64,000 bases of DNA, from the IMG/VR virus record IMGVR_UViG_3300036770_005052, positions 1 through 64,000 of that record, one strand, 5' to 3'. Both the position numbers and the translations under genes were made by a program. Below are positions 1 through 64,000 of this stretch, one piece after another. The notes beneath the pieces were generated by a model. The model had not been told where the DNA came from. It did no database searches and saw only the letters and a list, made by a program, of their open reading frames with translations. Position 1 is the stretch's first letter, and each line of letters begins with the position of its first letter. The stretch is from a virus.

Positions 1-1
1 A

Positions 2-217
2 TATAAAGGTGGTAAAGCTGTTTATAAAGCAGGACCAAGTGCTCAATCACTTGCTAAGACTTCTTCTAATCCATTAGAAAGAATTGGAAGATCTTTATTT
101 GCTGGTGCATATAAGAAATCTGACGCTACGAATGCAGCTAAGAACCTTGCTAAGGCAAGACAATCTGATGTTGCTCGCAATAAGGCACTTGGTGTAAAGT
201 TCAAACCAGGTGGTTGA
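2..217 (+). CDS. 3' end of a Lys/Ala-rich hypothetical protein (partial)
   Basis: Open frame from the window edge (YKGGKAVYKAG...VKFKPGG) to TGA at 215-217. Confidence 0.6.
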   Translation, partial: YKGGKAVYKAGPSAQSLAKTSSNPLERIGRSLFAGAYKKSDATNAAKNLAKARQSDVARNKALGVKFKPGG

Positions 218-221
218 TTTT

Positions 222-229
222 TATAAATA
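222..229 (+). promoter_or_regulatory. T4-type late promoter TATAAATA
   Basis: Exact consensus upstream of ORF 258; further exact copies at 6565, 9366, 11727 and 30335. Confidence 0.75.
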
Positions 230-257
230 CCTTATATAAGGTATTTAATTATAACAA

Positions 258-1808
258 ATGTCAAAAATTACACAAGAGTTTATTAATAATCTTGGTTCTT
301 TGTATGAAAATATTCATTCAAAGGATCAAGATTTTTTAAATGAAGAATCTGAATATTATGATAAAGAATCATATGAATTGGCTGAAGACATGATTCTTTC
401 TATAGCACTGTCAATGTTTTCTGAGGGATATACTGTAGAAACCTTCATTAAATTTTTAGCATATGCTGATGAAGAAGTTATTTTAGAAAAATATTTAAAT
501 TCGGATATAAGTTTTATTTCAGAAGAAGCAGTTTATACAAGTTTCGTTGAAGAGCAATTTGAACTTCTTGAAGCTGGTGGAATTTTAGGTCTTCTTGCAA
601 GAGGAGCTGGTGCTATTGCCAAGGGTGCTCGTGCTGGAGCATCAGTAGCTAAAGCAACTGCAAAGGCATCAAAAGGTGCGGTCAAAACAGGAATTGAAAA
701 AGCCGCAACTATTGGAGTTGAAAAGAGAGTTGGAAAGCAACTTGCAAGAAGCACTGACTTATCTAGAACTCAGAAAGCACTTGAAAAAGTAGCAAGAAAT
801 AAAGCCACAAAGGCTGGAGTAACTGCTCCACAGGGCGCATTAAATCCAAGACAATCCACTGACTTAATTAAGCAGGCAAGAGTTGCCCAAGCAACAAAAG
901 GCGTAAAAGATACTGCTAAACTTGCTTTAGCAGGTGGTGTTGGAGTTCTTGGTGGTTATGGTGGTGCAAAATTAGCAGGATCAGGTTCCGGAACTCAAGG
1001 AGCACCAAAAACATCACCTTCTGAAGCACCTTCACTTAAGGCAAAACAAGATTATGCCACATCAAAGGGGAAATATTATTCATCTTCTGATGGAAAAACT
1101 TATGCAAATTATAATGATGCATTGGCTGCTAGAAATTCTCGCCGTGGTACGCCTGGATTAGCTCCAGGTAGGGCTCCATCCAGCCCTACAACTCCAGGTG
1201 GAACAGCATCTACATCTAAACCTACACCATCTGCATCAGCAAAACCAAAAGATAAAAAATGGACCTTCCAAGGTAAGCAAGTAACTGATACCGAGGTAAA
1301 TAAAAAATATGACGAGTTGAGGAAAAAAGATCCTGAAGCAGCTGCAGATTATGGTAGAAATGTATGGTCTCAAAAATATGGACAACCAACTCAAGGACCT
1401 TCAGGTGCCAAAATTGATCCTAAACAAGTAGAAGATTCTATCAAAGCTGAGCAGGAAAAGATGAAGAAAAAGGCACAAGAAACCAAATCATCTACAACTT
1501 CAGAATCATATGATGCATATGACTTAGTTCTTGAGTATTTAATTGACACTAAACAAGTAGAAACTATCGAAGAAGCTCATTATGTAATGCTTGAAATGGA
1601 TTCGAGTGCTATTGGAAGTATTATTGAAGCAAAATATGGAACAGAAAAAGGTCGTAAAAAACTTGCTAAAAAAGTTCGTGCTGGAAAAGATGTTGGAGAA
1701 AAAGGATCTGGATTTGAAGATATAGTAAAAAAAGAATCTCCAAAATATGGAAAGAAAAGAGCAACTAAAATTGCAGCAGCTGCAATGTGGAAAAATCTTG
1801 GTAAATGA
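258..1808 (+). CDS. Hypothetical virion-associated protein (acidic N-terminus, Ala/Lys/Gly-rich middle)
   Basis: 516-aa ORF behind a late promoter; ESYDAYDLVLEYL...TIEEA motif typical of cyanomyovirus late proteins. Confidence 0.6.
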   Translation: MSKITQEFINNLGSLYENIHSKDQDFLNEESEYYDKESYELAEDMILSIALSMFSEGYTVETFIKFLAYADEEVILEKYLNSDISFISEEAVYTSFVEEQFELLEAGGILGLLARGAGAIAKGARAGASVAKATAKASKGAVKTGIEKAATIGVEKRVGKQLARSTDLSRTQKALEKVARNKATKAGVTAPQGALNPRQSTDLIKQARVAQATKGVKDTAKLALAGGVGVLGGYGGAKLAGSGSGTQGAPKTSPSEAPSLKAKQDYATSKGKYYSSSDGKTYANYNDALAARNSRRGTPGLAPGRAPSSPTTPGGTASTSKPTPSASAKPKDKKWTFQGKQVTDTEVNKKYDELRKKDPEAAADYGRNVWSQKYGQPTQGPSGAKIDPKQVEDSIKAEQEKMKKKAQETKSSTTSESYDAYDLVLEYLIDTKQVETIEEAHYVMLEMDSSAIGSIIEAKYGTEKGRKKLAKKVRAGKDVGEKGSGFEDIVKKESPKYGKKRATKIAAAAMWKNLGK

Positions 1809-2153
1809 CTAAATTCGAGTAACTGATTTTTTAACAAAAACTTTCCCTTCACTAACTTTAATTATACTATTATCAGTTGAGTTTTTTAAAAAGAAATCAT
1901 AAACATAATTCCCTGGCTTTAAATTTTCAGTTATTGATGAAGCCAGGGATATTTTCACTTGACCTAATAATCTATTTGTAAAGTTTACACTAAACGAAGT
2001 CTTTGTTAAGGATAGTTCATTAGTTTTCATTTCTGCGCAACCATTATAATTTGTTAAATCTAGAGGATTTAGATCATTTGCATTTTCTATATTAAATGTT
2101 TGCTCAAAATCAGTTCCAGTATGTATGGTTATGTTATTTACAAATATTGCCAT
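1809..2153 (-). CDS. Small beta-sandwich virion/fibre adaptor-like protein
   Basis: 114 aa, GTDFEQTF...LKPGNYVYD...EGKVFV; paralogue of 2184-2528. Confidence 0.6.
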   Translation of the reverse strand: MAIFVNNITIHTGTDFEQTFNIENANDLNPLDLTNYNGCAEMKTNELSLTKTSFSVNFTNRLLGQVKISLASSITENLKPGNYVYDFFLKNSTDNSIIKVSEGKVFVKKSVTRI

Positions 2154-2183
2154 TGATTATTCCTATAATAAAATATTTATTTT

Positions 2184-2528
2184 CTAAAAACATCCAGTAG
2201 ATATTCCAGATCTTATATTTACGGTTCCTTCTATTACGATAGATTTTGTATTGTAAGAATCTATTAATAGCACATCATAAACATGTCTTCCCGATTTTAA
2301 TGAACTAGTTATTTCACTCGTCATTGATAATTGAATTCTACCATTTGTCCTATCAATGAATGAAAGGTGAAATGGAGTATATGATGAACTTGATGGGCTT
2401 TTTCTTAAATGTGATGTTCCAGAATAACCTACTAAACTTTTTGGATCATTATTATTTGATAAATTAAAAGTTTGTGAAAAATCAACTCCCTTATCTATTA
2501 TTAAATTGCTTACGTATATTGAAGCCAT
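2184..2528 (-). CDS. Small beta-sandwich virion/fibre adaptor-like protein
   Basis: 114 aa, GVDFSQTF...LKSGRHVYD...EGTVNI; tandem paralogue. Confidence 0.6.
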   Translation of the reverse strand: MASIYVSNLIIDKGVDFSQTFNLSNNNDPKSLVGYSGTSHLRKSPSSSSYTPFHLSFIDRTNGRIQLSMTSEITSSLKSGRHVYDVLLIDSYNTKSIVIEGTVNIRSGISTGCF

Positions 2529-2643
2529 TATTATACTGCTTTATTAGATATTTATCAATAGCCCTTGACAAACACTCAAATTATAAGTAGAATCGCTTTG
2601 CTAAGGTTAAAGGATAAATAATAGCTCATAAAGATCTTATAAT

Positions 2644-3093
2644 ATGAGTTATGAAAACCCTTGGAGATTCAATGGGGAAATTTTTGAGTCTTCCGATATT
2701 CAAGATTATTTTGGTTTTGTATATCTAATATCTTGCCCTAAGACTCATCGCAAGTATTGGGGTAGAAAGTACTTTTGGTCTTTTCGAACTCCTCCTGGAA
2801 AGAAAAGAAAAGTTAGACAAGAATCTGATTGGAAGAGGTATTACGGATCTTGTCCTGAATTGAAACAAGACATAAAACAGTATGGTAAAGAGTTTTTTAA
2901 TAGGGAAATTATAAGTCTTCACAAAACAAAAGCGGATTGTAACTATGAAGAGACAAAACAGCTCTTTCTAAATAATGTGTTGAAGGAATCACTTGACGAT
3001 GGAACACCGGCGTTCTATAATAGCAATATTCTTGGGCGCTATTTGAGAAAAGACTATGGTAACTTTAGAAGAGACTCTTCAAACAACTCATGA
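2644..3093 (+). CDS. GIY-YIG-like nuclease
   Basis: GFVYLI...KYWGRK variant of the GIY-YIG motif, YYGS, conserved Glu and Asn. Confidence 0.65.
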   Translation: MSYENPWRFNGEIFESSDIQDYFGFVYLISCPKTHRKYWGRKYFWSFRTPPGKKRKVRQESDWKRYYGSCPELKQDIKQYGKEFFNREIISLHKTKADCNYEETKQLFLNNVLKESLDDGTPAFYNSNILGRYLRKDYGNFRRDSSNNS

Positions 3094-3235
3094 TTGGGCA
3101 ATTGATCGCATTCATTTTCTCAGTGAAAAAAAAGATTATGAGGATGCTCATGCGATTCAATCTGAATTTAGTGAATGGTTGAATCCAGATATTCCAGAGC
3201 ATGATGTTTTTTCACTACAGTGTATAGGAGAATAA
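3056..3235 (+). CDS. Hypothetical protein (59 aa)
   Basis: MVTLEETLQTTHDWAIDRIH...CIGE; overlaps the upstream gene and ends 1 nt before the next ATG. Confidence 0.65.
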   Translation: MVTLEETLQTTHDWAIDRIHFLSEKKDYEDAHAIQSEFSEWLNPDIPEHDVFSLQCIGE

Positions 3236-3236
3236 A

Positions 3237-3941
3237 ATGCAAATTGATCTTCATAACTTTTTTAAACATTTTGATGAGAAGAATCCAAAACACATTGCAG
3301 CAGTAGAGCAATTTGAGAAGGATCTTCTTGCAAAAGCATCAGACTTAATGGAAGATGATGCTAATTGGGTAAGAATTTTTAGAACAAAAATAGAAGCACC
3401 AAAAACTCCAGGAACTCTTCAAGTTCCATTTTTTCCACAGACAGATAATTACAGAGATGCCGATCGAACCTGTAATTCATCTGCCTGTGCAATGTGTCTT
3501 GAGTACTTTAAACCAGGAACACTTGTAGGATCAAAGGGCGATGATGCATACGTTCGCAAAGTATTCGCAGTTGGCGATACAACTGATCACACCGTACAGA
3601 CAAAAGTTCTTACGTCTTATGGTATTTCTTCACGATTTAGTTACAATTTGTCTTTTGCTGATCTTGATCGGGAGCTTGCCGCTGGCAGACCTGTTGTTAT
3701 CGGTATTCTTCATAGGGGTTCTTTATCTGCACCTACTGGTGGGCATATGCTTGTAGTAATCGGCAAGACACCCTCTGGCGATTATGTTGTGAATGACCCT
3801 TATGGTAGTTTGAATGATGGTTATACTGGACCTGTAACTAACGGTAGAGGTGCTGTATATAAGAAATCAGATCTTTCTAGACGCTGGTGCCCTGCGGGAA
3901 ATGATGGATGGGGGAGAGTATTTGATGCAAAAAAGTCGTGA
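3237..3941 (+). CDS. Peptidase C39-like (papain-fold) cell-wall protein
   Basis: VPFFPQTDN..C(NSSA), GGH(MLV) and VNDPYG catalytic motifs. Confidence 0.85.
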   Translation: MQIDLHNFFKHFDEKNPKHIAAVEQFEKDLLAKASDLMEDDANWVRIFRTKIEAPKTPGTLQVPFFPQTDNYRDADRTCNSSACAMCLEYFKPGTLVGSKGDDAYVRKVFAVGDTTDHTVQTKVLTSYGISSRFSYNLSFADLDRELAAGRPVVIGILHRGSLSAPTGGHMLVVIGKTPSGDYVVNDPYGSLNDGYTGPVTNGRGAVYKKSDLSRRWCPAGNDGWGRVFDAKKS

Positions 3942-4402
3942 AGATTCCAAATTCTGGAATCAGGTTAATTAAAGAATTTGAAGGTTGCCATCTAAAGGCA
4001 TATCCAGATCCTTTAACTGGAGGGCTTCCAATTACAATTGGGTGGGGAAGCACAAGAGACTTTGACTATACTCCATTTAAGAGAGATCGAGTCATTGCGC
4101 AAGAATACGCTGACCGTCTTTTAGAACACGATATATTGAATCGTTTTCTCCCCAAATTATCCAAGATTCCTTATTGGAGTGAAATGAATGAAAGACAACA
4201 AGGAGCATTGCTTTCTTTTTCTTATAATCTTGGTGCTGATTTTTTTAACTCTCCTGGATTCAATACGATTACCAAAAAGTTAAGAGAAAAAGACTGGAAA
4301 GCAATTCCTGCAACTCTTGAAATGTATCGCAATCCTGGTAGTAAGGTAGAGGCAGGACTTTTACGTAGAAGAAAGGCAGAAGGAAAACTCTGGGTTTCTT
4401 AA
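3938..4402 (+). CDS. GH24 phage lysozyme (endolysin domain)
   Basis: IKEFEG, AYPDP..TIGWG, ALLSFSYNLG, GLLRRRKAE. Confidence 0.9.
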   Translation: MKIPNSGIRLIKEFEGCHLKAYPDPLTGGLPITIGWGSTRDFDYTPFKRDRVIAQEYADRLLEHDILNRFLPKLSKIPYWSEMNERQQGALLSFSYNLGADFFNSPGFNTITKKLREKDWKAIPATLEMYRNPGSKVEAGLLRRRKAEGKLWVS

Positions 4403-4662
4403 TCTTCTATTTTAGTTCTTAGAGCAATTACAGTTGTTAAAATTGCCAATAAAGTTTCATATCCTCTTCTCTCAGATTCCTTACAATCTAGGGGAGGAGG
4501 ATTTTTCAATCCACCTAATACATTTGCACTAATGATAGATCCTGGAATCATAAAGTTGCAAGCAATAAAATTCAATCCAACAAAACCAACTGCTGATATA
4601 CAGACAATAAAGATGAGTTTGCTTAGATTGATTTTCATCTTCCTTCTTGTTGGTGAATCCAA
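4399..4662 (-). CDS. Small membrane protein
   Basis: Hydrophobic N-terminal and C-terminal segments; convergent with the lysozyme gene. Confidence 0.55.
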   Translation of the reverse strand: MDSPTRRKMKINLSKLIFIVCISAVGFVGLNFIACNFMIPGSIISANVLGGLKNPPPLDCKESERRGYETLLAILTTVIALRTKIED

Positions 4663-4826
4663 ACTTTTAAATCTTTCACATACTTTCTTAATATTTCTGC
4701 TTGTGATAAGTGCCAGTCATCTCCTGTTTTAACGTATGTCTTGATGTGCTCGTCAATTGCATCAAGACATTTTTTAATCACAGGATTCCAAGGTTCTCTA
4801 ATTGGAGTGTTCCACTCACGTGACAT
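4635..4826 (-). CDS. Hypothetical cyanophage protein (63 aa)
   Basis: MSREWNTPIREPWNP...; upstream AT-rich promoter region. Confidence 0.6.
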   Translation of the reverse strand: MSREWNTPIREPWNPVIKKCLDAIDEHIKTYVKTGDDWHLSQAEILRKYVKDLKVWIHQQEGR

Positions 4827-4853
4827 TGGAGAAAATGCTGACTCTGTATTTAT

Positions 4854-4906
4854 GTGCCATTTTACAAACTGTCATACTTGACAAACACTAAATATTAACT
4901 TATTAT
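4854..4906 (+). promoter_or_regulatory. Sigma70-like promoter preceded by an imperfect GTGNCA..TGNCA palindrome
   Basis: TTGACA(4878)-17 nt-TATTAT(4901); similar palindromes at 6763 and 14077. Confidence 0.65.
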
Positions 4907-4911
4907 GAAGA

Positions 4912-5030
4912 AATCCCTGTTATGAGCAGGGTATTCATTATGAGTCCTTGACCGTGACAATTAGAGCCGTGGAAGGTGCCTTTTGAGAAAGAGGTGGACC
5001 CCCCTTCTATACGGATGTAGAGTTCAATTA
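4912..5030 (+). ncRNA. Structured 5' leader RNA (candidate cis-regulatory element)
   Basis: Hairpin CCCUGU/GCAGGG; stem CCGU-GGAAGG/CCUUCU-ACGG enclosing the hairpin GCCUUUU-GAGA-AAGAGGU. Confidence 0.5.
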
Positions 5031-5036
5031 ATTTAA

Positions 5037-5678
5037 ATGCAAAGTATCTTTACAGTAACCCTGCCTCTTTTGGCAACGGTTACAACCAGTACGGCATCAC
5101 TGCCTTCAGTGTTTCCTCCTCCACCTGTGAGTGGTCCTCCACCGTTTTCTATCATTCAAGAGGAGCCTACATCAAAGACAGCAATCCGCGAGGTTGCTCC
5201 CGAAAAACCTAAAGAGACAAGGTTAATTTGTAAAGGGTGTAATGAACATGAGAATGCTACCCTGGCGTTTTTCCAGGATCGTGGTATTAAAGACAGAAAC
5301 GCCCTCGCTACCATCATGGGCAATATTCGTCAGGAATCTACTTTTATTCCTAACATTTGTGAAGGTGGTAGCAGAACCAGTTGGCGTAATTGCAGTGGCG
5401 GTTACGGACTGATTCAATGGACATCTGCCAACCGTTATTATGGATTGGGTGATTTTGCTAGGAAGTTTGGTGGTTCGCCATCATCACTTCACACGCAACT
5501 TCGTTATCTTACGAATGAAGTCCAATGGAAAGAGATTGAAGACCGAATGAAAATTCCCGGTAAGTCTATCAATCGTTATATGGACTATGCGTATAGTTGG
5601 ATTGGATGGGGGCATCATGGTGCTCGTACATCTTATGCTTATGATTATGCATCCCGTCTGATCAAGGTAGAAGTTTAA
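5037..5678 (+). CDS. Secreted phage-tail-lysozyme-like cell wall hydrolase
   Basis: Signal peptide, Pro-rich linker, ALATIMGNIRQES and GYGLIQWT motifs. Confidence 0.8.
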   Translation: MQSIFTVTLPLLATVTTSTASLPSVFPPPPVSGPPPFSIIQEEPTSKTAIREVAPEKPKETRLICKGCNEHENATLAFFQDRGIKDRNALATIMGNIRQESTFIPNICEGGSRTSWRNCSGGYGLIQWTSANRYYGLGDFARKFGGSPSSLHTQLRYLTNEVQWKEIEDRMKIPGKSINRYMDYAYSWIGWGHHGARTSYAYDYASRLIKVEV

Positions 5679-5750
5679 TCTATTGGAATAATGGGGAAAA
5701 TTCTTCCCCTTTTCTTGTATACATATAAAAGTATATTTACTGAAAACATC

Positions 5751-5948
5751 ATGTCAAACACAGTACAACAAATCACCGATGCCGTATCTGCTTGGCAAAC
5801 TGAAGATGAAAAGTTTGTAAGTGGAAATAGTGCAGCTGGTACAAGAGCACGTAAGGCACTTCAAGAAATTGCTAAACTTGTGAAAGCACGTAGAGCTGAA
5901 ATTTCCGAGGAAAAAAATGTTCGAAAAGCCAATAAAGAATCTGAATGA
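5751..5948 (+). CDS. Histone H1-like (Hc1-type) DNA-binding protein
   Basis: GNSAAGTRARKALQEIAKL motif; basic C-terminus. Confidence 0.7.
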   Translation: MSNTVQQITDAVSAWQTEDEKFVSGNSAAGTRARKALQEIAKLVKARRAEISEEKNVRKANKESE

Positions 5949-5980
5949 TAAGTATAGGGGAATTGCTTTCCCCTCTTTTT

Positions 5981-6385
5981 ATGATTAATTTCAATTTTGG
6001 TAAAAAGAAACCAGATAAAAAGCAACTTATAATACTCAGTGTTTTATTATCAACTCTTATTGCAACTCTCTCACAATGTACAGGAGTATCTGAAAATGGA
6101 CTTTGGGACTTATTGGACGAGATTCAAAGAAAGTATTTCCCACAAACTATTCTTAATGAGATTTTTATTCAAGATCCTGACAAAGTAGATCGTCGAATAA
6201 AACGTGATGTAGATCGAGCACTTGATGAAGCGATTCCAGAATATAATCGCTTCATTGAGGAAGCAGATAAACGTTATAAACCACGATACTCTGAAAAGCC
6301 ACCAGATGGCAGTGAGGCACAAAGACTGCTTGGTGGAGAAATGAGAATCTGTGCAGTATGGGTTGACGACTGCCCCAAGGAGTAG
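5981..6385 (+). CDS. Hypothetical membrane-anchored protein
   Basis: Basic N-terminus followed by a hydrophobic helix. Confidence 0.6.
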   Translation: MINFNFGKKKPDKKQLIILSVLLSTLIATLSQCTGVSENGLWDLLDEIQRKYFPQTILNEIFIQDPDKVDRRIKRDVDRALDEAIPEYNRFIEEADKRYKPRYSEKPPDGSEAQRLLGGEMRICAVWVDDCPKE

Positions 6386-6410
6386 TATAATATGAGGGTT
6401 GAGAGATCAA

Positions 6411-6462
6411 CTGCGACATTCCCCTTCAGTAGGTTCAGGAATGGCGGCGATAGGAACCTACT
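6411..6462 (+). ncRNA. H-type pseudoknot RNA ahead of tRNA-Arg
   Basis: Stem CUGC..CAUUCC/GGAAUG-GCGG; loop AGUAGGUUC pairs with downstream GAACCUACU; promoter TTGACG(6363)-17-TATAAT(6386). Confidence 0.55.
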
Positions 6463-6466
6463 TTAT

Positions 6467-6540
6467 GCCTCAGTAACTCAGTGGACTAGAGTATCCGCCT
6501 TCTAAGCGGTTAGCCGTTGGTTCGAATCCAACCTGAGGCG
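6467..6540 (+). tRNA. tRNA-Arg(TCT)
   Basis: Cloverleaf; anticodon loop CT-TCT-AA; TTCGAAT T-loop. Confidence 0.93.
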
Positions 6541-6593
6541 CTTGACTTTTTGAGAAAAAAGTCTTATAAATAAAAACACTTAGGTCGAAAACA

Positions 6594-6695
6594 ATGTCTT
6601 ACCCAATGCCCACAAAACAGTTTAGTATTCTCGATTGCCGCTATTGGCATATTGAGGGTGCTCCCCTGTTTGCGGATATGGATAGACATATGTAA
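6594..6695 (+). CDS. 33-aa peptide with its own promoter and terminator
   Basis: MSYPMPTKQFSILDCRYWHIEGAPLFADMDRHM; TATAAATA at 6565; terminator downstream. Confidence 0.5.
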   Translation: MSYPMPTKQFSILDCRYWHIEGAPLFADMDRHM

Positions 6696-6716
6696 GATAT
6701 GTAATTCATAAAAGCA

Positions 6717-6755
6717 AAGAGGGGAGAGAAACCAAAAAGTTTCCTCCCCTTTTTT
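6717..6755 (+). terminator. Intrinsic terminator
   Basis: AGGGGAG..GAAAC/GTTTC-CTCCCCT stem followed by a T run. Confidence 0.7.
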
Positions 6756-6881
6756 GTTGCTTGTGACAGTTTCCTAAGTGTCCACCAATCTCCCCCCAGA
6801 GACCAAACGGTGGTATTCTAATCAAGTGGTCGAGAGAGACCACACCGAACCTAGACAACCGAATATTTATCCATATTATGT

Positions 6882-6953
6882 GGGACATTAACTCAGCGGT
6901 AGAGTATCCGGCTTTTAACCGGTTAGTCCTCGGTTCGAATCCGAGATGTCCCA
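6882..6953 (+). tRNA. tRNA-Lys(TTT)
   Basis: Cloverleaf; CT-TTT-AA loop. Confidence 0.92.
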
Positions 6954-6957
6954 TCGT

Positions 6958-7048
6958 GGGAGAGTGCCTACTGTCGGCAATACGTGTAGGAGCGGTCTGT
7001 AAAACCGTCACATAGGAACCATCGGGGGTTCGATTCCCTCCTCTCTCA
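6958..7048 (+). tRNA. tRNA-Tyr(GTA) with enlarged D-arm
   Basis: GGGAGAG/CTCTCTC acceptor; GCGGT-CTGTAAA-ACCGT arm; long variable region. Confidence 0.8.
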
Positions 7049-7094
7049 CTGCATGATCTGCCCAATGATACCATTGGTAGTGGATTGTGCTCTT

Positions 7095-7167
7095 GACCCT
7101 ATAGTGAAGTGGTCTATCACGCCTACCTGTCTAGTAGGAATCTGGGATTCGAATTCCCATAGGGTCG
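7095..7167 (+). tRNA. tRNA-Asp(GTC)
   Basis: Cloverleaf; CCTAC-CTGTCTA-GTAGG. Confidence 0.88.
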
Positions 7168-7168
7168 T

Positions 7169-7343
7169 TGGAGATCATCAGTACGAATCTCCACGCATTC
7201 TTCAGAGGTTGCCAGTTTGCAGAAGAATGTCGTAGTAATAACTGGAATTGGGGAGGGATTCCTAACCACCATCGGATGATGGCAGGATTCATAAGGCTAC
7301 GAAGCGTAATCCGTAAGTAACTTCGTGTGGGATACCCCTCTCA
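7169..7343 (+). ncRNA. Non-tRNA structured RNA(s) with predicted pseudoknots
   Basis: Hairpin 7169-7193; stem GCAUUCUUC/GAAGAAUGU with CCAGUU/AACUGG pairing; closed multibranch 7250-7343. Confidence 0.5.
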
Positions 7344-7346
7344 TCT

Positions 7347-7421
7347 GGTCCTATCGTCTAGTGGTGAGGACATCACTCTTTCACAGTGAAGACACGGGTT
7401 CAAATCCCGTTAGGACTACCA
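7347..7421 (+). tRNA. tRNA-Glu(TTC)
   Basis: Cloverleaf; encoded CCA. Confidence 0.93.
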
Positions 7422-7422
7422 T

Positions 7423-7494
7423 CCAGGAGTAAGTCAGCGGTAGACGGCACCGTTTGGGGCGGTGAAGACGTTGGTTCAAATCCAACCTTCTGGA
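7423..7494 (+). tRNA. tRNA-Pro(TGG)
   Basis: CACCG-TTTGGGG-CGGTG anticodon arm. Confidence 0.9.
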
Positions 7495-7497
7495 CTT

Positions 7498-7571
7498 GGG
7501 AACATAGCTCCAATTGGTAGAGCACATGATTGAAGATCATGGTGTTATCGGTTCAAATCCGATTGTTCCCT
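7498..7571 (+). tRNA. tRNA-Phe(GAA)
   Basis: CATGA-TTGAAGA-TCATG. Confidence 0.92.
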
Positions 7572-7586
7572 CTTGACCTTATGGTC

Positions 7587-7686
7587 ACGGAGATTCACTT
7601 CCTCCGTTATGAAACTTCGGTTGGTTAGTGATAGGTTTTTCAGTCCGAAAACTGAAACTGGTAGGTTGTTGATATCGACTCCTACC
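7587..7686 (+). ncRNA. Non-tRNA structured RNA, three hairpins with two possible pseudoknot pairings
   Basis: ACGGAG/CUCCGU, UUUCAGU/ACUGAAA and GGUAGG/CCUACC stems; UCACU/AGUGA and UUCGG/CCGAA cross-pairings. Confidence 0.45.
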
Positions 7687-7691
7687 TTGAT

Positions 7692-7763
7692 GGAATCGTA
7701 GCTCAGTGGTAGAGCACACCCCTGATAAGGGTGCGGTCACAAGTTCAAATCTTGTCGGTTCCA
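7692..7763 (+). tRNA. tRNA-Ile(GAT)
   Basis: CACCC-CTGATAA-GGGTG. Confidence 0.93.
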
Positions 7764-7766
7764 CTT

Positions 7767-7856
7767 GGGAGAGCACCTTGGTTGGTGGGTACGACGGTAT
7801 CAGAGACGGTTCGATTCCGTCCATTGGCAATGGTGGTTCGATTCCACCCTCTCCCA
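7767..7856 (+). ncRNA. tRNA-like RNA with two T-arm-like hairpins
   Basis: Perfect GGGAGAG/CTCTCCC+A acceptor stem; GACGG-TTCGATT-CCGTC and GGTGG-TTCGATT-CCACC. Confidence 0.65.
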
Positions 7857-7860
7857 ACTT

Positions 7861-7932
7861 GGCAGTGTAGTTCAGTGGCAGAACAAGAGATTCATACCCT
7901 CTATGTCGGTAGTTCAATTCTACCCACTGCCT
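7861..7932 (+). tRNA. tRNA-Met/Ile2(CAT)
   Basis: Cloverleaf; TT-CAT-AC loop. Confidence 0.85.
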
Positions 7933-7933
7933 T

Positions 7934-8005
7934 GTGTCGTTAGCCTAGTGGTCAAGGCATCTGTTTGTGAAACAGAGGAGATGAGTTCAATTCTCATACG
8001 ACACC
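7934..8005 (+). tRNA. tRNA-His(GTG)
   Basis: TCTGT-TTGTGAA-ACAGA; C discriminator. Confidence 0.9.
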
Positions 8006-8007
8006 CC

Positions 8008-8081
8008 GTTCGGGTGGCAGAGTGGTCGAATGCGGAAGTCTGCAAAACTTCTTATCGTGGGTTCGAATCCCACCCTGAACT
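8008..8081 (+). tRNA. tRNA-Cys(GCA)
   Basis: GAAGT-CTGCAAA-ACTTC; U discriminator. Confidence 0.92.
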
Positions 8082-8086
8082 CCTAA

Positions 8087-8158
8087 TCCAGAATCGACTA
8101 ATTGGCAGGTCAGCACCCTTTGAAGGTGTACGTCTAGGTTCGAATCCTAGTTCTGGAA
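8087..8158 (+). tRNA. tRNA-Gln(TTG)
   Basis: GCACC-CTTTGAA-GGTGT; U1-A72. Confidence 0.92.
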
Positions 8159-8161
8159 CTT

Positions 8162-8235
8162 GTCCGTGTAGCCCAATTGGAAGAGGCACCACCTTGAGGG
8201 GGTGGGTGTTGGAGGTTCGAGTCCTCTCACGGACA
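8162..8235 (+). tRNA. tRNA-Leu(GAG), short variable loop
   Basis: CCACC-TTGAGGG-GGTGG; 5-nt variable loop; A73. Confidence 0.85.
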
Positions 8236-8238
8236 TAT

Positions 8239-8312
8239 GCCCGATTGATGGAATTGGCATACATACTTGCCTTAGAAGCAAGGTTTTACAGGTTCGAATC
8301 CTGTATCGGGCA
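8239..8312 (+). tRNA. tRNA-Leu(TAG), short variable loop
   Basis: CTTGC-CTTAGAA-GCAAG; 5-nt variable loop; A73. Confidence 0.88.
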
Positions 8313-8316
8313 CCTT

Positions 8317-8388
8317 GTTGGGATGGTGTAATTGGTAGCACGGAAATCTCCAAAATTTCTAGTTAGGGTTCAAGTCCCTATCCCTTCG
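8317..8388 (+). tRNA. tRNA-Trp(CCA), two U-U mismatches in the acceptor stem
   Basis: GAAAT-CTCCAAA-ATTTC; acceptor GTTGGGA/TCCCTTC. Confidence 0.8.
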
Positions 8389-8391
8389 CCT

Positions 8392-8468
8392 GCCCTCTTA
8401 ACTCAGTGGACCAGAGTGCTTGGCTACGAACCAAGAAGTCGCAAGTTCGAATCTTGCAGAGGGTGCCA
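8392..8468 (+). tRNA. tRNA-Arg(ACG)
   Basis: Cloverleaf; encoded CCA. Confidence 0.93.
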
Positions 8469-8505
8469 TTTAAATCTAAATAGCAACGAGAGGTGTGATA
8501 GGAAA

Positions 8506-8976
8506 ATGGAATTAGTAGAACCACATTCAACTATACTAGTTCTGAATAGTTCTTACGAGCCACTACACTTCACTAATTGGAAACGTGCAATTGGTTTACT
8601 TTTTAAACAGAAAGCAAAACTTATCTCCAAGAGAATTATTCGTTTGGTAAATTATGTGAAACTTCCATTTTCCTATGGGAAATCCAATTACCCAACGAGA
8701 GCACTCATCTATAAACGGGATGATTATGAGTGTCAGTATTGTGGGTCTAAAAATGACCTTACAATTGACCATATAATTCCCCGCTCAAAAGGTGGTCAAG
8801 ATACTTGGGATAATTTAGTTGCTTGTTGCACATCTTGTAATCTTAAAAAAGGAAATAAACTTCTTAAAGATACTAATATGGTCTTAAAAAGTATTCCACA
8901 AGCACCAATTAGTAGAGTGATACTTGATATTCAGAAAACAAAAGTTTCTGAATGGAAGGACTATTTGTTTCAGTAG
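8506..8976 (+). CDS. HNH endonuclease (McrA-like)
   Basis: VLNSSYEPL, RDDYECQYCG, LTIDHIIPRSKGG..W.NLVACC..CN; the longer ORF-track start runs through tRNAs. Confidence 0.88.
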   Translation: MELVEPHSTILVLNSSYEPLHFTNWKRAIGLLFKQKAKLISKRIIRLVNYVKLPFSYGKSNYPTRALIYKRDDYECQYCGSKNDLTIDHIIPRSKGGQDTWDNLVACCTSCNLKKGNKLLKDTNMVLKSIPQAPISRVILDIQKTKVSEWKDYLFQ

Positions 8977-9070
8977 GGGGTTGACAAATTTTTGAAAATA
9001 CCCTAATATATAAAAGACAGAGGTTAAGTCCCTGATATGTCCTTGAGGCATACCACACTTAACCCTTCAT

Positions 9071-9145
9071 CGTGGGGAAGTGTAACGGTTGCACAGAAGT
9101 CTCATAAGCTTCAGGTAGGTGGTTCAACTCCACCCCCCGCCTCCA
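9071..9145 (+). tRNA. tRNA-Met(CAT), initiator-like 1:72 mismatch
   Basis: C1xC72; CT-CAT-AA loop; encoded CCA. Confidence 0.85.
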
Positions 9146-9149
9146 ATTT

Positions 9150-9222
9150 GGGGAATTAGCTCATTTGGTAGAGCACCGCTTTTGCACGGCGGGGGTGAGG
9201 AGTTCGAGTCTCCTATTTTCCA
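9150..9222 (+). tRNA. tRNA-Ala(TGC)
   Basis: G3-U70; TT-TGC-AC loop. Confidence 0.92.
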
Positions 9223-9273
9223 CTGGGGAAGTGATCCTGCGGATTCGTCCAAGAGCTCTCCTTCTCCTTATAT

Positions 9274-9346
9274 TCCACACGACCGAGCAAGCGAACGGGC
9301 CCGTCTGTTAAACGGAGATAGCTAGGGGCAGTACCTAGGTGTGGAG
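9274..9346 (+). tRNA. tRNA-Asn(GTT) with non-canonical D/T loops
   Basis: TCCACAC/GTGTGGA acceptor; CT-GTT-AA; T-arm CTAGG-GGCAGTA-CCTAG. Confidence 0.8.
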
Positions 9347-9394
9347 TTTCTAACCTTTAAAATATTATAAATAATAATAAAGTTGGAGGTTAGA

Positions 9395-9937
9395 GTGTCT
9401 AGTAAAGCAGTAGTTGAATTTCGTCAAAGAAGAAAAAGATGGGCAGTTGAAGCATTTGGTGGTAAGTGTGGTATTTGTGGATATAATAAATGTGTTGAAG
9501 CATTGGATTTTCATCATATTGATCCTACACAAAAAGATTTTACCTTAACAGCATCAGTAGCAAATCGACAAATATTTGTTGAAGAACTTAAAAAGTGTGT
9601 TTGTTTGTGCTCTAATTGCCATCGTGAAGTTCATTCTGGCGTTACACAAATTCCCGATAATATATTAAAATTTGATGAAAGTTTTTCTAATAAACCTGTA
9701 CCAGAAAAACCAAAACATCCTTGTAAAGAGTGTGGAAAACTAACAACAGTTAATCATCTATTTTGCTCAATAAAATGTTCTAATAAAAATAAAGAAGTTG
9801 CCAAGTGGCCAAATAATCAAGAACTACAAAAGTTAGTTGATGAATATGGTTATCGAGGAACTGGTAGAATGTTTGGAGTTAGTGATAATGCGGTTAGAAA
9901 AAGATTGCAGAAACGAGGACTATTGACATCTGTTTGA
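9395..9937 (+). CDS. HNH homing-endonuclease-like protein with Zn finger and C-terminal HTH
   Basis: GGKCGICGY..ALDFHH..CLCSNCHREVH; GTG start after GGAGG; late promoter at 9366. Confidence 0.82.
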   Translation: MSSKAVVEFRQRRKRWAVEAFGGKCGICGYNKCVEALDFHHIDPTQKDFTLTASVANRQIFVEELKKCVCLCSNCHREVHSGVTQIPDNILKFDESFSNKPVPEKPKHPCKECGKLTTVNHLFCSIKCSNKNKEVAKWPNNQELQKLVDEYGYRGTGRMFGVSDNAVRKRLQKRGLLTSV

Positions 9938-9960
9938 GAATATGATAATATATAGATATT

Positions 9961-10080
9961 GGAAGGTCTGGAAATGTCTGGGTCTTCCTTTCTAAATCCT
10001 AACCTTGTTAGGTCGGGGATTTGATCACCCCCGCCAGTTGCAGAAAGTGTCTTCTGCGGGTGTCGGGCACTCGATACCCA
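9961..10080 (+). ncRNA. Multi-hairpin RNA ending in a kissing-loop pair
   Basis: Five hairpins; loops AGUGUC and GGCACU are complementary; promoter TTGACA(9923)..GATAAT upstream. Confidence 0.6.
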
Positions 10081-10083
10081 TTT

Positions 10084-10155
10084 GCCCTTGTAGCTCAGTG
10101 GTAGAGCAACGGTTTTGTAAACCGTTGGTCGCTGGTTCAAATCCAGTCGGGGGCT
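10084..10155 (+). tRNA. tRNA-Thr(TGT)
   Basis: ACGGT-TTTGTAA-ACCGT. Confidence 0.93.
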
Positions 10156-10233
10156 TGACATAATACCCATTATGTCTTATACTTCATATGTCCGTGTGAA
10201 GTGAAGTGCTGGGAGAGTCAAATCTCCCATTTT

Positions 10234-10305
10234 GCGGAGTTAGTTCAGTGGTAGAACGCTATCCTTCCAAGTTAGATGTCGTCGGTTCGAATCCGATACT
10301 CCGCT
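10234..10305 (+). tRNA. tRNA-Gly(TCC)
   Basis: GCGGAGT/ACTCCGC; CT-TCC-AA. Confidence 0.92.
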
Positions 10306-10362
10306 TTCCCCAAAATCATGGGGATACTAAATAATACTCGTAGTTGTAAATCTTAATACAAT

Positions 10363-11247
10363 ATGACTTTTCAAAATATTATTACTGCTAGTGTAGTTGC
10401 TACGACTTCTTTGGTTGCGCCTGCGATGGCGCAAGTCACTAGCGTTAAGCAACTGAGTGATGTTCAACCTACTCAGTGGTCTTATCAAGCAATCACTAAT
10501 TTGGTAGAGCGTTACGGTTGTGTTGCTGGTTATCCTAATGGCACTTTCCGTCCAGGTCAACCTGCAACTCGTGCCGAACTTGCTACTCTGACTAATGCTT
10601 GTCTTGATCGCATTAGTGAGTATCAAAGTGCTGCTGATGCTGCTCTTGCTTCTGCTCTTCGTGCTGAATTTGCCAAAGAACTCGCTGTTACCAATACTCG
10701 CGTGTCCGCTCTCGAAGTTGCCACTGCTCAAAAAGCTCAAGGTGTTGGTAACTATGTTGGTGTTGGCGTTCTTCTCAATCAGCAAGGCACTGCTGGTAAC
10801 GGTTTCAGTGCTCAGCGTACCATCTCCGGTGCTACCGTTCAGGCACGTTATGCCGTGAAGAACTTCACCAATCTGAATGCTGTTTCGGTTCGTCCTTATG
10901 CTAGCTTCGTAGGCACTCCTGCTGGTCAGTTGGGTTCTGGTGGTGGTGCTCTGGTGTCTTATGACTGGAGCATCTCTCGTGCCAAGTCTGGTGCGAGCCG
11001 TGCTAACGTCTACACTGGTGTTGGTTATCAGATCCCCTTCGTAAACAACACTGCTGCTAACTTCCAGTCTGCTGTTGGCAATCGTGGTCAAGTTGTTCTT
11101 GCTCTTGGTGTCGAAGGTCGTATCACTAACTCTCTGGTTGGTTTTGCTGATCTCAAGTTCCCTACCACCAATGCTTCTAATAGCTATGGTGTTACTAACG
11201 GAACTTATTCACCCGTATTCACTACTGGTTTGGGCATTAAGTTCTGA
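10363..11247 (+). CDS. SLH-domain outer membrane protein (cyanobacterial porin-like N-terminus, short beta-barrel)
   Basis: Signal peptide; QVTSVKQLSDVQPTQWSYQA..LVERYGCVAGYP..TRAE; C-terminal Phe. Confidence 0.85.
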   Translation: MTFQNIITASVVATTSLVAPAMAQVTSVKQLSDVQPTQWSYQAITNLVERYGCVAGYPNGTFRPGQPATRAELATLTNACLDRISEYQSAADAALASALRAEFAKELAVTNTRVSALEVATAQKAQGVGNYVGVGVLLNQQGTAGNGFSAQRTISGATVQARYAVKNFTNLNAVSVRPYASFVGTPAGQLGSGGGALVSYDWSISRAKSGASRANVYTGVGYQIPFVNNTAANFQSAVGNRGQVVLALGVEGRITNSLVGFADLKFPTTNASNSYGVTNGTYSPVFTTGLGIKF

Positions 11248-11328
11248 TATTTTAATACGTAGTGTAAATTGGGGGGAGTTGACAACGACTCCCCTTTTTA
11301 GTATAATAGGTATTGAATCAGGAGGTTT

Positions 11329-11487
11329 ATGTCTCTCATTTCTCAAATGGACCGTGAAATGGTCATTGAAGCACTTGAGTATTATATTGATAAATTAAAA
11401 GAAGATAATTGCACTCAAGCATCTATTACGGTGTTTAATACTCTTCTTCGCTGGATTGAACTAGAGCATTTTAAAAATGAAAATTAA
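11329..11487 (+). CDS. Hypothetical protein (52 aa)
   Basis: AGGAGG RBS; MSLISQMDREMVIEALEYY... Confidence 0.7.
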   Translation: MSLISQMDREMVIEALEYYIDKLKEDNCTQASITVFNTLLRWIELEHFKNEN

Positions 11488-11641
11488 TCTCTGGTACTGT
11501 AAAGATATGAATCTTTGGCGTTGGACTCTGATTGATGATCATCGACCAATAGTAAAACAAGAGTCTGGACAGAGAGAAAATCTACGAGATGCCATGAATG
11601 ATGTGGCTAATACAGTAGAATATCTTATGGGTCAGTTTTGA
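11477..11641 (+). CDS. Hypothetical protein (54 aa)
   Basis: MKINLWYCKDMNLWRWTL...; overlaps the upstream stop. Confidence 0.65.
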   Translation: MKINLWYCKDMNLWRWTLIDDHRPIVKQESGQRENLRDAMNDVANTVEYLMGQF

Positions 11642-11649
11642 CTTTTTAT

Positions 11650-11722
11650 GCCCGATGACCCAGCTAGTGAAGGGACCTGCCTTACAAGCAGGCAGCGGTA
11701 GGGGCGGAACCTATATCGGGCA
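11650..11722 (+). tRNA. tRNA-Val(TAC) with non-canonical D/T loops
   Basis: GCCCGAT/ATCGGGC; CCTGC-CTTACAA-GCAGG; T-arm GTAGG-GGCGGAA-CCTAT. Confidence 0.82.
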
Positions 11723-11751
11723 CTTTTATAAATACCTAAAAAACTGGTATA

Positions 11752-12186
11752 ATGGAAAAGTTATATAAATTACTTTCTGATACTCAAGCAACTCTTTTTA
11801 TGTTGTTTCAGAAAACTTGGGTCTATCACTGGAATGTGGTGGGTTCGGAGTTTTATCAGTTTCATAAAGTCTTCGGTAAACAATACGAAGAAATGTTTGA
11901 AGAGATTGATCGGCTCACAGAGCACATGAGATACCTGAAAATTAAACCTGTTAGCACTCTCACAAGAATTACTGAAGTTTCTCACGTTCTCGAAGCAAAT
12001 AACAAGCTTGATGATGTGGGAATGGTAAAAGACTTGATTGCTGATAACGAAACTTTGGTTGGTCTTTTTAAACAAGTTGCCGAAGAAGCAGAATTGCAAA
12101 AATCAAGAGGCACTACAAATCTTGTTGATGATTTGAATGAATCACACGGAAAATTTATCTGGATGTTAAGATCTTTTACTGAATGA
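11752..12186 (+). CDS. dps: Dps family ferritin-like DNA protection protein
   Basis: HWNVVG..F..FH..F..QY......ID.L.E and H.K..WML motifs. Confidence 0.9.
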   Translation: MEKLYKLLSDTQATLFMLFQKTWVYHWNVVGSEFYQFHKVFGKQYEEMFEEIDRLTEHMRYLKIKPVSTLTRITEVSHVLEANNKLDDVGMVKDLIADNETLVGLFKQVAEEAELQKSRGTTNLVDDLNESHGKFIWMLRSFTE

Positions 12187-12192
12187 AATACG

Positions 12193-12450
12193 ATGGAAAA
12201 TTTAAGAATCAGATGTCGCTCCTGTGGAAAGGAGTTAGAAGGGCATCCAACGAAAACTGTGACTTGTGGTTGTCCAAATATGGCAACTATTCGTGGAGAT
12301 AAGATTTCGGCAGTTGACTTGGACAACATAGTTATGCTAAACTCTTATCATAGAAAATCAAAGTCTGGTGTTCTCACTAACGAAGACCTTGCTTTTCAGG
12401 AAGCAAGAAGGCAACGTAAAGTAAGAAGACTTGATTTTGAAGTCCGTTGA
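12193..12450 (+). CDS. Zinc-ribbon hypothetical protein
   Basis: CRSC...CGC motif. Confidence 0.7.
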   Translation: MENLRIRCRSCGKELEGHPTKTVTCGCPNMATIRGDKISAVDLDNIVMLNSYHRKSKSGVLTNEDLAFQEARRQRKVRRLDFEVR

Positions 12451-12460
12451 GGACTTTATT

Positions 12461-12547
12461 GGAGAGTCAAACCGATAGGTGACGGTAGCTGTCTTGAAAA
12501 CAGTCGAGGTGTTAAAGCCCTTAGGCGTTCGATTCGCCTACTCTCCG
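12461..12547 (+). tRNA. tRNA-Ser(TGA)
   Basis: GGAGAGT/ACTCTCC; CT-TGA-AA; long variable arm. Confidence 0.92.
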
Positions 12548-12660
12548 TTACAAATATTACAAAATTTTAGATTTTTTTAATCTATATTTGAGTATCAACA
12601 CAAACTTGACAAGTTGAAACTATCGATTAGTATAACTAGTAGTATTCAACTTAAAACCTT

Positions 12661-12813
12661 ATGGATCAGCACACCTATGAGAACTGGGTGAAGATCAAGG
12701 AGACATTCGAATCTTCTGGTAACACTAACAATATGTTCTATAAAAGAGCAGTTGAAATTGTAAAAACCAGAAAAGATCCTTTGGCAAAATTTCTTGGAGA
12801 TGAGAAGTGGTGA
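12661..12813 (+). CDS. Hypothetical protein (50 aa)
   Basis: MDQHTYENWVKIKETFESSGNTNNMFYKRA...; TTGACA/TATAAC promoter upstream. Confidence 0.7.
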   Translation: MDQHTYENWVKIKETFESSGNTNNMFYKRAVEIVKTRKDPLAKFLGDEKW

Positions 12814-13010
12814 AACCTCAAGATGAATTGGTAAGTCGTTATGAAGTTCAGGGGATGATTGATGCAGCAATACGACGACACAATCGTAATGCTTCTATCA
12901 TTAGTATGTGCATCGGTTGGGTGGTTCTTGCTTTATTTGCTGAGGGACTCCTCCGACTGGTAGGTGTTATTCCACCATTATTACCGTTTTTAAAATTCAC
13001 GTTAAATTAA
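12807..13010 (+). CDS. Small membrane protein
   Basis: IDAAIRRHNRNASIISM followed by a hydrophobic helix. Confidence 0.7.
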   Translation: MVKPQDELVSRYEVQGMIDAAIRRHNRNASIISMCIGWVVLALFAEGLLRLVGVIPPLLPFLKFTLN

Positions 13011-13182
13011 CTATGTTAGAAGAAGATTATAAAGAACTTTATGATCTTATACAAAAACTAAAAATGCAAGAATTATTTGAAGAACCATCTACTTACGAAG
13101 ACGAGGAAGATGATTAAAACTGTTATATCTTCAATTTTACTTTTTTCTTCAATTATATTGTTTATCTGTTGGGGATTAACTA

Positions 13183-13377
13183 ATGCTTACCCACACTAAG
13201 CAAAGATATAATTTTGCTATGACTTGCTTTGTGAGGTCTTATGGCAGAAGAGTTTTGAATGATGAAAGTATCAAACAATTTTGCAAAGAGTGGTCTGAGT
13301 GGGATATAAATGCTCCACTAGACGATAGTGTAGATCAATACTTTCATTATGAATATAAGAATTGGAGAGGAGTATGA
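13183..13377 (+). CDS. Hypothetical protein
   Basis: 64-aa ORF in a run of small coupled ORFs. Confidence 0.55.
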   Translation: MLTHTKQRYNFAMTCFVRSYGRRVLNDESIKQFCKEWSEWDINAPLDDSVDQYFHYEYKNWRGV

Positions 13378-13511
13378 TTTTTCATATAGTAGAACTACTT
13401 GCATCAAATCCAGTATGGATAGGACTATGTGGAGGTGGATTAATTATTCCACCTATCATAGGTATAATGATTATACATAATAATAAACAAAAATAATTTA
13501 ATTAAAAATTT

Positions 13512-13949
13512 ATGGCAACCGTTAATTATACTATTACTAACTCAGTAAAAGATAGCTGGACTGGATATTTTGAAGTAAGTAGCTTATCTAGTACTGTAAG
13601 CGATTATAATTCAATTAGTGCTATTGGAGCTGGTACTGGATTATTTTCTTTTACTCCAACTCAGTTTGAAATGTATCCTGATAATCCAGGTACTAATGTA
13701 GGTAGAACTTATGTTACTTGGAGAAGTATTGCCTTTCCTGGAGAACAGTTTCCATCTTCTGGCTATAGTTTTGATATTTGGTCTGAGGGATTATATACTG
13801 CAATTAATTCTGGTGCAACATGGAGTACATTGATTAGTACTGGAACTTATAGTCTTTCAAATAATAAATGGACAGTAGTTTATAATTATGATCCTCCGTA
13901 TCCATTATTTCATGGACAGAATGGTACAATTACTTTTACTGCTGGATAA
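13512..13949 (+). CDS. Hypothetical Ser/Thr/Tyr-rich beta protein
   Basis: 145-aa ORF with phage-like codon use. Confidence 0.6.
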   Translation: MATVNYTITNSVKDSWTGYFEVSSLSSTVSDYNSISAIGAGTGLFSFTPTQFEMYPDNPGTNVGRTYVTWRSIAFPGEQFPSSGYSFDIWSEGLYTAINSGATWSTLISTGTYSLSNNKWTVVYNYDPPYPLFHGQNGTITFTAG

Positions 13950-14001
13950 TGTAGATTGACAATTCACGTTTATGGGAGTATAATTACTTCCATAAACATT
14001 A

Positions 14002-14075
14002 CGGGGTGTAGCGCAGTTTGGTAGCGCATCCGCTTTGGGAGCGGGAGGTCGTAGGTTCGAATCCTATCACCCCGA
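14002..14075 (+). tRNA. tRNA-Pro(TGG), canonical host-like copy
   Basis: CGGGGTG/CACCCCG; TT-TGG-GA; own TTGACA/TATAAT promoter. Confidence 0.95.
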
Positions 14076-14150
14076 TCGCCAGTTTCTTCACTGGCACACT
14101 TGACATAAAAAATTAAATACCTTATAATACATAAGTCAACATTCAAAACA

Positions 14151-14366
14151 ATGTCTCTGATTCAAAAATTCAAAAAAGATGTTAGCACTCTTCGTCTTGC
14201 CGCTAACGGGGAAATCTACCTTGATGTAAAGAATCCGAAACTTTATAAAAAGGTTCGTCGCTTCTACGAAAATGAAGGAGTGGTATTTTCTGGTGATCCT
14301 CTTGATGATTACGAAATGCTTATGGAGTACATCGATCAAGATCTTGAATCTATTGAGGTTGCATGA
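14151..14366 (+). CDS. Conserved cyanophage hypothetical protein
   Basis: 71 aa behind TTGACA-17-TATAAT. Confidence 0.7.
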   Translation: MSLIQKFKKDVSTLRLAANGEIYLDVKNPKLYKKVRRFYENEGVVFSGDPLDDYEMLMEYIDQDLESIEVA

Positions 14367-14498
14367 TAGAAAAACTAATCAAAGTAAAGTATCAGTTCAA
14401 AGAACATAAAAATGTTGTTCTTAGTAAGTTTTTTAAAACCGAAGAACAAGTTAATTCTTTTAAAGAACATCATCCAGATTATATCTACTTGAATTGAT

Positions 14499-14735
14499 AT
14501 GAAAACTAAAGTTCTTCTGGAACGTGAGGGATACCGTTTTATTGAAGCAGGTATTCTTGAGATAAACGGTAAACCCGATTATCGTCTGCAAAAGCAAAAT
14601 CATTACACCAAACGCTGGAATGACATTTATTTTTTTGATAATAGTCTACAATGTTCTACTGCAATGGAAGATTTTGAATATGCGCGTTGGCTTGACCCAG
14701 ACAGAGTACCTTGTTATGTAAGAGACGATGATTAA
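14499..14735 (+). CDS. Hypothetical protein
   Basis: 78-aa ORF. Confidence 0.65.
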   Translation: MKTKVLLEREGYRFIEAGILEINGKPDYRLQKQNHYTKRWNDIYFFDNSLQCSTAMEDFEYARWLDPDRVPCYVRDDD

Positions 14736-14737
14736 AT

Positions 14738-15072
14738 AGTCTCGGGATGACTATAAAAGCGCACTGGTCGGGAGCAAACCCCTTATGTCTAAATCTAGTA
14801 TCCTGAGGTATCTTGGGAACTTTCTTCTCATAATTGGTTATCAAACTATGTTGTGGGGAGATTTTAAATATGGTTTGCTGGTTAAAGTTATTGGAGGATT
14901 TCTAACAGTACCTTTTGCCATTAAACTTAAACTTTGGGATGTGCTATTTTTATGTGCATTCTTTGGTATTACCGAGATATCAAAGTTAACCCAACTTTTT
15001 TTGAGTCCTGGAATGACTTAAAACTTATACTGGTGGAGTCAATATGACCCTATGAATTGGTGGCGAGACTGA
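14738..15072 (+). repeat. Twice-repeated hairpin motif AGTC-N7-GACT..AAAA..CTGGT flanking a small ORF (possible manA/wcaG-like RNA)
   Basis: agtctcgggatgactataaaagcgcactggt (~14738) and agtcctggaatgacttaaaacttatactggt (~15004), upstream of gmd/fcl. Confidence 0.45.
14785..15021 (+). CDS. Small membrane protein
   Basis: Three short hydrophobic segments. Confidence 0.6.
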   Translation: MSKSSILRYLGNFLLIIGYQTMLWGDFKYGLLVKVIGGFLTVPFAIKLKLWDVLFLCAFFGITEISKLTQLFLSPGMT

Positions 15073-15137
15073 GTTATAAGGGTGGGTTGCATAAACCCAT
15101 CTTTTTTAGTATAATTATATTGTACATATATCTCTTT

Positions 15138-15800
15138 ATGATTATTAATAAATTTTATGTAAATAGTTTTGATAATAAAACTGATCTTTGTAAAATAGGA
15201 GCAAAGTATGGAACTGATAAGTCTCCGTATAATGATTTGACTGAAAAATATTATAGGCATTCTTATACACCTTTCTATTCTATTTTATTTTCAAAGTATA
15301 GATATCAAAAAATAAATTTTGGAGAAATTGGAATATTACATAATTCATCAATTAAAATGTGGAGAGAATATTTTTTAAATGCAACCATATATGCTTGGGA
15401 TGGGCATAATGGTCATATTGAAAATGGTAAAAGAAATAATTTAAATAATGTATTTTATGATTATATGCATACAACTTTTGAAGAATCAATCAAAGAGTCA
15501 TTTGTAAAATCTAATGTCAAATTTGATATATTAATAGATGATGCTAGTCATTTGTTTTGGGATCAAATTAGATTAATTAGAGGATGTGTTCAATACTTAT
15601 TACCTGGATCTCTTTTAATAGTTGAAGATATTGATAAAAATAATTCTGAACAGTTATATATTGATGAAATAAAAAATTATGGTCATGATAAGTATTATGA
15701 TGAAATTTCTTTTATAGAATTTAATCATAATAATAAAAATTTGATTGATTATGATAATGATAAAATTTTACTAATGACTAGATCAAACTATGATGTTTAA
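15138..15800 (+). CDS. Class I SAM-dependent methyltransferase (sugar O-methyltransferase-like)
   Basis: KYGTDK, EIGI, FDILIDDASH, LIVED motifs. Confidence 0.75.
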   Translation: MIINKFYVNSFDNKTDLCKIGAKYGTDKSPYNDLTEKYYRHSYTPFYSILFSKYRYQKINFGEIGILHNSSIKMWREYFLNATIYAWDGHNGHIENGKRNNLNNVFYDYMHTTFEESIKESFVKSNVKFDILIDDASHLFWDQIRLIRGCVQYLLPGSLLIVEDIDKNNSEQLYIDEIKNYGHDKYYDEISFIEFNHNNKNLIDYDNDKILLMTRSNYDV

Positions 15801-15809
15801 TATAAAATT

Positions 15810-16811
15810 ATGAAAACTGCATTAATTACTGGTATTACCGGACAAGATGGATCATATCTTGCGGAACTTTTATTGGAAAAAGGTTATGAAGTTCATGGAA
15901 TTATTCGTCGTGCTTCATTAATTAATACACATAGAATTGATCATATTTACGATCAGATTAAACTTCATTATGGAGATCTTACTGATTCTACAAATCTCGT
16001 AAGAGTTATTCAACAAGTTCAACCAGATGAGATTTATAATTTAGGTGCTCAGAGTCACGTTAAAGTCTCTTTTGAGATGCCTGAGTATACGGGACAAACT
16101 GATGGATTGGGAACTCTTCGTGTTCTTGAAGCGGTTCGTCTTTTGGGAATGGAGAACAAAACAAGAATTTATCAGGCATCTACGTCTGAGATGTTTGGTA
16201 AGGTTCAAGAAATCCCACAATCAGAAACAACACCTTTTTATCCTCGCTCACCTTATGGAGTTGCAAAAGTTTATGGATACTGGATCGTCAAAAACTACAG
16301 AGAATCTTATGGATTACATGCAAGTTCTGGAATTCTTTTCAATCACGAATCCCCTAGAAGAGGAGAAACTTTTGTCACAAGAAAAATCACTCGCGGATTA
16401 TCACGCATTTCAGTTGGCCAACAAGATGTATTATATCTCGGGAATCTGAATGCAAAGCGTGACTGGGGACACGCTAAGGACTTTGTAGAAGCAATGTGGT
16501 TAATGCTTCAACAAGATGAACCAGATGATTATGTGATTGCTACGGGAAATCAATACTCTGTGAGACAGTTTGTTGAAGAGGCAGCACCTTACTTTGGAAT
16601 GAAAATTGCTTGGGAAGGTGAAGGTATTGAAGAAGTTGGTATTGATAAACTTACTAAAAGAACCGTTGTCAAAGTGAGTCCTAAATATTTTAGACCTGCT
16701 GAAGTAGAAACCTTATTAGGTGATGCCACTAAGGCAAAAGAAAAATTAGGTTGGGAACCTAAAATTTCATTTAATCAATTAGTTGAGGATATGTGCATTT
16801 ATGGACAGTGA
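15810..16811 (+). CDS. gmd: GDP-mannose 4,6-dehydratase
   Basis: [40 protein letters not shown]. Confidence 0.97.
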
Positions 16812-17733
16812 TTCTAAAATATTTGTTGCGGGACATAAAGGACTTGCTGGTTCTGCAATTGTTAGAGCGTTATTAAAAAATGGATTTACTAATGTCATTA
16901 CTAAATCTAAAAGTGAACTTGATCTTAGAAGTCAAAGTAATGTAAGGGACTTCTTCGAACAAGAAAAACCAGAGTATGTCTTTGATGCTGCGGCAAAAGT
17001 TGGTGGAATACATGCCAACGATACTTATTCTGCAGATTTTATCTATGATAACTTAACAATCCAAACAAATTTAATTGATAGTGCATATAGGTCTGGAGTC
17101 AAGAAGTTTTTGTTTTTGGGTTCAGTCTGCATTTATCCAAAGTTTGCTCCTTTGCCTATTGTTGAGGATTGTCTTCTCACAGGATTTTTAGAACCAACTA
17201 ATGAAGCATATGCGGTTGCTAAAATCTCTGGAATCAAAATGTGCCAGGCATATAAAAAGCAGTATGGGTTTAATACAATTTCTCTAATGCCTACAAATCT
17301 TTACGGACCTGGAGACAACTATCATCCAGAAAACAGTCACGTAATGGCTTCTATGATACGAAAGTTTTCTCACGCTAAAGATAATAATTTAGATGAGGTT
17401 ATCTGTTGGGGAGATGGAAGTCCTAAGAGAGAGTTTTTGTATTCTGATGATTTGGCAGAAGCGTGTTTAATCGCTATGCAGAATCTCAGTGAATATGATG
17501 TTATGAATGTCAGTACTGGTGAGGAAGTATCGATCAAAGAAACTGCAGAAATTGTTTCTGAAGTAGTTGGTTATTCTGGTAAAATTTCTTGGGATACTAC
17601 AAAACCCAACGGTACTATCAAGAGACCTCTATACGTGGATAAAATTAAATCTCTTGGATGGAAACCAGAAATTACTCTTCGTGAAGGTGTTCAATCCGCT
17701 TATAATTGGTATAAAAAAAATGTTATCATTTAA
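16801..17733 (+). CDS. fcl: GDP-L-fucose synthase
   Basis: [37 protein letters not shown]. Confidence 0.95.
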
Positions 17734-18526
17734 TAGTATTGGTAATTTGGGAAGAATTGGAAATCAAATGTTCCAATTTGCATCATTAAAAGGTATATCT
17801 AGGAATCGTGGATATGATTTTTGTATTCCTCCACGCGAATACTTTGGTGTAAATGATGACAATGTAAAGTCATCAGATTTGATTATGTATGATTTATTTC
17901 ATATTGAAGAAAATAATAATATGTCTCTAGGTAATTTTCCGAGATTACCTGAAAGAATGTTTAGTTTTGACACTGAGTTATTTACTAATTGTCCAGATAA
18001 TGTTGACCTATTTGGATATTATCAATGTGAAAAATATTTTGAACATATAGAAGAAGAGATTAGAAAAGATTTTACTTTTAAAGATCAAATACAAGAGATT
18101 TCTAAAGATTGTTTTGATCAGTTGTTTTCAAATAAAGAAGTAATTTCATTACATATTCGTAGAGGTGATTATGTAATTAATCCAAATCATCCATTACAAA
18201 CTCTAAATTATTATGAAAGTGCATTAAAAAACTTTGATGAAGATATTCCTGTTTGTATTTTTTCTGATGATCCTGAGTGGTGCTATCAACAAAAGATATT
18301 TGAGTCTGATAGATTTTTTATATCAGATACTAAAAACACTGGGATTGATCTTTGCTTAATGACAATGTGTACTTATCATATAATTGCTAATAGTTCTTAT
18401 AGTTGGTGGGGTTCTTACCTTGCTAAAAGTAAGAAGACAGTTGCTCCTAGTGATTGGTTTGGTGATGAATTAAAAAAAACAAAAGATATTAAAGATTTGC
18501 ATCGACAAGGATGGGAGATTATTTGA
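17720..18526 (+). CDS. Alpha-1,2-fucosyltransferase (GT11)
   Basis: GRIGNQMFQFA, SLHIRRGDY, FSDD, IIANSSYSWWG. Confidence 0.92.
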   Translation: MLSFNSIGNLGRIGNQMFQFASLKGISRNRGYDFCIPPREYFGVNDDNVKSSDLIMYDLFHIEENNNMSLGNFPRLPERMFSFDTELFTNCPDNVDLFGYYQCEKYFEHIEEEIRKDFTFKDQIQEISKDCFDQLFSNKEVISLHIRRGDYVINPNHPLQTLNYYESALKNFDEDIPVCIFSDDPEWCYQQKIFESDRFFISDTKNTGIDLCLMTMCTYHIIANSSYSWWGSYLAKSKKTVAPSDWFGDELKKTKDIKDLHRQGWEII

Positions 18527-19257
18527 TGTCTGATCTCACTGTTATACTTCCTTGTGCTGGAGAAGGAACTCGTTTATCTCTCCCATTTCCAAAAGAAGTT
18601 TTTTCAATAGAAAAACATAAATCGTTAATTGATTATAGTTTTGATTTATTTTCAAACTATGGACGTAGAGATGTTCAGTTTGTTATTACTTTAAATGAAA
18701 ATAAGACTGAAATTATTAAGTACTTAAGTCGTTATAAGCATAGATTTAATATTTCATTTACATATTTTAATCCAACTGAAACCGAATATACTGGATCTAT
18801 CAAAAGTGCTAAACATCTTTTTGGTGAGAAAAATTTAGTTCTTCTTCCAGATACTTTCTTGAAAATGAAAACATCTGAAGATATTCTTGAATTAGTAAAT
18901 ACTAGTTTAAATGAAACTGGATTTACTTTCTTTTTTAAAAGAGAAAAATTTCATGATATGCTAAGGACAAAAGGAGCACTTATAATTTCTGAAGATAATT
19001 TAGTTCTTGATTATGAAGATAAACCACAAGAAAATCTTGATAGATTTAATTCTTTTTGGTGTGCTTTTGCATTTAGAAAAAGAGTTTTTGATTCCTGTAT
19101 AGAATTTATGGAAAAGTCAACTCTTAATCATAGATTATTAGTTGATGAGATTAAAAATACACCAATATATAATTCAAAGGCAATCGAAGTTGACGAATAT
19201 ATCGATCTTGGAACTTGGGAACAAATCTATAAATTCATTTCAGAAAAAAATGGATAA
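18526..19257 (+). CDS. Sugar-phosphate nucleotidyltransferase
   Basis: ILPCAGEGTRL..PK, LLPD, EDKP, YIDLGTW. Confidence 0.85.
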   Translation: MSDLTVILPCAGEGTRLSLPFPKEVFSIEKHKSLIDYSFDLFSNYGRRDVQFVITLNENKTEIIKYLSRYKHRFNISFTYFNPTETEYTGSIKSAKHLFGEKNLVLLPDTFLKMKTSEDILELVNTSLNETGFTFFFKREKFHDMLRTKGALIISEDNLVLDYEDKPQENLDRFNSFWCAFAFRKRVFDSCIEFMEKSTLNHRLLVDEIKNTPIYNSKAIEVDEYIDLGTWEQIYKFISEKNG

Positions 19258-19834
19258 AAAAATAATTGTTGATTGTGATGGTGTACTTTTAGATTGGGCA
19301 TATGCATTTGATGTTTGGATGGGTGAGCATGGATATCAGAGAATACAAAACACTAATCAACATTATGGGCAAGCGTTAAGATATGGAATAACTGAAGATG
19401 AAGCGTCTAGACAAATTAAAAAATTTAATGAGTCTGGATGTGTTGGATTTATCCCTGCTTATAAAGATGCTGTTGAATATGTAACTAAGTTACATAGATT
19501 AGGATGGAAATTTGAAGTTATAAGTTCTCTAGACAAAGATAAGTACGCTCAAAGACTTAGAGAAAAAAATTTATTTCATCTTTTTGGAAATGTATTTGAT
19601 TTTATTGATTGTGGTTTGGATTATAATATAGGTAAAGAAAAATATTTAATAGACAGATATTCTGGAAAAGAATATTATTGGATTGAAGATTCTGTTAAAA
19701 ATGCTGAGTCGGGATTGAAAGCAGGACTAATAAGTGTTATAATGGATAATGATTATAATAAGGAGTGGCAAGGACTCCGAGTTAAAAATTGGAAAGATAT
19801 TTATCAGTTAATACCAAATGACCCCACATATTGA
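19250..19834 (+). CDS. HAD-family hydrolase (T4 gp30.2 / 5'-nucleotidase-like)
   Basis: VDCDGVLLDW, WIEDS...N motifs. Confidence 0.82.
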   Translation: MDKKIIVDCDGVLLDWAYAFDVWMGEHGYQRIQNTNQHYGQALRYGITEDEASRQIKKFNESGCVGFIPAYKDAVEYVTKLHRLGWKFEVISSLDKDKYAQRLREKNLFHLFGNVFDFIDCGLDYNIGKEKYLIDRYSGKEYYWIEDSVKNAESGLKAGLISVIMDNDYNKEWQGLRVKNWKDIYQLIPNDPTY

Positions 19835-20501
19835 AGCAAAATTAGAAGATTACGCAGAAACAGTATTAATGCCTGGTGATCCACTAAGAGCAAAATACAT
19901 TTCCGAATATCTTGATAATGTTGTACAAGTAAATTCTGTTAGAAATTGTTTAGGATATACTGGATCTTACAAAGGGAAAATAGTATCAGTTCAGGCAAGT
20001 GGAATGGGTCAACCTAGTTTGGCAATATATGCTTACGAACTTTATTCTTATTATAATGTAAAAAGTATTATTAGAGTTGGAAGTTGTGGTGGAATATCTA
20101 AAAAATTAAGTGTTGGGGATATTGTGGTTGCTATGAGTGCTTCTACTGATAGTTCTATGACTCAAAATATTGTTCCTGGATTTAATCTTTCTCCGTGCTG
20201 TGATTATTCTCTATTGAAAAAATATATGAACATAAATCCATCAGCAACTGTAGGGCAAATATTATCGAATGATTATTTTTATCATCCAAATAGTAATTGG
20301 TATAAACCATTTGTTGATCTTGGTATTTTGGCAGTCGATATGGAAACTCATGTTCTTTATAGTCTTGCAATGAGGACAGGAAATAAAGCATTATCAGTTA
20401 ATACTGTTTCTGATCATTTACTTAATGGTGGGGAAATGACAAGTAAAGAAAGAGAAGTGGGATTAAATACTATGATTGAAACTGTACTTGAAAGTTTATG
20501 A
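19818..20501 (+). CDS. deoD: Purine nucleoside phosphorylase (DeoD type)
   Basis: MTPHI, VLMPGDPLRAKYI, GMGQPS, IIRVGSCG, VDME, TVSDH. Confidence 0.93.
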   Translation: MTPHIEAKLEDYAETVLMPGDPLRAKYISEYLDNVVQVNSVRNCLGYTGSYKGKIVSVQASGMGQPSLAIYAYELYSYYNVKSIIRVGSCGGISKKLSVGDIVVAMSASTDSSMTQNIVPGFNLSPCCDYSLLKKYMNINPSATVGQILSNDYFYHPNSNWYKPFVDLGILAVDMETHVLYSLAMRTGNKALSVNTVSDHLLNGGEMTSKEREVGLNTMIETVLESL

Positions 20502-21223
20502 AAATATCATTGTTTGTTTCTGGTTATCCTAGAACATTATTTTATAAATTCTCTGATAATTTAAAACTCATAAAAAACAAAGTCGGAGAATGTCAAATAG
20601 ATATTTTTTATTCATTATGGGATGATTTAGTTAGATATAATAAGATAAATGATCCTTGGCATTTTTTTGTCGAATCTTATAATCCACCAGAATTAACAAA
20701 AAATATTATTGATGAATATTTTATTGAATGTGGTGCAAGTAAAGTTGATGGTGAAATTGAGTCTATTGAATTGATGAGAGAAATTATGGAAGAAAGTCCG
20801 TTTGATTATCAAAAATCTCTTTCTTCGCAGTATTATAAAACATACAAAGTAGTTGAAAAATATTTCAACTTAGACTATGATTTTTATGTAAGAATAAGAC
20901 CAGATATTATTATTAATGATTTTCCGTCAAAAGATAAAATAAACGAAATGCAAAATAAAAAGTCATTACTTGTTAATGATTATTATTGGTACAACGCTCC
21001 ATACAAAGGAGATCATGTAAATGAAATGGTATGGGCATCTACAAAGGATGTATTTTATATTACTAATGCTATGTTTTTAGAACAAAATAATATAGAAAAA
21101 CAAAGAGGTGGTGGAGATGGATGTGGAGAACGTCATAGTGCCAGATATTTTAATAGTTTACTTGATTCGAATATTTTAAATTCAATAGAATCGTTTAATT
21201 TTGATTATAGGGTTTTCAGATGA
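20498..21223 (+). CDS. Putative glycosyltransferase
   Basis: KISLFVSGYPR and YDFYVRIRPD motifs; operon context. Confidence 0.55.
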   Translation: MKISLFVSGYPRTLFYKFSDNLKLIKNKVGECQIDIFYSLWDDLVRYNKINDPWHFFVESYNPPELTKNIIDEYFIECGASKVDGEIESIELMREIMEESPFDYQKSLSSQYYKTYKVVEKYFNLDYDFYVRIRPDIIINDFPSKDKINEMQNKKSLLVNDYYWYNAPYKGDHVNEMVWASTKDVFYITNAMFLEQNNIEKQRGGGDGCGERHSARYFNSLLDSNILNSIESFNFDYRVFR

Positions 21224-21876
21224 AATTAGATCTTAGAGAAGTTCCAGCAGTATACATGAACTTGGAAAAGCATACTGAAAAAAATGAAAGTATGTATTCA
21301 ATGTTAAATGGAATGGGATTTAAAAATATCAATAGAGTTGAAGGTGTTTTAGATTCTGAAAATTCTGTTGCTGGTTGTTCTAAAGCACATCATAAAGCAC
21401 TTTGTAATTTTAAGACTCCATTTATTCTTTTTGAAGATGATTGTGGAATTGCTTATGATGACTATAATTTAGAAATTGAAATTCCTGATAATGCTGATGC
21501 AGTTTATTTGGGTGTCTCTGACTGGGGAAGGATGAATAGCCATAATGGATTTTATAATCAATATGATCTCAATGAAGATCATAATAATTTATTGAGAATA
21601 TATAATATGCTTGGTGGACATGCAGTATTATATTTGTCTGAAATTTATAGAGAAATGTGTGTTAGAATTGCATATCATGCGGGATATGTAATCAAAAACT
21701 ATCAAGATGTTGGATTTGCAGAAATACAAAGATGGTTTAATGTCTATTGTTTTAATAGACCAATGTTCTATCAAGTAGATCATCCTATTGGAACTAGGAA
21801 TCTTCTTACTTCATATCAAACTACAGCATGTATGAATATTAATCCCTCACAGTTTTATCCTTATACAATAAAATGA
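21220..21876 (+). CDS. GT25-like glycosyltransferase
   Basis: YMNL, GCSKAH, ILFEDD. Confidence 0.7.
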   Translation: MKLDLREVPAVYMNLEKHTEKNESMYSMLNGMGFKNINRVEGVLDSENSVAGCSKAHHKALCNFKTPFILFEDDCGIAYDDYNLEIEIPDNADAVYLGVSDWGRMNSHNGFYNQYDLNEDHNNLLRIYNMLGGHAVLYLSEIYREMCVRIAYHAGYVIKNYQDVGFAEIQRWFNVYCFNRPMFYQVDHPIGTRNLLTSYQTTACMNINPSQFYPYTIK

Positions 21877-22790
21877 ATAATAGAAAAGTAATTATCTGGG
21901 GGCATAAATTCCCAAGCGATACATATTTTTATATTCAAAATGCCTATCATAGGGCATCAAAATATATTGGTTTTGATACCCATTGGTTTGATGATAATGA
22001 TGATGTTTCTTCATTTGATTTTTCAAATTCAATTTTTATTACGGAACATCGTGCTAGAAATAATATGCCAATCTTAGAAGATTGTGTATATTATGATCAT
22101 TTTTCGGACGAACCTTTTGAAAATAAAAATAGACCAGAGCACCCAAATTATTATAACTTTGCATTTTTTGGAGACAGTTGGAATTGGCCTCCAGAAGAAG
22201 AGTTAGTAGAAATCGGTACAAAACATTTTTTCCATAAAAAAACAAATACTTTAATTACTATTTGGGGTACAGATCTTCTTCCTTCAGAAATTAACTCTTT
22301 AGAACCTAAATTGCATGACGAAAGTTTAAATAACATTTATTTCGTTGGAACAATTCACGGAGAAAATAATTTAAACTTTGAAAGAATATGTAATTCAAAT
22401 GGTAAATATTTTACAAGAGCAGGTGGATGGTTTGCGATTGATTATGGAACTCCTTTAACTATAGAACAAAATATAGAAATAGTTAGAAATTCTTATATTT
22501 CTTTTGATATTAGAGATACTGCTCATCTTTATGAGCATGTAAGATATTATCCTTGTCGTTTATTTAAAAATATTAGTTATGGTAAGTGGAGTGGATCTAA
22601 TGTTCCTGCAATTGCAGATGTTTTTGGAGACTACTACACTACAGATTCTGACTTAGAAACTTTGTATCATAAGTTGGTTGAAGATTCTAGAAATTGTACT
22701 TATGAAAAAATGAGAAGTGCTATGGACTTCGTTAGGGATCATCATACATATGTTAGTAGATTAAAAACAATGTTTTCTATTTTGGTTTGA
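21873..22790 (+). CDS. Putative GT-B glycosyltransferase (CgeB-like C-terminus)
   Basis: YYPCRLFKNISYG...HHTYVSRL. Confidence 0.6.
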   Translation: MNNRKVIIWGHKFPSDTYFYIQNAYHRASKYIGFDTHWFDDNDDVSSFDFSNSIFITEHRARNNMPILEDCVYYDHFSDEPFENKNRPEHPNYYNFAFFGDSWNWPPEEELVEIGTKHFFHKKTNTLITIWGTDLLPSEINSLEPKLHDESLNNIYFVGTIHGENNLNFERICNSNGKYFTRAGGWFAIDYGTPLTIEQNIEIVRNSYISFDIRDTAHLYEHVRYYPCRLFKNISYGKWSGSNVPAIADVFGDYYTTDSDLETLYHKLVEDSRNCTYEKMRSAMDFVRDHHTYVSRLKTMFSILV

Positions 22791-22794
22791 ATTT

Positions 22795-23499
22795 ATGAAA
22801 ATTTGTATTCTGAACATTGCGACAAACAAATATATTCAGTTTGTTGAACCTCTTCTCGATTCTATCGAAGAGAATTTTTTAAACGGTCATGACATCTCTG
22901 CATTAGTTTTTACTAATCATGAAATTGAAGAGACCTCTGATAATGTAAAAATTTCTCAAATAGAACATGAGCAGTGGCCCATTCCCACTTTAAAAAGATA
23001 TCATTATTTTCTAAAAGAAAAGGAATATATCTCTCAGTTTGATTACTGCTTCTATATGGATGTAGATATGCGAATTGAGGGTAAAGTTGGGGATGAAATT
23101 TTAGGAGATCTTGTTGCAACTCAGCATCCTGGTTTTTGGTTTAAGACCAATCAAGAATTTTCATATGAGCGTCGTTCAGAGTCAACTGCATATGTTCCTT
23201 TTGGTGAAGGAAAGATGTATTATGCTGGAGGATTTAATGGTGGAAAAACAGAACATTTTTTGAAGATGACGGAAACTATTGTTTCTAATATTGAAAAAGA
23301 TTTTAAAAATGGTCTGATTGCAGTTTGGCATGACGAATCTCATATGAATCGTTATTTAATTGATAATCCACCATCATTGGAATTAAACCCATCATATTGT
23401 TATCCTGAAGCAGTTAGATTCAATCCTGATGGATGGAATGTTCCTTTTGAACCTAAGATTGTTGCTCTTGAAAAAAATCACTCGGAAGTTAGAAAATGA
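22795..23499 (+). CDS. GT6 family (ABO-type) alpha-1,3-Gal/GalNAc transferase
   Basis: IATNKY, VFT, YMDVD, HPGF, YYAGGFNGG, WHDESH.NRY. Confidence 0.92.
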   Translation: MKICILNIATNKYIQFVEPLLDSIEENFLNGHDISALVFTNHEIEETSDNVKISQIEHEQWPIPTLKRYHYFLKEKEYISQFDYCFYMDVDMRIEGKVGDEILGDLVATQHPGFWFKTNQEFSYERRSESTAYVPFGEGKMYYAGGFNGGKTEHFLKMTETIVSNIEKDFKNGLIAVWHDESHMNRYLIDNPPSLELNPSYCYPEAVRFNPDGWNVPFEPKIVALEKNHSEVRK

Positions 23500-24407
23500 T
23501 TAAAAAAGTTGTTATTTGGGGTTATCCTCCTGATACTCATACACATTCTTATATTCATTTAGGATTTGCAAAAGCTTTTTCTGAAATGGATTATGATGTT
23601 GTTTGGTATGACGATTCTCCAGAATATTCAAATGAAGATTTGCAAGATTCGATAGTTATTACTGAACATAACTGTTGCAAATATATGCCTTTTGAAAAAA
23701 CATCAAAATATTTTATTCATAATATTGAAGATGGTTTTTATAAGCAAAATAAGTTTGAACAAGAAAATGTTTATAATCTTTTAGTTTATCATGAAAATTA
23801 TAATTGGAATGAAAATATAAGTAAATTAAATGATTTCTCGTGGTTTGATAGTGAAACCAATACTGCTGTTATTATGTGGGCATCTGATCTGACCTCTAGT
23901 GAAATTGATGAACAAGTGGAAGTTTTATTTGATTCGACAAAAAACAATGTAAATTATATTGGATCAATCACGTATGAGTATTCAAAGGATTTAATTGAAA
24001 CTGTAAAATCCAATAATAAGAAATTTATTAATTATGGTGGATATACGGGGACAAGAAGTAAAACTACAACATCTGGATTTACAAGTAATGGTGAGATGAT
24101 GGAACTTACTAAAGAATCTTATTTGAATTTTGACATTAGACCGAAGTGTCATCTTGATAATGGATATGTTCCTTGTAGAATATTCAAAACAATGAGTTAT
24201 GGTTGTTGGGTTGGGTCGAATTCTGAAAAAATTTCTAAATTTTTTGGTGATAGAATAACTGTGAATTCTAACCTTACTGATTTGTACTATCAGACAGAAC
24301 AAGATAGTAAAAAAGCTACTAAAGAAATTTTAAGAGATAACATGAATTATATAAAACAACACCACACTTATATTAATCGAGTTGAAAGTATTTTATCCGT
24401 TTTATGA
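23496..24407 (+). CDS. Putative GT-B glycosyltransferase, paralogue of 21873-22790
   Basis: VVIWG...YVPCRIFKTMSYG...HHTYINRV. Confidence 0.6.
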   Translation: MIKKVVIWGYPPDTHTHSYIHLGFAKAFSEMDYDVVWYDDSPEYSNEDLQDSIVITEHNCCKYMPFEKTSKYFIHNIEDGFYKQNKFEQENVYNLLVYHENYNWNENISKLNDFSWFDSETNTAVIMWASDLTSSEIDEQVEVLFDSTKNNVNYIGSITYEYSKDLIETVKSNNKKFINYGGYTGTRSKTTTSGFTSNGEMMELTKESYLNFDIRPKCHLDNGYVPCRIFKTMSYGCWVGSNSEKISKFFGDRITVNSNLTDLYYQTEQDSKKATKEILRDNMNYIKQHHTYINRVESILSVL

Positions 24408-25156
24408 AATTAAATTTACTTGATATTCCAATTTATTATGTAAATTTGGATGATGAAGATCAAAAAAGAAAAAATACTGAATCGATGCTTAAATGTATTG
24501 GATTCAAATATGTCAATAGAGTTTCTGCCATAAAACACGAAAAGGGCAGAATTATTGGATGTGCAAGATCCCACTATGAAGTTTTAAAGGACACAAAACC
24601 TCCTTTTATCATTATTGAAGATGATTGTGCTCTCAATAAAGACTTTGTAAATGAAATCGAAATTCCAGATGATGCCGATGCTCTCTATCTTGGAATTTCA
24701 CATTGGGGTAGGTATCTCAATCATTCTGGACCTTATGTCCATTATCAAAGTGTAAATGATGAGATTGTAAGAGTTTACAACATGCTTGCAACTCATGCAA
24801 TTATGTATTTGTCACAACAGTATGTTGACATTTGTAAAAGGATATCTTATCATTATGGTTATGAAGTAGAAGGTCATCTTGATATTGGATTTGCAGAAAT
24901 CCATAAGTTTTATAATGTTTACAGTTATGATGAACCTCTCTTTAGACAATATGATTGGAGTGCAGTAACGTCTGGAAAACTGAGTGAAGTTTCAATTGAT
25001 AAGGAAAAATCTGAGTCCTTATTCAATAACATTTTGAAGTCAGATGAAAATTATTATAAACTCAATTCGGAATTCAAATCTCCAATCAAACCTCTTATCG
25101 AAATGAGAGATGTAAATGGAATTCCAGGATACTATTTACCAACGAGGATAATGTAA
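24404..25156 (+). CDS. GT25-like glycosyltransferase, paralogue of 21220-21876
   Basis: YVNL, GCARSH, IIIEDD, RVYNML. Confidence 0.7.
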   Translation: MKLNLLDIPIYYVNLDDEDQKRKNTESMLKCIGFKYVNRVSAIKHEKGRIIGCARSHYEVLKDTKPPFIIIEDDCALNKDFVNEIEIPDDADALYLGISHWGRYLNHSGPYVHYQSVNDEIVRVYNMLATHAIMYLSQQYVDICKRISYHYGYEVEGHLDIGFAEIHKFYNVYSYDEPLFRQYDWSAVTSGKLSEVSIDKEKSESLFNNILKSDENYYKLNSEFKSPIKPLIEMRDVNGIPGYYLPTRIM

Positions 25157-26053
25157 ATGAAAAGTTTAGTTACAGGTGGTGCGGGATTTATTGGTTCTAA
25201 TCTTGTCGATAGACTTCTAGAACTTGGTCATGAAGTTGTCGTTATTGACAATGAGTATTCTGATGCTCATGATCATTTTTATTGGAATGAGAAAGCGCAA
25301 AATTATAAGTATGATATTCGTGACTATGAAAATACACGATCTCTGTATGATGATGTAGACTATGTATTTCATTTTGCTGCAGAAGCACGTATTCAACCAG
25401 CAATTTTAAATCCAATTGAAGCTGTAAGTATCAATGCAGTTGGAACTTGTACAGTGTTACAGTGTGCAAGAGAAGCTGGTGTAAAAAGAGTGATGTATTC
25501 GTCAACATCATCTGCTTATGGTATGAATGAAACTCCAAATATAGAAACACAATATGAAGATTGTTTGAATCCTTATTCTGTTTCTAAAGTTTCTGGTGAA
25601 AAGTTGTGCAGGATGTATACTAAATTGTATGGACTTCCTACTGTAATTTTTAGATACTTTAATGTTTATGGTGAGCGTCAACCTCTTCGTGGTCAATATG
25701 CACCAGTAATTGGAATTTTCCTCAGACAAAAATCTAATAATGAACCTTTAACGATTATTGGTGATGGAAATCAGAGAAGGGATTTTACTTATGTTGGTGA
25801 TGTATGTCAGGCAAATATCTTGGCGGCAACAACAGAAGTTGATTTTGATTCCTTTGGACAGGTATATAATGTTGGAACTGGTAATAATTATTCAGTGAAC
25901 CAAATCGCAAGAGTAATTTCTAATAATACTGTCAATATTCCTCCTCGTCCAGGTGAAGCACGAATCAGTCTTGCTAATAATAAAAAACTTCGTGAGACTT
26001 TTGGTTGGGAACCAACAATGAATCTTTATGAGTGGATTGTAAAAAATTCATAA
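25157..26053 (+). CDS. NAD-dependent NDP-sugar epimerase/dehydratase (GalE/WbpP-like)
   Basis: LVTGGAGFIGS, YSVSK, RYFNVYG, RDFTYV. Confidence 0.9.
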   Translation: MKSLVTGGAGFIGSNLVDRLLELGHEVVVIDNEYSDAHDHFYWNEKAQNYKYDIRDYENTRSLYDDVDYVFHFAAEARIQPAILNPIEAVSINAVGTCTVLQCAREAGVKRVMYSSTSSAYGMNETPNIETQYEDCLNPYSVSKVSGEKLCRMYTKLYGLPTVIFRYFNVYGERQPLRGQYAPVIGIFLRQKSNNEPLTIIGDGNQRRDFTYVGDVCQANILAATTEVDFDSFGQVYNVGTGNNYSVNQIARVISNNTVNIPPRPGEARISLANNKKLRETFGWEPTMNLYEWIVKNS

Positions 26054-26059
26054 TAAATT

Positions 26060-27055
26060 ATGAAAATATTTCATTATTCAATGCACGATGGATGTGCTAG
26101 TGATATAAAAAATTTTTTAAAAAAATATGACGCATCATTAAAGACTATTTTACCAAAAGAAAGACCAACTGAAAAATATATCATTACAAAAGAAAAGGCA
26201 GATGAATTGTGGAATTTGTATAATGAAGATTTTTTAAATTCTGATGTTCTTATTTTTTCCGATACAATTCCATTTTCAAGACCAGTTCTTGAAAATTTGG
26301 AATCTATACCAAAAAATACAAAAATTATTTTGTGGGTTACTAATAGATTTAATTATGCAATTGAATCGGATCAAAGTTATTATGATCTTTTAGATCGGGT
26401 TAAAAATGATTATAGGATTTATTTTCTATATTCAAACAAATTTGAAAAAGTTTACTTGAATAATTTTGTAAAAATACCCGAGAATAAACAATTCTTTTTT
26501 ACTCCTTATGGTAAAAGAAGTAGGATAGATTTTAATTTTAAAAATAAAAAAGACCATAACCAAAAACTTTTTGTGATGTCATATCAAAATGAAAAGGAAT
26601 TTTATCCACTTTTTGATGAATTAAATAATTTGGATATAGATTTTTATTGTAAGAAAGATTGGATTCCCAATGAAGAATATTGTGGTCCATATGATATTGA
26701 AACATGCTCTGCGGTTTTACATATTCCTTATGCATGGGGGACAATAGCACTGTGGGAATATATGTCCTTAGGTAAAACTTTTATACTTCCAAGTTTAGCG
26801 TGGTTAAATAGAACATATCAAGAGCGTTATTTATTCTTTCAAACTAATAAATCAATTGATATGATATCAATTTTCAGTGATTGGTATTGTAAAGAAAATG
26901 AAAATTTATTTGTTTATTTTGATGAAATATCTCAGATTAAAGATATTATTCAAAATAAACAAATGCTTATTAATAAAGGAAAACTTTGTTTTAAAAAAGT
27001 TCAAGAAAGTAACTTGATTAATCATGCAATATTTGAAAATATTATAAATTTATAA
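26060..27055 (+). CDS. Hypothetical protein, possible glycosyltransferase
   Basis: LHIPY..E.MSLG GT-B-like motif; operon context. Confidence 0.5.
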   Translation: MKIFHYSMHDGCASDIKNFLKKYDASLKTILPKERPTEKYIITKEKADELWNLYNEDFLNSDVLIFSDTIPFSRPVLENLESIPKNTKIILWVTNRFNYAIESDQSYYDLLDRVKNDYRIYFLYSNKFEKVYLNNFVKIPENKQFFFTPYGKRSRIDFNFKNKKDHNQKLFVMSYQNEKEFYPLFDELNNLDIDFYCKKDWIPNEEYCGPYDIETCSAVLHIPYAWGTIALWEYMSLGKTFILPSLAWLNRTYQERYLFFQTNKSIDMISIFSDWYCKENENLFVYFDEISQIKDIIQNKQMLINKGKLCFKKVQESNLINHAIFENIINL

Positions 27056-27058
27056 ATT

Positions 27059-27853
27059 ATGGATAAAAATAAATCTTCTTACAAACTCAAAGGCATTCCC
27101 CCAATTTATTATATCAATCTGGACGATCAGCCAGAAAGAGCACAATATATGGAGGAACAATTTAAATACTGGGAAATAGAAAATTATACTCGTATTTCTG
27201 CATATGATGGAAGAGATGATAAAGACCTTGGAGATATTTTAAAGGGTCGTTATCCAGATATGATGTCATCTGGTGAAGTTGGGTGTACAACCTCACATCT
27301 CAAAGCCATTCATCATTTTCTTGAAAACACTGATCATCCATGTGTATTAATAATGGAAGATGATTGTGATTTAGAGACTGTTAAGTATTGGCCTTTTACT
27401 TGGAAAGATTTTTATTCAAAAATACCATATGCATATGATGTAGTTCAACTTGCAATTATTAGTACAACTCCGGTGCATATATCACTTCATAGAAGATTTG
27501 TAAATGATTTTTCAACAGCTTGTTATTTAATTACTCGTCATCATGCACAAAAATTAGTTAATCTTCATATACGTGGAGATAAGTATAAAATTGATAACGG
27601 GGTAAAACCACGTGCTGTTGCAGATGACTTGATTTATAATTCTGGTAACACCTTTGCAATTCCATTATTTCTTTATAAAATTGAACTTGGGTCATCCATT
27701 CATGATGACCATATTGATACTTATCATAAAAAAACTTATGATAGTCTTTGGAATTTTTGGAAATATGAAGCGGTAGATGTTGAAAATTGGGAAAAAATAT
27801 TTGATTATAATCCATATTATGGAACACTTCCACCAGGATATGAAAGTGAATAG
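27059..27853 (+). CDS. GT25 family glycosyltransferase
   Basis: YINLD...R, ISAYDG, GEVGCTTSH, IMEDD. Confidence 0.85.
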   Translation: MDKNKSSYKLKGIPPIYYINLDDQPERAQYMEEQFKYWEIENYTRISAYDGRDDKDLGDILKGRYPDMMSSGEVGCTTSHLKAIHHFLENTDHPCVLIMEDDCDLETVKYWPFTWKDFYSKIPYAYDVVQLAIISTTPVHISLHRRFVNDFSTACYLITRHHAQKLVNLHIRGDKYKIDNGVKPRAVADDLIYNSGNTFAIPLFLYKIELGSSIHDDHIDTYHKKTYDSLWNFWKYEAVDVENWEKIFDYNPYYGTLPPGYESE

Positions 27854-27953
27854 TAAGTAATTTTACTTATATTTTTATATTAAAACAAAGGGGGGGCTTG
27901 ACACCCCTTTCTTTTTGCTATATAATTGTGTAACAATTCTTAACGAATTTACA

Positions 27954-28148
27954 ATGACTGTAACAACTAATGATCGTGGGCAACAGAATATGTGGGCAAA
28001 AGAACCCACTATGTACTACGAAAACTACGGGATGGATACTCCCAATCAAGTAAAGGAGAGGTATAATGGGCGTTGGGCAATGGTCGGCATTATTGCTGGT
28101 GCTATTTCTTATGCTCTCACTGGCAAACTCTTCTTCGGAATCTTCTGA
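27954..28148 (+). CDS. hli: High-light-inducible protein
   Basis: ERYNGRWAMVG chlorophyll-binding motif; NMWAKEP N-terminus. Confidence 0.9.
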   Translation: MTVTTNDRGQQNMWAKEPTMYYENYGMDTPNQVKERYNGRWAMVGIIAGAISYALTGKLFFGIF

Positions 28149-28233
28149 TGACTGAACTTATTTGGACAGTAACCACTGTTGCTTTTTTTGTGACTTTGGG
28201 TTATGCTGTGGAGAAACTTGCTGAAACTTATTG

Positions 28234-28431
28234 ATGAGTGCTAATATGCTTGGGCAACTTGGAGTTGCTCTTCAAGAGGTTGGTTGGGATCGAGATGTAG
28301 AACTAGAAGTCAAAGTCGCAGGCACCCTCAAAAATGATAAGTTTATTGTAATTAAACCTATCAAAGAAAAACTGGTTTCTAATCTAGATCCAAGTCTTAA
28401 ACAACAACACCCTTATAAAGGAGAAAACTAA
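28234..28431 (+). CDS. Hypothetical protein
   Basis: Coupled ORF between hli genes. Confidence 0.6.
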   Translation: MSANMLGQLGVALQEVGWDRDVELEVKVAGTLKNDKFIVIKPIKEKLVSNLDPSLKQQHPYKGEN

Positions 28432-28550
28432 TGGAAAAAATTTTTACTGAAAAAGCAGAACGCCTGAATGGTCGTCTTGCAATGCTAGGATTTGTTGCCG
28501 CTGTTGGTGCATATCTCACTAGTGGGCAAGTGATTCCGGGAATTTTTTGA
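28431..28550 (+). CDS. hli: High-light-inducible protein (39 aa)
   Basis: AERLNGRLAMLGF...GQVIPGIF; AGGAG RBS. Confidence 0.93.
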   Translation: MEKIFTEKAERLNGRLAMLGFVAAVGAYLTSGQVIPGIF

Positions 28551-28632
28551 GTATTAGAAAATCAACACACCTTTGAAATAACACTTAATGATTCTTAACT
28601 CTGCCCCTAAATAAGGCAGAGTTTTTTTGTAT

Positions 28633-28794
28633 ATGCCACGAGGACAACTGACCAAGCAAGAAATAAAGAGAATATTGTTGATGTATAAAAACGAATTATA
28701 CGAAGAAAATATCGGATACACTTCAGACCCAAAGGGACTTGCTCACAAGTATTTGAACAAGGTATTGGATAAAATTGAGGAGTATGCCAGATGA
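28633..28794 (+). CDS. Hypothetical protein (53 aa)
   Basis: MPRGQLTKQEIKRILL...LDKIEEYAR. Confidence 0.6.
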   Translation: MPRGQLTKQEIKRILLMYKNELYEENIGYTSDPKGLAHKYLNKVLDKIEEYAR

Positions 28795-28892
28795 GCAATT
28801 GGACCTATTGACAGGATTTCCTGACAATGCTATGATAAATAGGTAAACAAATGTTAAGAAATCCTCATAATTCTTAACATTGTTCCTCTACC

Positions 28893-28960
28893 TAACCGAG
28901 ACCTATGGGGAGGTTAAACACAGTCTCTCATACCCACAATGGAGGGTGTTGTGGGAAATA
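28893..28960 (+). ncRNA. PhotoRC-II-like psbA leader RNA
   Basis: GAGAC/GTCTC stem, TCATA linker and CCCACAA/TTGTGGG stem directly upstream of psbA. Confidence 0.7.
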
Positions 28961-29007
28961 CTATACTATCCAGTTCCCCCTGGACTTTATTTACCCTTTA
29001 ACGAAAA

Positions 29008-30300
29008 ATGACTGCTACTATTGCTACACGCCGTTCTGGCGAAAACCTCTGGGAACAATTTTGCCAGTGGGTTACTTCAACGAACAACCGTCTTTATGTC
29101 GGTTGGTTCGGAACTCTGATGATTCCTACATTGCTTGCTGCTACTGTATGTTTCATCGTCGCCTTCATTGCAGCCCCACCAGTGGACATTGATGGCATTC
29201 GTGAACCTGTTGCTGGTTCACTCATGTACGGAAACAACATCATCTCTGGTGCCGTTGTTCCAAGTTCTAATGCGATTGGATTGCATTTTTACGCAATCTG
29301 GGAAGCAACAAGTCTTGATGAATGGCTTTATAATGGCGGACCTTTCCAACTGATTGTGTTCCACTTCCTCATTGGCATCTATTGCTATATGGGTCGTGAA
29401 TGGGAACTCTCATATCGTTTGGGTATGCGTCCTTGGATTATGGTTGCTTACAGTGCTCCTGTTGCTGCTGCATCTGCTGTATTCCTAGTATATCCTTTTG
29501 GACAAGGTTCATTCTCTGATGCGATGCCTCTTGGTATCTCTGGTACTTTCAACTATATGTTTGTGTTCCAGGCAGAGCACAATATCCTGATGCACCCATT
29601 CCATATGCTTGGAGTTGCTGGTGTCTTCGGTGGTTCTCTGTTCAGTGCTATGCACGGTTCTCTTGTTACTTCTTCACTGGTTCGTGAAACCACTGAAACT
29701 GAATCGCAGAACTACGGTTACAAGTTCGGTCAAGAAGAAGAGACTTATAACATCGTTGCTGCTCACGGTTATTTTGGTCGTCTAATCTTCCAATATGCAT
29801 CGTTCAACAACTCTCGTAGTCTTCACTTCTTCCTTGCTGCCTGGCCCGTTGTAGGCATCTGGTTTGCTGCTCTTGGTGTGAGCACCATGGCATTCAACCT
29901 GAATGGTTTCAACTTCAATCAGTCAATTCAAGATAGTCAAGGTCATGTTATTAACACTTGGGCGGACATCTTGAATCGTGCTGGACTCGGAATGGAAGTT
30001 ATGCATGAGCGTAGATTTGGGTATTGCGCTCTTTAAATCGGATGAATTGCTGGAAACCCCAAGTGGGCAATCAGCAGCCAAGTCTTAGATACATCTAAGA
30101 AAGGTTCAGAGACTACCTGAGGAATAAAGTTTCCTTAATAACAGGGTTAGCGTCCGACACCAGAAATGGTGATGATATAGTCCAATCCTGGTAGTAATAC
30201 CAGATTTCAAGAGGTTTATAAGAATGCCCACAATTTCCCTCTTGACCTTGCATCAGTTGAAGCAACTCCTGTTGCCTTGACTGCTCCAACCATCGGTTGA
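29008..30300 (+). CDS. psbA: Photosystem II D1 protein, join(29008..30012,30223..30300)
   Basis: Typical D1 sequence; ...VMHER continues as [11 protein letters not shown]...APTIG* after intron removal. Confidence 0.97.
30013..30222 (+). mobile_element. Group I self-splicing intron (210 nt, no internal ORF)
   Basis: 5' exon ends in U and the intron ends in G; IGS GCGCUC pairs GAGCGU and GGGUAUU pairs AAUGCCC (P10); core AAUCAGCAG, GUUCAGAGACUA, GAUAUAGUCC. Confidence 0.93.
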
Positions 30301-30309
30301 TATAATTAG

Positions 30310-30335
30310 GAGGAACTCTTCGGAGTTCCTTTTTT
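30310..30335 (+). terminator. psbA terminator overlapping the late promoter of the endonuclease gene
   Basis: AGGAACTC-TTCG-GAGTTCCT + T run, then TATAAATA. Confidence 0.85.
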
Positions 30336-30365
30336 ATAAATAATTATGCACGAAAGAAAACACGA

Positions 30366-30794
30366 ATGACTAAACTTTACTCCGAACTTTATAGAAACTG
30401 CATGACCTGTGGCAAGGAAAAACTTGCTACGGATTTTTATGTGAGAAATAAAGTGAATATGGTTCGTCATTCATCTTGCAAAGAATGTGATAAAGCAAGG
30501 GTTAGAAAAAGACATCAAGATAATCCAGAACGCACAAGAAATAATGACCTAAAAAGAAACTATGGTATAACTCTCCAAGAACATCAGCAGATGTTTGACG
30601 AACAAAAAGGTGTTTGTGCTATTTGTAAAGGTGAAGGTGATGGTAAATGGAAAAAACTTTGTGTAGACCACGATCACGAAACTGGTAAAGTTCGTCAACT
30701 TCTTTGTAGGAATTGTAATATGGTATTGGGACAGGTTGGAGATAATATAAATCTTCTGGAGGAAATGATTAAATACTTACAAAAGCACTCATAA
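30366..30794 (+). CDS. Free-standing EndoVII-type homing endonuclease (F-CphI-like)
   Basis: RNYGIT, CAIC, LCVDHDHETGKVRQLLCRNCN; immediately 3' of intron-containing psbA. Confidence 0.85.
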   Translation: MTKLYSELYRNCMTCGKEKLATDFYVRNKVNMVRHSSCKECDKARVRKRHQDNPERTRNNDLKRNYGITLQEHQQMFDEQKGVCAICKGEGDGKWKKLCVDHDHETGKVRQLLCRNCNMVLGQVGDNINLLEEMIKYLQKHS

Positions 30795-30896
30795 AAATGC
30801 TACTCATCCTACTACTCTTCCAACTCTTTGGATTCTTCCTTTTCCTGATGTCCCTCACACAAGAACTTTAATACATACAATAGTTACTCTTTAACT

Positions 30897-31058
30897 ATGA
30901 AAACCCTAACCTTCACAGAAGAACAAGTTAAACTTTTGGTAGATGCTGTGTGGATGCGCCAGAGATGTTTTATCGCAGGAGATAAAAGATTCAGAGAATA
31001 TGGGGAAATGCTGGATAACCTAACCAAAGATACGGAATATAAACCATCAAGATTTTGA
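30897..31058 (+). CDS. Hypothetical protein (53 aa)
   Basis: MKTLTFTEEQVKLLVDAVWMRQRCFIAGD... Confidence 0.6.
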   Translation: MKTLTFTEEQVKLLVDAVWMRQRCFIAGDKRFREYGEMLDNLTKDTEYKPSRF

Positions 31059-31060
31059 TT

Positions 31061-31768
31061 ATGACTTACGATACAGTTTTTATTTCTGATGTACATTTGG
31101 GAACAAACAGATGCAATATCAAAAAGTTTTTACAGTTTTTAAAACAACTTAAAACAAAGAAGTTGGTGTTAGTCGGAGACATTATTGACATTGCTTGTTT
31201 GGAGACGCATCATACGCATTGGAAGAAAGATCATACAGAAGCTCTTCATCAAATTTTAAACCTTGCCAAGAAAGGCACAGAAATCGTTTATGTTTTAGGA
31301 AATCACGAAGGGCAGATTCGTCGTTACTGTGATTTTGAGCATAAGAATTTTAAAATGGTAAATGAATACACACATAAAGATTCGAAGGGTAATAAATTTC
31401 TTTGTGTGCATGGAGACAAGTATTCAGAGTATTCTTCTGGATCTTGGAAGCAACTGATATTCAATAAGGGATATGAATTCATCACACCATTGAGTTTGTT
31501 TCTAGAAAGATTCTTTCGTTTCTCATTGGTGTATGCTCTGAAGAATACCATTCGTGGAAAGAGATACATCAATCAATATGAGACTGATATTGCATCATAT
31601 TGTGTGCAAAGATATAAGAAGTATAATGGTGTAATCTGTGGGCATATTCATCACGCAAACATTCGTTACTTTAATAAACTTCTTTATATGTGCTGTGGTG
31701 ATTGGTGTGATACCTGCTCTGCGATTGTGGAGAAGAATGGAATCTATGCTCTTGAAAAATACAAATGA
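31061..31768 (+). CDS. Metallophosphoesterase, LpxH-like
   Basis: ISDVHLG, LVGDIID, GNHE, VHGD, CGHIH, GDW. Confidence 0.85.
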   Translation: MTYDTVFISDVHLGTNRCNIKKFLQFLKQLKTKKLVLVGDIIDIACLETHHTHWKKDHTEALHQILNLAKKGTEIVYVLGNHEGQIRRYCDFEHKNFKMVNEYTHKDSKGNKFLCVHGDKYSEYSSGSWKQLIFNKGYEFITPLSLFLERFFRFSLVYALKNTIRGKRYINQYETDIASYCVQRYKKYNGVICGHIHHANIRYFNKLLYMCCGDWCDTCSAIVEKNGIYALEKYK

Positions 31769-31873
31769 TTAGTTCGGAGACACCTTATAAACTCGCAGAA
31801 ATTATAAGGGATACTTTTCCAAACCTTTACAGAAAACCAGAAGTACCTTATAATGAAGAAAAGAAATCAAAAG

Positions 31874-32179
31874 ATGAAAAAGTATAATGAAGAATATTTT
31901 TCAGTGATTGACAAAAGAACTGGAAGAAAGATTGTTGATTGTGGTGATGAGATGGACGCACTGACAATGGTTTCCTTTGATTCACAAAACCGAACGATTA
32001 CAAGAAATAAGATTTTGATGAGTCCTGTGATTGATATAGAAATGCCAAAGGCACTTCCAACCAGTTTGATTGATACTACTGGTTATAAGGAGCATCAGGA
32101 CAATTGGATTGTGGATAAAATTAATGAACTGCCACAAATTAAACTTCCAGAAGGTCAAGGAGAACCTGTGGTGGTATGA
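31874..32179 (+). CDS. Hypothetical protein
   Basis: ORF track; coupled to the next ORF. Confidence 0.6.
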   Translation: MKKYNEEYFSVIDKRTGRKIVDCGDEMDALTMVSFDSQNRTITRNKILMSPVIDIEMPKALPTSLIDTTGYKEHQDNWIVDKINELPQIKLPEGQGEPVVV

Positions 32180-32373
32180 ACCATCGTAAACATAAACAAG
32201 CAGAGAATCTCAAAAAGAAAAAGATGTATACACCTGAGGGTTACGTTGGAGACCCCCCAGATGCTAAATGTCCACACTGCGGGGAATCTAAAAAATCTTG
32301 TTCTTATGTAAATAATTTAAGTCGTGCTTGGGCGAGAGATGCTTGTGCTAAAAAAAATTCAAAATCTTCTTGA
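32176..32373 (+). CDS. Small Cys-containing hypothetical protein
   Basis: CPHC..C..C; ATGA overlap. Confidence 0.55.
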   Translation: MNHRKHKQAENLKKKKMYTPEGYVGDPPDAKCPHCGESKKSCSYVNNLSRAWARDACAKKNSKSS

Positions 32374-32486
32374 AAGAGATAGTGACATAACATATTATGA
32401 TGAGTTTCATTATATTTTTATAACATTGTATGAATTAATAAAAGTTATTATTCGTAGAAATAAATAATTATAAGTCGCAGATACTT

Positions 32487-32858
32487 ATGGTTCCTCTCCA
32501 TTCGCCTCAAGACTATTTGTTTAATCTTTATGCGACAAATTCTGGAGAAGCAAAACGAATATGGAGAAAACATATTAAAGAACAATGGAATTATCAATGT
32601 GCTTATTGTGGATCTGTAGAAAATTTAACCATTGATCACATAGTTCCACAATCAAAGGGTGGAAAGGACATTACTAAAAATGTAGTCTGTTGTTGTCATT
32701 CTTGTAATCAAGATAAATCACATACCCCTTGGGAACAGTGGTACTTATCACAAGAATTTTTTTCTGAAGAAAGATATGAAAAAATAAATGATTGGATGAA
32801 ACCAGAACCTCCTACGAACTTGTTTACTTATAAGCAAAGAAAGACTATTTCCGGTTAG
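32487..32858 (+). CDS. HNH endonuclease
   Basis: CAYCG..LTIDHIVPQSKGG..NVVCCC.SCN.DK. Confidence 0.88.
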   Translation: MVPLHSPQDYLFNLYATNSGEAKRIWRKHIKEQWNYQCAYCGSVENLTIDHIVPQSKGGKDITKNVVCCCHSCNQDKSHTPWEQWYLSQEFFSEERYEKINDWMKPEPPTNLFTYKQRKTISG

Positions 32859-32907
32859 ATAAATAACTTTAATAAAGCACATACTCATAATCTAAGAGTA
32901 TTCTAGA

Positions 32908-35900
32908 ATGCCTGATATTAGAGTAAATGTAAATCCATCAAATGTTACTAATGTAAGAGTTGGCCCGGAAAATGCTATTAAAGTAGTATCTAGTGCTACT
33001 GGACCTTCTGGTGCTCAAGGAATTCAAGGCACTCAAGGATTTACTGGATCTGGTGATCAGGGTGTTCAGGGAACACCTGGAGGTTTTGCTGGTAAGGGAG
33101 ATCAAGGAGCTCAAGGTCTTCAGGGATATCAGGGGATTCAAGGACTTGGTGCCCAAGGACTTCGGGGTGATCAAGGTACTCAAGGTTTACAAGGTACTCA
33201 AGGTTTACAAGGAACTCAAGGATCACAAGGTACTCAAGGTGTTGGATCACAGGGTACTCAAGGTTTACAAGGAACTCAAGGATCACAAGGTACTCAAGGT
33301 GTTGGATCGCAGGGTACTCAAGGACTTCAGGGTTATCAAGGTACTCAAGGTTTACAAGGAACTCAAGGATCACAAGGTACTCAAGGACTTCAGGGTTATC
33401 AAGGTCTTCAAGGACTCCAAGGTTCTCAAGGATCACAAGGCACTCAAGGACTTCAAGGTGATCAAGGTATTCAGGGAACTCAAGGACTTCAGGGTTATCA
33501 AGGTCTTCAAGGACTCCAAAGTTCTCAAGGTCTTCAAGGACTCCAAGGTTCTCAAGGTTTACAGGGTTCTCAAGGTCTTCAAGGTACTCAAGGACTTCAG
33601 GGTGATCAAGGTATTCAAGGAATTCAAGGTTCACAAGGAATTAAGGGTGATCCTGGAATTGCTGGTGAAACATATTGGGAAAAAAATTCAACAGGAATTA
33701 ATACCTCTTCTAATGTTGGTATTGGAACTACAAATGCTCAATATACACTTTCTGTTACTAATAACACATCATCAACACAAGATCTATCAAATGTTCTTGC
33801 GGATTTTAGTGGAAATGTAAATTCATTTACCCAAGTCAATATTCGTAATGCGTTTTCTGGATCAAATTCATCATCTGATTTAGTTTTTACTGCAGATAAT
33901 GGTAATAATGAATTAAACTTTTTAAATCTTGGAATTAATAATACTGGATTTGGAACTGATACTTGGACTATTAATGGACCAACTGATGGATACTTATATG
34001 CTTCTGATGGTAATCTATCTTTGGGTGTTGGAAAAACTACATCATATCTTTCATTATTTTCTGGTGGAACATTAGCAGAAAATGAGAAAGTTAGATTTAC
34101 TAATAATGGAGTTGGTATTGGTACTACATTAACTCCAGCATTCCTTAATGTTTCTGGTGATGTTATTTTTGAAGGTGTAACAACTACAGAACTTCTTCGT
34201 GTAACACAACTTGGAACTGGTCCTGCTTTTCTTGTTGAACATGGATCACGTAATGATACAAATGCATTTACTATTTTAAACAGTGGTCAAGTTGGTATTG
34301 GTGTTCTGACTCCTGCTGAACAATATGTTCTAGAAGTTGATGGTGGAGATATAAGATTTGTAAAAGGAGGTGAAGGTGATGTTGTAATTACTCATGAAAA
34401 TTTAGTATCTAATGTACGTGCGGAAGGAACTGTCCAACTTGGTCTAGGTGCCAATGGACAAAATGATGCTATAAGAATTGACTTAAATCAAAACGTTGGT
34501 ATAGGTTCTACACTTCCAAAATCAAAATTGGATGTTACTGGAAATGCAAGAATTTCTGGTATTTTAACAGTTGGGTCTTCAAGTATTACTCTTGATGGTA
34601 ATACTAATATAATGAATGTTGGTGCTGGTGTTACACTTTATGGTAATACTGGGATTGTAAGTGCAACTAGTTTTTATGGTGATGGATCAAAATTAACTGG
34701 GGTCGGGTCATCACTTACTGTTAGTACCAGAACTGGATATGCTGGAATTAATAGTACTGATGCTATAACAAATGTAAGTGCTATTAGATTTGATAAAAAT
34801 ACTGGATTTGCAGTTACCGATCTTGGAAACGGTGAAGTTTTTGTTGAATTTGGAAGCACTTTTAAAACTTGGACTGTTGATGGGCAAACTTCACTTGAGG
34901 CAGTTGGTGAAGATACTGTTGAGTTTGTTGCTGGTCCTGGAATCGCAATTACAACTAGAGCTAGTGATCCTAAAAAAATAACTTTTTCAACAACTTCTGG
35001 TATTGGTTCAACAGGATCTCAAGGCACTCAAGGACTTCAAGGATCTATTGGTTCTCAAGGATTCCAAGGACTTCAAGGATCTATTGGTTCTCAAGGATTC
35101 CAAGGACTTCAAGGTGATCAAGGTATTCAAGGTATTCAAGGATTACAAGGTAGCCAAGGTCTTCAAGGTGATCAGGGATCTCAAGGATTACAGGGAACCC
35201 AAGGACTACAGGGTATTCAAGGTATTCAAGGTCTTCAAGGACTCCAAGGTGATCAAGGTATTCAGGGAACTCAAGGTCTTCATGGTGATCAAGGTACTCA
35301 AGGACTCCAAGGTTCTCAAGGATCACAAGGATCACAAGGCACTCAAGGACTTCAGGGTATTCAAGGTTTACAAGGTTTACAAGGTTTACAAGGAACTCAA
35401 GGTCTTCAGGGATCTCAAGGATTTCAAGGTCTCCAAGGTCTCCAAGGAACTGGTTCTCAGGGAAATCAAGGTCTTCAGGGAGTTGGGTCTCAAGGAAATC
35501 AAGGTCTTCAAGGTCTTCAAGGATCTATTGGTTCTCAAGGATTCCAAGGTCTTCAAGGTGATCAGGGTATTCAAGGTTCACAAGGAACTCAAGGTCTTCA
35601 AGGATCTATTGGTTCTCAAGGATTTCAAGGTCTTCAAGGTCCTATTGGACCAAAGGGTACTGATGGTACTTCTGTTACTATTAAAGGATCTTTGGCATTA
35701 ACTCCAGGTAATGAGCAAACACAATTAAATGATTCTGGAAACTCTTGGTATCCACCCCAAAGTGGAGATGGTGTTATTGATAGTAATACTGGAAATTTAT
35801 GGGTTTATAATGGTTCTACATGGAATAATGTTGGAAGTGTAAGAGGTCCTCAAGGAACTCAAGGAACTCAAGGATCACAAGGATCGCAAGGTAACCAAGG

Positions 35901-38900
35901 TCTTCAAGGTGATCGGGGAGTTCAGGGAACTCAAGGATTGCAAGGTCTTCAAGGTACTCAAGGACTTCAAGGTGATCAAGGTACTCAAGGTACTCAAGGT
36001 ACTCAAGGTATTGGATCCCAGGGTACTCAAGGGCTACAAGGTAATCAGGGAACTCAAGGTTTACAAGGTGATCAGGGTACTCAAGGATTACAGGGTACAC
36101 AAGGTTTACAAGGTGATCAGGGTACTCAAGGATTACAGGGTACACAAGGTTTACAAGGTGATCAGGGTACTCAAGGACTTCAGGGTACTCAAGGTGTAGG
36201 TACTCAAGGTACTCAAGGTACTCAAGGATTACAAGGTCTTCAGGGAACACAAGGTACTCAAGGACTGCAGGGTGATCAAGGTACTCAAGGATTACAGGGA
36301 ATTCAAGGTACTCAAGGTCATCAAGGAACCCAAGGATTCCAAGGTACTCAAGGATTACAAGGTCTTCAAGGTCTTCAAGGTCTTCAAGGTCTTCAAGGTC
36401 TTCAAGGTAATCAAGGAATTCAAGGATTACAAGGTACTCAAGGTGTTGGAGCGCAGGGTAATCAAGGTTTACAAGGATTGCAGGGTACTCAAGGATTGCA
36501 GGGTAATCAAGGTACTCAAGGACTACAAGGTAATCAGGGCACTCAAGGATTGCAAGGATTGCAAGGTAATCAGGGTACTCAAGGATTACAAGGCACTCAA
36601 GGTTTACAGGGTGTTCAAGGATTAAGTAATCAAGGTGTTCAAGGTTCTCAGGGATTACAAGGTACTCAAGGTCTTCAAGGTACTCAAGGTGTTGGATCGC
36701 AAGGTACTCAAGGATTGCAAGGTGATCAAGGTACTCAAGGTTTACAGGGATTTGAAGGTTCTCAAGGAACTCAAGGACTGCAAGGTAATCAGGGTACTCA
36801 AGGAGTTCAAGGACTCCAAGGTACTCAGGGTGTTGGATCACAGGGTTCTCAAGGACTTCAAGGACTTCAAGGTGATCAGGGTACTCAAGGCACTCAAGGT
36901 ACTCAAGGAGTTCAAGGTGATCAGGGTATTCAAGGATTAAGTAATCAAGGTGTTCAAGGTTCTCAAGGATTACAAGGTACTCAAGGATTGCAAGGTGACC
37001 AGGGAACTCAAGGTAATCAAGGTGTAGCTGGTCCAGTAGTAGGTTCTGCAAATCAGATTGTTTATAAGGATGCTTCTAATAATCCTACTGGTTCAAATAA
37101 TCTAACTTTTGATGGGAATAATCTCTTTGTTAATGGAAACATTACTATTGGTGGAACCACGGCATTTCTTGCAGTAAATGAACTTAAAGTAAAAGATAAA
37201 GATATTATAATTGGTATTACTACAGATGCTTTTGGAAATGATGTTTCAACTGATACGTCAGCAAATCATGGTGGTATCGCAATTGCTTCTACTGAAGGTT
37301 CTCCATTAGTTAATTTTCCAATATCCGGAATTAATAGTTTACCTACCACATATAAACAAATTATGTGGGTTAAAGGGGGAACTTATGGTGCTGAAACAGC
37401 AGATGCTTGGCTATTTAATTATGGTGTTGGTATTGGTTCTACTCAAGTTCCTAGTGGAGTTGTATTGTCTGTTGGAGGACCAATTAAATTTGATAGTACT
37501 ATTCGTGATATTTACAATAATGTTGGTATTGCAGGATCTATACTTATTTCAACAGGAATTGGAGTAAGTTGGGCAACTCCTTATGATGCTGGATTGCAAG
37601 GGTCACAAGGAACCCAAGGTCTTCAGGGATCACAAGGATCGCAAGGTAACCAAGGTACTCAAGGTGTTGGATCACAAGGTACTCAAGGTACTCAAGGTCT
37701 TCAAGGTGATCAAGGAATACAAGGTCTTCAAGGTTCTCAAGGACTTCAGGGAGATCAAGGTACTCAAGGTGCTCAAGGTTCAATTGGTTCTCAAGGAACT
37801 CAAGGATTCCAGGGAATACAAGGAAATCAAGGTCTCCAAGGTAATTTTGGTAATCAAGGAGTACAAGGAGCACAAGGATCTCAAGGAGTTCAAGGACTTC
37901 AGGGAGATCAAGGTACTCAAGGTGCTCAAGGTATTCAAGGTGGAATCGGTATAGGAACTACATCTTTATGGAAAGGTGTTAGACAAAGTTTTACCGCTGC
38001 TAATTTAACTGCGACTAGTTCTTGGACCAAATTTGTAGGCTATGCTTCCACAGACATAGATACGGATTCTTTTGCAAATGGAAATTATGGATATACTATA
38101 CCTGCTAATGTATCAAAAATAAAATTTACAGTAAGTGTCAGACCATCTTCTTCGGTAAGTAATCAATGGGCATTATATAAGGATGGTAATGTAGTTAGTC
38201 CTAGTGCATTTTTTATTGAAGCAGAATCTGGAGCTGGATATAGTAATGGTAGTGCGACAGGAGTTAGTGCAACATTAGATGTTTCTGAAGGTGAAATATT
38301 TGATCTTAGATATTTTGTATCATCAACTACTCCAACATGGACTGGATTTTTTGAAATGCAAGTTCTTGAAGGAAAACTTCTGGGAACATATTATGGTGGA
38401 ATAGGTCCACAAGGTACTCAAGGTCTCCAAGGTCTTCAAGGTGTTGGATCCCAGGGTACTCAAGGACTCCAAGGTGATCAAGGAATTCAAGGAGTTCAAG
38501 GATTCTTAAGTAACTTCCAAGGAACGCAAGGTATTCAAGGTTCTCAAGGTACTCAAGGACTTCAAGGTGATCAAGGTACTCAAGGAATGCAGGGTACTCA
38601 AGGAATGCAGGGTACTCAAGGAACCTTTATTCAAGGACTTCAAGGACTTCAAGGTGCTTCTATTCAAGGTGCTGCAGGATCTGGTGGTGGGGGTGGAGGA
38701 TCAATTGCTATTCTTGACGACACCTCTACAAATGATACATTTTATGTTGGTATTGCATCAACCACGACTGGAAATCTTGCGACTTTAAATGTATCCTCAT
38801 CTAAACTTACATTTAATCCATCAACAGGAAATCTTGTTGCGGGTGGTACAGTTACTGCAAACTCTGATGAAAGACTCAAGACAAATGTTAAGACGATTTC

Positions 38901-39132
38901 AAATGCTCTTGAAAAAGTATTATCATTACGTGGAGTAGAATATGATCGTATAGATAATGGAGATCATCAGATTGGTGTGATTGCTCAAGAAGTCGAACAG
39001 ATTATTCCCGAAGTTGTATATCCAAAATCACCAAGTCCAGATTATGAAACAAAATCTGTTGCTTATGCAAACTTAGTTGGTCTTTTGATTGAAGCAGTCA
39101 AAGAATTGAATGAAAAGATAGAGAGGAAATAA
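32908..39132 (+). CDS. Collagen-like (Gly-X-Gln) tail fibre with C-terminal intramolecular chaperone (peptidase S74)
   Basis: Five GXQ tracts, VGIGT beta repeats, SDERLKTNV...IGVIAQEVE...LIEAVKEL. Confidence 0.88.
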   Translation: MPDIRVNVNPSNVTNVRVGPENAIKVVSSATGPSGAQGIQGTQGFTGSGDQGVQGTPGGFAGKGDQGAQGLQGYQGIQGLGAQGLRGDQGTQGLQGTQGLQGTQGSQGTQGVGSQGTQGLQGTQGSQGTQGVGSQGTQGLQGYQGTQGLQGTQGSQGTQGLQGYQGLQGLQGSQGSQGTQGLQGDQGIQGTQGLQGYQGLQGLQSSQGLQGLQGSQGLQGSQGLQGTQGLQGDQGIQGIQGSQGIKGDPGIAGETYWEKNSTGINTSSNVGIGTTNAQYTLSVTNNTSSTQDLSNVLADFSGNVNSFTQVNIRNAFSGSNSSSDLVFTADNGNNELNFLNLGINNTGFGTDTWTINGPTDGYLYASDGNLSLGVGKTTSYLSLFSGGTLAENEKVRFTNNGVGIGTTLTPAFLNVSGDVIFEGVTTTELLRVTQLGTGPAFLVEHGSRNDTNAFTILNSGQVGIGVLTPAEQYVLEVDGGDIRFVKGGEGDVVITHENLVSNVRAEGTVQLGLGANGQNDAIRIDLNQNVGIGSTLPKSKLDVTGNARISGILTVGSSSITLDGNTNIMNVGAGVTLYGNTGIVSATSFYGDGSKLTGVGSSLTVSTRTGYAGINSTDAITNVSAIRFDKNTGFAVTDLGNGEVFVEFGSTFKTWTVDGQTSLEAVGEDTVEFVAGPGIAITTRASDPKKITFSTTSGIGSTGSQGTQGLQGSIGSQGFQGLQGSIGSQGFQGLQGDQGIQGIQGLQGSQGLQGDQGSQGLQGTQGLQGIQGIQGLQGLQGDQGIQGTQGLHGDQGTQGLQGSQGSQGSQGTQGLQGIQGLQGLQGLQGTQGLQGSQGFQGLQGLQGTGSQGNQGLQGVGSQGNQGLQGLQGSIGSQGFQGLQGDQGIQGSQGTQGLQGSIGSQGFQGLQGPIGPKGTDGTSVTIKGSLALTPGNEQTQLNDSGNSWYPPQSGDGVIDSNTGNLWVYNGSTWNNVGSVRGPQGTQGTQGSQGSQGNQGLQGDRGVQGTQGLQGLQGTQGLQGDQGTQGTQGTQGIGSQGTQGLQGNQGTQGLQGDQGTQGLQGTQGLQGDQGTQGLQGTQGLQGDQGTQGLQGTQGVGTQGTQGTQGLQGLQGTQGTQGLQGDQGTQGLQGIQGTQGHQGTQGFQGTQGLQGLQGLQGLQGLQGLQGNQGIQGLQGTQGVGAQGNQGLQGLQGTQGLQGNQGTQGLQGNQGTQGLQGLQGNQGTQGLQGTQGLQGVQGLSNQGVQGSQGLQGTQGLQGTQGVGSQGTQGLQGDQGTQGLQGFEGSQGTQGLQGNQGTQGVQGLQGTQGVGSQGSQGLQGLQGDQGTQGTQGTQGVQGDQGIQGLSNQGVQGSQGLQGTQGLQGDQGTQGNQGVAGPVVGSANQIVYKDASNNPTGSNNLTFDGNNLFVNGNITIGGTTAFLAVNELKVKDKDIIIGITTDAFGNDVSTDTSANHGGIAIASTEGSPLVNFPISGINSLPTTYKQIMWVKGGTYGAETADAWLFNYGVGIGSTQVPSGVVLSVGGPIKFDSTIRDIYNNVGIAGSILISTGIGVSWATPYDAGLQGSQGTQGLQGSQGSQGNQGTQGVGSQGTQGTQGLQGDQGIQGLQGSQGLQGDQGTQGAQGSIGSQGTQGFQGIQGNQGLQGNFGNQGVQGAQGSQGVQGLQGDQGTQGAQGIQGGIGIGTTSLWKGVRQSFTAANLTATSSWTKFVGYASTDIDTDSFANGNYGYTIPANVSKIKFTVSVRPSSSVSNQWALYKDGNVVSPSAFFIEAESGAGYSNGSATGVSATLDVSEGEIFDLRYFVSSTTPTWTGFFEMQVLEGKLLGTYYGGIGPQGTQGLQGLQGVGSQGTQGLQGDQGIQGVQGFLSNFQGTQGIQGSQGTQGLQGDQGTQGMQGTQGMQGTQGTFIQGLQGLQGASIQGAAGSGGGGGGSIAILDDTSTNDTFYVGIASTTTGNLATLNVSSSKLTFNPSTGNLVAGGTVTANSDERLKTNVKTISNALEKVLSLRGVEYDRIDNGDHQIGVIAQEVEQIIPEVVYPKSPSPDYETKSVAYANLVGLLIEAVKELNEKIERK

Positions 39133-39133
39133 T

Positions 39134-41917
39134 ATGCCAGTAGGAATTGGATCTACTCAGATTACTGGAATCAGCGTAGTTGCTAATCCAGCAGACGCTG
39201 CAAATAAACAATATGTGGATTCTTCTTCCGGTGGATTGCCATCTATTGATGGTAATGAAAATGAGTTTTTATTCACTGATGGTTCTACTGTATCGTGGCA
39301 ACCAATACAAGGTTATCAAGAATATACGACTGCGGGAAATTATGTATTTGATATCCCAACACAAGCAAAAGAACTGTTCATAGAAGCAACAGGTGCCGGA
39401 GGTGGTGGAGCACCAGGTTCGGCAACTACATCAACAACTTATACAAGTCGTGGAGAATTTTGGTTTTTAAGAACTTCTGGAACAACAAGCAATTTTACTG
39501 GAAATGGTAATGTTGGAAATCCACTCGGATCCTATGGACTTGGTTTTTATGTAATGGGAACTGGTAGTGGGACAATATTTGCATCTACAGACTCAATTAC
39601 TTGGGTTGCAAGAACTTCTGGGTTTGGAACTTCCGTAATTTGGACTGTAAATTATGGATCAAATATTTTTATAAGTACGTGTGCCATTACTGGTACTGGT
39701 CCATTAAGAACTTCAACGGATACGATTCACTGGATTTTGAGAACAAGTGGTTCTGTTTCACAAATAATAACGACAATATCAACTGATAATAATTTTCATC
39801 TGTATGCTGATCAAAATGGGCAGATTAGATCTTCCACAGATGGAATAACCTGGAATATCAGAACAACACCAACTAGGGCTACATTTTCTTTGTACGCTCG
39901 TGCATACTCTGCTTCTCCGAGTACTAATTATGTATTTGCGGGGAGTACGGGAATTGTTGCATCAACAGATGGAATAGTATGGCAATTAAGAACTTCTGGA
40001 CTAGGTTCTGTTACATTTTATCGTGGAACATATGGAAATGGCATATATCTTTTTGGAACTAGTGGTGGAACTTTAATTGCTTCTACCGATACAATTGTTT
40101 GGACTTCTAGAAATTATCCTAGTGGATCTTCTAATCAAATATCTGATGTAATTTTTGGAAATAATACTTATATTGTTAATCAGTATAACAATAGGTATTT
40201 AATTACCTCAACAGATTCTATAGTATGGATTGTAAGAACTTCTCCTGCAGTATCAGTTCACTACTGTGCAGGTATTTTTGGAAATTCAATATTTGTTTAT
40301 GGTTCTGAAACTGGTCGTATAATAGCATCTGATATACCATCAGGTAATGCTGGATCTGGGGGTGGTGGAGGGGCATCTATAGGATCTATAATCTCAAGAT
40401 CAAATATTTCAGGATCAACTCTTAATGTAAATGTTGGATCTGGTGGAACTTCAGGAACTGCTGGCGCAGCATCAACAGTATCTTGGACAAGTCCTGGAGG
40501 AAATTTTTCAATTACTGCAAACGGTGGATCTGCAGGAGTGAATACATTCTTAAGTACAAGTAATATTGTTCCTGGTGGTGCTGGCGGAACGGTAACAGTT
40601 TCAAATAATTATGTTTATTCTTCTGCAGGAACTGCTGGTGGTAATGGAGGATATTTTGAATCATCAACGAATAATATGCAAGGTTTAGCAGGATCGGATG
40701 CGACTTCAACAACTCTTGTATATCAAACTACTGGTGGTGGAGGTGGAGCATCTTCTTTATTTGATGGACAATTTGGAACTTTTGGTGGAACAATAAACTA
40801 TTATGGAAATACATATCAAAACTCAAAAACTATATCTGCTTTAATGAATGGTACAAGTTCATTACCAATAAGTGGTCTTTCTTATGGAAATGGTGGAAAT
40901 GGTGGTGGAGCACAACATGGTGCAGTTGCTTGGGTTTTAAGAACTTCTGGATTTGGAGCGACTGCTTATGAAATTGGTTATGGAAATGGAATTTATATAC
41001 TTTGTGGAAATGGAGGAAGATTATCTACTTCTACTGATACCATAACCTGGATCGCAAGAACATCTGGATTTGGAACATCTAATATAAATGCAACACTGTA
41101 TGCCAACAATAATTATCTTATATTTGGAAGTGGTGGAGCAATAAGTATTTCCACAGATTCTATTGGATGGACAGCAAGAACAACTGCCGGTGCTGCCACT
41201 GGTATTCTTGGAAATCCTAATAATGGTGGACCATCGGCAATTTATGCAAATGATTTATATTTTATTTGCGGTTCTTCTATGATATTATTAATATCTACTG
41301 ATTCAATTGTATGGACACAAAGAACAACAAATATGTCAACTTTAGATGTAAGATCTATTGCATATGGAAGTGATAAAACGGAAAAATATGTTATATCTGG
41401 TTCTAGTAGTAACATACGTAGTTCTACGGATACTATTGTTTGGACTTTAAGAACACTTGGTCAATCTGCAACAACTGTAGGATCTCTACAATATTTTAAT
41501 CAAAATTATTATGCATTTACCCAGGGAGGTTTATTTGTTACCTCAACTGATGCAATAGTTTGGACTTTACTTAGAAATAGTGGCGTTCAATATACTTCTG
41601 CAATTTCATCTAATTCATTAATAGTTGGTGGATCTTTAGGGTGGATTACAACATCTACAAATGGCATTTCGTGGGTATTGAGAACGTCTGGAGTTTCTAC
41701 AAATGCTTTTTCTTGTGCTTATGGTAATGGATTATTTTTAGCAACTTATGGTGCAGGTGCTCAAGTAATTGTTGCTGACTCAAATATAAATGGTGGAAAT
41801 GGTGGTGCTGGAACTAAAGGTGGTGGTGGAGGTGGTGGAGGTTATAATTTAGCAACAAATACTGTTGGAACTGGTGGAACTGGTGGTGATGGATATGTTC
41901 GTATTAGTTGGCAATAA
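39134..41917 (+). CDS. Glycine-rich virion protein with two 7-repeat beta-propeller modules
   Basis: DAANKQYVD; Gly-rich scaffold ending GGDGYVRISW; STDxIxWxLRT repeats. Confidence 0.75.
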   Translation: MPVGIGSTQITGISVVANPADAANKQYVDSSSGGLPSIDGNENEFLFTDGSTVSWQPIQGYQEYTTAGNYVFDIPTQAKELFIEATGAGGGGAPGSATTSTTYTSRGEFWFLRTSGTTSNFTGNGNVGNPLGSYGLGFYVMGTGSGTIFASTDSITWVARTSGFGTSVIWTVNYGSNIFISTCAITGTGPLRTSTDTIHWILRTSGSVSQIITTISTDNNFHLYADQNGQIRSSTDGITWNIRTTPTRATFSLYARAYSASPSTNYVFAGSTGIVASTDGIVWQLRTSGLGSVTFYRGTYGNGIYLFGTSGGTLIASTDTIVWTSRNYPSGSSNQISDVIFGNNTYIVNQYNNRYLITSTDSIVWIVRTSPAVSVHYCAGIFGNSIFVYGSETGRIIASDIPSGNAGSGGGGGASIGSIISRSNISGSTLNVNVGSGGTSGTAGAASTVSWTSPGGNFSITANGGSAGVNTFLSTSNIVPGGAGGTVTVSNNYVYSSAGTAGGNGGYFESSTNNMQGLAGSDATSTTLVYQTTGGGGGASSLFDGQFGTFGGTINYYGNTYQNSKTISALMNGTSSLPISGLSYGNGGNGGGAQHGAVAWVLRTSGFGATAYEIGYGNGIYILCGNGGRLSTSTDTITWIARTSGFGTSNINATLYANNNYLIFGSGGAISISTDSIGWTARTTAGAATGILGNPNNGGPSAIYANDLYFICGSSMILLISTDSIVWTQRTTNMSTLDVRSIAYGSDKTEKYVISGSSSNIRSSTDTIVWTLRTLGQSATTVGSLQYFNQNYYAFTQGGLFVTSTDAIVWTLLRNSGVQYTSAISSNSLIVGGSLGWITTSTNGISWVLRTSGVSTNAFSCAYGNGLFLATYGAGAQVIVADSNINGGNGGAGTKGGGGGGGGYNLATNTVGTGGTGGDGYVRISWQ

Positions 41918-41930
41918 GGAGGAACTATAA

Positions 41931-44639
41931 ATGACAACTGCAGGACCTAATTATATTTCTGGTATTACCACATCAACATTTGAGAATACTGACGTAGTGA
42001 ATAAATCTTATGTTGATAATCTTTCTAGTAGTTCTTTGCCATCACAGACAGGAAATAATGGAAAGTTTTTCACTACAACTGATGGTACTAATGTTTCTTG
42101 GGATTATGTTTCTAATTATCAAGAATTTACAACTTCAGGATCACAAACATTTACAGTTCCGTCTCAAGCAAATCTTTTATATATTGAGGCAGTTGGTGGT
42201 GGGGGTGGAGGGAGTACTGGAACGACAGGATTTACATATGCAAAGAATGGACTTACTTGGTCATTAAGAACTTCTGGATTTGGTTCATCTTCAATTACAA
42301 ATGTTTTATTTGGTGGGTCAACTTATGTTGCGAGTGGTGCTTCATATCTTGCAACATCTACAGATAATATTACTTGGATCTCAAGAACTTCTGGATTTGG
42401 AACTTCAAATATTAATGGATTGACTTATTCTAATAATGAATATTTGATTGGTAGTGTTGGTGGTAGTGGACAAATTTGGACTCAAAGAACAGTTGTTGGA
42501 ACTTCAACGGGTCTTGGTGCTCTTGCATATGGTAATGGATTTTACCTTGCTGGAGGTTATGGGACAAATGCTCATGTTCAGGTTTCTACAGATACTATTC
42601 GGTGGGTTTTAAGGACCTCTGCAAACAGGGCTACAGCATCAGTTATGCAAACGATGGTCTTTGGTGGAGGTATCTATGTTGTTGGAGACTCTTGGCCACA
42701 GATAAGAACTTCGACAAATACTATTCAATGGTCTTTAAGAACTGGTGGATTTCTTGGTTCTGGAGTAATTAATAGATTTGCTTACAGTGAAACGCCAACA
42801 GAAAAATATGTTGGGGGCAAAAGTGGAGGAGGAGTAATATCTTCTACAAATGCTATTCAGTGGACTTTAAGAACATCTGGATTTGGTACTTCTCCTATTA
42901 GTAGTCTTATTTACGGAACTGATAGTTATATTGCTGGTGGAGTCGGTGGAATAATAAGAATTTCAACTGATGCAATTTCTTGGACTTTAAGAACATCGGG
43001 ATTTGGAACTTCTACAATTAGTGCTCTTGTTTATGGGAGTGTTTATGTTGTTGCTGGAGTTTCTGGAACTTTATTATCTTCAACAGATACGATTGTTTGG
43101 TCTTTAAGAACATCGGGATTTGGAACTTCTACAATTAATTTCCTTACATATGGCAATAACTTTTATGTTGCTGGTGGTGCATCAGGAACTAATACATTTT
43201 CTACTGATGCGATTGTGTGGACTTTAAGAACTTCAGGATTTGGAACCACCTCCATTAACTCATTATTGTTTGATGGTGCTAGTACTTTTGTTCAGTCATC
43301 TATTGCTTCAAATACTCTTTCAACATTTTCAACTACTACTACTACTAGTGCTACATTAAGTTCATCTACTGATGCAGTATCGTGGTCTTTGAGAACTTTT
43401 AATACAGGTTCTCAAACAATCACATTATTGAATTCATTTGGTTCTTATTCCCTTGCTCATGGAACAGATTATTTTGCTGAATATAATTTATTGAGTGTAT
43501 CTACAGATAATATAAATTGGGAATTAAGAACATCTGGATTTGGAAGCAATCAAATTACTTCATTTGGATATGATGGTACTTCTTATCTTGCTGTAGGACA
43601 ATCTGGAGCATTAACTGTTTCGACTGATACGATTACTTGGATCTTAAGAACTTCTGGATTCGGAACAACTTTAATTGATGCATTAACTTATGGAAATGGA
43701 GTATATGTTGCTGGAGGTTTATCTGGCACTTTGACATCTTCTACAGATACAATAGTTTGGACTTTAAGAACTACTGGTAATGGAACATATACTATAAACT
43801 CTTTATCATATTCAAATACTGCAAGCAACTTTATTTTTGCTGGAGATTTTGGGGATATATTTACTTCTACTGATGCAATTGTATGGAGAATGAATACTTC
43901 TCTTACGACTGCAAATCTTTTAACTTCAGTTCATACAAATAATACTTATTTGGTTGCTGGAGCATCTGGAACTTTATCGCAAGCAGTTACTCAACTCTCT
44001 GGAATTGGCGGTTCTGGTGGATCTTATACTTCTTGGTATATTCCAAAACCTATTGTGACTTCTGATATAACTGTGAATATTGGCGTTGGTGGAACTGGGG
44101 CAACAACTGAAAGTACTTCCGGATCTGCTGGCGCGGGAACAACAATATCATGGACTGGACCTGGAGGAACTTATACACTAGTTGCAAATGGTGGTGGTGC
44201 TGCCGGAGTTGCTGGAATTGCTCAAACTAATATTACGAGTTATTTTTATACAACTGCTGGTGGATCTGGTGGTATTGCAACTAGTGGAATTGGAGTTACT
44301 GCAACTGCACAAATAAATCAATATCAATCAACAGGTGGTGGTAGTGGAGCAGGAACACCATCTTCCGCAGGGGGTTCTGGTGGTTCAATCACTTTTTATG
44401 GAAATACTATTTTCTCTGCTGGCGGTGATAATACGGGAACAAATGGTGCAACTGGTATTGCCATCACTTCATTACCTTATGGTTTTGGTGGAGGAGGTGG
44501 TGGTGCTGGAGCATCAACTGCAGGATCTGGCGGTAATGGAATTCGTGGAGGAGGTGGAGGTGGTGGTGCTGCCATTGGTTCTACCTTTGGAAATGGTGGT
44601 GATGGTGGTGATGGATTCGTGAGAATCACATGGTGGTAA
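41931..44639 (+). CDS. Glycine-rich virion protein with 14 propeller repeats
   Basis: Paralogue of 39134; ends GGDGFVRITWW. Confidence 0.75.
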   Translation: MTTAGPNYISGITTSTFENTDVVNKSYVDNLSSSSLPSQTGNNGKFFTTTDGTNVSWDYVSNYQEFTTSGSQTFTVPSQANLLYIEAVGGGGGGSTGTTGFTYAKNGLTWSLRTSGFGSSSITNVLFGGSTYVASGASYLATSTDNITWISRTSGFGTSNINGLTYSNNEYLIGSVGGSGQIWTQRTVVGTSTGLGALAYGNGFYLAGGYGTNAHVQVSTDTIRWVLRTSANRATASVMQTMVFGGGIYVVGDSWPQIRTSTNTIQWSLRTGGFLGSGVINRFAYSETPTEKYVGGKSGGGVISSTNAIQWTLRTSGFGTSPISSLIYGTDSYIAGGVGGIIRISTDAISWTLRTSGFGTSTISALVYGSVYVVAGVSGTLLSSTDTIVWSLRTSGFGTSTINFLTYGNNFYVAGGASGTNTFSTDAIVWTLRTSGFGTTSINSLLFDGASTFVQSSIASNTLSTFSTTTTTSATLSSSTDAVSWSLRTFNTGSQTITLLNSFGSYSLAHGTDYFAEYNLLSVSTDNINWELRTSGFGSNQITSFGYDGTSYLAVGQSGALTVSTDTITWILRTSGFGTTLIDALTYGNGVYVAGGLSGTLTSSTDTIVWTLRTTGNGTYTINSLSYSNTASNFIFAGDFGDIFTSTDAIVWRMNTSLTTANLLTSVHTNNTYLVAGASGTLSQAVTQLSGIGGSGGSYTSWYIPKPIVTSDITVNIGVGGTGATTESTSGSAGAGTTISWTGPGGTYTLVANGGGAAGVAGIAQTNITSYFYTTAGGSGGIATSGIGVTATAQINQYQSTGGGSGAGTPSSAGGSGGSITFYGNTIFSAGGDNTGTNGATGIAITSLPYGFGGGGGGAGASTAGSGGNGIRGGGGGGGAAIGSTFGNGGDGGDGFVRITWW

Positions 44640-44667
44640 TAAATACTCTTATATAAAAGTCGAATAA

Positions 44668-47600
44668 ATGGCAATATTAGACAGCAATCGAGTTACTGGT
44701 GTTAGTACTGTAGTAAATGCGACTGATGCTGCAAATAAGTCGTATGCCGATTATGTGTTGAGTGGTGGTGGAGGATCCGCATATCCAAGTACAACAGGTA
44801 ATGATGGTAAATTTTTGAGTGTTAGATCTGGATTGCCTTCTTACACTCAATGGACATCAATAAATTCAACTTCTTCATCTAACACTGAACCAACATATAA
44901 AGGTTATCAAGAATTTACAACTTCTGGAGCACAAACATTTTATATTCCACCAACTGCAACACAGTTTTATATTGAAGCAATTGGTGGAGGTGGTGGAGGA
45001 GCATCTGGAAGAACAACTGGAACTGTTGGATCTGGAGGTGGTGGAGGATCTGGTGCTTATAACTCGTGGTTAATTCGTCGTTCAGAACTTGGAAATGCTT
45101 CATCTATTACCGTAACTCCAGGTGCTGGTGGTGCAGTTGCATCTAGTGGAGGAAATACAACAGTAACTTGGACTGGAAATAGTCCAATAGGAACCGCAAC
45201 TTATACACTCACATCTTCTGGTGGAACTGGAGCATCCCCATCTGCTGTAACTGCAGGTAGTGCGGGTGCGGCGGCTGATGCGACTTTAAATCCACTTTAT
45301 ACAACTGCTGGTCTTGCTGGTGGTACTGGATTGACATCATGGTCAAGTGTAAATAATGTAACGCAAGTAAATCCATTTCAAGTTACTGGTGGTGGTGGGG
45401 GTGCATATAATACAAGAGAAGGTGGAAACTCTCTCACATATTATTATGGAAATGCTTATAATACTGCAGGAAGTGCTTCTGGTGGTGCAGGTTCAGATGG
45501 TATTCCAGGATCTTATACTGGATCTTATGGATCTGGTGGAGGTGGAGGTGGAGCACTTTCGACTGGAATTAATAGTTGGTATTTAAGAACTTCTGGATTT
45601 GGTTCAACCGCGATTGATTCTCTTGCATATGGTAATGGGAATTACGTTGCTGGTGGATTTTCACCAACGATTTCTTGGATTTTGAGAACTGTAGGATTTG
45701 GTAGTTCCTCAATACAAGGATTAATTTATGGAAATGGTCTTTATGTTGCTTCCGTAATCTCTAGTGGTTTCTTAAGAGCATCAACTGATGGTGTGACTTG
45801 GGTCGCAAGAACATCTCCTGCTATAGCACCTTTTAGTGATACTATGGGTGGAATTTATGATGGGTCTAATTACTTTATCTCTGGTGGTGCTGTAACACCT
45901 GGAGGTCTTCTTACTTCAACAGATACAATCTCTTGGACCTTAAGAACTTCTGGGTTTTTTACTTTATGGATGGGATCTATTTCTTATGGATCTGGTGAAA
46001 CGGAAAAATATATTATTGGTGGTCAAAGTGGTCGATTAAGTTCTTCTACTGATTCTATTTCTTGGGTTTCGAGAACTTCTGGATTTGGAACATCTGGTAT
46101 CATGTCCAGTGTGTATGATGGTTCTAATTATTATATTGGAGGTGCTGGACCACTTTTAAGAGTATCCACAAACGGAATTGCTTGGGTGACAAGAACAGCA
46201 CCTATGAGTGGATATTATGTAAATATGATTTATGGTTTAAACACTTATGTTGCTTCTGGTTCTAGTGGTTCGGTAATTTCTTCAACAAATGGTATTGAAT
46301 GGACTTTAAGAACTTCATCTCTGGGAGTTGCTGGAAGTGCAGTATATGCTTTATTATATAATAATAATCTTTATTATGCGGGAGACGGAACAGGTAGGAT
46401 CGTAACTTCTACAGATACGATTACTTGGATTACCAGAACTTCTGGAAAAAGTGTTGTTATACATGAAATAGCATCTGATGGAATTAACTATGTTGTTGTA
46501 GGTAATAGTGGAGTATCTCTTACATCAACGCAAAGCACTTTAAGTAATCTTGGAAATGGTGGATTACTAACTGCTTCAACTGACGGAATAACTTGGACTT
46601 TAAGAACAAACTTTAATATTCAGACAATTCAATTATTATCTGCAAGTAATAGTTATTATGTTGCGGCTGGATCAAACTATATTTCAGAACCAGCACTGAT
46701 TTCTTCTACTGATAATATCAATTGGTTTTCAAGAACTACTGGATTTGGTACTACTAGTATTTCTGCAGTTGGATATGGAAACAATGAGTTTCTGATTGGA
46801 GGATCTGCAAATAATGTCACTTGGACTTTAAGAACTTCTGGATTTGGTACTAGTCAAATTTCCAGCGTGATATATGGTGGAGATTCTTTTTTGATTGGTA
46901 CTCCTTTTGTAACTGGATTCATAAGAGCATCCACAGATGGTGTATCATGGGTAACTAGAACTTCTGGATTTGGATCTACTGGAATCAATTTTTATTCTTA
47001 TTTTAATGGCGAATATTTGATTGGAGGTAACTCAGCATTTATAACCTGGACTTTAAGAACTTCAGGATTTGGAACAACTAATATTTTTAGTGTAAATTTT
47101 GGCGGATCTCATTTTATTGCTCATGGAGTATCTGGAACTCTAACTGCATCAACAGATGGAGTTTCTTGGTCTTTAAGAACATCAGGATTTGGTACATCGC
47201 AAATTATTAATGCTACTTATTTTAATGGTGAACATTTAATTGGTGGTGCTGGAGCACTTATAAGAGCATCAACAGATACAATAGCATGGATATCAAGAAC
47301 TGCTCCTCTCAATACACTTTCTTTTTACAATTTTAATGGTATTAAGACTTTAAATTCTTCTGGATCTTATGTGTTTGGAATGACTCAAGATTCTTTAAAT
47401 AATTATGGAATGATAGCATCTACCGATAATATTAACTGGGAATTTAGAACTTCTGGAAGAGGAAATGTTATACACTATACAACTGCTTTTGGTGTAAGCA
47501 CATATGCTCTGGGTGTTAATGGTGGTGTTTCTACATCAACTGATAGTATTTCTTGGACAATAAGGACTGCCACTGCGTCACCACAGTATATGGTTTATGG

Positions 47601-49248
47601 TGATCAGTTTGTTACAACTACTGGCACATCTTTACTGGCATCAACAAATGGAATAGTATGGAGAATAAGAACTGTTCCAGGAAACTTGATGCAAAAAATA
47701 TCTTATAATAATAACTTATATGTAGTTTCTGTTGATGCTAATGATGCAAACACTGCAATATCCACTGATACAATTGTTTGGCAAATAAGAACTTCGGGAT
47801 TTGGAACTAGTCAAATTGGTGGAGTAACAAATAATGGAACAGTTTGGGTTATTGCTGGTAGAACAGGAACTTTAGCAACTTCTACACAAGATACATTTAG
47901 TTCTACTGGTAGCGGAGCATTCTTAAGAGCATCAACTGATAGTATATCTTGGATCACCAGAACTACACCACAAGGAACTTTAAATATTGGTTCAAATGGA
48001 GGATTTTCTTCTGCTGGTTCTTATACATTGGCATGGGGAACTAACTCAATATTTAATTATTTCTTAATAGCATCTACTGATAATATTGTTTGGCAAATGA
48101 GGACTGCAATATTCCCTACTAATATTTACAGTTTTACTTATGGAAATGGTATTTACTTATATACAACTCAAGGATCTGGTGGTGTTGCAACTTCTACTGA
48201 TACAATTGTTTGGAATTTAAGAACCTCTGGATCAACATCAGCATTATTTTCTTCTGTATATGGATCATTACCAACAGATACATTTATAGTTGCTGGTTCT
48301 TTAGGTTATCTTGCAACTTCTACTGATTCTATTAACTGGAGATTAAGAACAACGGGATTTGGAACAACAAATATTAATTCATTTGGATTAACTTATAATG
48401 ATGGTCTTTATACTGCAACGATACCTCAACAACAAAGAACATCGACTAATGGTATTACTTGGGTCTTAAGAACCTCTGGATTTGGATCTACATCAATTAA
48501 TGCTATTGCTTATGGTAATAATAATTATGTAATTGTTGGTCCTGTTGGTACTTTAGCAACCTCTACTCAAACTCTTTTGAGTTCTTATGGTACTGGTGCA
48601 TTATTACAAGCATCCACAGATACAATAATATGGACAACTAGAACAGTTGCAAATAATACTATATCAATCACTGCTTTAGCCGGTGAAAGTTCTTATTCGT
48701 TGGCATCGGTAACAAATATTATAAATGACAGTAGTGTTATGGTTTCTACGGATAACATTAACTGGGTTTTAAGAACTTCTGGATTTGGTACGACTGCGAT
48801 TAATGCCTTTACTTATGGCAATTTTTATGTTGCTGGCGGTAACAGTGGAACCATCTCTACTTCTACAGATACGATTGTTTGGTCATTAAGAACATCAGGA
48901 TTCGGTACATCTGCGATTAATGCTCTTGCTTTCAATAATAACATTTATGTCGCCGCTGGTGTAAGTGGATCAATCAGAACATCAACTGATGGAATTTTTT
49001 GGATTGTAAGATCTTCTGGATTTGGAACAACTAATATTAATTCATTAATTTATGGAACCGATTTTGTTGCTGGTGGTCTTGCAGGAACTCTTACTTCTGC
49101 ATCATCCACAACACAATCTGTGGCAGGAAATGGTGGCGCTGGAATTCGTGGGGGTGGTGGAGGTGGTGGAGGATACTCTCAGGAAACAAATCTTGCAGGA
49201 ACAGGTGGAACAGGTGGAACTGGATATGTTAAAATTTCATGGTGGTAA
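44668..49248 (+). CDS. Glycine-rich virion protein with 28 propeller repeats
   Basis: Paralogue; WTLRTSGFGT repeats; ends GGTGYVKISWW. Confidence 0.75.
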   Translation: MAILDSNRVTGVSTVVNATDAANKSYADYVLSGGGGSAYPSTTGNDGKFLSVRSGLPSYTQWTSINSTSSSNTEPTYKGYQEFTTSGAQTFYIPPTATQFYIEAIGGGGGGASGRTTGTVGSGGGGGSGAYNSWLIRRSELGNASSITVTPGAGGAVASSGGNTTVTWTGNSPIGTATYTLTSSGGTGASPSAVTAGSAGAAADATLNPLYTTAGLAGGTGLTSWSSVNNVTQVNPFQVTGGGGGAYNTREGGNSLTYYYGNAYNTAGSASGGAGSDGIPGSYTGSYGSGGGGGGALSTGINSWYLRTSGFGSTAIDSLAYGNGNYVAGGFSPTISWILRTVGFGSSSIQGLIYGNGLYVASVISSGFLRASTDGVTWVARTSPAIAPFSDTMGGIYDGSNYFISGGAVTPGGLLTSTDTISWTLRTSGFFTLWMGSISYGSGETEKYIIGGQSGRLSSSTDSISWVSRTSGFGTSGIMSSVYDGSNYYIGGAGPLLRVSTNGIAWVTRTAPMSGYYVNMIYGLNTYVASGSSGSVISSTNGIEWTLRTSSLGVAGSAVYALLYNNNLYYAGDGTGRIVTSTDTITWITRTSGKSVVIHEIASDGINYVVVGNSGVSLTSTQSTLSNLGNGGLLTASTDGITWTLRTNFNIQTIQLLSASNSYYVAAGSNYISEPALISSTDNINWFSRTTGFGTTSISAVGYGNNEFLIGGSANNVTWTLRTSGFGTSQISSVIYGGDSFLIGTPFVTGFIRASTDGVSWVTRTSGFGSTGINFYSYFNGEYLIGGNSAFITWTLRTSGFGTTNIFSVNFGGSHFIAHGVSGTLTASTDGVSWSLRTSGFGTSQIINATYFNGEHLIGGAGALIRASTDTIAWISRTAPLNTLSFYNFNGIKTLNSSGSYVFGMTQDSLNNYGMIASTDNINWEFRTSGRGNVIHYTTAFGVSTYALGVNGGVSTSTDSISWTIRTATASPQYMVYGDQFVTTTGTSLLASTNGIVWRIRTVPGNLMQKISYNNNLYVVSVDANDANTAISTDTIVWQIRTSGFGTSQIGGVTNNGTVWVIAGRTGTLATSTQDTFSSTGSGAFLRASTDSISWITRTTPQGTLNIGSNGGFSSAGSYTLAWGTNSIFNYFLIASTDNIVWQMRTAIFPTNIYSFTYGNGIYLYTTQGSGGVATSTDTIVWNLRTSGSTSALFSSVYGSLPTDTFIVAGSLGYLATSTDSINWRLRTTGFGTTNINSFGLTYNDGLYTATIPQQQRTSTNGITWVLRTSGFGSTSINAIAYGNNNYVIVGPVGTLATSTQTLLSSYGTGALLQASTDTIIWTTRTVANNTISITALAGESSYSLASVTNIINDSSVMVSTDNINWVLRTSGFGTTAINAFTYGNFYVAGGNSGTISTSTDTIVWSLRTSGFGTSAINALAFNNNIYVAAGVSGSIRTSTDGIFWIVRSSGFGTTNINSLIYGTDFVAGGLAGTLTSASSTTQSVAGNGGAGIRGGGGGGGGYSQETNLAGTGGTGGTGYVKISWW

Positions 49249-49293
49249 AACGTGCCTAGATATGTTATAATCATTCGTATCTGACTTTAGTTT

Positions 49294-50010
49294 ATGCTAA
49301 ATTATTCGAATCAACCGAAGACTGATTTCAAAGGAAAAACAATCGCATTTTGTCTTCCTGGATTTTCATATTCAGGAACCTTTATGACTCAGATGATCCG
49401 CCTTTTGTTTGATCTGAATCAAATGGGGATCAACTTTTATATTTCACAAAAATACAGTTCGATGGTTAACTTTGCCAGAACTGATTGTTTGCAGGCAGAT
49501 AACTTTGCAGGGACCATGCTGACTCCTTGGAGGGGTCAAGTTCCTTATGATTACATCATGTGGATTGATAGTGATATTATCTTTAAAACAGAAGATCTTC
49601 TAGAACTTCTAAAGATGGATAAGGATATTTCGACTGGATGGTATGTTCAGTCGAATGGAACTCCAGTATCCAATCAATCAACAGTAGTTGTGGATATGGA
49701 TAAAAAACTTCTTTTGGAGAAGGGTTCTTATTATTTTGAAACTATTGAAGATATGCAACGCCGTTCAGAACCATTTAAAATCGAATACTGTGGATTTGGT
49801 TGGGTTCTGATGAAAAAAGGTATTTTTGAAAAAATTCCTTATCCTTGGTTTGCACCAAAGAAAGTTCAACTCATTCGTGAGGATGGAATCGTTCTTGAAG
49901 ATATGTGTTCTGAAGATGTAGCAATGTGTGAAGATATTCGTGAGCATGGATTTGACATCTGGTGCAATCCAAAAGTTCGTGTCGGTCATCAAAAAATGGT
50001 AATTCTATGA
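49294..50010 (+). CDS. GT-A fold glycosyltransferase-like protein
   Basis: MWIDSDI, GFGWVL, SEDV, VGH.K. Confidence 0.7.
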   Translation: MLNYSNQPKTDFKGKTIAFCLPGFSYSGTFMTQMIRLLFDLNQMGINFYISQKYSSMVNFARTDCLQADNFAGTMLTPWRGQVPYDYIMWIDSDIIFKTEDLLELLKMDKDISTGWYVQSNGTPVSNQSTVVVDMDKKLLLEKGSYYFETIEDMQRRSEPFKIEYCGFGWVLMKKGIFEKIPYPWFAPKKVQLIREDGIVLEDMCSEDVAMCEDIREHGFDIWCNPKVRVGHQKMVIL

Positions 50011-50666
50011 TGCATTTTAATGTTGTTATTGCAACTCCAGGCAATAAACTTACAGCAGAATATGTAAAATCATTACTTGGAACAATTCAAGTAATGCAGG
50101 CAAATAATATTTCTTGGCACTTTCAAAATGAATATGCTTCTTTAGTTACAAATGCAAGAGAAGCAACAATTACTGGAAGTCGTCAATTAGAAGTTTTTAA
50201 TAAATCACCTGGTAAAGGTCAATATACATACGATAAAATCTTTTGTATTGATAGTGATATTGTTTGGAATCCCGATCATTTTCTTAAGTTGTATTCATCA
50301 GATAAAGATGTTATTTCTGGCGTTTACTTTGAGGCACAAGGTGCCGATGCGATGATTCACCAAACAAAAGAAAGTCATCGTCCTATGACTAGAGATGAAG
50401 TTTTTTCTCTTGCTCAAGTAGGAAATCCTTTTAAAGTATGGGGAGTTGGACTTGGATTTGTTTGTATAAAGCAAGGAGTTTTTGAAAGTATTCAACGTCC
50501 TTGGTATCGCCTTGGAAAAATTATTCAAGAAGTTGATGGTGTAGTTTATGAACTTCCTCTTGGTGAAGATCTAGATTGGTGTGAACGAGTTGCAGAAAAG
50601 GGACATGATGTTTATGTTGATCCAACTGTAGTAGTTGGACATATGAAAACTAATATGGTATTATGA
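50007..50666 (+). CDS. GT-A fold glycosyltransferase-like protein (paralogue)
   Basis: FCIDSDI, GLGFV, GEDL, VGHMK. Confidence 0.7.
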   Translation: MMHFNVVIATPGNKLTAEYVKSLLGTIQVMQANNISWHFQNEYASLVTNAREATITGSRQLEVFNKSPGKGQYTYDKIFCIDSDIVWNPDHFLKLYSSDKDVISGVYFEAQGADAMIHQTKESHRPMTRDEVFSLAQVGNPFKVWGVGLGFVCIKQGVFESIQRPWYRLGKIIQEVDGVVYELPLGEDLDWCERVAEKGHDVYVDPTVVVGHMKTNMVL

Positions 50667-51376
50667 AAAAACTTGCAGTCTTTTATCATCTAGGGGCAAT
50701 CAATAGTCTCTGGGATAAATTTTTGGATGAACAACTTGGTTTGATTAAATCATCTGGTCTTGCAGATGTGGCAACCATAAACATGTGCTATGCTTGCCCA
50801 GATCATGCTGTAAATGAAATCAAGATCTATGTTCGTCAGAAGTATCCTTTTGTAAATATTCTTTCTTCCAGAATCCTTGAAGGTAAAGGAGAACAGGAGA
50901 ACTTATTTGAAGGGCAAACATTAAAAGAACTTCAAACATATTCAAAAACAAACGATGGATATGTTCTTTATATTCATTCTAAAGGAATGCTTCATGCAGT
51001 AAATTCATATCAAACCATCCCAACAAGAGATTGGCGTCATTATATGAATTATTGGTGCATCGAAAGATGGAAGGACTGTATTCAAAAATTAGAAGATGAT
51101 CAGGTGGATGCAGTTTCGACAAATTGGACTCGTGATCCTTATCCACATTTTGCGGGAAACTTCTGGTGGGCAACGACTGATTATATTAAAACTCTTCCAA
51201 ATGTTCTGGACAGAAGTTTATATTATGATGAGAAGTTTACGGAAAAGTTTGATGGTCATCGATTCTGTTATGAAGTATGGATGGCAACCAATAGTCCAAA
51301 GGTAAGATCGATTCATTATAGTGCGATTGATCATTACTATGCACCCTATCCGAGAGAGCGTTATGTTACAGTATAG
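50663..51376 (+). CDS. Putative glycosyltransferase
   Basis: YIHSKG, WRHYM, HFAGNFWWA; domain repeated in the next gene. Confidence 0.55.
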   Translation: MKKLAVFYHLGAINSLWDKFLDEQLGLIKSSGLADVATINMCYACPDHAVNEIKIYVRQKYPFVNILSSRILEGKGEQENLFEGQTLKELQTYSKTNDGYVLYIHSKGMLHAVNSYQTIPTRDWRHYMNYWCIERWKDCIQKLEDDQVDAVSTNWTRDPYPHFAGNFWWATTDYIKTLPNVLDRSLYYDEKFTEKFDGHRFCYEVWMATNSPKVRSIHYSAIDHYYAPYPRERYVTV

Positions 51377-52796
51377 AAATCAAATCGAAAAACCAAAATC
51401 AATCACAGTTTTTTATCATCTATTCATTCCTGATACTAATAACATGTGGGTATGGTGGATTGATGAGCAGATGGGTTTGCTGAAATCTTCAGGACTTGCT
51501 GATAAGGCAAAGATTAATATGTGTATGACTCTTCCTCTTGGATTGTATAACTCCAAGACTGGGCATTCTTATGATGAAATGGTTATTGGTTATATTAAAG
51601 ACCGTTATCCTTTTGTGAATATTGTTGATATATGTCCAACAGGAGAACAACCAAATCTTTATGAGGGTCAAACTCTTGCGAAGATTTATGAGCACTGTCA
51701 AGAATATGATGGATTTGTTTTCTACTTCCATAACAAAGGAATGAGTTCTTATTCAACTCATATTCCTGGTGCCATTAAAGATTGGCGACACTACATGCAG
51801 TATTATAATATTGAAAAGTGGGAAGATTGCGTTGCCAAACTTGAAGAAGGATATCAGTGTTGTGGTGTTGATTGGGTTGAACGCCATGATATTAAACTTG
51901 ACTTTGTGGTTCAGCACTATGCTGGAAACTTTTGGTGGGCACGAAATGATTATATCCGTACTCTAAAGCATCCAATCAAGATCGAAGAGTACATGGATGT
52001 AGAAGCGATGATGCGAGAACTGCAAAACTATCGTTATTGTTTTGAACTTTGGATGGCAACTGGTAATCCAAAGCAACACTGCTTCCATTATCGCCGTCAT
52101 CATCAGTATGATAATCAGGGACTGGAAAGATACTTTACATACTTCCCACCCGAAATGTATCGTGAAGATGTTGAAACTGATGAAACGAAATATACAAGAA
52201 ATAAACTTGATGTATTGTTAGAAATTGGAAGACAAAATATGTTTAATTGGAGAGATCATCGTCGGTTTGCTGATTGGATTGTTCGTCGTAAGCAACCAGA
52301 AACGATTGTGGATCTTGGAGTTGATTATGGTTATTCGACATTCTGTTTCGCAATTCCCGAGATTGGACATGTTTATGGTATTGATAGTTTTGAAGGAGAT
52401 GTTTGTGCAGGAGAACGAGATACTTATGAATATGTGATTAATAAGCAAAAAGAACTTGACTTAAACAACATTACAATCATTAAAGGATTCTTTGATGATA
52501 TTGTGAAAACTTGGGATAAGCAGATTGATATTCTCCATATTGATGGTCTTCATACCTATGAGGCAGTCAAGAATGATTTTGAGAAGTGGTCGCCATTTGT
52601 AAAAGAAAATGGTATAATACTAATGCATGATACTATGGTTGAAGATCCAAAGTTTGGTGTGAGCAGATTCTTTAAAGAAATTAATCTTCCTAAAACTAAC
52701 TTTGGACATTGTAATGGACTGGGTGTTGTGAGTAAAGACATAAATCTTATTAACGAAATCAAAAATAATTTTGGAGAGTTTATTCGTGAAATTTAA
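51363..52796 (+). CDS. Putative glycosyltransferase fused to a class I methyltransferase
   Basis: YFHNKG/HYAGNFWWA plus VDLGVDYGYS, LHIDGLHTY, MHD. Confidence 0.7.
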   Translation: MLQYRNQIEKPKSITVFYHLFIPDTNNMWVWWIDEQMGLLKSSGLADKAKINMCMTLPLGLYNSKTGHSYDEMVIGYIKDRYPFVNIVDICPTGEQPNLYEGQTLAKIYEHCQEYDGFVFYFHNKGMSSYSTHIPGAIKDWRHYMQYYNIEKWEDCVAKLEEGYQCCGVDWVERHDIKLDFVVQHYAGNFWWARNDYIRTLKHPIKIEEYMDVEAMMRELQNYRYCFELWMATGNPKQHCFHYRRHHQYDNQGLERYFTYFPPEMYREDVETDETKYTRNKLDVLLEIGRQNMFNWRDHRRFADWIVRRKQPETIVDLGVDYGYSTFCFAIPEIGHVYGIDSFEGDVCAGERDTYEYVINKQKELDLNNITIIKGFFDDIVKTWDKQIDILHIDGLHTYEAVKNDFEKWSPFVKENGIILMHDTMVEDPKFGVSRFFKEINLPKTNFGHCNGLGVVSKDINLINEIKNNFGEFIREI

Positions 52797-53628
52797 TCTG
52801 TGTCGTATTGTACCTGATAATGGTTTTTATATTCATTCTCAAGTTTTCCATGAGATTGAAGCGGCGATGTTTTTTACCCTTCAAAGGATGGGGTATGAAG
52901 TTACGAATAGTGTAAATGACTTCAAAAGAGATGCTAGAAATATTGTGTTTGGAATGCACCACTGCCCCGTAGATGTTGTTCGGCATGATGTTCCTAAAGA
53001 TACAATTGTATATTCTTTAGAACAAATGAGAGATTCTCCAGAGTGTATTCGATGGTGTAGAAAATATCGTGGATTAGAAGTATGGGATTATTCTATGAGG
53101 AACGTAGATGTTCTTCGTAAGGCAGGTGTAGAAAATATCAAGCACTGTAAAGTTGGATATGTCCCAGAAATTTCTTACTTTGAAAGGAACAAACCAGAAG
53201 AAAGAGATATTGACATTCTTTTTTATGGTTCTCCATCTCCTAGAAGAGTTGCTGTAATGGATGTTTTTGATAAAGATCCAAACATCAACTTTGTTCATGT
53301 TCAATCAACTTATGGTGATGATCGTGATAAGTATATTCAAAGAGCAAAGTTGGTAATTAATTTGCACAATCACGATAATCAAATCTTTGAAATCATTCGC
53401 GTATCGCATTTGATTCAAAATAAAGTTCCTGTTCTTTGTGAGAGAAATTCTTATACAGATTTTCCAGATTATATGGAAGGAACAGTGTTTACTGCGCCAT
53501 ATGAACAGTTTGTTGCGAAGGCATATGAACTTCTGAAAAATACAAAAGAACTAGATGAGCAAGCAGAAAGGGGATTGGAAATTTTTAAAAAATCTCCCAT
53601 GGAAAATTTTCTTAAGGAGGTTTTATGA
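52786..53628 (+). CDS. Putative GT-B glycosyltransferase
   Basis: DIDILFYGS..RR, AKLVINLH, FEIIR. Confidence 0.65.
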   Translation: MKFNLCRIVPDNGFYIHSQVFHEIEAAMFFTLQRMGYEVTNSVNDFKRDARNIVFGMHHCPVDVVRHDVPKDTIVYSLEQMRDSPECIRWCRKYRGLEVWDYSMRNVDVLRKAGVENIKHCKVGYVPEISYFERNKPEERDIDILFYGSPSPRRVAVMDVFDKDPNINFVHVQSTYGDDRDKYIQRAKLVINLHNHDNQIFEIIRVSHLIQNKVPVLCERNSYTDFPDYMEGTVFTAPYEQFVAKAYELLKNTKELDEQAERGLEIFKKSPMENFLKEVL

Positions 53629-55478
53629 AAGTAATTGATGGTTTTTCATTCTTTAATGAATTTGATATTCTTAAGTTGAGATTGGAATATCTCCGCGATG
53701 TTGTAGATTATTTTGTTATTTCTGAATGTAACTATACACATTCTGGAAAACCAAAACCATATTATTTGGATCAAATAATTGATCAATTTGATGATGAATT
53801 AAAGTCTAAAATTATTCGTCTTAAATATGAACCCAATATTGATGGGTATGATTTTAGTAATAGGGATGAATGTAATTTTGAATCTGGTTTTTGGAAATTA
53901 GAACAGGGGCAACGAGATCATATCAGTAAAGGATTATTTCAATTTGGATTTGATGATCTTTTCATGTTAAGTGATGCTGATGAGATTCCGAAGAAAGAAT
54001 TGATTCTTTATATGAAAGATAATATTTCTAAAGAATCATTTGCCACTGCTATGTGTGAAAACTTTTATTATAATTTTAATACATATGAAAATGATACGTG
54101 GGCAGGAACAGTATTTACTACAGTTAAGAATGCACTAGAAAATGGATGCAATTACTTAAGAGCAAACTGTTTTACTTTTCCTTTTGCAGAAAAGTCTGGG
54201 TGGCACCTTACATTCTTTGGTGGAATTGAACAAATTAAAACAAAGTTGGAATCCTATGCTCATCAAGAATTTAATCGTGATGATATTAAAAATGAAGAGC
54301 ATATTAAAACCGCGATTAAAACTGGGACTGATCTTCTAGATCGTAAGCATGAACATAAACAGTTCATCAAGTATAATTTTTCAAACTTTCCAGAAGACTT
54401 TAAAAGTGCTATAATTAAAACATTCGCAGAAGAATACTATAAGATGCCAGAACCCGAAGTTGTAACACGACCAGAGTTTCTTCATAATAATATGCCACCA
54501 CTTCTTGAGGCATCGTTGAATCCTGATGGAACTGGTGGTACGGAGATTATGGGTCGTGCTTGGCAAGATCTTGTTCTTCCTGCGGCACCAGATCTTGCCG
54601 ATTGGCACTGGTGTGTGATTCCTGGTGATAATATTATTGCGCCAGATAATTCTAATATTGTTTGGTTGCATCCCCATCATAATGAGGTTGGTCTTGAACA
54701 GTTGATGGACAAGCAGTTCCAGAAACATTTTAAAGCATATGTTTTTGTTTCTGATTGGCAATATGGGAGATTTGGTGAAAAGTTTAATCTTCCCATGGAG
54801 AAATGTTTTGTTCTTAAGAATGCAATTCATCCTTTTGAACCTCATAAGAAACCTGAAGGAAAACTTCAACTGATGTTCCATCCTAATCCAATCCGTGGAT
54901 TGGATCTTCTTTTGGAAGGTATTAAATTGATTCCGGAAGAGGACTTTGAACTTCATATTTTCCATGAACTTGATCCTGATGAGCGTAAAAAACAATATGC
55001 TCAAGGGTTACAAACATATGAATATTCTCATGTTTGTGAACAAGAAGAAAAGTTTCTTCGTTACTGTTTAGCACTCGCAAATGATGATAAGCGAGTTGTT
55101 CGTCATACACGAACAAATAACTCTAAAATTCGTGAGCAATTGATGAAGACTCATATCTTTGCTTATCCATCATACTTTCAGGAGACATCTTGTATTTGTT
55201 TGATTGAAGCACTTTCTGCTGGATGTTCTGTAGTTGCAAGTAATCTTGCGGCACTTTCTGAAACTTCTCTGGGATTTGCTCGTCTTTATGGGTATATTCC
55301 TGATCGCCAAAAACATATTGAGCGTTTTGCGGAAGAACTTAAACAAACTATTACAGAATACCGAAATGGGCAGTTTGATAGCACCGCTCAAGTACAGGTA
55401 ATAAATAACTACTACAGTTGGGATACTAGAATCCAAGACTGGGTTAAATTTTCAAAAGAACTTTGGAGGAAATTTTAA
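53625..55478 (+). CDS. GT17 (beta-1,4-GlcNAc transferase-like) + GT4-like fusion
   Basis: FFNEFDIL.LR, SDADEIP, GWHL; GGTE...ETSCICLIEA. Confidence 0.8.
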   Translation: MKVIDGFSFFNEFDILKLRLEYLRDVVDYFVISECNYTHSGKPKPYYLDQIIDQFDDELKSKIIRLKYEPNIDGYDFSNRDECNFESGFWKLEQGQRDHISKGLFQFGFDDLFMLSDADEIPKKELILYMKDNISKESFATAMCENFYYNFNTYENDTWAGTVFTTVKNALENGCNYLRANCFTFPFAEKSGWHLTFFGGIEQIKTKLESYAHQEFNRDDIKNEEHIKTAIKTGTDLLDRKHEHKQFIKYNFSNFPEDFKSAIIKTFAEEYYKMPEPEVVTRPEFLHNNMPPLLEASLNPDGTGGTEIMGRAWQDLVLPAAPDLADWHWCVIPGDNIIAPDNSNIVWLHPHHNEVGLEQLMDKQFQKHFKAYVFVSDWQYGRFGEKFNLPMEKCFVLKNAIHPFEPHKKPEGKLQLMFHPNPIRGLDLLLEGIKLIPEEDFELHIFHELDPDERKKQYAQGLQTYEYSHVCEQEEKFLRYCLALANDDKRVVRHTRTNNSKIREQLMKTHIFAYPSYFQETSCICLIEALSAGCSVVASNLAALSETSLGFARLYGYIPDRQKHIERFAEELKQTITEYRNGQFDSTAQVQVINNYYSWDTRIQDWVKFSKELWRKF

Positions 55479-55724
55479 ATGGCTACAAAAACTGAAACCC
55501 TTACAATGCCTTTAATGCATGTATATCACTTAACTGCGGATCCTGCAAATGATACTGGTTATACGATTGAAGAGGTAACAAAGTTAATGGAAGAGCATGG
55601 ATCCGATTATAAGATTGAAGTAACTGTGACTCATCCAATTCCAGATCCACAACCAGAAGAAATAGAAGTATCTTCGGAAGTAGTAGAAGAAAATTCGGCA
55701 ACATCTCAAGAAGTAACAGAATAA
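55479..55724 (+). CDS. Acidic hypothetical protein
   Basis: 81-aa ORF with GGAGG RBS. Confidence 0.6.
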   Translation: MATKTETLTMPLMHVYHLTADPANDTGYTIEEVTKLMEEHGSDYKIEVTVTHPIPDPQPEEIEVSSEVVEENSATSQEVTE

Positions 55725-55741
55725 TTTTTATTTAAATCATT

Positions 55742-56728
55742 ATGAATTTTGTAAAATTTGCTTTGGAAAATGGTGGAAGTATTCATCCTCTTTTAATACC
55801 ATCTTCAGAATTAAAGGGACCTGCTCTCACTAATCCTTCAATATACAATGATAATGGTAGGATTTTATTAAACTTAAGGAATATTAATTATACCCTATAC
55901 CATTCAGAAAAGAAAAAGTTTGAGCACCATTGGGGACCATTAGTTTATATTCATCCAGAAAATGATCTTCGTCTTCGCACAAAAAATATTATGTGTGAAG
56001 TTGATGATAATATGAATATTAAATGGTATAATCATATCGATACTTCAAGTTTTCCTGATAAAGAATTGTGGGAATTCGTTGGTCTTGAAGATGCTCGAAT
56101 TGTTCGATGGGATGGAAAACTCTATATTTGTGGTGTAAGAAGGGACTTAGAAACTACTGGTATAGGTAGAATGGAACTTTCTGAAATTGAAATCACAGGA
56201 AGTGGAGTTAAAGAACTTGCTCAATATAGGATTCCTACACCAGGTCATACTGGTAATGAAGGTTCTTATTGTGAAAAAAATTGGATGCCAATTCTTGACA
56301 TGCCATATCATTTTGTAAAATGGACAAATGGTACAGAAGTAGTTAAATATGATATTGAATCTAATAAAACAGAACAAGTTTTAGTTAAAAACTGGAGAGA
56401 TTTAGGTTGTATAGATTTACGGGGAGGATCTCAAGTAATTCCTATTGGTGTTTATCGTTTTTGTCTTAATCATGAAACTTATCTTTTCCGTAGTCCTGCA
56501 GACAGAAAAGATGGAACATATCGTCATAGATTTATAGTCTGGGATGAAAATTGGGATATTGTAAAAGTTTCCAAACAATTTGCATTCTTAAATGCTGAAG
56601 TAGAATTTGCAGTCGGGATGTGTGAATATAATGATGACTATTTGATTACTTTTGGTTTTCAAGATAATGCAGCTTATTTGTTAAAAGTTCCACAAAAATT
56701 TGTTTATGATTTCATTTTTGAAGACTAA
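55742..56728 (+). CDS. Five-bladed propeller GH130-like glycosidase/phosphorylase
   Basis: NPSI, GLEDARI, EKNWMP, RGGS, VEFAVG. Confidence 0.65.
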   Translation: MNFVKFALENGGSIHPLLIPSSELKGPALTNPSIYNDNGRILLNLRNINYTLYHSEKKKFEHHWGPLVYIHPENDLRLRTKNIMCEVDDNMNIKWYNHIDTSSFPDKELWEFVGLEDARIVRWDGKLYICGVRRDLETTGIGRMELSEIEITGSGVKELAQYRIPTPGHTGNEGSYCEKNWMPILDMPYHFVKWTNGTEVVKYDIESNKTEQVLVKNWRDLGCIDLRGGSQVIPIGVYRFCLNHETYLFRSPADRKDGTYRHRFIVWDENWDIVKVSKQFAFLNAEVEFAVGMCEYNDDYLITFGFQDNAAYLLKVPQKFVYDFIFED

Positions 56729-56752
56729 TAAAATAATTTTTTATATTTCTAT

Positions 56753-58456
56753 ATGAATATTTCTGTACTTTTTTTAAATTTATCTTCTAGAGATGTAATC
56801 TTAACTCATGATTTCATATTGAATGACTTGTTAAATGATTATGAAAAATCAATTTCATATTTAAATTCTGATCAAATAACGGATCAAAAATTTGATGTGC
56901 TTGTTTATAGTTGTAGAAATCCAACAATTGAAGTTCACTTTGGGTATGCTCCACCATTTGAAGTTGTTTTAGATGTGGTTAAAAAAGTAAAACCAAAAAT
57001 TATTATTCAATTGTCTGATGAATTTTGGCAAGAAAATAATAATATTCATAATTCTCTTGCTGATCATTGCAAGTTGTTTATAAAAGAACATTTCCATTGG
57101 AATCATTCTTATACTTCAAATACAATTCAAAAACCATTAGGTTACTTAAATGATTTTCCTGTTGACTTAGAAAATATTAAACCAATTAATGATAGGAAAT
57201 ATTTTTGGTCATGGGTTGGTTATTTAAAAGGTGATCGACAAGACATGATTAATAAATTCATGAGAATCTGGTATCATGTTTGTGCGTCTAATGGTGGATT
57301 AAGTAGACCTGAAATTCATGAACTTTATAGTAATTCTAAATTTGTTCCTATTGGTAGAGGAAATTCATCTGTAGATTGTTGGAGAATTTATGAAGCAATA
57401 GTTTGTGGTGCTATTCCTGTAATAGTATCTTATGAAGATGAAATAAACTGGTCTTTTCAATATAAAGAAAAACTTCCAGCAATATATGCTTCAAATTGGG
57501 ATGAAGCATCTGATATCTGTATACGATTATCAGATGATCCTGAAGCAATGTCTGCTAAGCAGGAAGAACTTTTAAATTGGTGGAAAAATACAATAGCATA
57601 TACTAAAGAAGAAATTAAAAAAGTATTTTATGAAACATCAATAACTGTCATATGTGCATGTAAAAATAGAGATCCTGCTTTAAAAGTTTCTCTTAGATCT
57701 TGGTTAAATTTTGATCAAATATCTGAGATTATTATCGTTGATTGGAGTTCTGATAATTCATTAGAATATTTAACGTCTTGGGATAAAAGAATTAAAGTAG
57801 TATCAGTACCTAATCAAAATTATTTTAACCAACCACAACCATTAAATTTGGCAACAAAATTAGCCGAAAGTAAATATATTCTCAAGCTTGATTGTGATTA
57901 TATCTTAAATCCCTATTTTAAATTTTTTGAAAATAAAGAATATTTAATTGATGATCAATCTTTTGTTTGTGGACAAAATACAGTTGATCGGGGATTTGAT
58001 CCTTATTACAAGTATCTTTTCGGATTCCTTTATGTTTCTAAATCGAACTTTATGAAAATAAACGGATTTTCTGAACGTTTTTGTAAATGGTATGCATCTG
58101 AAGATCAGGATATTATGATGAGATTAGAAAATCTGGGTCTGAAGAAAAGGGGAATGGATTATGATCATAACGTAATTCATATACCTCATTCAGATAAAAA
58201 ACGGACAGAAAATTTTGAAGCGACAGTAATTGAAAAAGAATATGAAGACGACATAAGAGAAAGAATGAAGCATAGGGGATTTGATGGTGAAGAATTGCAA
58301 TGGCAAACTGAATTTTCTCTAGCTCAAATGCATGTGAATGCAAATCAAGGATGGCTTTCTCAAATGGGAAATGATTATGTTTGTACGGATCCAATGACCG
58401 AATGGGATATTGAAAGGATAAATTCACAATATTATATTGCAAAGAAACATGAATAA
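56753..58456 (+). CDS. Exostosin-like (GT47) + GT2/GT7-like fusion
   Basis: PIGRGN..DCWRIYEA..CGAIPV; IIVDWSS, KLDCD, EDQD. Confidence 0.7.
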   Translation: MNISVLFLNLSSRDVILTHDFILNDLLNDYEKSISYLNSDQITDQKFDVLVYSCRNPTIEVHFGYAPPFEVVLDVVKKVKPKIIIQLSDEFWQENNNIHNSLADHCKLFIKEHFHWNHSYTSNTIQKPLGYLNDFPVDLENIKPINDRKYFWSWVGYLKGDRQDMINKFMRIWYHVCASNGGLSRPEIHELYSNSKFVPIGRGNSSVDCWRIYEAIVCGAIPVIVSYEDEINWSFQYKEKLPAIYASNWDEASDICIRLSDDPEAMSAKQEELLNWWKNTIAYTKEEIKKVFYETSITVICACKNRDPALKVSLRSWLNFDQISEIIIVDWSSDNSLEYLTSWDKRIKVVSVPNQNYFNQPQPLNLATKLAESKYILKLDCDYILNPYFKFFENKEYLIDDQSFVCGQNTVDRGFDPYYKYLFGFLYVSKSNFMKINGFSERFCKWYASEDQDIMMRLENLGLKKRGMDYDHNVIHIPHSDKKRTENFEATVIEKEYEDDIRERMKHRGFDGEELQWQTEFSLAQMHVNANQGWLSQMGNDYVCTDPMTEWDIERINSQYYIAKKHE

Positions 58457-60317
58457 ATTTAAAAATTTTCCTACTGCATATTACTTATCTTTAGAGGAAT
58501 CAATTGAACGTCAAAAAAATATTGAGAACGAATTTCTTAAATATAATATAAAATTAAATCCTATAATTTCAAAAAGATTTTCAGAATCTAATGATAAAAT
58601 TTTTGGAAAACATCTGAATCAATTAAATTCTGGAACAGCAGGATGTTGTGTTTCTCATCTCAAAGCAATTAAAGATTGGTATGATAATTATAATGACGAC
58701 TATGCCTTTTTTTGTGAGGATGATCTGTCATTAGAAACTGTAAAGTATTGGAATTTTTCTTGGGATCAATTTATTGAAAATGTTCCTAAAGATTATGATT
58801 GTATTCAGCTATTGACAATTCGTAAAAATTTTGATACATTTACAATACGTGAAAGATATTGGGATGATTGGGCTGCAACCGCATACATCATTAGAAGAGA
58901 GTATGCAAAAAAAATTATAGATACTTACATAAAGGAAGACACTTTTAATTTAGAAATACCAAATGTAGAAGTGATGCCCTTAATTGAAAATATTTTATTT
59001 ACTATAGGTAAAACATATACTATTCCTTTATTTGTGGAAAATACAGAATTTGATTCTACATTTTCCAAAGCACAAGATGATGATGTAAATGAAGGGCAAA
59101 AAAATAATCATAAGATAGCACATGATATTGTTTTAAATTATTGGAAATCTAAAATGAATACTAATTTATCAACATTATTAACTGAATTTTCATTAGATAC
59201 TGAAAATGCAATTAATAATTTTAATCTTGGAGTTTGGTATGAAAATAGTGGACATACTGCTCCTGCTTTATCTTATTTTTTAAGATGTGCAGAAAGATCT
59301 GATGATGATCATCTTGCATATGAAGCTTTGATTCGAGCTTCATATTGTTATGATAAACAAGGAACTAGAGATGGAAGTGCAAAGTCTTTGCTTGAACAAG
59401 CATTGTGTTTGTTACCTACTAGACCCGAAGCATACTTTCTTTTAAGTAGATTTGCAGAGAGGCGTCAATGGTGGCAAGACTGTTATATTCATGCCAATAA
59501 TGGATTAATGTTTGCTGAGCATGATTCTCATCCAGATTTAATTACTGATGTTGAATATCCCGGATATTATGGATTGCTTTTTGAAAAGGCAATTTCTGGA
59601 TGGTGGTGGGGTAAAAATGAAGAATGTAAAAATATTTTGTTAGATATCAAAGATAACTATACATTAAATGAAGTATATCAAAAAAGTGTTTATGATAATT
59701 TAAAAAAAATTGGAGTAGAAATTTTAGAAGAATCTTCTAATTATTTTCACAATGAGTATTTGAATGCATGTAATACACCTAGTGATATAAATGAAAATCT
59801 TCACATTCTTTTTGATCTTGCTAATGAATGTGAACATGTTACTGAATTTGGAGTAAGATCTGGTGTTAGTACTAGGGCATTTTTAAATACAAATGTATCT
59901 TTAAGATCATACGATTTGGAAAAAAATTCGGTCGTAACTGATCTGTTTGAGATGGCAAATAGTATTGGAAAAGATGCCAAGTACTATGAAGAAGATGTAT
60001 TAAATGTCGAAATTGAAGAAACTGATCTTCTGTTTTTTGATACTTGGCATCATTATGAACAGCTAAAGCAAGAGTTGAATAAACACTCCAGCAAAGTAAG
60101 GAAATATTTGGTTTTTCATGATACACATACTTATGCGATGTCTGGTGAGAAATGTTCTAATGCAAGTAGTGGAAATATATTAACAGATACTATTGAAAAT
60201 CCTGAAGGTTTATTGCCAGCAATTATAGAATTTATGGTGTCTAATTCAAATTGGATTTTTAAAGTTTATAAAAAAAATAATAATGGATTAATTGTTCTTG
60301 AAAAAAAAACTTTATGA
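58449..60317 (+). CDS. GT25 + TPR + methyltransferase fusion
   Basis: GCCVSH..CEDD; PTRPEAYF helical repeat; EFGVRSGVST, FDTWH. Confidence 0.72.
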   Translation: MNKFKNFPTAYYLSLEESIERQKNIENEFLKYNIKLNPIISKRFSESNDKIFGKHLNQLNSGTAGCCVSHLKAIKDWYDNYNDDYAFFCEDDLSLETVKYWNFSWDQFIENVPKDYDCIQLLTIRKNFDTFTIRERYWDDWAATAYIIRREYAKKIIDTYIKEDTFNLEIPNVEVMPLIENILFTIGKTYTIPLFVENTEFDSTFSKAQDDDVNEGQKNNHKIAHDIVLNYWKSKMNTNLSTLLTEFSLDTENAINNFNLGVWYENSGHTAPALSYFLRCAERSDDDHLAYEALIRASYCYDKQGTRDGSAKSLLEQALCLLPTRPEAYFLLSRFAERRQWWQDCYIHANNGLMFAEHDSHPDLITDVEYPGYYGLLFEKAISGWWWGKNEECKNILLDIKDNYTLNEVYQKSVYDNLKKIGVEILEESSNYFHNEYLNACNTPSDINENLHILFDLANECEHVTEFGVRSGVSTRAFLNTNVSLRSYDLEKNSVVTDLFEMANSIGKDAKYYEEDVLNVEIEETDLLFFDTWHHYEQLKQELNKHSSKVRKYLVFHDTHTYAMSGEKCSNASSGNILTDTIENPEGLLPAIIEFMVSNSNWIFKVYKKNNNGLIVLEKKTL

Positions 60318-61087
60318 ATAAAAAATCAATTCCTGTTATTGGAGTTCCGATTGTAAATGGAGTTCATTGGTTAAAAAGATTAATCGATAGTATTGATTAT
60401 CCAACAGATAATCTTTTTATTATCAATAATAATGGGAGAGATCAAATAACCAAAGAGTTAGATGATCTAACAAAGATCGATCACAAGTTTATAAAACAAA
60501 TAAAAGTTTGTCATCTTCCATCAAATATTGGTTGTAGCGGGGCTTGGAATTTAATCATTAAGTGTTATATGATGTGCCCATATTGGATTATTGCAAATCA
60601 TGATATTTGTTTTTCTCCTGGGCTTCTTGAAAACATGGTTAATAGTTCTGAAAATGAAGATATTGGAATTGTAAAGGGTAAAAAATTTCAATGGGATTTA
60701 TTCTTGATAAAGGATTTTGTAATTCAAGAGTGTGGTTTATTTGATGAAAATTTTTATCCAGCATATGTTGAAGATTGTGATTATCATATCAGATTAATGT
60801 TAAAAAATATTGAAACTTCGGTAGTAGATATTCCTTATTTACATGGAGATGTTGATTATGAAACTACTGGATCTCAAACTTGGAGAACCGATTATTCATT
60901 AAAGGAAAAATTAGATTATTCTCACGATTGTAATATGTATTATATTGCTGAAAAATGGGGTAGTAATTGGAGAGATTCTAATTGGGAATATCATCCATAT
61001 GATTATCCATATAATAATTCAAGTATACCAATTTCATATACTACTTACGATTTAAAATTTGTTCGTAGAAAAAATATTGGTTTTTAA
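60314..61087 (+). CDS. GT2-like glycosyltransferase
   Basis: NIGCSGAWN, ANHD, GLFDENFYPAYVEDCDY. Confidence 0.75.
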   Translation: MNKKSIPVIGVPIVNGVHWLKRLIDSIDYPTDNLFIINNNGRDQITKELDDLTKIDHKFIKQIKVCHLPSNIGCSGAWNLIIKCYMMCPYWIIANHDICFSPGLLENMVNSSENEDIGIVKGKKFQWDLFLIKDFVIQECGLFDENFYPAYVEDCDYHIRLMLKNIETSVVDIPYLHGDVDYETTGSQTWRTDYSLKEKLDYSHDCNMYYIAEKWGSNWRDSNWEYHPYDYPYNNSSIPISYTTYDLKFVRRKNIGF

Positions 61088-61109
61088 ATATATAATAAAA
61101 AATACAATT

Positions 61110-61346
61110 ATGAACTTTACTGTCTATTCAAAACCAGGTTGCCCATATTGTGATAAAGTAAAAGAAGTATTAAACTTGACAAAACAAACGTATGTGGTTT
61201 ATACTTTAAATGATAACTTTACCAAAGAAGAATTTTATGCAGAATTTGGTGAAGGATCAACATTCCCACAAGTTTTGTGTGATGATAAAAAAATAGGAGG
61301 TTGCGTTGACACGATCAAATTCCTCAAAGAAAATAAAATTGTCTAG
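61110..61346 (+). CDS. nrdC: Glutaredoxin
   Basis: CPYC, TFPQV, IGG. Confidence 0.9.
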   Translation: MNFTVYSKPGCPYCDKVKEVLNLTKQTYVVYTLNDNFTKEEFYAEFGEGSTFPQVLCDDKKIGGCVDTIKFLKENKIV

Positions 61347-61545
61347 TAAAGATATAAATAACTCAGAGTCCCATGATATTAATCGTGGGTTTGATATTAT
61401 ACTTAATGGAGGAAAGAAAAAGCAAACCAAACCGTTTCATATCATTTTCGAGAAAATGGTTTGCTTTCTCAATCGGGAGACGACCATTCATTTCGAGTTT
61501 TTCTTTAATACTAGAAAGAAATAAAGTAGTTTTCCGGAGAAACAC

Positions 61546-61770
61546 ATGTTAGCACCCAGCTTAGTATTTGGTTCATTTTTAACCATATTATTTTTTATAG
61601 TTGGACTATTAGCGGGATGGGTTGCCAGAGAGTATATGTTAAATTATCAGGAAGTTCCGAAAATGCATCCTGAATTTTATGATAATCATGGGAATGTTAT
61701 TCCCGACGAAGTAATTGCATTTAGATTTGATAATAACTATGACTACGATGACACAGAAGACGAAGAATAA
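61546..61770 (+). CDS. Small membrane protein
   Basis: One TM helix followed by HPEFYD..GN.IPDE. Confidence 0.7.
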   Translation: MLAPSLVFGSFLTILFFIVGLLAGWVAREYMLNYQEVPKMHPEFYDNHGNVIPDEVIAFRFDNNYDYDDTEDEE

Positions 61771-62359
61771 CGTCTCAGCACAAAAAGAAAAAATTAATTC
61801 AAAAAAGGTAGTTGTTGAAAAACCAATTACCGAACTTCCTGCAAATCCATTTGCATTTGAAGTTTTAAATTTAATTTCCAAACAAAGAAGTAATTCTAAA
61901 AAAATTGAACTTTTAACGAAGTATTCTGACGATTCTTTAAAAACTATTTTTATTTGGAATTTTGATGAGAGTATTATTTCGCTTCTTCCTCCAGGAGAAG
62001 TTCCATATTCTAGCGTAAGTGAACAAAATTCTTTCAGTGGAACAATCAGTGATAAAATTAGTGATGCTGTTGGAAAAATGAATGAAATGGGATCTGCATC
62101 ATTGGGATCTCAAGATCAAGGATACTCTTCTATTCGTAAAGAATATTCTAAATTTTACAATTTTGTAAAAGGTGGTAATGATAGCTTGAGTTCTCTTCGT
62201 AGAGAAACAATGTTTATCAACATTTTGCAAGGATTGCATCCTCTTGAAGCTGAAATACTTTGTTTGGTTAAAGATAAGAAATTAGAAACAAAATATAAAA
62301 TTACAAAAGAAATTGTTTCACAAGCTTACCCAGATATTATTTGGGGTGGAAGATCTTGA
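61748..62359 (+). CDS. Conserved T4-like cyanophage protein
   Basis: SLLPPGEVPY...RRETMFINILQGLHP.EAE. Confidence 0.75.
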   Translation: MTQKTKNNVSAQKEKINSKKVVVEKPITELPANPFAFEVLNLISKQRSNSKKIELLTKYSDDSLKTIFIWNFDESIISLLPPGEVPYSSVSEQNSFSGTISDKISDAVGKMNEMGSASLGSQDQGYSSIRKEYSKFYNFVKGGNDSLSSLRRETMFINILQGLHPLEAEILCLVKDKKLETKYKITKEIVSQAYPDIIWGGRS

Positions 62360-62700
62360 GGAAAGAATTAGTAAAAACTAAGGAGGAACTTGATGTTGTG
62401 GAATGGACAACTGAAGAAAAAACAAATTTACCTCCTAAGTATGGATGTCAGATTTTAGTTGAAAATGCCTCATATGAAGAACAAAGAGATACTTCTTTTC
62501 CTACTGATGCACATTTAGTATATTACATTGTAAATGAAAAATCCTATGTTGATGTGTGCAGGGGAACTAGAGTAAAAATTTTTGATTTGTATTATGATAA
62601 ATTTGGTTCTGGTGCAATCAAAAAAATATATTGGGGATATGGGAGAGTTAATCCTAAAATTTGGGGATATAAAGCACCCGAAAAGAAAAAAAGAAAGTAA
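62341..62700 (+). CDS. Conserved cyanophage hypothetical protein (start uncertain)
   Basis: KIFDLYYDKFG...WGYGRVNPKIWG. Confidence 0.65.
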   Translation: MGWKILRKELVKTKEELDVVEWTTEEKTNLPPKYGCQILVENASYEEQRDTSFPTDAHLVYYIVNEKSYVDVCRGTRVKIFDLYYDKFGSGAIKKIYWGYGRVNPKIWGYKAPEKKKRK

Positions 62701-62760
62701 TTTTCCAAAAGCTGGAAAAAAAATTCGCCAAAATTTTTTCGCACGAAGGTTTTTTAAAAT

Positions 62761-62813
62761 TGTAACATCTTATACATAAAAAGCTTGCTATATAGATTGA
62801 ATAGGGTTATAAT
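62761..62813 (+). promoter_or_regulatory. NtcA box and sigma70 promoter
   Basis: TGTA-N8-TACA at 62761-62776; TTGCTA(62785)-17-TATAAT(62808). Confidence 0.7.
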
Positions 62814-62823
62814 AATCCTCTAA

Positions 62824-63035
62824 CGTTCATCCCTTTGGGACGGAAGTAAGCCGACTCGGAACGGATCGTTCATCTATGGAAACACTCATTCTGACATGCT
62901 TACAAGCACACTTAATTGCTGGGAGAGTTCATCAACAGAACATTTCCAAACAGGTAAAGAATGATTTAATTTGGGAAATAAAACAGATCTCTCCAAAGGA
63001 GTGTAAAATAGACGCAAAAGCCGACTGAAGGAACG
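62824..63035 (+). ncRNA. Tandem glutamine riboswitch (glnA-motif) aptamers
   Basis: Aptamer 1 CGUUCA-UCCC/GGGA-CGGAAGUAAGCCGACUCG-GAACG (62824-62863); aptamer 2 CGUUCA-UCUAU/AUAGA-CGCAAAAGCCGACUGAAG-GAACG (62867-63035). Confidence 0.8.
62876..63028 (+). CDS. 50-aa ORF nested in the second aptamer
   Basis: METLILTCLQAHLIAGRVHQQNISKQVKNDLIWEIKQISPKECKIDAKAD*. Confidence 0.55.
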   Translation: METLILTCLQAHLIAGRVHQQNISKQVKNDLIWEIKQISPKECKIDAKAD

Positions 63036-63067
63036 CTCTTTAACCTAAACCATTAAGGAGAAACCTA

Positions 63068-63202
63068 ATGTCTAAAGTCGTATATCGCGGTGTCGAATAT
63101 GATACCGAAGTTCGTCGCCAGCAACAGCAGGCACAACAGCAACCCCAACAATACAACGAAACCTATCGTGGTGTTAAGTTTGTGAAGGAGGGGCAAAAAT
63201 GA
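63068..63202 (+). CDS. DUF4278-like small protein, Gln-rich
   Basis: Two YRGV motifs around QQQQAQQQPQQ; AAGGAG RBS. Confidence 0.82.
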   Translation: MSKVVYRGVEYDTEVRRQQQQAQQQPQQYNETYRGVKFVKEGQK

Positions 63203-63300
63203 ATACTTACTTCGTTCGATATTTAAAAAGAAAAGCAAAGAAGGAACAACTCCTTCATAATGCACAACTGAATATGGCAAAGCAACCACAAATTGCTTGA
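63199..63300 (+). CDS. 33-aa basic peptide
   Basis: ATGA overlap; MNTYFVRYLKRKAKKEQLLHNAQLNMAKQPQIA. Confidence 0.55.
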   Translation: MNTYFVRYLKRKAKKEQLLHNAQLNMAKQPQIA

Positions 63301-63303
63301 TTT

Positions 63304-63332
63304 GGGAGGGGACTTGATCCCCTCTTTTTTTT
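63304..63332 (+). terminator. Intrinsic terminator
   Basis: GAGGGGA-CTTGA-TCCCCTC + T run. Confidence 0.8.
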
Positions 63333-63363
63333 ATGCTAAAATGAATTGAAGTAACTATAAAGT

Positions 63364-63516
63364 ATGGACAAAGAAAAACTAAAACTTATTGTTCGTAATC
63401 TTGAATTACTGATTGATTCTTTGAAAGTAGAAATTTACTCTGATACTTCTGCATCTAAAGCACCAAAAAGAGTTATTGATGATTATGACGAAATTTTCGA
63501 GGAATATGACAACTAG
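63364..63516 (+). CDS. Conserved cyanophage hypothetical protein
   Basis: MDKEKLKLIVRNLELLIDSLK.EIYSD. Confidence 0.7.
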   Translation: MDKEKLKLIVRNLELLIDSLKVEIYSDTSASKAPKRVIDDYDEIFEEYDN

Positions 63517-63676
63517 TAGAGCAAAAAAACTGGTTAAACTTCTGGAAAGAATGTTGAAACAAGATCATCTATTTTCAGAAGAGCAACTGGTAGAAATCAA
63601 ACAACAAATGCGAGTAGTAAAACAAGAACTTGCAGAATTTGAGACACAAACATCAAAAGGATTTGGAAAGAAATGA
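63506..63676 (+). CDS. Hypothetical protein
   Basis: Ends KGFGKK; coupled to thyX. Confidence 0.65.
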   Translation: MTTSRAKKLVKLLERMLKQDHLFSEEQLVEIKQQMRVVKQELAEFETQTSKGFGKK

Positions 63677-64000
63677 AACCCATTAAAGCAAAAGACCTTC
63701 TTGAACTGGATAAAAGACTTGAAGTTGTAAAACTTCAGGGATACCCAATCCCAGAACAAGTTATTTGGCAGGCAGGAAAGGGCGATTATTCTGAAGTTCC
63801 GATTCATAATGTTCCAGTTCCCAACCATCATGAATGTGGTCAGTGGATTGTTGAACAATTGTTAGCTAATGAGAGGGGGCATTGGGGTCCAATTGAGCAC
63901 CCTGGCATTACTTTTTCTTGTGCTGGATTTGTTCATAATGTTATCGTTCAGGCAAGAACTCATCGTATCGGAACCAGTTGGGATGTTCAGTCTCAGCGTT
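63673..64000 (+). CDS. thyX: FAD-dependent thymidylate synthase (partial, 5' end)
   Basis: GHWGPIEHP..F....F.H....QARTHRIG.SWDVQSQR signature. Confidence 0.9.
   Translation, partial: MKPIKAKDLLELDKRLEVVKLQGYPIPEQVIWQAGKGDYSEVPIHNVPVPNHHECGQWIVEQLLANERGHWGPIEHPGITFSCAGFVHNVIVQARTHRIGTSWDVQSQR

What the first reader, a model, noticed from the sequence alone, without database searches (positions are those of the whole stretch)
3911..3961. Complete -1 ribosomal frameshift signal that would fuse the C39 peptidase to the lysozyme
Seen: the C39 ORF ends GCA AAA AAG TCG TGA, placing A_AAA_AAG in frame at 3929-3935. An SD-like GGGGAG lies 12 nt upstream. A 7-bp hairpin GAUUCCA-AAUUC-UGGAAUC starts 7 nt downstream. 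The lysozyme ORF is in the -1 frame and has only a GTG start with no properly spaced SD. Known: this three-part layout is the dnaX/IS3-family -1 frameshift signal. Inference: the locus makes both a stand-alone peptidase and a peptidase-muramidase fusion (...DAKKVVKIPNSG...) at a set ratio, i.e. a recoded lysis module.
Basis: partly seen in the sequence, partly recalled or inferred. Interest (0 to 1): 0.82.

Follow-up and report, generated by a model that had tools for sequence, protein, structure and literature searches.

The report
Frameshift-joined cyanophage peptidase-lysozyme lysin
At the end of a cell-wall peptidase gene in this freshwater T4-like cyanophage sits an intact ribosome-slipping signal that very probably fuses part of the peptidase output to the lysozyme behind it; the signal is conserved in dozens of related phages, but here the lysozyme also has its own start codon, so the fusion is probably one of three products rather than the only route to lysozyme.

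Summary
Observation confirmed. GCA AAA AAG TCG TGA puts A_AAA_AAG (3929-3935) in the correct phase. GGAG lies 12 nt upstream, a 7-bp hairpin starts 7 nt downstream, and the GH24 lysozyme is in the -1 frame with a GTG start in a GTGA overlap.

Alone these are weak: the heptamer is not enriched in the window, and the hairpin is -8.5 kcal/mol (z about -1.9). The comparative evidence is strong. All 37 distinct related junctions whose lysozyme has no start codon carry the in-phase heptamer. All 15 without it have a start. The -1 linker keeps frame over nine lengths. Several unrelated strong 3' stem-loops show compensatory changes. Natural in-frame fusions are common. S-PM2's full lysozyme has no start.

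The window belongs to a subtype with an NTGA start, a short linker and a weak hairpin, but with a GGAG created by a rare GGG codon (14/16 against 3/52 elsewhere). Its nearest relatives L007 and L008 lost GGAG and degraded the heptamer. Close relatives also carry the lysozyme as a separate gene.

Most likely there are three products: peptidase, a 388-aa fusion and free lysozyme. No protein data exist, and I found no published record. This scan had already noted the family-level frameshift on other genomes.

The parts
3237..3941 (+). Zero-frame ORF: papain-like (Peptidase_C39_2) cysteine peptidase, 234 aa; the short product
   Evidence: Pfam E 7.9e-12. Invariant Q68/C79/H170/D187 in a 92-sequence alignment. 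AF2 pLDDT 92.8. Foldseek best matches are the C39-like peptidase 3erv, Alr0975 and the pseudomurein endoisopeptidase PeiR.
3911..3916 (+). SD-like GGGGAG (GGAG 3913-3916) inside the conserved Trp-Gly-Arg codons, 12 nt 5' of the slip site; putative 5' stimulator
   Evidence: It needs the rare Gly codon GGG, which is used in 14/16 members of this junction subtype, 3/52 of the hairpin type, 0/5 with a broken heptamer and 0/13 without a lysozyme. The spacing lies within the 9-14 nt reported for -1 frameshifting (PMC5009743).
3929..3935 (+). Slippery heptamer A_AAA_AAG in zero-frame phase
   Evidence: It is in phase in 72 distinct related junctions. Within the window's subtype its three third positions rank among the 9 of 350 most conserved codon triples.
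3939..3941 (+). Zero-frame stop TGA of the peptidase, overlapping the GTG of the lysozyme (GTGA)
3943..3961 (+). 7-bp hairpin GAUUCCA-AAUUC-UGGAAUC, 7 nt 3' of the heptamer and 3 nt 3' of the GTG; weak putative 3' stimulator, or a modulator of coupled initiation
   Evidence: -8.5 kcal/mol, z -1.87. The same stem is in L018, L020 and L092. 5-6 bp versions occur in L009, L016 and L045. It is absent in S-SRM01.
3926..4402 (+). -1 frame open stretch; from the slip site it reads K-K-V-V-K-I-P-N-S-G... into the GH24 lysozyme, giving a 388-aa fusion
   Evidence: The window's peptidase and lysozyme match positions 1-235 and 245-404 of a single PHROG family of 405 positions.
3938..4402 (+). GH24 lysozyme ORF with its own GTG start (154 aa); probable third product by coupled re-initiation
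   Evidence: Pfam E 3e-22. The same position is ATG, GTG or TTG throughout the subtype. A 90-91% identical lysozyme is a separate ATG-started gene behind a YkuD-domain gene in L087, L089 and L091.

Best explanation
The locus is a two-enzyme cell-wall lysin module expressed through a dnaX-type programmed -1 ribosomal frameshift. Most ribosomes translating the papain-like peptidase terminate at TGA 3939 and give a 234-aa peptidase. A fraction slip back one base on A_AAA_AAG (3929-3935), where tRNA-Lys(UUU) re-pairs from AAA-AAG to AAA-AAA. The slip is helped by the GGAG 12 nt upstream pairing with 16S rRNA and perhaps by the 7-bp hairpin 7 nt downstream. These ribosomes read on in the -1 frame and make a 388-aa peptidase-GH24 lysozyme fusion. 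In this subtype, ribosomes terminating at the GTGA overlap can probably also re-initiate at GTG 3938 and make free 154-aa lysozyme, so the locus gives three products. What is shown: the sequence elements, their conservation and co-variation in relatives, the dependence of many relatives on the slip, and the existence of in-frame fusions. What is inferred: that slipping happens in this phage, its efficiency, the role of each stimulator, and the peptidoglycan-cleaving function of the peptidase.
For: Family level. (1): among distinct junctions, 37 with no ATG/GTG/TTG before the catalytic Glu all carry the in-phase heptamer, and 15 without the heptamer all have a start (14 ATG). (2): peptidases not followed by a lysozyme end right after GWGRxF and have no heptamer. 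(3): the -1 frame linker has nine lengths (45-84 nt), all multiples of three, is rich in S/T/P/Q/N, and has no stops. The codon before AAA encodes A, V, E or T but always ends in A. (4): three or more unrelated stem-loops begin 3-8 nt after the heptamer (dG -16 to -29 kcal/mol, z to -7.7). In a 19-sequence alignment, 4 of 14 pairs show compensatory changes. 98.9% of cells are paired, against 29-47% when the partners are slid, and 0/500 shuffles reach this. The stem is kept while the loop varies from 8 to about 35 nt. (5): the S-PM2 full-length lysozyme frame has no start, and the junction is identical in two records. (6): there are over 100 clusters of in-frame peptidase-lysozyme fusions, and one PHROG family spans both window ORFs. 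(7): L086 keeps the heptamer and a hairpin but is followed by a GH19-like domain. (8): S-CAM7 uses U_UUU_UUU at the same place.

Window level. All three elements are intact. Heptamer third positions rank among the 2.6% most conserved triples in the subtype. GGG, which creates GGAG, is used in 14/16 of the subtype against 12% of Gly codons overall. In the nearest clade, WIN, L009, L092 and L020 keep GGAG, the heptamer and a hairpin, whereas L007 and L008 lost GGAG together with heptamer integrity. The SD spacing of 12 nt falls within the 9-14 nt range (PMC5009743). The phage encodes tRNA-Lys(UUU) and no Lys(CUU). There is no sigma-70-like promoter between the two starts.
Against: There is no protein, ribosome-profiling or reporter evidence for any member. 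In this subtype the lysozyme has a start codon. The closest relatives tolerate loss of the heptamer (L007 GCA GCA AAG; L096 deleted the whole DAKKS tail) or replacement of the peptidase gene (L087), so the fusion is not essential here. The window's hairpin is weak and is absent in S-SRM01. The GGAG association rests on few independent lineages: only 4 supported contrasts, not significant. The heptamer alone is common in this A-rich genome. The host's tRNA-Lys complement is unknown.
Confidence: 0.65

Rival explanations
1. Relic signal. The family ancestrally used the frameshift, but in the window's subtype the lysozyme is made only by coupled initiation at the NTGA overlap. The heptamer persists by descent or because it encodes Lys-Lys, and slipping is at noise level with no function.
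For: The start codon is conserved in the subtype, with ATG the most common. 3' structure is weak or absent in most members. L007 lost the heptamer, L096 deleted it, and L087, L089 and L091 have a stand-alone lysozyme 90-91% identical to the window's. A few other Lys columns are as invariant as those in the heptamer.
Against: The heptamer is intact in 16/17 distinct members, and its codon triple is in the top 2.6% for third-position conservation. The rare GGG codon that makes GGAG is specifically enriched here and is lost together with the heptamer in L007 and L008. A_AAA_AAG is intrinsically the most shift-prone heptamer in E. coli (PMC5009743).
Confidence: 0.25
2. Transcriptional slippage. 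RNA polymerase adds one A in the A6 run, giving a subpopulation of mRNAs in which peptidase and lysozyme are in one frame. The protein product would be identical to that of ribosomal slippage.
For: The site is a homopolymer run. S-CAM7 has a T8 run at the same place. L085 is a DNA-level A7 variant. Transcriptional slippage is an established alternative in IS elements and Thermus dnaX (PMC5009743).
Against: The run is only six A. From my knowledge of the literature (not retrieved here), efficient bacterial transcriptional slippage needs about eight or more. The motif is strictly A6 followed by G, in one codon phase. It is accompanied by 3' stem-loops at frameshift-type spacing and, here, by an SD-like element at 12 nt, which are features of ribosomal and not of polymerase slippage.
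Confidence: 0.06
3. Artefact or chance. The apparent split is a homopolymer sequencing error in a gene that is really an in-frame fusion, or the three elements coincide by chance at an ordinary overlapping gene pair.
For: A-run errors are common. L085 differs from frameshift-type loci by one A. The heptamer and hairpin are individually unremarkable.
Against: The same A6 state is found in 72 distinct junctions from many independent assemblies and in two separate S-PM2 records. The zero-frame stop, the stems and the linker co-vary with it.
Confidence: 0.02

Closest known systems
E. coli dnaX tau/gamma -1 frameshift cassette
   Same: It has the same heptamer A_AAA_AAG, an internal SD-like sequence upstream (9-14 nt range; 12 nt here) and a 3' stem-loop, and gives two products of fixed ratio from one locus (PMC5009743). 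The review also mentions dnaX variants in which the long product comes from the shift and the zero-frame stop follows the site directly, as in the S-PM2-type junctions.
   Different: In E. coli the shift makes the shorter product. The dnaX stem has 11 bp and is strong, whereas the window's has 7 bp and is weak. The gene class is different: a phage cell-wall hydrolase rather than a polymerase subunit. Here the downstream domain can also be started independently.
Phage lambda G/GT and other tail-assembly chaperone frameshifts
   Same: It is a phage-encoded -1 slip near the end of a short ORF that makes a minor fusion product alongside a major short product (PMC5009743).
   Different: The slip site is different (G_GGA_AAG in lambda, from my knowledge). 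The products are assembly chaperones, not enzymes. The downstream part has no independent start.
IS3-family (IS911) orfA/orfAB/orfB
   Same: It uses A_AAA_AAG with an upstream SD-like stimulator and 3' structure. From my knowledge of the literature (only partly covered in PMC5009743), IS911 also makes a third product, OrfB, by independent initiation next to the slip site, which parallels the window's GTG-started lysozyme.
   Different: It is a transposase, not a lysin. In IS911 the SD serves both roles at proper spacing. In the window GGAG is 21 nt from the GTG, too far to act as an initiation SD.
In-frame two-domain cyanophage endolysins (ACG-2014f gp211; phrog_3617; reverse order in S-CREM1, phrog_10051)
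   Same: They have the same two catalytic domains and the same kind of linker, and are homologous at 57-83% identity.
   Different: They are a single ORF that gives one product. The window splits the domains by one base and adds a slip site.

Membership tests
dnaX-type programmed -1 ribosomal frameshift cassette | Slippery heptamer X_XXY_YYZ in zero-frame phase inside the overlap of the two frames | tested here: met
   A_AAA_AAG is at 3929-3935 in phase. The -1 frame is open from 3926 and the zero-frame stop is at 3939.
dnaX-type programmed -1 ribosomal frameshift cassette | Internal SD-like sequence 9-14 nt 5' of the slip site | tested here: met
   GGAG at 3913-3916 is 12 nt upstream. The range is taken from PMC5009743. 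It is enriched in this subtype at 14/16 against 3/52, but the independent-contrast test is not significant.
dnaX-type programmed -1 ribosomal frameshift cassette | Stable 3' stem-loop or pseudoknot about 5-9 nt after the slip site | tested here: inconclusive
   The window has a 7-bp stem at +7 with -8.5 kcal/mol and z -1.87. The subtype consensus is only 6 bp and -4 kcal/mol. Relatives of the other junction type meet the feature clearly, with 10-14 bp stems and compensatory changes.
dnaX-type programmed -1 ribosomal frameshift cassette | Conservation of site, phase and -1 ORF in homologues beyond what coding requires | tested here: met
   There are 72 distinct junctions with the in-phase heptamer. 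The preceding codon always ends in A whatever the amino acid. Nine linker lengths all preserve the frame. No start-less lysozyme lacks the heptamer.
dnaX-type programmed -1 ribosomal frameshift cassette | AAG decoded by a single tRNA-Lys(UUU) in the translating cell | not tested
   The phage encodes tRNA-Lys(UUU) at 6881-6955 and no Lys(CUU). The host is unknown and its tRNA set was not examined.
dnaX-type programmed -1 ribosomal frameshift cassette | Trans-frame protein actually produced | not testable with these tools
   No proteomic or ribosome-profiling data are available, and the literature searches found none.
GH24 phage lysozyme (PF00959) | Profile match over cut-off with the catalytic Glu motif | tested here: met
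   E 3e-22, 79.7 bits against a cut-off of 22.3. The EFEG motif is conserved in all relatives.
Peptidase_C39_2 / papain-like cysteine peptidase (PF13529) | Profile match, papain-like fold and Gln/Cys/His/Asp catalytic set | tested here: met
   E 7.9e-12. Q68, C79, H170 and D187 are invariant in 92 sequences. The model has pLDDT 92.8 and matches 3erv and other papain-like folds. The substrate (peptidoglycan stem peptide) is inferred, not tested.

The most novel reading that the evidence does not exclude
The window represents an evolutionary intermediate between a recoded fusion lysin and two separate genes. One 30-nt junction sets the stoichiometry of three products (peptidase, peptidase-lysozyme fusion, free lysozyme). 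In this lineage the 5' rRNA-pairing GGAG has taken over from the 3' stem-loop as the frameshift stimulator. The family would then show interchange of stimulator types, slip sites (A_AAA_AAG or U_UUU_UUU) and even downstream hydrolase domains (GH24 or GH19) around one conserved recoding site.
Probability: 0.35. Interest if true: 0.7.

Novelty: new member of a known kind. Interest (0 to 1): 0.6.

Why it matters
Programmed -1 frameshifting is well understood, but I found no published or annotated case in a phage lysis enzyme. If confirmed, it explains why the lysin of the model cyanophage S-PM2, and of S-CAM7, has been annotated as a truncated stub, with the catalytic half left unannotated. It would correct the gene models of many Kyanoviridae genomes and metagenomic contigs. 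It would also give a natural series (in-frame fusion, frameshift-dependent, frameshift plus own start, fully split, partner-swapped) in which to study why a phage tunes the ratio of a peptidase to a peptidase-muramidase. The window itself adds the intermediate form with its own start codon and an SD-type stimulator.

Tried and rejected
(1) Judging the signal from the window alone was not informative. The heptamer count is at expectation and the hairpin z is about -1.9.

(2) A 50-nt fold window missed the longer-range stems of S-PM2-like junctions. Refolding 75 nt recovered them.

(3) The test of the GGAG/weak-hairpin trade-off by phylogenetically independent pairs had only 4 supported contrasts and was not significant, so the association is reported as suggestive only.

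(4) The careful ML tree did not finish in the time allowed. A quick IQ-TREE tree was used and the rooting is arbitrary, so I do not claim a direction of change between junction types.

(5) A sequence search of the PDB with the peptidase found nothing. Fold search was needed.

(6) Literature searches for a frameshift in cyanophage or any endolysin found only tail-chaperone cases.

(7) GGAG as an initiation SD for GTG 3938 was rejected because the spacing is 21 nt.

(8) Non-canonical starts (ATT/ATC/CTG) for start-less lysozymes were considered. Candidates are not at conserved positions, and L059 has none at all.

(9) A sequencing error at the A-run was rejected.

(10) The host tRNA-Lys complement was not examined, because no host genome handle was available for a virus record.

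Full report
**What is there.** The window is the first 64 kb of a 119.6-kb IMG/VR virus contig, about 52% complete. Its nearest named relative at this locus is the freshwater Synechococcus myovirus S-SRM01 (81% nucleotide identity), followed by S-PM2 (70%).
- ORF 3237..3941 is a 234-aa Peptidase_C39_2 protein, and ORF 3938..4402 is a 154-aa GH24 Phage_lysozyme.
- The peptidase ends GCA AAA AAG TCG TGA, so A_AAA_AAG (3929-3935) is in X_XXY_YYZ phase.
- The -1 frame is open only from 3926.
- GGAG (3913-3916) lies 12 nt upstream of the heptamer.
- GAUUCCA-AAUUC-UGGAAUC (3943-3961) lies 7 nt downstream.
- The lysozyme GTG overlaps the stop as GTGA.

A slip gives ...DAKKVVKIPNSG... and a 388-aa protein.

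**Significance of the window alone.** It is low. AAAAAAG occurs 33 times against 39 +/- 6 expected. The hairpin is -8.5 kcal/mol with z -1.87. GTGA and ATGA overlaps are ordinary.

**Comparative evidence.** Two scans of IMG/VR, one with the peptidase and one with the lysozyme, plus GenBank phages gave 102 distinct junctions.
- Start codons and the heptamer: 37 junctions with no ATG/GTG/TTG in the lysozyme frame before the catalytic Glu all carry the in-phase heptamer. The 15 without the heptamer all have a start, 14 of them ATG. There is no start-less lysozyme without a heptamer.
- Peptidases with no lysozyme behind them end just after GWGRxF and have no heptamer.
- The codon before AAA encodes Ala, Val, Glu or Thr but always ends in A.
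- After the heptamer the -1 frame reads an S/T/P/Q/N-rich linker of nine different lengths (45-84 nt to the catalytic Glu codon). All lengths are multiples of three, and all run into IP..G..LIKEFEG.
- S-PM2 has GAT GCA AAA AAG TAA. Its full-length lysozyme frame has no canonical start, and GenBank annotates only a 72-aa C-terminal stub. The junction is identical in two independent records.
- S-CAM7 is analogous but uses an in-phase U_UUU_UUU in a T8 run.
- In-frame peptidase-lysozyme fusions are abundant: more than 100 clusters of 395-410 aa, ACG-2014f gp211, and the reverse order in S-CREM1. The window's two ORFs match positions 1-235 and 245-404 of one PHROG family.
- L085 is a frameshift-type locus with one extra A.
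- L086 keeps the heptamer and a hairpin but is followed by a GH19-like domain.

**RNA structure.** Junctions in which the zero-frame stop follows the heptamer directly carry strong stem-loops that start 3-8 nt downstream, in at least three unrelated sequence versions.
- Version 1: GAAUCAACACCACA/UGUGGUGUUGAUUU.
- Version 2: ACGCCAACUAAC/GUUAGUUGGCGU.
- Version 3: CUCUACUCC/GGAGUAGAG, which includes S-PM2.
- Folding energies are -16 to -29 kcal/mol, with z down to -7.7.

In 19 sequences of the first version, 4 of 14 pairs show compensatory changes. 98.9% of cells pair, against 29-47% when the partners are slid, and 0 of 500 shuffles reach the observed values. In the second version the stem is kept while the loop varies from 8 to about 35 nt.

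**The window's own subtype.** The window belongs to a subtype of 16-17 distinct members, mostly one supported clade (SH-aLRT 95). In this subtype:
- the zero frame runs two codons past the heptamer;
- the stop TGA overlaps an ATG, GTG or TTG;
- the linker is minimal;
- 3' structure is weak (median -10.5 kcal/mol over 75 nt against -17.7; consensus 6 bp, -4 kcal/mol).

The heptamer is intact in 16 of 17 members. Its three third positions are among the 9 of 350 best-conserved codon triples, while most other conserved Lys columns mix AAA and AAG.

The Gly codon of the conserved Trp-Gly-Arg is the rare GGG in 14 of 16 members, which creates UGGGGGAGA with GGAG 12 nt from the slip site. The corresponding counts are 3/52 in the hairpin type, 0/5 where the heptamer is broken and 0/13 without a lysozyme. 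GGG is 12% of Gly codons in these genes. The review of Atkins et al. gives 9-14 nt as the stimulatory spacing for -1 shifts (PMC5009743).

In the window's nearest clade, WIN, L009, L092 and L020 have GGAG, the heptamer and a 6-8 bp hairpin. L007 (GGA; GCA GCA AAG) and L008 (GGT; A_AAA_AAA) have lost GGAG and canonical heptamer integrity together. This co-variation argues that the elements work as one unit. However, only four phylogenetically independent contrasts are available and the formal test is not significant.

**Evidence that the fusion is dispensable here.**
- L096 has deleted the whole DAKKS tail and keeps only an ATGA overlap.
- S-SRM01 keeps only the heptamer.
- In L087, L089 and L091 a lysozyme 90-91% identical to the window's is a separate ATG-started gene behind a YkuD (L,D-transpeptidase-fold) gene that replaces the C39-like peptidase in the same synteny.

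**What the proteins are.** The peptidase has invariant Gln68, Cys79, His170 and Asp187. Its model is confident (pLDDT 92.8). The fold is papain-like and is nearest to a C39-like peptidase (3erv), to the gamma-glutamyl-cleaving Alr0975 and to the pseudomurein endoisopeptidase PeiR. Its replacement by a YkuD-domain protein in L087 fits a role on the peptide part of peptidoglycan. That role is inferred, not shown.

**Mechanism proposed.** Peptidase and lysozyme are co-transcribed: there is no sigma-70-like promoter between their starts. Most ribosomes terminate at 3939. A fraction shift -1 on A_AAA_AAG, stimulated mainly by GGAG-rRNA pairing and perhaps by the hairpin, and these make the fusion. 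Terminating ribosomes may re-initiate at GTG 3938. The phage supplies tRNA-Lys(UUU). Rivals are a relic signal with coupling only (0.25), transcriptional slippage (0.06) and artefact (0.02).

**Novelty and earlier notes.** I found no paper describing a frameshift in a cyanophage lysin or in any endolysin. This scan's earlier AI notes report the same family-level frameshift on at least nine other genomes, all for start-less lysozymes. I reached the family-level result independently before reading them. I used them for two leads: S-CAM7, which I checked here, and the review PMC5009743, which I read here. What this window adds is the subtype with its own start codon and an SD-type stimulator.

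Noticed in passing
L087:983-1492 (also L089, L091): The synteny is the same as in the window (SegE-like endonuclease, 58-aa ORF). However, the C39-like peptidase is replaced by a 169-aa YkuD / L,D-transpeptidase-domain protein (Pfam E 3.7e-10), joined by an ATGA overlap to a lysozyme 90-91% identical to the window's. The partner of the lysozyme can therefore be swapped between two folds that act on peptidoglycan peptides.
   Followed up: partly
L086:3193-3750: The same peptidase, heptamer and a 9-bp hairpin are present, but the -1 frame continues into a GH19-like domain (PF00182, E 4e-4, below cut-off) instead of GH24. The downstream domain has been exchanged behind a conserved slip site.
   Followed up: partly
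L169:2078-2170 (Synechococcus phage S-CAM7): The peptidase ends W-G-R-V-F-F-P-Q-stop, with an in-phase U_UUU_UUU inside a T8 run and a GUAGAACC/GGUUCUAC stem. The lysozyme frame is start-less, and GenBank annotates only a 90-aa 'lysin' stub. A different slip site sits at the same junction.
   Followed up: partly
L002:2169-2678 (S-PM2) and L171: The S-PM2 'putative lysin' S-PM2p157 is annotated as 72 aa from an internal ATG. The 169-codon open frame that contains the catalytic N-terminal half is unannotated in both records.
   Followed up: yes
L085:3180-3200: An in-frame 395-aa fusion differs from frameshift-type loci by one extra A (GTA AAA AAA GTA GAA) and still carries the 3' stem (-23 kcal/mol). 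It is either a natural one-base 'fix' or a homopolymer error.
   Followed up: partly
window 4399-4662 (- strand): An 87-aa ORF that converges on the lysozyme stop has a hydrophobic segment and a conserved ...GGLKNPPPLDCKESERRGYETLL... motif. It is conserved at the same position in S-PM2 (L002 2675-3025) and in L087. It has no Pfam or PHROG match. It may be a lysis-associated membrane protein.
   Followed up: partly
window 6467-14075: There are 21 tRNA genes, 16 of them packed in 6467-8468. They include tRNA-Lys(UUU) at 6881-6955 and no tRNA-Lys(CUU).
   Followed up: no
window 2644-3093: A SegE-type GIY-YIG homing endonuclease (Pfam E 5e-51) lies directly upstream of the lysin module. S-SRM01 has a homing endonuclease at the same place on the other strand, and S-CAM7 has a GIY-YIG protein there that is annotated as NAD synthetase.
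   Followed up: no
window 5037-5678: A second muralytic gene (Phage_lysozyme2, E 8.7e-15) has a hydrophobic, Pro-rich N-terminus. Earlier notes of this scan mention a structured leader ahead of its homologues.
   Followed up: no

Follow-up and report, generated by a model that had tools for sequence, protein, structure and literature searches.

Two probable non-canonical tRNA genes of a cyanophage belong to a phage tRNA class with a covarying alternative elbow

The window examined is a stretch of 64,000 nucleotides (positions 1 to 64,000 of the IMG/VR virus record IMGVR_UViG_3300036770_005052), and the features considered within it are given in Table 1. The sequences of the two tRNA genes were re-read and folded using ViennaRNA, which gave a cloverleaf on the plus strand for both, in agreement with a sequence-only reading that had placed a tRNA-Asn and a tRNA-Val here with intact acceptor, anticodon and T stems and a shared set of substitutions. 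Both genes contain a 7-bp acceptor stem, G8 and A9, a 3-bp D stem with a 10-nt D-loop, G48 and a 5-bp T stem, and neither encodes CCA. The tRNA-Asn has U1-A72, G73, the D-loop AGCAAGCGAA and the T-loop GGCAGTA; the tRNA-Val has A73, the D-loop AGCTAGTGAA and the T-loop GGCGGAA. Both D-loops follow the pattern AGCWAGYGAA, with AG where G18G19 is expected. The anticodon loops, CTGTTAA in the tRNA-Asn and CTTACAA in the tRNA-Val, both retain U33 and a purine at position 37, and the tRNA-Asn has a C.A mismatch at 27:43. G8, A18, G54, G55 and G58 are found in both genes, and among the conserved tertiary nucleotides only G19 and C56 are kept, A14 being dependent on the register of the D-loop. The cloverleaf features of the Rfam family RF00005 were found in both genes from MFE folds, pairing in homologues and RNAalifold, with a D stem of just 3 bp. 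A minus-strand reading was rejected, since the reverse complements folded worse (z of -0.8 and -1.0, compared with -1.7 and -2.2) and gave an implausible layout of the D and T arms. IMG/VR contains identical or near-identical copies of the tRNA-Val, for example in L097 and L103.

Table 1. Positions of the two tRNA genes and of associated features in the window.
Feature	Position	Strand	Basis
Promoter-like site	8981..9009	+	Consensus scan 10/12, pattern match only
Non-canonical tRNA-Asn(GUU)	9274..9346	+	Sequence, cloverleaf fold, R1 92.5 bits, family alignment and covariation
HNH homing-endonuclease gene (putative)	9395..9937	+	PHROG 35854 HNH endonuclease, E=2e-27
Promoter-like site	11279..11307	+	Consensus scan 12/12, pattern match only
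Non-canonical tRNA-Val(UAC)	11650..11722	+	Sequence, fold, R1 91.7 bits, copies in IMG/VR

The sequence-only reading had further assigned G14 and a C15:G48 pair to both tRNAs. G48 was confirmed, while G14 and C15 had been obtained by counting nucleotides and depend on the register chosen. As the D stem has 3 bp and an A stands at each end of the loop, a register with A14 and G15 is equally possible, and the core could equally contain the pairs G8.A14 and G15.G48 instead of G8.G14 and C15:G48. The available hints to the register conflict, with variants that carry an extra 5' nucleotide pairing it with nucleotide 26 (C-G twice, U-A once) on one side, and tRNA-Met genes of the same layout with a canonical elbow on the other.

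The first promoter-like site precedes a unit consisting of a tRNA(CAU) (9071-9142), a tRNA-Ala (9150-9223), the non-canonical tRNA-Asn and the HNH gene, and the second lies upstream of two small ORFs and the tRNA-Val. The HNH gene starts 48 nt downstream of the tRNA-Asn, and orthologues with 78-84% identity lie 47-49 nt downstream of non-canonical Asn genes in at least 25 loci; judged by this gene order, the tRNA-Asn and the gene of the putative endonuclease are a linked cassette. The tRNA-Val of the window has no adjacent HNH gene but its relatives do, with homologues of the HNH N-terminus abutting the non-canonical Val in L019, L035 and L097 and an annotated HNH gene directly after it in phage MA10.

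Neither tRNA gene was called in the window by ARAGORN or by an Rfam scan at the gathering threshold, which is 29 bits for RF00005. Using lax filters only, the tRNA-Val scored 33.6 bits on RF00005, and the tRNA-Asn gave no match to the Rfam tRNA model at E<10. ARAGORN called 0 of the 107 class instances among the matches listed, and the GenBank records of phages Mwe-JY26, S-N03 and MA10 have no feature annotated at the position of the non-canonical tRNA, so that the expectation of the sequence-only reading that such genes are missed by standard annotation was borne out.

A covariance model, R1, was built from the two window genes and two homologues. Within the window only the two non-canonical sites scored above 90 bits, and the next matches were ordinary tRNAs at about 33 bits, a gap that is far beyond chance; R1 revealed no third tRNA of this kind (for example Tyr) in the window. 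Scanning IMG/VR with a D-arm pattern gave at least 118 loci, and about 100 of the matches listed scored 60-93 bits with R1. Among the IMG/VR matches listed the family has more than 100 members (57 distinct sequences), whose anticodons correspond to Asn, Val, Cys or Ile. Each of these four classes has, in the matches listed, the discriminator that its synthetase expects (GUU with G73 and U1-A72, UAC with A73, GCA with U73, GAU with A73), and the U1-A72 pair to which attention had been drawn in the tRNA-Asn is retained across the Asn members. The 57 distinct sequences listed had 99.3% of stem cells paired and changes on both sides in 19 of 21 pairs, kinship being ignored, and gave a covariation score of 0.773; shuffles gave 0.18, and slid controls no more than 0.098. 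RNAalifold recovered the cloverleaf independently. Stem mismatches are present in a few members (L113, L120 and L283).

In GTDB only 2 of about 120 pattern matches proved genuine; the first lay on a contig of 2.6 kb, the second in an 8-kb stretch with several other alternative-elbow tRNAs, and both look phage-derived. The class is most likely widespread and confined to phages. Searches of a phage collection by blastn and megablast with one Ile-class and one Cys-class locus (L087 and L069) found no cultured relatives.

RNase P, the CCA-adding enzyme and the ribosome read the textbook invariants G18, G19, T54, Psi55, C56 and A58, as do modification enzymes, and the first three, together with EF-Tu, make contact with the elbow or T arm. 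The alternative-elbow class was defined by a D-loop AG together with a T-loop G55-C56, by a 54:58 combination of G:G or A:U, and by pairing of the variable D-loop nucleotide W with nucleotide 59; both window genes carry all three features. Among the family members listed, 54:58 is G:G in 32 and A:U in 22, and W pairs with nucleotide 59 in 55 of 55 (A:U in 45, U:A in 10), in both cases with kinship ignored. G48 is invariant among the matches listed. The association extends to tRNAs that ARAGORN does detect: in 856 unique tRNAs from phage loci the D-loop and nucleotide 55 were GG/U55 in 791, AG/G55 in 34, GG/G55 in 4 and AG/U55 in 16, so that G55 accompanies AG and U55 accompanies GG (p = 6e-44, kinship ignored). 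Some arrays use G55 almost throughout, 12 of 13 tRNAs in L267 and 7 of 7 in L176, and the alternative elbow therefore looks compatible with general decoding.

These results bear on several proposals of the sequence-only reading. It had regarded drift as unlikely and had suggested the covariance model and phage scan by which the substitutions were now found to co-occur across homologues, which keep them while the stems vary by compensatory changes and the tertiary partners covary. The comparison supports selection of the shared substitutions as a set that occurs together, and speaks against drift. The package described for the two tRNAs is indeed shared, but the class is much wider than two genes and only the A18/G55 part of the package is general. 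The proposal that s4U8, T54 and Psi55 are not needed agrees with the chemistry, in that G8, G54 or A54, and G55 are unable to become s4U, m5U and pseudouridine. No prior description of a phage tRNA class with A18/G55 or G54/G58 was found in the openly searchable literature.

The genomic position of the genes was compared between arrays. The tRNA array of cyanomyophages is conserved and has the order Arg(UCU)-Asn-Thr-Gly-Val-Ser-Pro, in which the Asn and Val positions are each filled by either a standard or a non-canonical gene; in the loci listed the two forms almost never coexist. Among the matches listed, and ignoring kinship, a standard Asn gene was found in 4 of 55 loci with a non-canonical Asn compared with 12 of 25 with a non-canonical Val (p=7e-5), and a standard Val(UAC) gene in 0 of 25 loci with a non-canonical Val compared with 31 of 55 with a non-canonical Asn (p=2e-7). 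Standard Ile(GAU) was found in 0 of the 8 loci listed with a non-canonical Ile. In two of the four listed loci that contain both forms of Asn the non-canonical copy has a stem mismatch; redundancy and decay of the non-canonical Asn do occur. Simple conversion in situ was considered and rejected, since non-canonical and standard Asn or Val genes of the same slot differ in their acceptor and T stems, although the Val anticodon stems are similar. The 119.6-kb record from which the window is taken is about 52% complete and contains 23 standard tRNAs, none of them for Asn or Val; the remainder of the genome could still contain standard genes for these two amino acids. The phage has a G+C content of 35%, with Asn and Val taking 6.6% and 5.9% of codons. 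Mwe-JY26 likewise has 23 standard tRNAs with no Asn among them and a non-canonical Asn within the array, and S-N03 has one Rfam-detectable tRNA only, in addition to a non-canonical Val.

When compared with canonical bacterial and phage tRNA-Asn(GUU) and tRNA-Val(UAC) of RF00005, the window genes share a length of 73 nt without CCA, the 7-bp acceptor and 5-bp T stems, the 7-nt T-loop, the 7-nt anticodon loop with U33 and A37, G19:C56, G53:C61, the correct discriminators and the array slot. They differ in having G8 rather than U8, AG rather than G18G19, G55 rather than U55, G54/G58 (or A54/U58 in relatives) rather than U54/A58, and a 3-bp D stem with a 10-nt loop, and they score barely at or below the Rfam threshold and are invisible to ARAGORN. 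Staphylococcal cell-wall tRNA-Gly species, which serve peptidoglycan synthesis and avoid EF-Tu, also have GG and T-Psi-C replaced in an otherwise cloverleaf tRNA; these coexist with proteinogenic isoacceptors, whereas the phage genes replace the sole isoacceptor. The tRNA-Pyl of Desulfitobacterium hafniense is a natural functional tRNA with G8, a non-canonical contact between D-loop and T-loop, and neither G18G19 nor T-Psi-C (reviewed in PMC7609411), which indicates that translation can accommodate an elbow built in another way. Unlike the phage class, in which the arms are of standard length and charging presumably falls to the ordinary synthetases of the host, tRNA-Pyl combines a very small D-loop with a 6-bp anticodon stem and a variable loop of 3 nt, and it has a synthetase of its own. 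According to two reports (PMC7912444; PMC7566577), eukaryotic initiator tRNA and cytosolic tRNA-Ala contain A54.A58, so that a purine at 54 is tolerated and the T-loop fold kept; these tRNAs retain U55 or Psi55 and G18G19, while the phage class combines 54:58 of G:G or A:U with A18.G55. Phage-encoded replacements of host tRNAs whose changes are proposed or shown to avoid tRNA-targeting immunity are described for T5 against PARIS and retron PtuAB, for mycobacteriophages and by Azam et al. (2024), as cited in PMC13462974. Those tRNAs are altered in the anticodon stem-loop, while the present class has a canonical anticodon loop and an altered elbow, and evasion is only proposed.

It is probable that both loci encode functional elongator tRNAs of a phage-specific class with different but internally consistent tertiary contacts. 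What the comparison establishes is that the genes belong to a family, that their stems and tertiary contacts covary, that identity elements are retained, and that standard genes are replaced in their slots and mutually exclusive with the non-canonical ones; expression, processing, charging, decoding and a selective advantage are inferred. The public sequencing runs listed with the window locus are DNA metagenomes only. In the proposed molecule G8 would take the place of U8 beside a 3-bp D stem and 10-nt loop, A18.G55 would replace G18.Psi55 with G19:C56 retained, G54.G58 (A54.U58 in relatives) would substitute for T54.A58, and the D-loop nucleotide preceding A18 would form a Watson-Crick pair with nucleotide 59. 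The tRNAs would be co-transcribed with their neighbours, released by RNase P and 3' processing, and given CCA by the host enzyme, provided that RNase P, the CCA-adding enzyme and, later, EF-Tu and the ribosome tolerate A18.G55 and G54.G58. Charging by host AsnRS (or ND-AspRS with GatCAB) and by ValRS may proceed through the retained anticodon and discriminator, and the tRNAs would then serve at AAU/AAC and GUN codons, which are abundant in this phage of 35% G+C. The non-canonical genes would have taken over the array positions of standard Asn and Val genes, probably brought by flanking HNH homing endonucleases.

Other readings of the genes were weighed against functional elongator tRNAs. Decay into pseudogenes might be suspected from rejection by gene finders and from the stem mismatches of the few members named above, but in more than 100 copies 99% of the stem positions pair, compensatory changes are plentiful and the loop motifs do not vary. 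Decay is therefore hardly credible, and the covariation data effectively refute it. The loss of universal elbow nucleotides is a property of non-proteinogenic tRNAs, and for this reason the genes could be seen as mimics acting outside translation, either as decoys for tRNA-binding host factors or as aminoacyl donors for a non-ribosomal reaction in the manner of the staphylococcal tRNA-Gly species. Such a role is improbable, as the genes replace the standard isoacceptor rather than supplement it, retain U33, purine 37, exact anticodon loops and discriminators, and would otherwise leave near-complete tRNA sets without Asn or Val. Spread at the DNA level, with the genes as cargo or cleavage-immune alleles of HNH cassettes invading the Asn and Val slots and the unusual D- and T-loop DNA kept by linkage or by resistance to the endonuclease, has more in its favour but is still unlikely. 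The recurrent HNH neighbours of non-canonical Asn and Val genes and the alternation of both gene forms in one slot among related arrays point towards it, as does the precedent of T4 SegB, through which the tRNA gene region of T4 is reportedly inherited preferentially. Against it, a homologue of the same HNH gene also follows a standard Asn gene (L079, L105), many non-canonical genes stand without an HNH neighbour (L065 and L119 among them), whole arrays of the class show no sign of HNH linkage, and homing leaves the tertiary covariation at the RNA level unexplained.

A different matter is why the elbow changed. One tentative answer, already raised by the sequence-only reading, is counter-defence, in which tRNAs that have no U54, U55 or G18 would be poor substrates for nucleases that recognise or cut a canonical T-loop, and the matching codons could still be decoded under tRNA-directed immunity; this is compatible with functional elongator tRNAs and addresses why they are altered rather than what they are. 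The type III CRISPR-associated Schlafen nuclease CbCash cleaves tRNAs mainly at the T-loop UUC, and a single mutation of U54 or U55 abolishes cleavage, the authors leaving open the targeting of phage tRNAs (PMC13462974). CdiA-CT(E479) also cuts the T-loop, between T and Psi (PMC9086364). The near-total conversion to G55 in some phage arrays is as expected under a general pressure on the T-loop, but in the window phage only 2 of about 25 tRNAs are non-canonical and just two amino acids would be covered. A broader proposal, equally tentative, is that a second fully functional architecture of the most conserved tRNA corner, evolved by phages and working without s4U8, m5U54 and Psi55, counters T-loop tRNases such as CRISPR-associated Schlafen and either spreads as single-gene HNH cassettes or takes over arrays. 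It would comprise A18.G55, a 54:58 pair that is either reversed or made of two purines and, in some cases, G8 or an exchange of A8 and U14.

The class provides a large natural set of tRNAs with correlated swaps of invariant nucleotides, and thus shows directly which positions of an alternative elbow covary, a pattern that can be checked by structure determination and mutant cycles. Cultured systems carrying such tRNAs are available in Microcystis phage Mwe-JY26 and Synechococcus phages S-N03 and MA10. The tRNAs are concrete candidate escape substrates for the newly described T-loop nucleases of bacterial immunity. Phage tRNA complements appear to be systematically under-counted, and in the present phage the apparent absence of Asn and Val tRNAs would be an artefact of annotation.

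The window derives from a T4-like cyanomyophage whose closest cultured relative is Synechococcus phage S-SRM01 (~81% identity in short stretches). A PhotoRC-II RNA, a group I intron and a glutamine riboswitch were all located in the window by Rfam, and 21 tRNAs were called within it by ARAGORN.

Coordinates of the tRNA array and of the genes discussed
Feature	Position	Strand	Basis and remarks
tRNA array	6.4-14.1 kb	+	ARAGORN and Rfam
tRNA-Leu(GAG), as called	8161-8236
tRNA-Leu(UAG), as called	8239-8314
HNH endonuclease, second	8482-8976		Pfam PF01844, E=7e-17; in array between tRNA-Arg(ACG) and tRNA(CAU)
tRNA(CAU)	9071-9142		Rfam 46.4 bits; uncalled by ARAGORN; first gene of the transcription unit with alternative-elbow Asn
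tRNA-Asn(GUU), alternative elbow	9274-9346	+
HNH endonuclease ORF	9395-9937		PHROG 35854
SLH-domain porin-like protein	10363-11247		Among tRNA genes, as in S-SRM01
tRNA-Val(UAC), alternative elbow	11650-11722	+
Ferritin/Dps-like protein	11752-12186		Among tRNA genes, as in S-SRM01
tRNA-Ser(UGA), class II	12460-12548		Rfam tRNA-Sec label at 47.1 bits against a threshold of 47

Both alternative-elbow genes matched the description in the sequence-only reading exactly. Each has a flawless 7-bp acceptor stem, followed by G8 A9 and a 3-bp D stem, and the D-loops of the pair are 10 nt each, AGCAAGCGAA and AGCTAGTGAA. The anticodon loops are textbook (CUGUUAA in Asn, CUUACAA in Val), nucleotide 48 is G, the T stem has 5 bp, and the T-loops are GGCAGTA in Asn and GGCGGAA in Val, with discriminators G and A, respectively. 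A cloverleaf fold was predicted for both. As that reading had anticipated, the genes escape standard annotation, being called neither by ARAGORN nor by default Rfam; with lax filters the Val gene scored 33.6 bits on the Rfam tRNA model, while the Asn gene gave no Rfam match at E<10. Judged from sequence, the two genes probably encode working tRNAs built on an alternative elbow.

Scanning with a covariance model, which the sequence-only reading had proposed, together with homology and motif searches, revealed a real family in which the substitutions co-occur across homologues. The model was built from four sequences, and only the two sites exceeded 90 bits in the window. Unannotated homologues in cultured phages were found by blastn, an Asn-type copy within the tRNA array of Microcystis phage Mwe-JY26 and Val-type copies in Synechococcus phages S-N03, MA10, MA01, ME01 and MC09. 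A D-arm motif scan of IMG/VR gave at least 118 loci, with ~100 genuine among the matches listed (60-93 bits). In 596 Gb of genomes from bacteria and archaea, this motif gave chance matches and two genuine members that are probably both of phage origin, one on a 2.6-kb contig and one within 8 kb of sequence holding several further alternative-elbow tRNAs. The matches listed comprise four anticodon classes, GUU, UAC, GCA and GAU, whose discriminators (G, A, U and A) are those expected by each synthetase; the U1-A72 pair noted earlier is present in the Asn class. Across 57 distinct sequences among the matches listed, pairing is kept in 99.3% of stem cells and both partners have changed in 19 of 21 pairs; the covariation score is 0.773, whereas shuffles reach 0.18 and slid registers no more than 0.098. 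RNAalifold recovered the cloverleaf independently.

Covariation extends to the tertiary core. Among the matches listed, 54:58 within the class is G:G in 32 and A:U in 22, and the A or U directly before the D-loop AG pairs with nucleotide 59 in 55 of 55 members (A:U 45, U:A 10). The nucleotides read earlier as G14 and C15:G48 are correct, whereas their position labels came from counting and depend on the register. The invariant C and G48 are compatible with a reversed Levitt pair, and changes at nucleotide 8 go with changes at the second position of the loop (G/G 53, U/A 1, class members among the matches listed). Pointing the opposite way, canonical-elbow tRNA-Met genes that share this D-arm layout combine U8 with an A at the start of the loop, and the extra 5' nucleotide of variants that carry one pairs with nucleotide 26; read in the alternative register, the contacts would be G8.A14 and G15.G48. 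The observation of the sequence-only reading is confirmed and extended, and its interpretation is partly supported.

A further scan that used the anticodon loop and T-loop as anchors placed the window type as one branch of a wider set of phage tRNAs, the others having U8, a normal 4-bp D stem and frequently an encoded CCA, with D-loops such as AAAAGTA and ACTAGCA and T-loops such as AGCGTTA and GGCAGTA. Among 856 unique ARAGORN tRNAs from these phage loci, GG occurred with U55 in 791 and with G55 in 4, compared to AG with G55 in 34 and with U55 in 16 (p=6e-44). A18.G55, which occurs with many anticodons, is therefore a general alternative to G18.Psi55. A sub-branch comprising several tRNAs (loci L271, L290, L178 and L010) has A8 A9, an unambiguous 4-bp D stem, a D-loop with T at the start and G at the end (TAAAGTG), U14 and G21, an apparent swap of U8.A14 to A8.U14 together with G21. 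The 11 tRNAs elsewhere in the sampled bacterial loci are all canonical.

Gene order and content speak for function at the genomic level. The conserved cyanomyophage array runs Arg(UCU), Asn, Thr, Gly, Val, Ser, Pro, and its slots for Asn and Val are each filled by a standard or an alternative-elbow gene. Among the matches listed, standard Asn was present in 4 of 55 non-redundant alternative-Asn loci vs 12 of 25 alternative-Val loci (p=7e-5), standard Val(UAC) in 0 of 25 alternative-Val loci vs 31 of 55 alternative-Asn loci (p=2e-7), and standard Ile(GAU) in 0 of 8 alternative-Ile loci. Where alternative Asn coexists with standard Asn, 2 of 4 copies have a stem mismatch. The source record (119,575 bp, 35% G+C, estimated completeness 52%) contains 23 standard tRNAs with no Asn or Val among them; these amino acids account for 6.6% and 5.9% of its codons, respectively. 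Mwe-JY26 also has 23 standard tRNAs and no Asn among them, its alternative Asn being flanked by Phe and Met, and S-N03 has one Rfam-detectable tRNA plus alternative Val.

Several other features of these arrays were observed. Alternative and standard tRNA-Asn lie in tandem, 4-8 nt apart, in two compared loci (L030, 6829-7000; L076, 1280-1430). Between standard tRNA-Asn and alternative tRNA-Val (3800-4000 of loci L002 and L003) is a hairpin-rich stretch of ~200 nt, near-identical in S-N03 and MA10 and non-coding in both annotations, which may be another structured RNA. The window tRNAs called Leu are class I, whereas tRNA-Leu of bacteria normally belongs to class II; they measure 76 nt and their variable loop has 5 nt. 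Leu(UAG) has its entire acceptor stem and A73 in common with alternative tRNA-Val, and its anticodon is one base from UAC. The Rfam tRNA-Sec label of the tRNA-Ser gene was rejected as a mislabel because the anticodon is UGA, not UCA. Past the window, at 93286-93373 of the record, is an 88-nt tRNA called Ile(UAU), its D arm tiny and its variable arm long; tRNA-Tyr(GUA) was not found in the record, at its estimated 52% completeness.

The class was not described in the open full text searched or in two reviews, on non-canonical tRNAs and on T-loop conservation. Partial precedents are G8 in tRNA-Pyl (PMC7609411), A54.A58 in initiator tRNA and tRNA-Ala (PMC7912444 and PMC7566577), and phage tRNAs evading anticodon nucleases (as cited in PMC13462974). 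Conversion to s4U8, m5U54 or Psi55 is impossible for G8, G54/A54 and G55. The T-loop UUC is the target of CbCash, a type III CRISPR-associated Schlafen nuclease, whose activity is lost when U54 or U55 is mutated, its authors leaving open the targeting of phage tRNAs (PMC13462974); CdiA-CT(E479) also cleaves the T-loop (PMC9086364). The altered elbow could be a response to general pressure from T-loop-directed tRNases. Consistent with such pressure, some phages appear to have converted the whole array: G55 is present in 12 of 13 tRNAs of L267 (IMGVR_UViG_3300031524_000008) and 7 of 7 of L176 (2.1-kb MAG contig DASXTY010000449.1), dense arrays in which nearly all D-loops are without GG, L176 also having TGAGA-type T-loops (A56). 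The window phage, however, has just two converted genes, a poorer fit.

Slot replacement itself may be driven by HNH homing. Orthologues of the HNH ORF at 9395-9937 lie 47-49 nt downstream of alternative Asn in at least 25 loci, and HNH relatives adjoin alternative Val in other loci; in MA10 an annotated HNH gene lies straight after alternative Val. An HNH homologue is also behind a standard Asn gene (L079 and L105), and many alternative-elbow genes have no adjoining HNH. Orthologues of the second HNH were seen ~300 nt upstream of alternative Asn in L095 and L113. Homing can therefore account for the replacement of slots, and not for the constraints at the RNA level.

What the first reader, a model, noticed from the sequence alone, without database searches (positions are those of the whole stretch)
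39134..49248. Recursively nested 7-repeat beta-propeller cassettes in three paralogous virion proteins
Counting WxxRT repeats gives exact sets of seven. ORF 39134 has two sets at two different sites in the Gly-rich scaffold. ORF 41931 has set B (about 42463-43335) inserted after repeat 2 of set A (2+7+5). ORF 44668 has 28 repeats that parse as A1[B1-7]A2-3[C1-2[D1-7]C3-7]A4-7 (B about 45667-46533, C 46807-48570, D 47032-47889). Every nested insertion starts at the same loop (after YVAGG/YLIGG) and returns through a Ser/Thr linker. Inference: a whole-propeller module inserts into itself to build branched multivalent receptor-binding heads. The conserved DNA repeat tggactttaagaacttctggatttgg could drive the shuffling.
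Basis: partly seen in the sequence, partly recalled or inferred. Interest (0 to 1): 0.72.

Follow-up and report, generated by a model that had tools for sequence, protein, structure and literature searches.

The report
Propellers nested inside propellers, recursively
Three neighbouring genes of a marine cyanophage encode fibre-tip-like proteins in which complete seven-bladed beta-propeller rings are spliced into a loop of other propeller rings, up to three rings deep here and deeper in relatives. I found no published description of this self-nesting for propellers, and related phages appear to swap the rings as cassettes.

Summary
The three ORFs carry 14, 14 and 28 blade units.

Unit spacing has three modes:
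- about 40 aa: normal.
- 33 aa ("open"): strand 3 and the Asp-box are missing.
- 56-57 aa ("return"): an S/T-rich linker plus an extra strand 3.

Counting seven blades from each open site predicts the return sites. This worked at 52 of 53 predicted sites in about 190 non-redundant arrays, against 18 of 1250 other positions.

For the 902-aa protein, AlphaFold2 (mean pLDDT 75) and structure search place a closed seven-bladed ring at residues 178-471, the predicted inner ring B. An independent ESM Atlas model also aligns a single propeller to 281 residues spread over 32-670, which fits the split outer ring A (67 + 214 residues).

For the 1526-aa protein, the parse A1[B]A2-3[C1-2[D]C3-7]A4-7 rests on the grammar (chance about 8e-5), a whole-propeller HMM and homology. 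It has no structure model.

Relatives reach 63 blades and five rings in depth. Close orthologues differ by clean gain or loss of whole rings, and the same ring type sits at different nodes in different phages.

Virion location, receptor binding and the proposed DNA-repeat mechanism remain untested. I rate it a new variant of known kinds, of high interest.

The parts
39134..41917 (+). ORF1 (927 aa). A conserved N-terminal segment and a Gly-rich scaffold carry two separate, un-nested seven-bladed rings.
   Evidence: Searches give the architecture [1234567]-235-[1234567]. Gly_rich_2 is below threshold (16.6 bits) and phrog_754 'minor tail protein' scores E 6e-5.
39443..40348 (+). ORF1 ring X (residues 104-405), at the N-terminal site of the scaffold.
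   Evidence: Seven anchors at 110-365. The whole-propeller HMM matches it full length, 107-399.
40913..41794 (+). ORF1 ring Y (residues 594-887), at the C-terminal site of the scaffold.
   Evidence: Seven anchors at 600-847.
41931..44639 (+). ORF2 (902 aa): N-terminal segment, a split Gly_rich_2 domain, and the nested pair A(2+5) containing B.
   Evidence: PF21722, 35.7 bits against a cut-off of 24.3. AF2 models.
42234..42461 (+). ORF2 outer ring A, first piece (residues 102-177). It holds the closing ('velcro') W-strand, blade 1, and strands 1-2 of blade 2.
   Evidence: Anchors at 110 and 149. AF2 strands E109-112, 124-143, 161-167 and 170-176, with 10-residue block-mean pLDDT 72-90 over residues 111-170.
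42462..43343 (+). ORF2 inner ring B (residues 178-471), a complete closed seven-bladed propeller.
   Evidence: VIA-align: 2z2n Z 32.0, rmsd 2.3 A, 280 residues aligned, model range 180-469. The other single-propeller rows (Z 27.5-30) begin at 135-189 and end at 466-479; four two-propeller chains extend to 687-690 at rmsd 8-19 A. HMM full length 180-470. The 56 foreign rings align to 177/182-466/471.
43344..44000 (+). ORF2 return linker, host strand 3 (475-479) and outer-ring blades A3-A7 (residues 472-690).
   Evidence: The 55-aa spacing at anchor 485. AF2 strand E475-479, 10-residue block-mean pLDDT 70-90 over residues 481-690. HMM positions 73-283 match 471-687. An ESM Atlas row aligns 281 residues over 32-670 at TM 0.83.
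44668..49248 (+). ORF3 (1526 aa): N-terminal segment, Gly_rich_2 domain (residues 84-301), then a tree of four rings inserted before the last strand of that domain.
   Evidence: (PF21722, 32 bits, profile positions 1-208 of 226).
45553..45657 (+). ORF3 ring A, piece 1 (A1, residues 296-330).
   Evidence: Anchor at 304. The next anchor follows after only 33 aa and has no Asp-box.
45658..46545 (+). ORF3 ring B (residues 331-626), a complete ring.
   Evidence: Seven anchors at 337-587. HMM full length 333-625, score 270. It is 86% identical to the same ring in L002 and 70% to ring E of L003.
46546..46803 (+). ORF3 return linker and ring A blades A2-A3 (residues 627-712).
   Evidence: The 56-aa spacing at anchor 643. 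These blades are 80-83% identical to A2-A3 of L005.
46804..47028 (+). ORF3 ring C, piece 1 (C1-C2, residues 713-787).
   Evidence: A 33-aa spacing at anchor 719. 75-88% identical to C1-C2 of L005.
47029..47901 (+). ORF3 ring D (residues 788-1078), a complete ring and the innermost level.
   Evidence: A 33-aa spacing at 794 and seven anchors at 794-1038. HMM full length 790-1076, score 202.
47902..48582 (+). ORF3 return linker and ring C blades C3-C7 (residues 1079-1305).
   Evidence: A 57-aa spacing at anchor 1095. 66-91% identical to C3-C7 of L005. C1-2[D]C3-7 aligns colinearly with ORF2 residues 106-686 at 38% identity.
48583..49119 (+). ORF3 return linker and ring A blades A4-A7 (residues 1306-1484).
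   Evidence: A 57-aa spacing at anchor 1322. HMM positions 113-286 match 1308-1483, ending at the end of the profile.

Best explanation
The three genes are paralogues encoding phage fibre-tip-type proteins.

Each has a conserved N-terminal segment of about 50 aa and a glycine-rich tip domain (Pfam Gly_rich_2). Loops of that domain carry seven-bladed beta-propellers with an Asp-box-like motif, of the DUF6242 / Ycf48-like kind.

In sequence, each ring starts with its outermost W-strand and ends with strands 1-3 of its last blade. Closing the ring brings its two ends together. A complete ring can therefore be spliced into the hairpin between strands 2 and 3 of a blade of another ring without breaking the host.

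The same rule applies at every level and gives trees of rings:
- ORF2 is A1-2[B1-7]A3-7.
- ORF3 is A1[B]A2-3[C1-2[D]C3-7]A4-7.
- In both, the tree itself sits in a loop of the Gly-rich domain.

Related phages gain, lose and exchange whole rings at these nodes.

Shown here: the repeat grammar, the borders and closure of ring B, the existence of a second, discontinuous ring in an independent model, and cassette-type differences between relatives.

Inferred: the closure of rings A and C in ORF3. Also inferred: the inserts leave from the face opposite the Asp-boxes, the proteins sit at the tip of a virion fibre, and the rings bind host surface glycans, so that ring exchange changes host range.
For: Context:
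- The window is a T4-like cyanophage fragment. It has psbA, a 2074-aa collagen-like tail-fibre gene directly upstream and glycosyltransferases downstream.
- The record is 119.6 kb and about 52% complete.

Grammar:
- Unit spacing has three modes, 33, 40 and 56-57 aa.
- Return sites predicted only from open sites plus counting to seven have a long spacing in 52 of 53 cases, against 18 of 1250 elsewhere (Fisher p 3e-76). At least 10 different architectures are covered.
- The ORF3 parse arises by chance at about 8e-5.

Units:
- A 287-position whole-ring HMM, built from 49 rings of other loci, matches full length only at ORF2 180-470 and at ORF3 333-625 and 790-1076. The remaining stretches match only parts of the profile.
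- MAFFT, unguided, placed 56 foreign rings on ORF2 177/182-466/471.

Structure:
- The AF2 model has mean pLDDT 75; 10-residue block means over B (residues 181-470) run 66-95, mostly 85-95.
- Solved seven-bladed propellers align to model 178-471 with Z 28-32, rmsd 2.2-2.8 A and 270-287 residues.
- Tandem 14-blade chains align in sequence order but mostly at rmsd above 20 A (one at 9.7 A) and TM 0.15-0.45.
- The ESM Atlas's own model of this exact protein aligns a 307-aa single propeller at TM 0.83 over 281 residues spread across 32-670. Ring A is 67 + 214 = 281 residues. A second row covers 174-551, which is B.
- Predicted strands at 109-112 and 475-479 are the closing strand and the host strand 3 that nesting requires.

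Scaffold: the Gly-rich domain is predicted as one domain from pieces on either side of the propellers. This kind of domain is the receptor-binding tip in Pam3 gp24 and S16 gp38 (PMC9608196).

Cassettes.
Against: - There is no structure model for ORF3. The Atlas has none and both AF2 jobs went to ORF2.
- I could not read coordinates, contacts or PAE. Closure of ring A in the AF2 model is therefore inferred from strand assignments and pLDDT. All 50 rows of each VIA list fall on ring B.
- The second AF2 alignment is much deeper over B (90 rows) than over A (34 rows), which may favour B folding as a unit. The first run, with 18 rows, did not fold the propellers at all.
- The Atlas ranges give only the first and last aligned residue.
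- Function: Pfam and PHROG give only a Gly-rich domain and one weak 'minor tail protein' hit. The N-termini match no family. There are no proteomic or binding data.
- Counts in the grammar test are not phylogenetically independent.
Confidence: 0.75

Rival explanations
1. Consecutive propellers. The blades fold in sequence order into tandem seven-bladed rings (2 in ORF2, 4 in ORF3). The short and long spacings would then be only irregular loops or inter-ring linkers.
For: Blade totals are multiples of seven, which tandem rings also give. Foldseek finds tandem 14-blade proteins as the best sequence-order matches, E about 1e-16. Many relatives do have plain tandem or separate rings.
Against: The long linkers lie after units 9 (ORF2) and 8, 19 and 24 (ORF3), not at multiples of seven. 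The AF2 ring is units 3-9 (178-471), not 1-7. The whole-ring HMM and 56 foreign rings pick the same borders. Tandem chains superpose mostly at rmsd above 20 A, one at 9.7 A. The 52 of 53 concordance has no explanation under this model.
Confidence: 0.06
2. Partly open assembly. Inner rings such as B and D are closed propellers, but the interrupted host blades do not close into rings. They would form open arcs or pair between subunits of an oligomer (domain swapping).
For: I could not inspect the contacts of ring A in the AF2 model. Fibre tip domains of this kind are trimeric in Pam3 gp24 (PMC9608196), so exchange between chains is conceivable.
Against: Host pieces always sum to exactly seven blades: 2+5, 1+6, 3+4, 4+3, 1+2+4 and 2+2+3. 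The A pieces have 10-residue block-mean pLDDT 70-90 and a paired first W-strand. The Atlas model aligns a whole single propeller at TM 0.83 to 281 residues spread over 32-670.
Confidence: 0.1
3. The architecture is the same but the role differs. The proteins would be capsid or whisker decorations, or glycan-degrading enzymes of the sialidase superfamily, rather than receptor-binding fibre tips.
For: Asp-box propellers include sialidases and other glycosidases. Nothing here shows virion location.
Against: The scaffold is the Gly-rich tip domain known from fibre adhesins (PMC9608196). A relative carries the Mtd_N fibre N-terminal domain. The gene directly upstream is a tail fibre. No sialidase or glycosidase family matched. 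The ring-by-ring replacement between phages is the pattern expected of host-recognition parts.
Confidence: 0.2

Closest known systems
Ferlin DysF domains (inner DysF inserted into a loop of an outer DysF)
   Same: [quoted passage not shown]
   Different: It is a different fold with one fixed level of nesting in a eukaryotic protein. Here the fold is a seven-bladed propeller. The rule is applied again and again: three rings deep in the window, up to five by sequence grammar in relatives, and several inserts per host ring. The inserts vary between close relatives.
Integrin alpha-subunit propeller with the inserted I domain (from my own knowledge, not tested here)
   Same: A seven-bladed propeller is interrupted after blade 2 by a whole domain and resumes with blades 3-7. 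This is the same 2 + insert + 5 topology as ORF2.
   Different: The integrin insert is a Rossmann-like vWA domain, not another propeller. It is not recursive and not phage-borne.
Tandem double propellers (beta'-COP 2ynp, Aip1 1nr0, GH74 xyloglucanase 5jwz, BT4663 sensor 4a2m)
   Same: They have fourteen blades in one chain forming two seven-bladed rings. They are the best sequence-order structural matches.
   Different: Their rings are consecutive in sequence. The ORF2 model superposes on them mostly at rmsd above 20 A (one at 9.7 A) with TM 0.15-0.45, and its closed ring is units 3-9.
Glycine-rich fibre tip adhesins: Pam3 gp24, Salmonella phage S16 gp38 (PMC9608196)
   Same: The Gly-rich domain has GGGGxGG-type runs, and its distal loops are the variable, receptor-binding part. 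The three ORFs carry Pfam Gly_rich_2 and a fibre-gene neighbourhood.
   Different: In the known adhesins the variable loops are a few residues long. Here the loops carry whole propellers or trees of propellers of 290 to about 1200 aa. PDB sequence searches with ORF2, its alignment profile and the ORF3 Gly-rich domain returned no fibre protein, and structural similarity of the Gly-rich part was not tested.
DUF6242 / Ycf48 (PSII_BNR) / BNR Asp-box seven-bladed propellers
   Same: The fold and a repeat motif in the turn before the outer strand are shared. Relatives pass the Pfam DUF6242 threshold. The Atlas's structural neighbours are DUF6242_C and PSII_BNR clusters at TM 0.73-0.83. BFVD DUF6242 models match at TM 0.80-0.84.
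   Different: The motif here is S-T-D-x-I-x-W, one residue shorter than the canonical S-x-D-x-G-x-T-W. The window's own proteins are below the Pfam thresholds. Known members are single or tandem rings.

Membership tests
Asp-box (BNR) / DUF6242 / Ycf48-like seven-bladed propellers | A closed seven-bladed beta-propeller fold | tested here: met
   ORF2 model residues 178-471 align to solved seven-bladed propellers with Z 28-32, rmsd 2.2-2.8 A and 270-287 residues. This was not tested for ORF1 or ORF3.
Asp-box (BNR) / DUF6242 / Ycf48-like seven-bladed propellers | A score above the curated Pfam cut-off (BNR PF02012, BNR_2 PF13088, DUF6242 PF19755) | tested here: not met
   ORF1 scores 21.9 bits for DUF6242 against a cut-off of 29. 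ORF2 and ORF3 have no hit at E up to 1. Relatives found by sequence do pass: P0017 40.6, P0116 55.6 and P0005 36.6 bits. Membership therefore holds only by transitive homology.
Asp-box (BNR) / DUF6242 / Ycf48-like seven-bladed propellers | The Asp-box S-x-D-x-G-x-T-W in the turn between strands 3 and 4 of each blade | tested here: inconclusive
   Every continuing blade has S-T-D/N-x-I-x-W directly before the outer strand. The S, D and W are kept, but the motif is one residue shorter and has I where G is expected.
Asp-box (BNR) / DUF6242 / Ycf48-like seven-bladed propellers | Nearest structural neighbours belong to the family | tested here: met
   ESM Atlas rows: DUF6242_C cluster TM 0.83, Ycf48/Hcf136-like 0.73, DUF6242 0.64. 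BFVD DUF6242 proteins score TMt 0.80-0.84.
Pfam Gly_rich_2 (PF21722) glycine-rich domain | A score above the gathering cut-off of 24.3 bits | tested here: met
   ORF2 35.7 bits (residues 669-901, profile 15-225). ORF3 32.0 bits (residues 84-301, profile 1-208). ORF1 scores only 16.6 bits.
Phage fibre-tip adhesins with a polyglycine domain (Pam3 gp24, S16 gp38) | Structural similarity of the Gly-rich part to the solved tips | not tested
   The structure-search lists were filled by the propeller. Sequence searches of the PDB with ORF2, its alignment profile and the ORF3 Gly-rich domain gave only weak matches (best E 0.017) to unrelated proteins, none to a fibre protein.
Phage fibre-tip adhesins with a polyglycine domain (Pam3 gp24, S16 gp38) | Presence in the virion at the distal end of a fibre, and receptor binding | not testable with these tools
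   Only context is available: a tail-fibre gene upstream, a weak 'minor tail protein' PHROG match for ORF1, and Mtd_N in relative P0021.
Tandem double propellers | Two rings made of consecutive sets of seven blades | tested here: not met
   The closed ring in ORF2 is units 3-9. Linker positions are not at multiples of seven. Superposition on tandem chains is mostly at rmsd above 20 A, one at 9.7 A.
Self-nested domains (ferlin DysF type) | A contiguous inner copy of a fold lies inside a discontinuous outer copy of the same fold | tested here: met
   For ORF2, inner ring B is 178-471 and the outer ring is supported by an Atlas row aligning 281 residues over 32-670 at TM 0.83. For ORF3 this rests on grammar and the HMM only.

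The most novel reading that the evidence does not exclude
The propeller here may be a self-insertable cassette governed by a true recursive rule: any blade's strand 2-3 hairpin can host a whole ring, which can itself host rings. Marine cyanophages would then use exchange of rings at any node of the tree as their way of re-targeting fibre tips. This gives single chains with up to nine rings (63 blades), nested up to five deep. If so, it would be the first natural recursive domain architecture. It would also be a ready-made scaffold for displaying many binding faces from one polypeptide.
Probability: 0.45. Interest if true: 0.85.

Novelty: new variant of a known kind. Interest (0 to 1): 0.74.

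Why it matters
Domain insertion and beta-propellers are both textbook subjects. A propeller spliced into a propeller, repeatedly and to several levels, is something I could not find described. The nearest precedent I found is the two-level DysF nesting of ferlins.

It raises a folding question: how does a chain of 1500-3000 aa close an outer ring whose pieces lie up to 1000 residues apart?

It offers an evolutionary model. Ring closure by the first strand makes the fold self-insertable, and all observed architectures keep exactly seven blades per level.

It may explain part of host-range evolution in abundant ocean cyanophages. Host frames stay 66-91% identical while inner rings are replaced or moved. 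The wider repeat family is large, with 12,231 cluster representatives at E up to 1e-3.

It also warns annotators that counting repeats in order gives the wrong domain borders here.

Tried and rejected
- AF2 on ORF2 with 18 orthologues failed on the propellers: mean pLDDT 34, and only the split Gly-rich domain folded.
- Adding the 600-aa single-ring relatives, or proteins of 1500-3400 aa, made MAFFT scatter the blades. I left them out.
- A scan of viral contigs with the full-length alignment picked generic Gly-rich patterns and gave one locus. Scans with P0126 and P0046 gave 3 and 0 loci.
- Blade-by-blade similarity did not resolve which blades are orthologous. Consensus-like blades dominate, and register signals between rings are weak.
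- A first Asp-box-based parser mis-called ORF3 residue 719, where SANNVTW mimics the motif. It was replaced by a rule based on spacing.
- PDB sequence searches found only weak matches (best E 0.017) to unrelated proteins.
- Pfam found nothing on the N-terminal 70 aa.
- The annotated phage collection gave one distant hit for ORF2 and none for ORF1.
- No source gives the relatives a name other than 'hypothetical protein'.
- In both VIA-align searches every listed row fell on ring B, so ring A could not be tested that way.
- BFVD held no whole-protein match.
- The Atlas has no model of ORF3.
- Five literature searches found no description of nested propellers or of these cyanophage proteins.
Full report
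**What is there**

The window is part of a 119.6-kb uncultured virus record, about 52% complete. It has the marks of a T4-like cyanophage:
- psbA at 29008-30036.
- A 2074-aa collagen-like tail-fibre gene at 32908-39132.
- Glycosyltransferase genes downstream.

Directly after the fibre gene lie three same-strand ORFs of 927, 902 and 1526 aa.

All three begin with a similar segment of about 50 aa and end in G(D/T)GYV(R/K)ISW(Q/W). All three contain the Pfam glycine-rich domain Gly_rich_2. ORF2 scores 35.7 bits and ORF3 32.0 bits against a cut-off of 24.3. ORF1 scores 16.6.

In ORF3 the profile matches positions 1-208 before the repeats. In ORF2 it matches positions 15-225 after them. So the repeats interrupt that domain near its C-terminal end in ORF3 and near its N-terminal end in ORF2. 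In ORF1 the repeats sit at both sites.

**The repeat and its grammar**

The unit is about 40 aa: W-x-x-R-T-S-G-F-G ... Y-G-N-x-x-Y-V-A-G-G ... G-x-L-x-x-S-T-D-x-I-x. There are 14, 14 and 28 units.

By analogy with Asp-box propellers, S-T-D-x-I-x-W is the turn before the outermost strand. This step rests on established knowledge of the fold. It means a sequence unit holds strand 4 of one blade followed by strands 1-3 of the next.

Spacing between successive W anchors in about 190 non-redundant arrays has three modes: 39-40 aa, 33-34 aa and 56-57 aa.
- At the short spacings, strand 3 and the Asp-box are missing. The next W-strand follows strand 2 (YVAGG, FLIGG, YLIGG) after 6-7 residues.
- At the long spacings, a complete blade is followed by an S/T/G-rich linker and then a second strand 3 with its Asp-box.

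Missing and extra strands balance like brackets. In ORF2 the open is at residue 183 and the return at 485. In ORF3 the opens are at 337, 719 and 794 and the returns at 643, 1095 and 1322.

Read as brackets, this gives A1-2[B1-7]A3-7 for ORF2.

**Is it chance?**

For ORF3, random placement of three opens and three returns gives a fully closing parse in 153 of 2,000,000 trials. For ORF2 it does so in 6 of 156 placements.

Across the relatives, I predicted return positions from the open sites alone by counting to seven. Of 53 predicted returns, 52 have a spacing of 53 aa or more, against 18 of 1250 other positions (Fisher p 3e-76).

The arrays are related by descent, so this p-value overstates independence. 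Even so, at least ten different architectures close correctly: 2+5, 3+4, 4+3, 1[7]2-3[7]4-7, 2[7]2[7]3, 3[1[7]6]4 and deeper ones.

**Independent definition of the units**

I built a 287-position HMM of a whole ring from 49 contiguous rings of other loci. The window and its 90% relative were left out.

Full-length matches occur only at ORF1 107-399, ORF2 180-470, and ORF3 333-625 and 790-1076. The host pieces match only part of the profile. Two of them run to its C-terminal end: ORF2 471-687 matches positions 73-283, and ORF3 1308-1483 matches positions 113-286.

MAFFT, without guidance, placed all 56 foreign single rings on ORF2 residues 177/182-466/471.

**Structure**

The first AlphaFold2 run used 18 orthologues. 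It folded only the Gly-rich domain, from pieces on both sides of the repeats (pLDDT 70-87), and left the propellers unfolded.

The second run used 91 rows: 34 colinear nested modules and the 56 single rings. It gave mean pLDDT 75. Ten-residue block means run 66-95 over ring B (mostly 85-95) and 70-90 over most of the two A pieces.

Structure search against the PDB shows that model residues 178-471 are a complete closed seven-bladed propeller. The best match is virginiamycin B lyase 2z2n, with Z 32.0, rmsd 2.3 A and 280 of 293 residues aligned. Many WD40 rings follow at Z 28-30.

Foldseek aligns tandem 14-blade proteins in sequence order. The superposition is poor: rmsd is above 20 A for nearly all chains (9.7 A for one) and TM is 0.15-0.45. 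The closed ring is therefore units 3-9, not 1-7.

The model also has strands at 109-112 and 475-479. These are the first W-strand of A, which in a closed ring pairs with the last blade, and the extra host strand 3 that follows B.

I could not read coordinates, and every row of the structure lists fell on B. Closure of A in this model is therefore inferred.

The ESM Atlas fills part of that gap. It holds this exact sequence with its own model, made without my alignment (pLDDT 0.68).
- A 307-aa single-propeller cluster aligns to it at TM 0.83 over 281 residues lying between residues 32 and 670.
- Another row aligns 307 residues within 174-551 at TM 0.73.
- The two A pieces together are 67 + 214 = 281 residues.
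- A compact single ring drawn from a span of 639 residues, alongside a ring at 174-471, is what nesting predicts.

Caveats:
- The Atlas gives only the first and last aligned residue.
- My second alignment is deeper over B than over A.
- ORF3 has no model.

ORF3's C1-2[D]C3-7 does align colinearly with ORF2 residues 106-686 at 38% identity.

**Relatives**

The repeat family is large: 12,231 cluster representatives at E up to 1e-3. Blade totals in near relatives are multiples of seven:
- 600-aa proteins have one ring at the N-terminal site.
- 900-aa proteins have two separate rings or a 2+7+5 pair.
- 1850-aa proteins carry the 2+7+5 module at the C-terminal site of the scaffold.

Deeper forms, by sequence grammar only:
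- L005 ORF (2719 aa): A1[B]A2-3[C1-2[D1-3[E]D4-7]C3-7]A4-7.
- L003 ORF (over 3014 aa, 63 blades): A1[B]A2-3[C1-2[D1[E]D2-3[F]D4-7]C3-7]A4-7, plus more rings.
- 2180-aa proteins with four opens in a row, making five rings in depth.
- P0197, with four rings inserted in successive blades of one host.

**Cassette behaviour**

The L002 orthologue of ORF3 is 71-91% identical in the shared parts. It has two extra inserts with clean borders:
- A 14-blade nested module sits after the N-terminal segment.
- A seven-bladed ring sits in the Gly-rich loop where ORF3 has only AVASSG.

Against L005, the ORF3 host frames A and C map blade for blade at 66-91% identity. The inner rings do not: B is 35-48% identical, and D is simple in the window but nested in L005.

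Ring types recur at different nodes:
- ORF2 ring B is 91% identical to its L002 orthologue. It is 73-74% identical to the innermost rings of the L003 and L005 giants.
- ORF3 ring B is 86% identical to L002's and 70% identical to ring E of L003, which sits in a different host ring.
- The background identity between ring types is 36-48%.

The ORF2 host is 2+5 where the matching L005 host is 3+4, with A1=D2 through A6=D7. The point at which the chain enters the host ring has therefore moved by one blade. That is natural for a closed ring.

Within the window, DNA identity between blades is only 60-85%, and the longest repeat is 300 nt at 70%. The 26-nt word (14 copies) is the coding of a conserved peptide. 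It could offer microhomology, but nothing here shows that it does.

**What it most likely does**

Shown:
- The architecture.
- Its variation between relatives.

Inferred:
- In the solved tips of Pam3 gp24 and S16 gp38, the glycine-rich domain ends a tail fibre, and its short distal loops bind the receptor (PMC9608196). Here the loops of a domain of that Pfam family carry whole rings.
- With the fibre gene next door, and a relative bearing the Mtd_N fibre N-terminal domain, the most likely role is a fibre-tip adhesin whose binding surfaces are the rings.
- By the usual propeller geometry, the strand 2-3 loop lies on the face opposite the Asp-box turns. Each child ring would then stand on the top face of its parent and be tied to it through its own bottom face.

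Propeller proteins annotated TolB have been found in virion proteomes of T4-like cyanophages (PMC12801897). I did not test whether they are homologues.

An enzymatic or decorative role is not excluded.

**Comparison and novelty**

Self-insertion of a fold is known for the ferlin DysF domains, at one level (PMC10476172). Propellers interrupted by a foreign domain are known from integrins, which I cite from my own knowledge. Tandem double propellers are common.

Five full-text searches found no propeller nested in a propeller, no recursion, and no account of these cyanophage proteins. Sources name the relatives only 'hypothetical protein'.

I rate it a new variant of known kinds, with a sizeable chance that it is a genuinely recursive and exchangeable architecture.

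Noticed in passing
window 41931-42233 with 44001-44636 (ORF2 residues 46-98, 699-760, 896-902): The Gly-rich domain is itself discontinuous. AF2 folds it confidently as one domain from pieces 590 aa apart, even with the shallow alignment that failed on the propellers. The ring tree is therefore one more level of nesting inside this domain.
   Followed up: partly
L002:8420-13747 (orthologue of ORF3 in the closest related contig): It is 71-91% identical to ORF3 in the shared parts. It carries two extra inserts with clean borders: a 14-blade nested module after the N-terminal segment, and a seven-bladed ring in the loop PGAGG|AVASSG|GNTTVTW of the Gly-rich domain.
   Followed up: yes
L003:1-9042, L005:829-8985, L030:2205-11177: These are giant single ORFs of 2719 to over 3014 aa with 55-63 blades (8-9 rings). 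In L003 an inner ring repeats the 1[7]2-3[7]4-7 pattern of its outermost ring. The L003 ORF runs off the start of the locus.
   Followed up: partly
protein P0197 (3049 aa, metagenomic relative): By sequence grammar, one host ring carries four inserted rings in four successive blades: [12[7]3[7]4[7]5[7]67]. This is a flower-like rather than a chain-like tree.
   Followed up: no
proteins P0009, P0011, P0014 (orthologues of ORF2), opposite ORF2 residues 594-600: An unannotated insert of about 190 aa, not propeller-like, sits in the same kind of strand 2-3 loop (after YVAGG of blade A5). The loop can therefore host other domains too. Pfam finds nothing in it.
   Followed up: partly
window 43383-43517, 46594-46722, 47950-48090, 48631-48762: The blade that follows each return is a distinct, conserved odd type. 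It lacks SGFG, has the pattern ...SYSLA..., and three of the four end in STDNINW (the fourth, C3, ends in STDNIVW). Two of the four insert-bearing blades are an NNE(Y/F)LIG type, and a third (C2) reads FNGEYLIGG. So host blade + insert + odd blade recurs as a larger unit.
   Followed up: partly
The return linkers are S/T-rich, so linker glycosylation is conceivable.
   Followed up: no
window 42961-43260 and 48743-49042: This is the longest DNA repeat in the region: 300 nt at 70% identity, between ORF2 blades B5-B7 and ORF3 blades A5-A7. There is no sign of a recent duplication inside this genome.
   Followed up: yes
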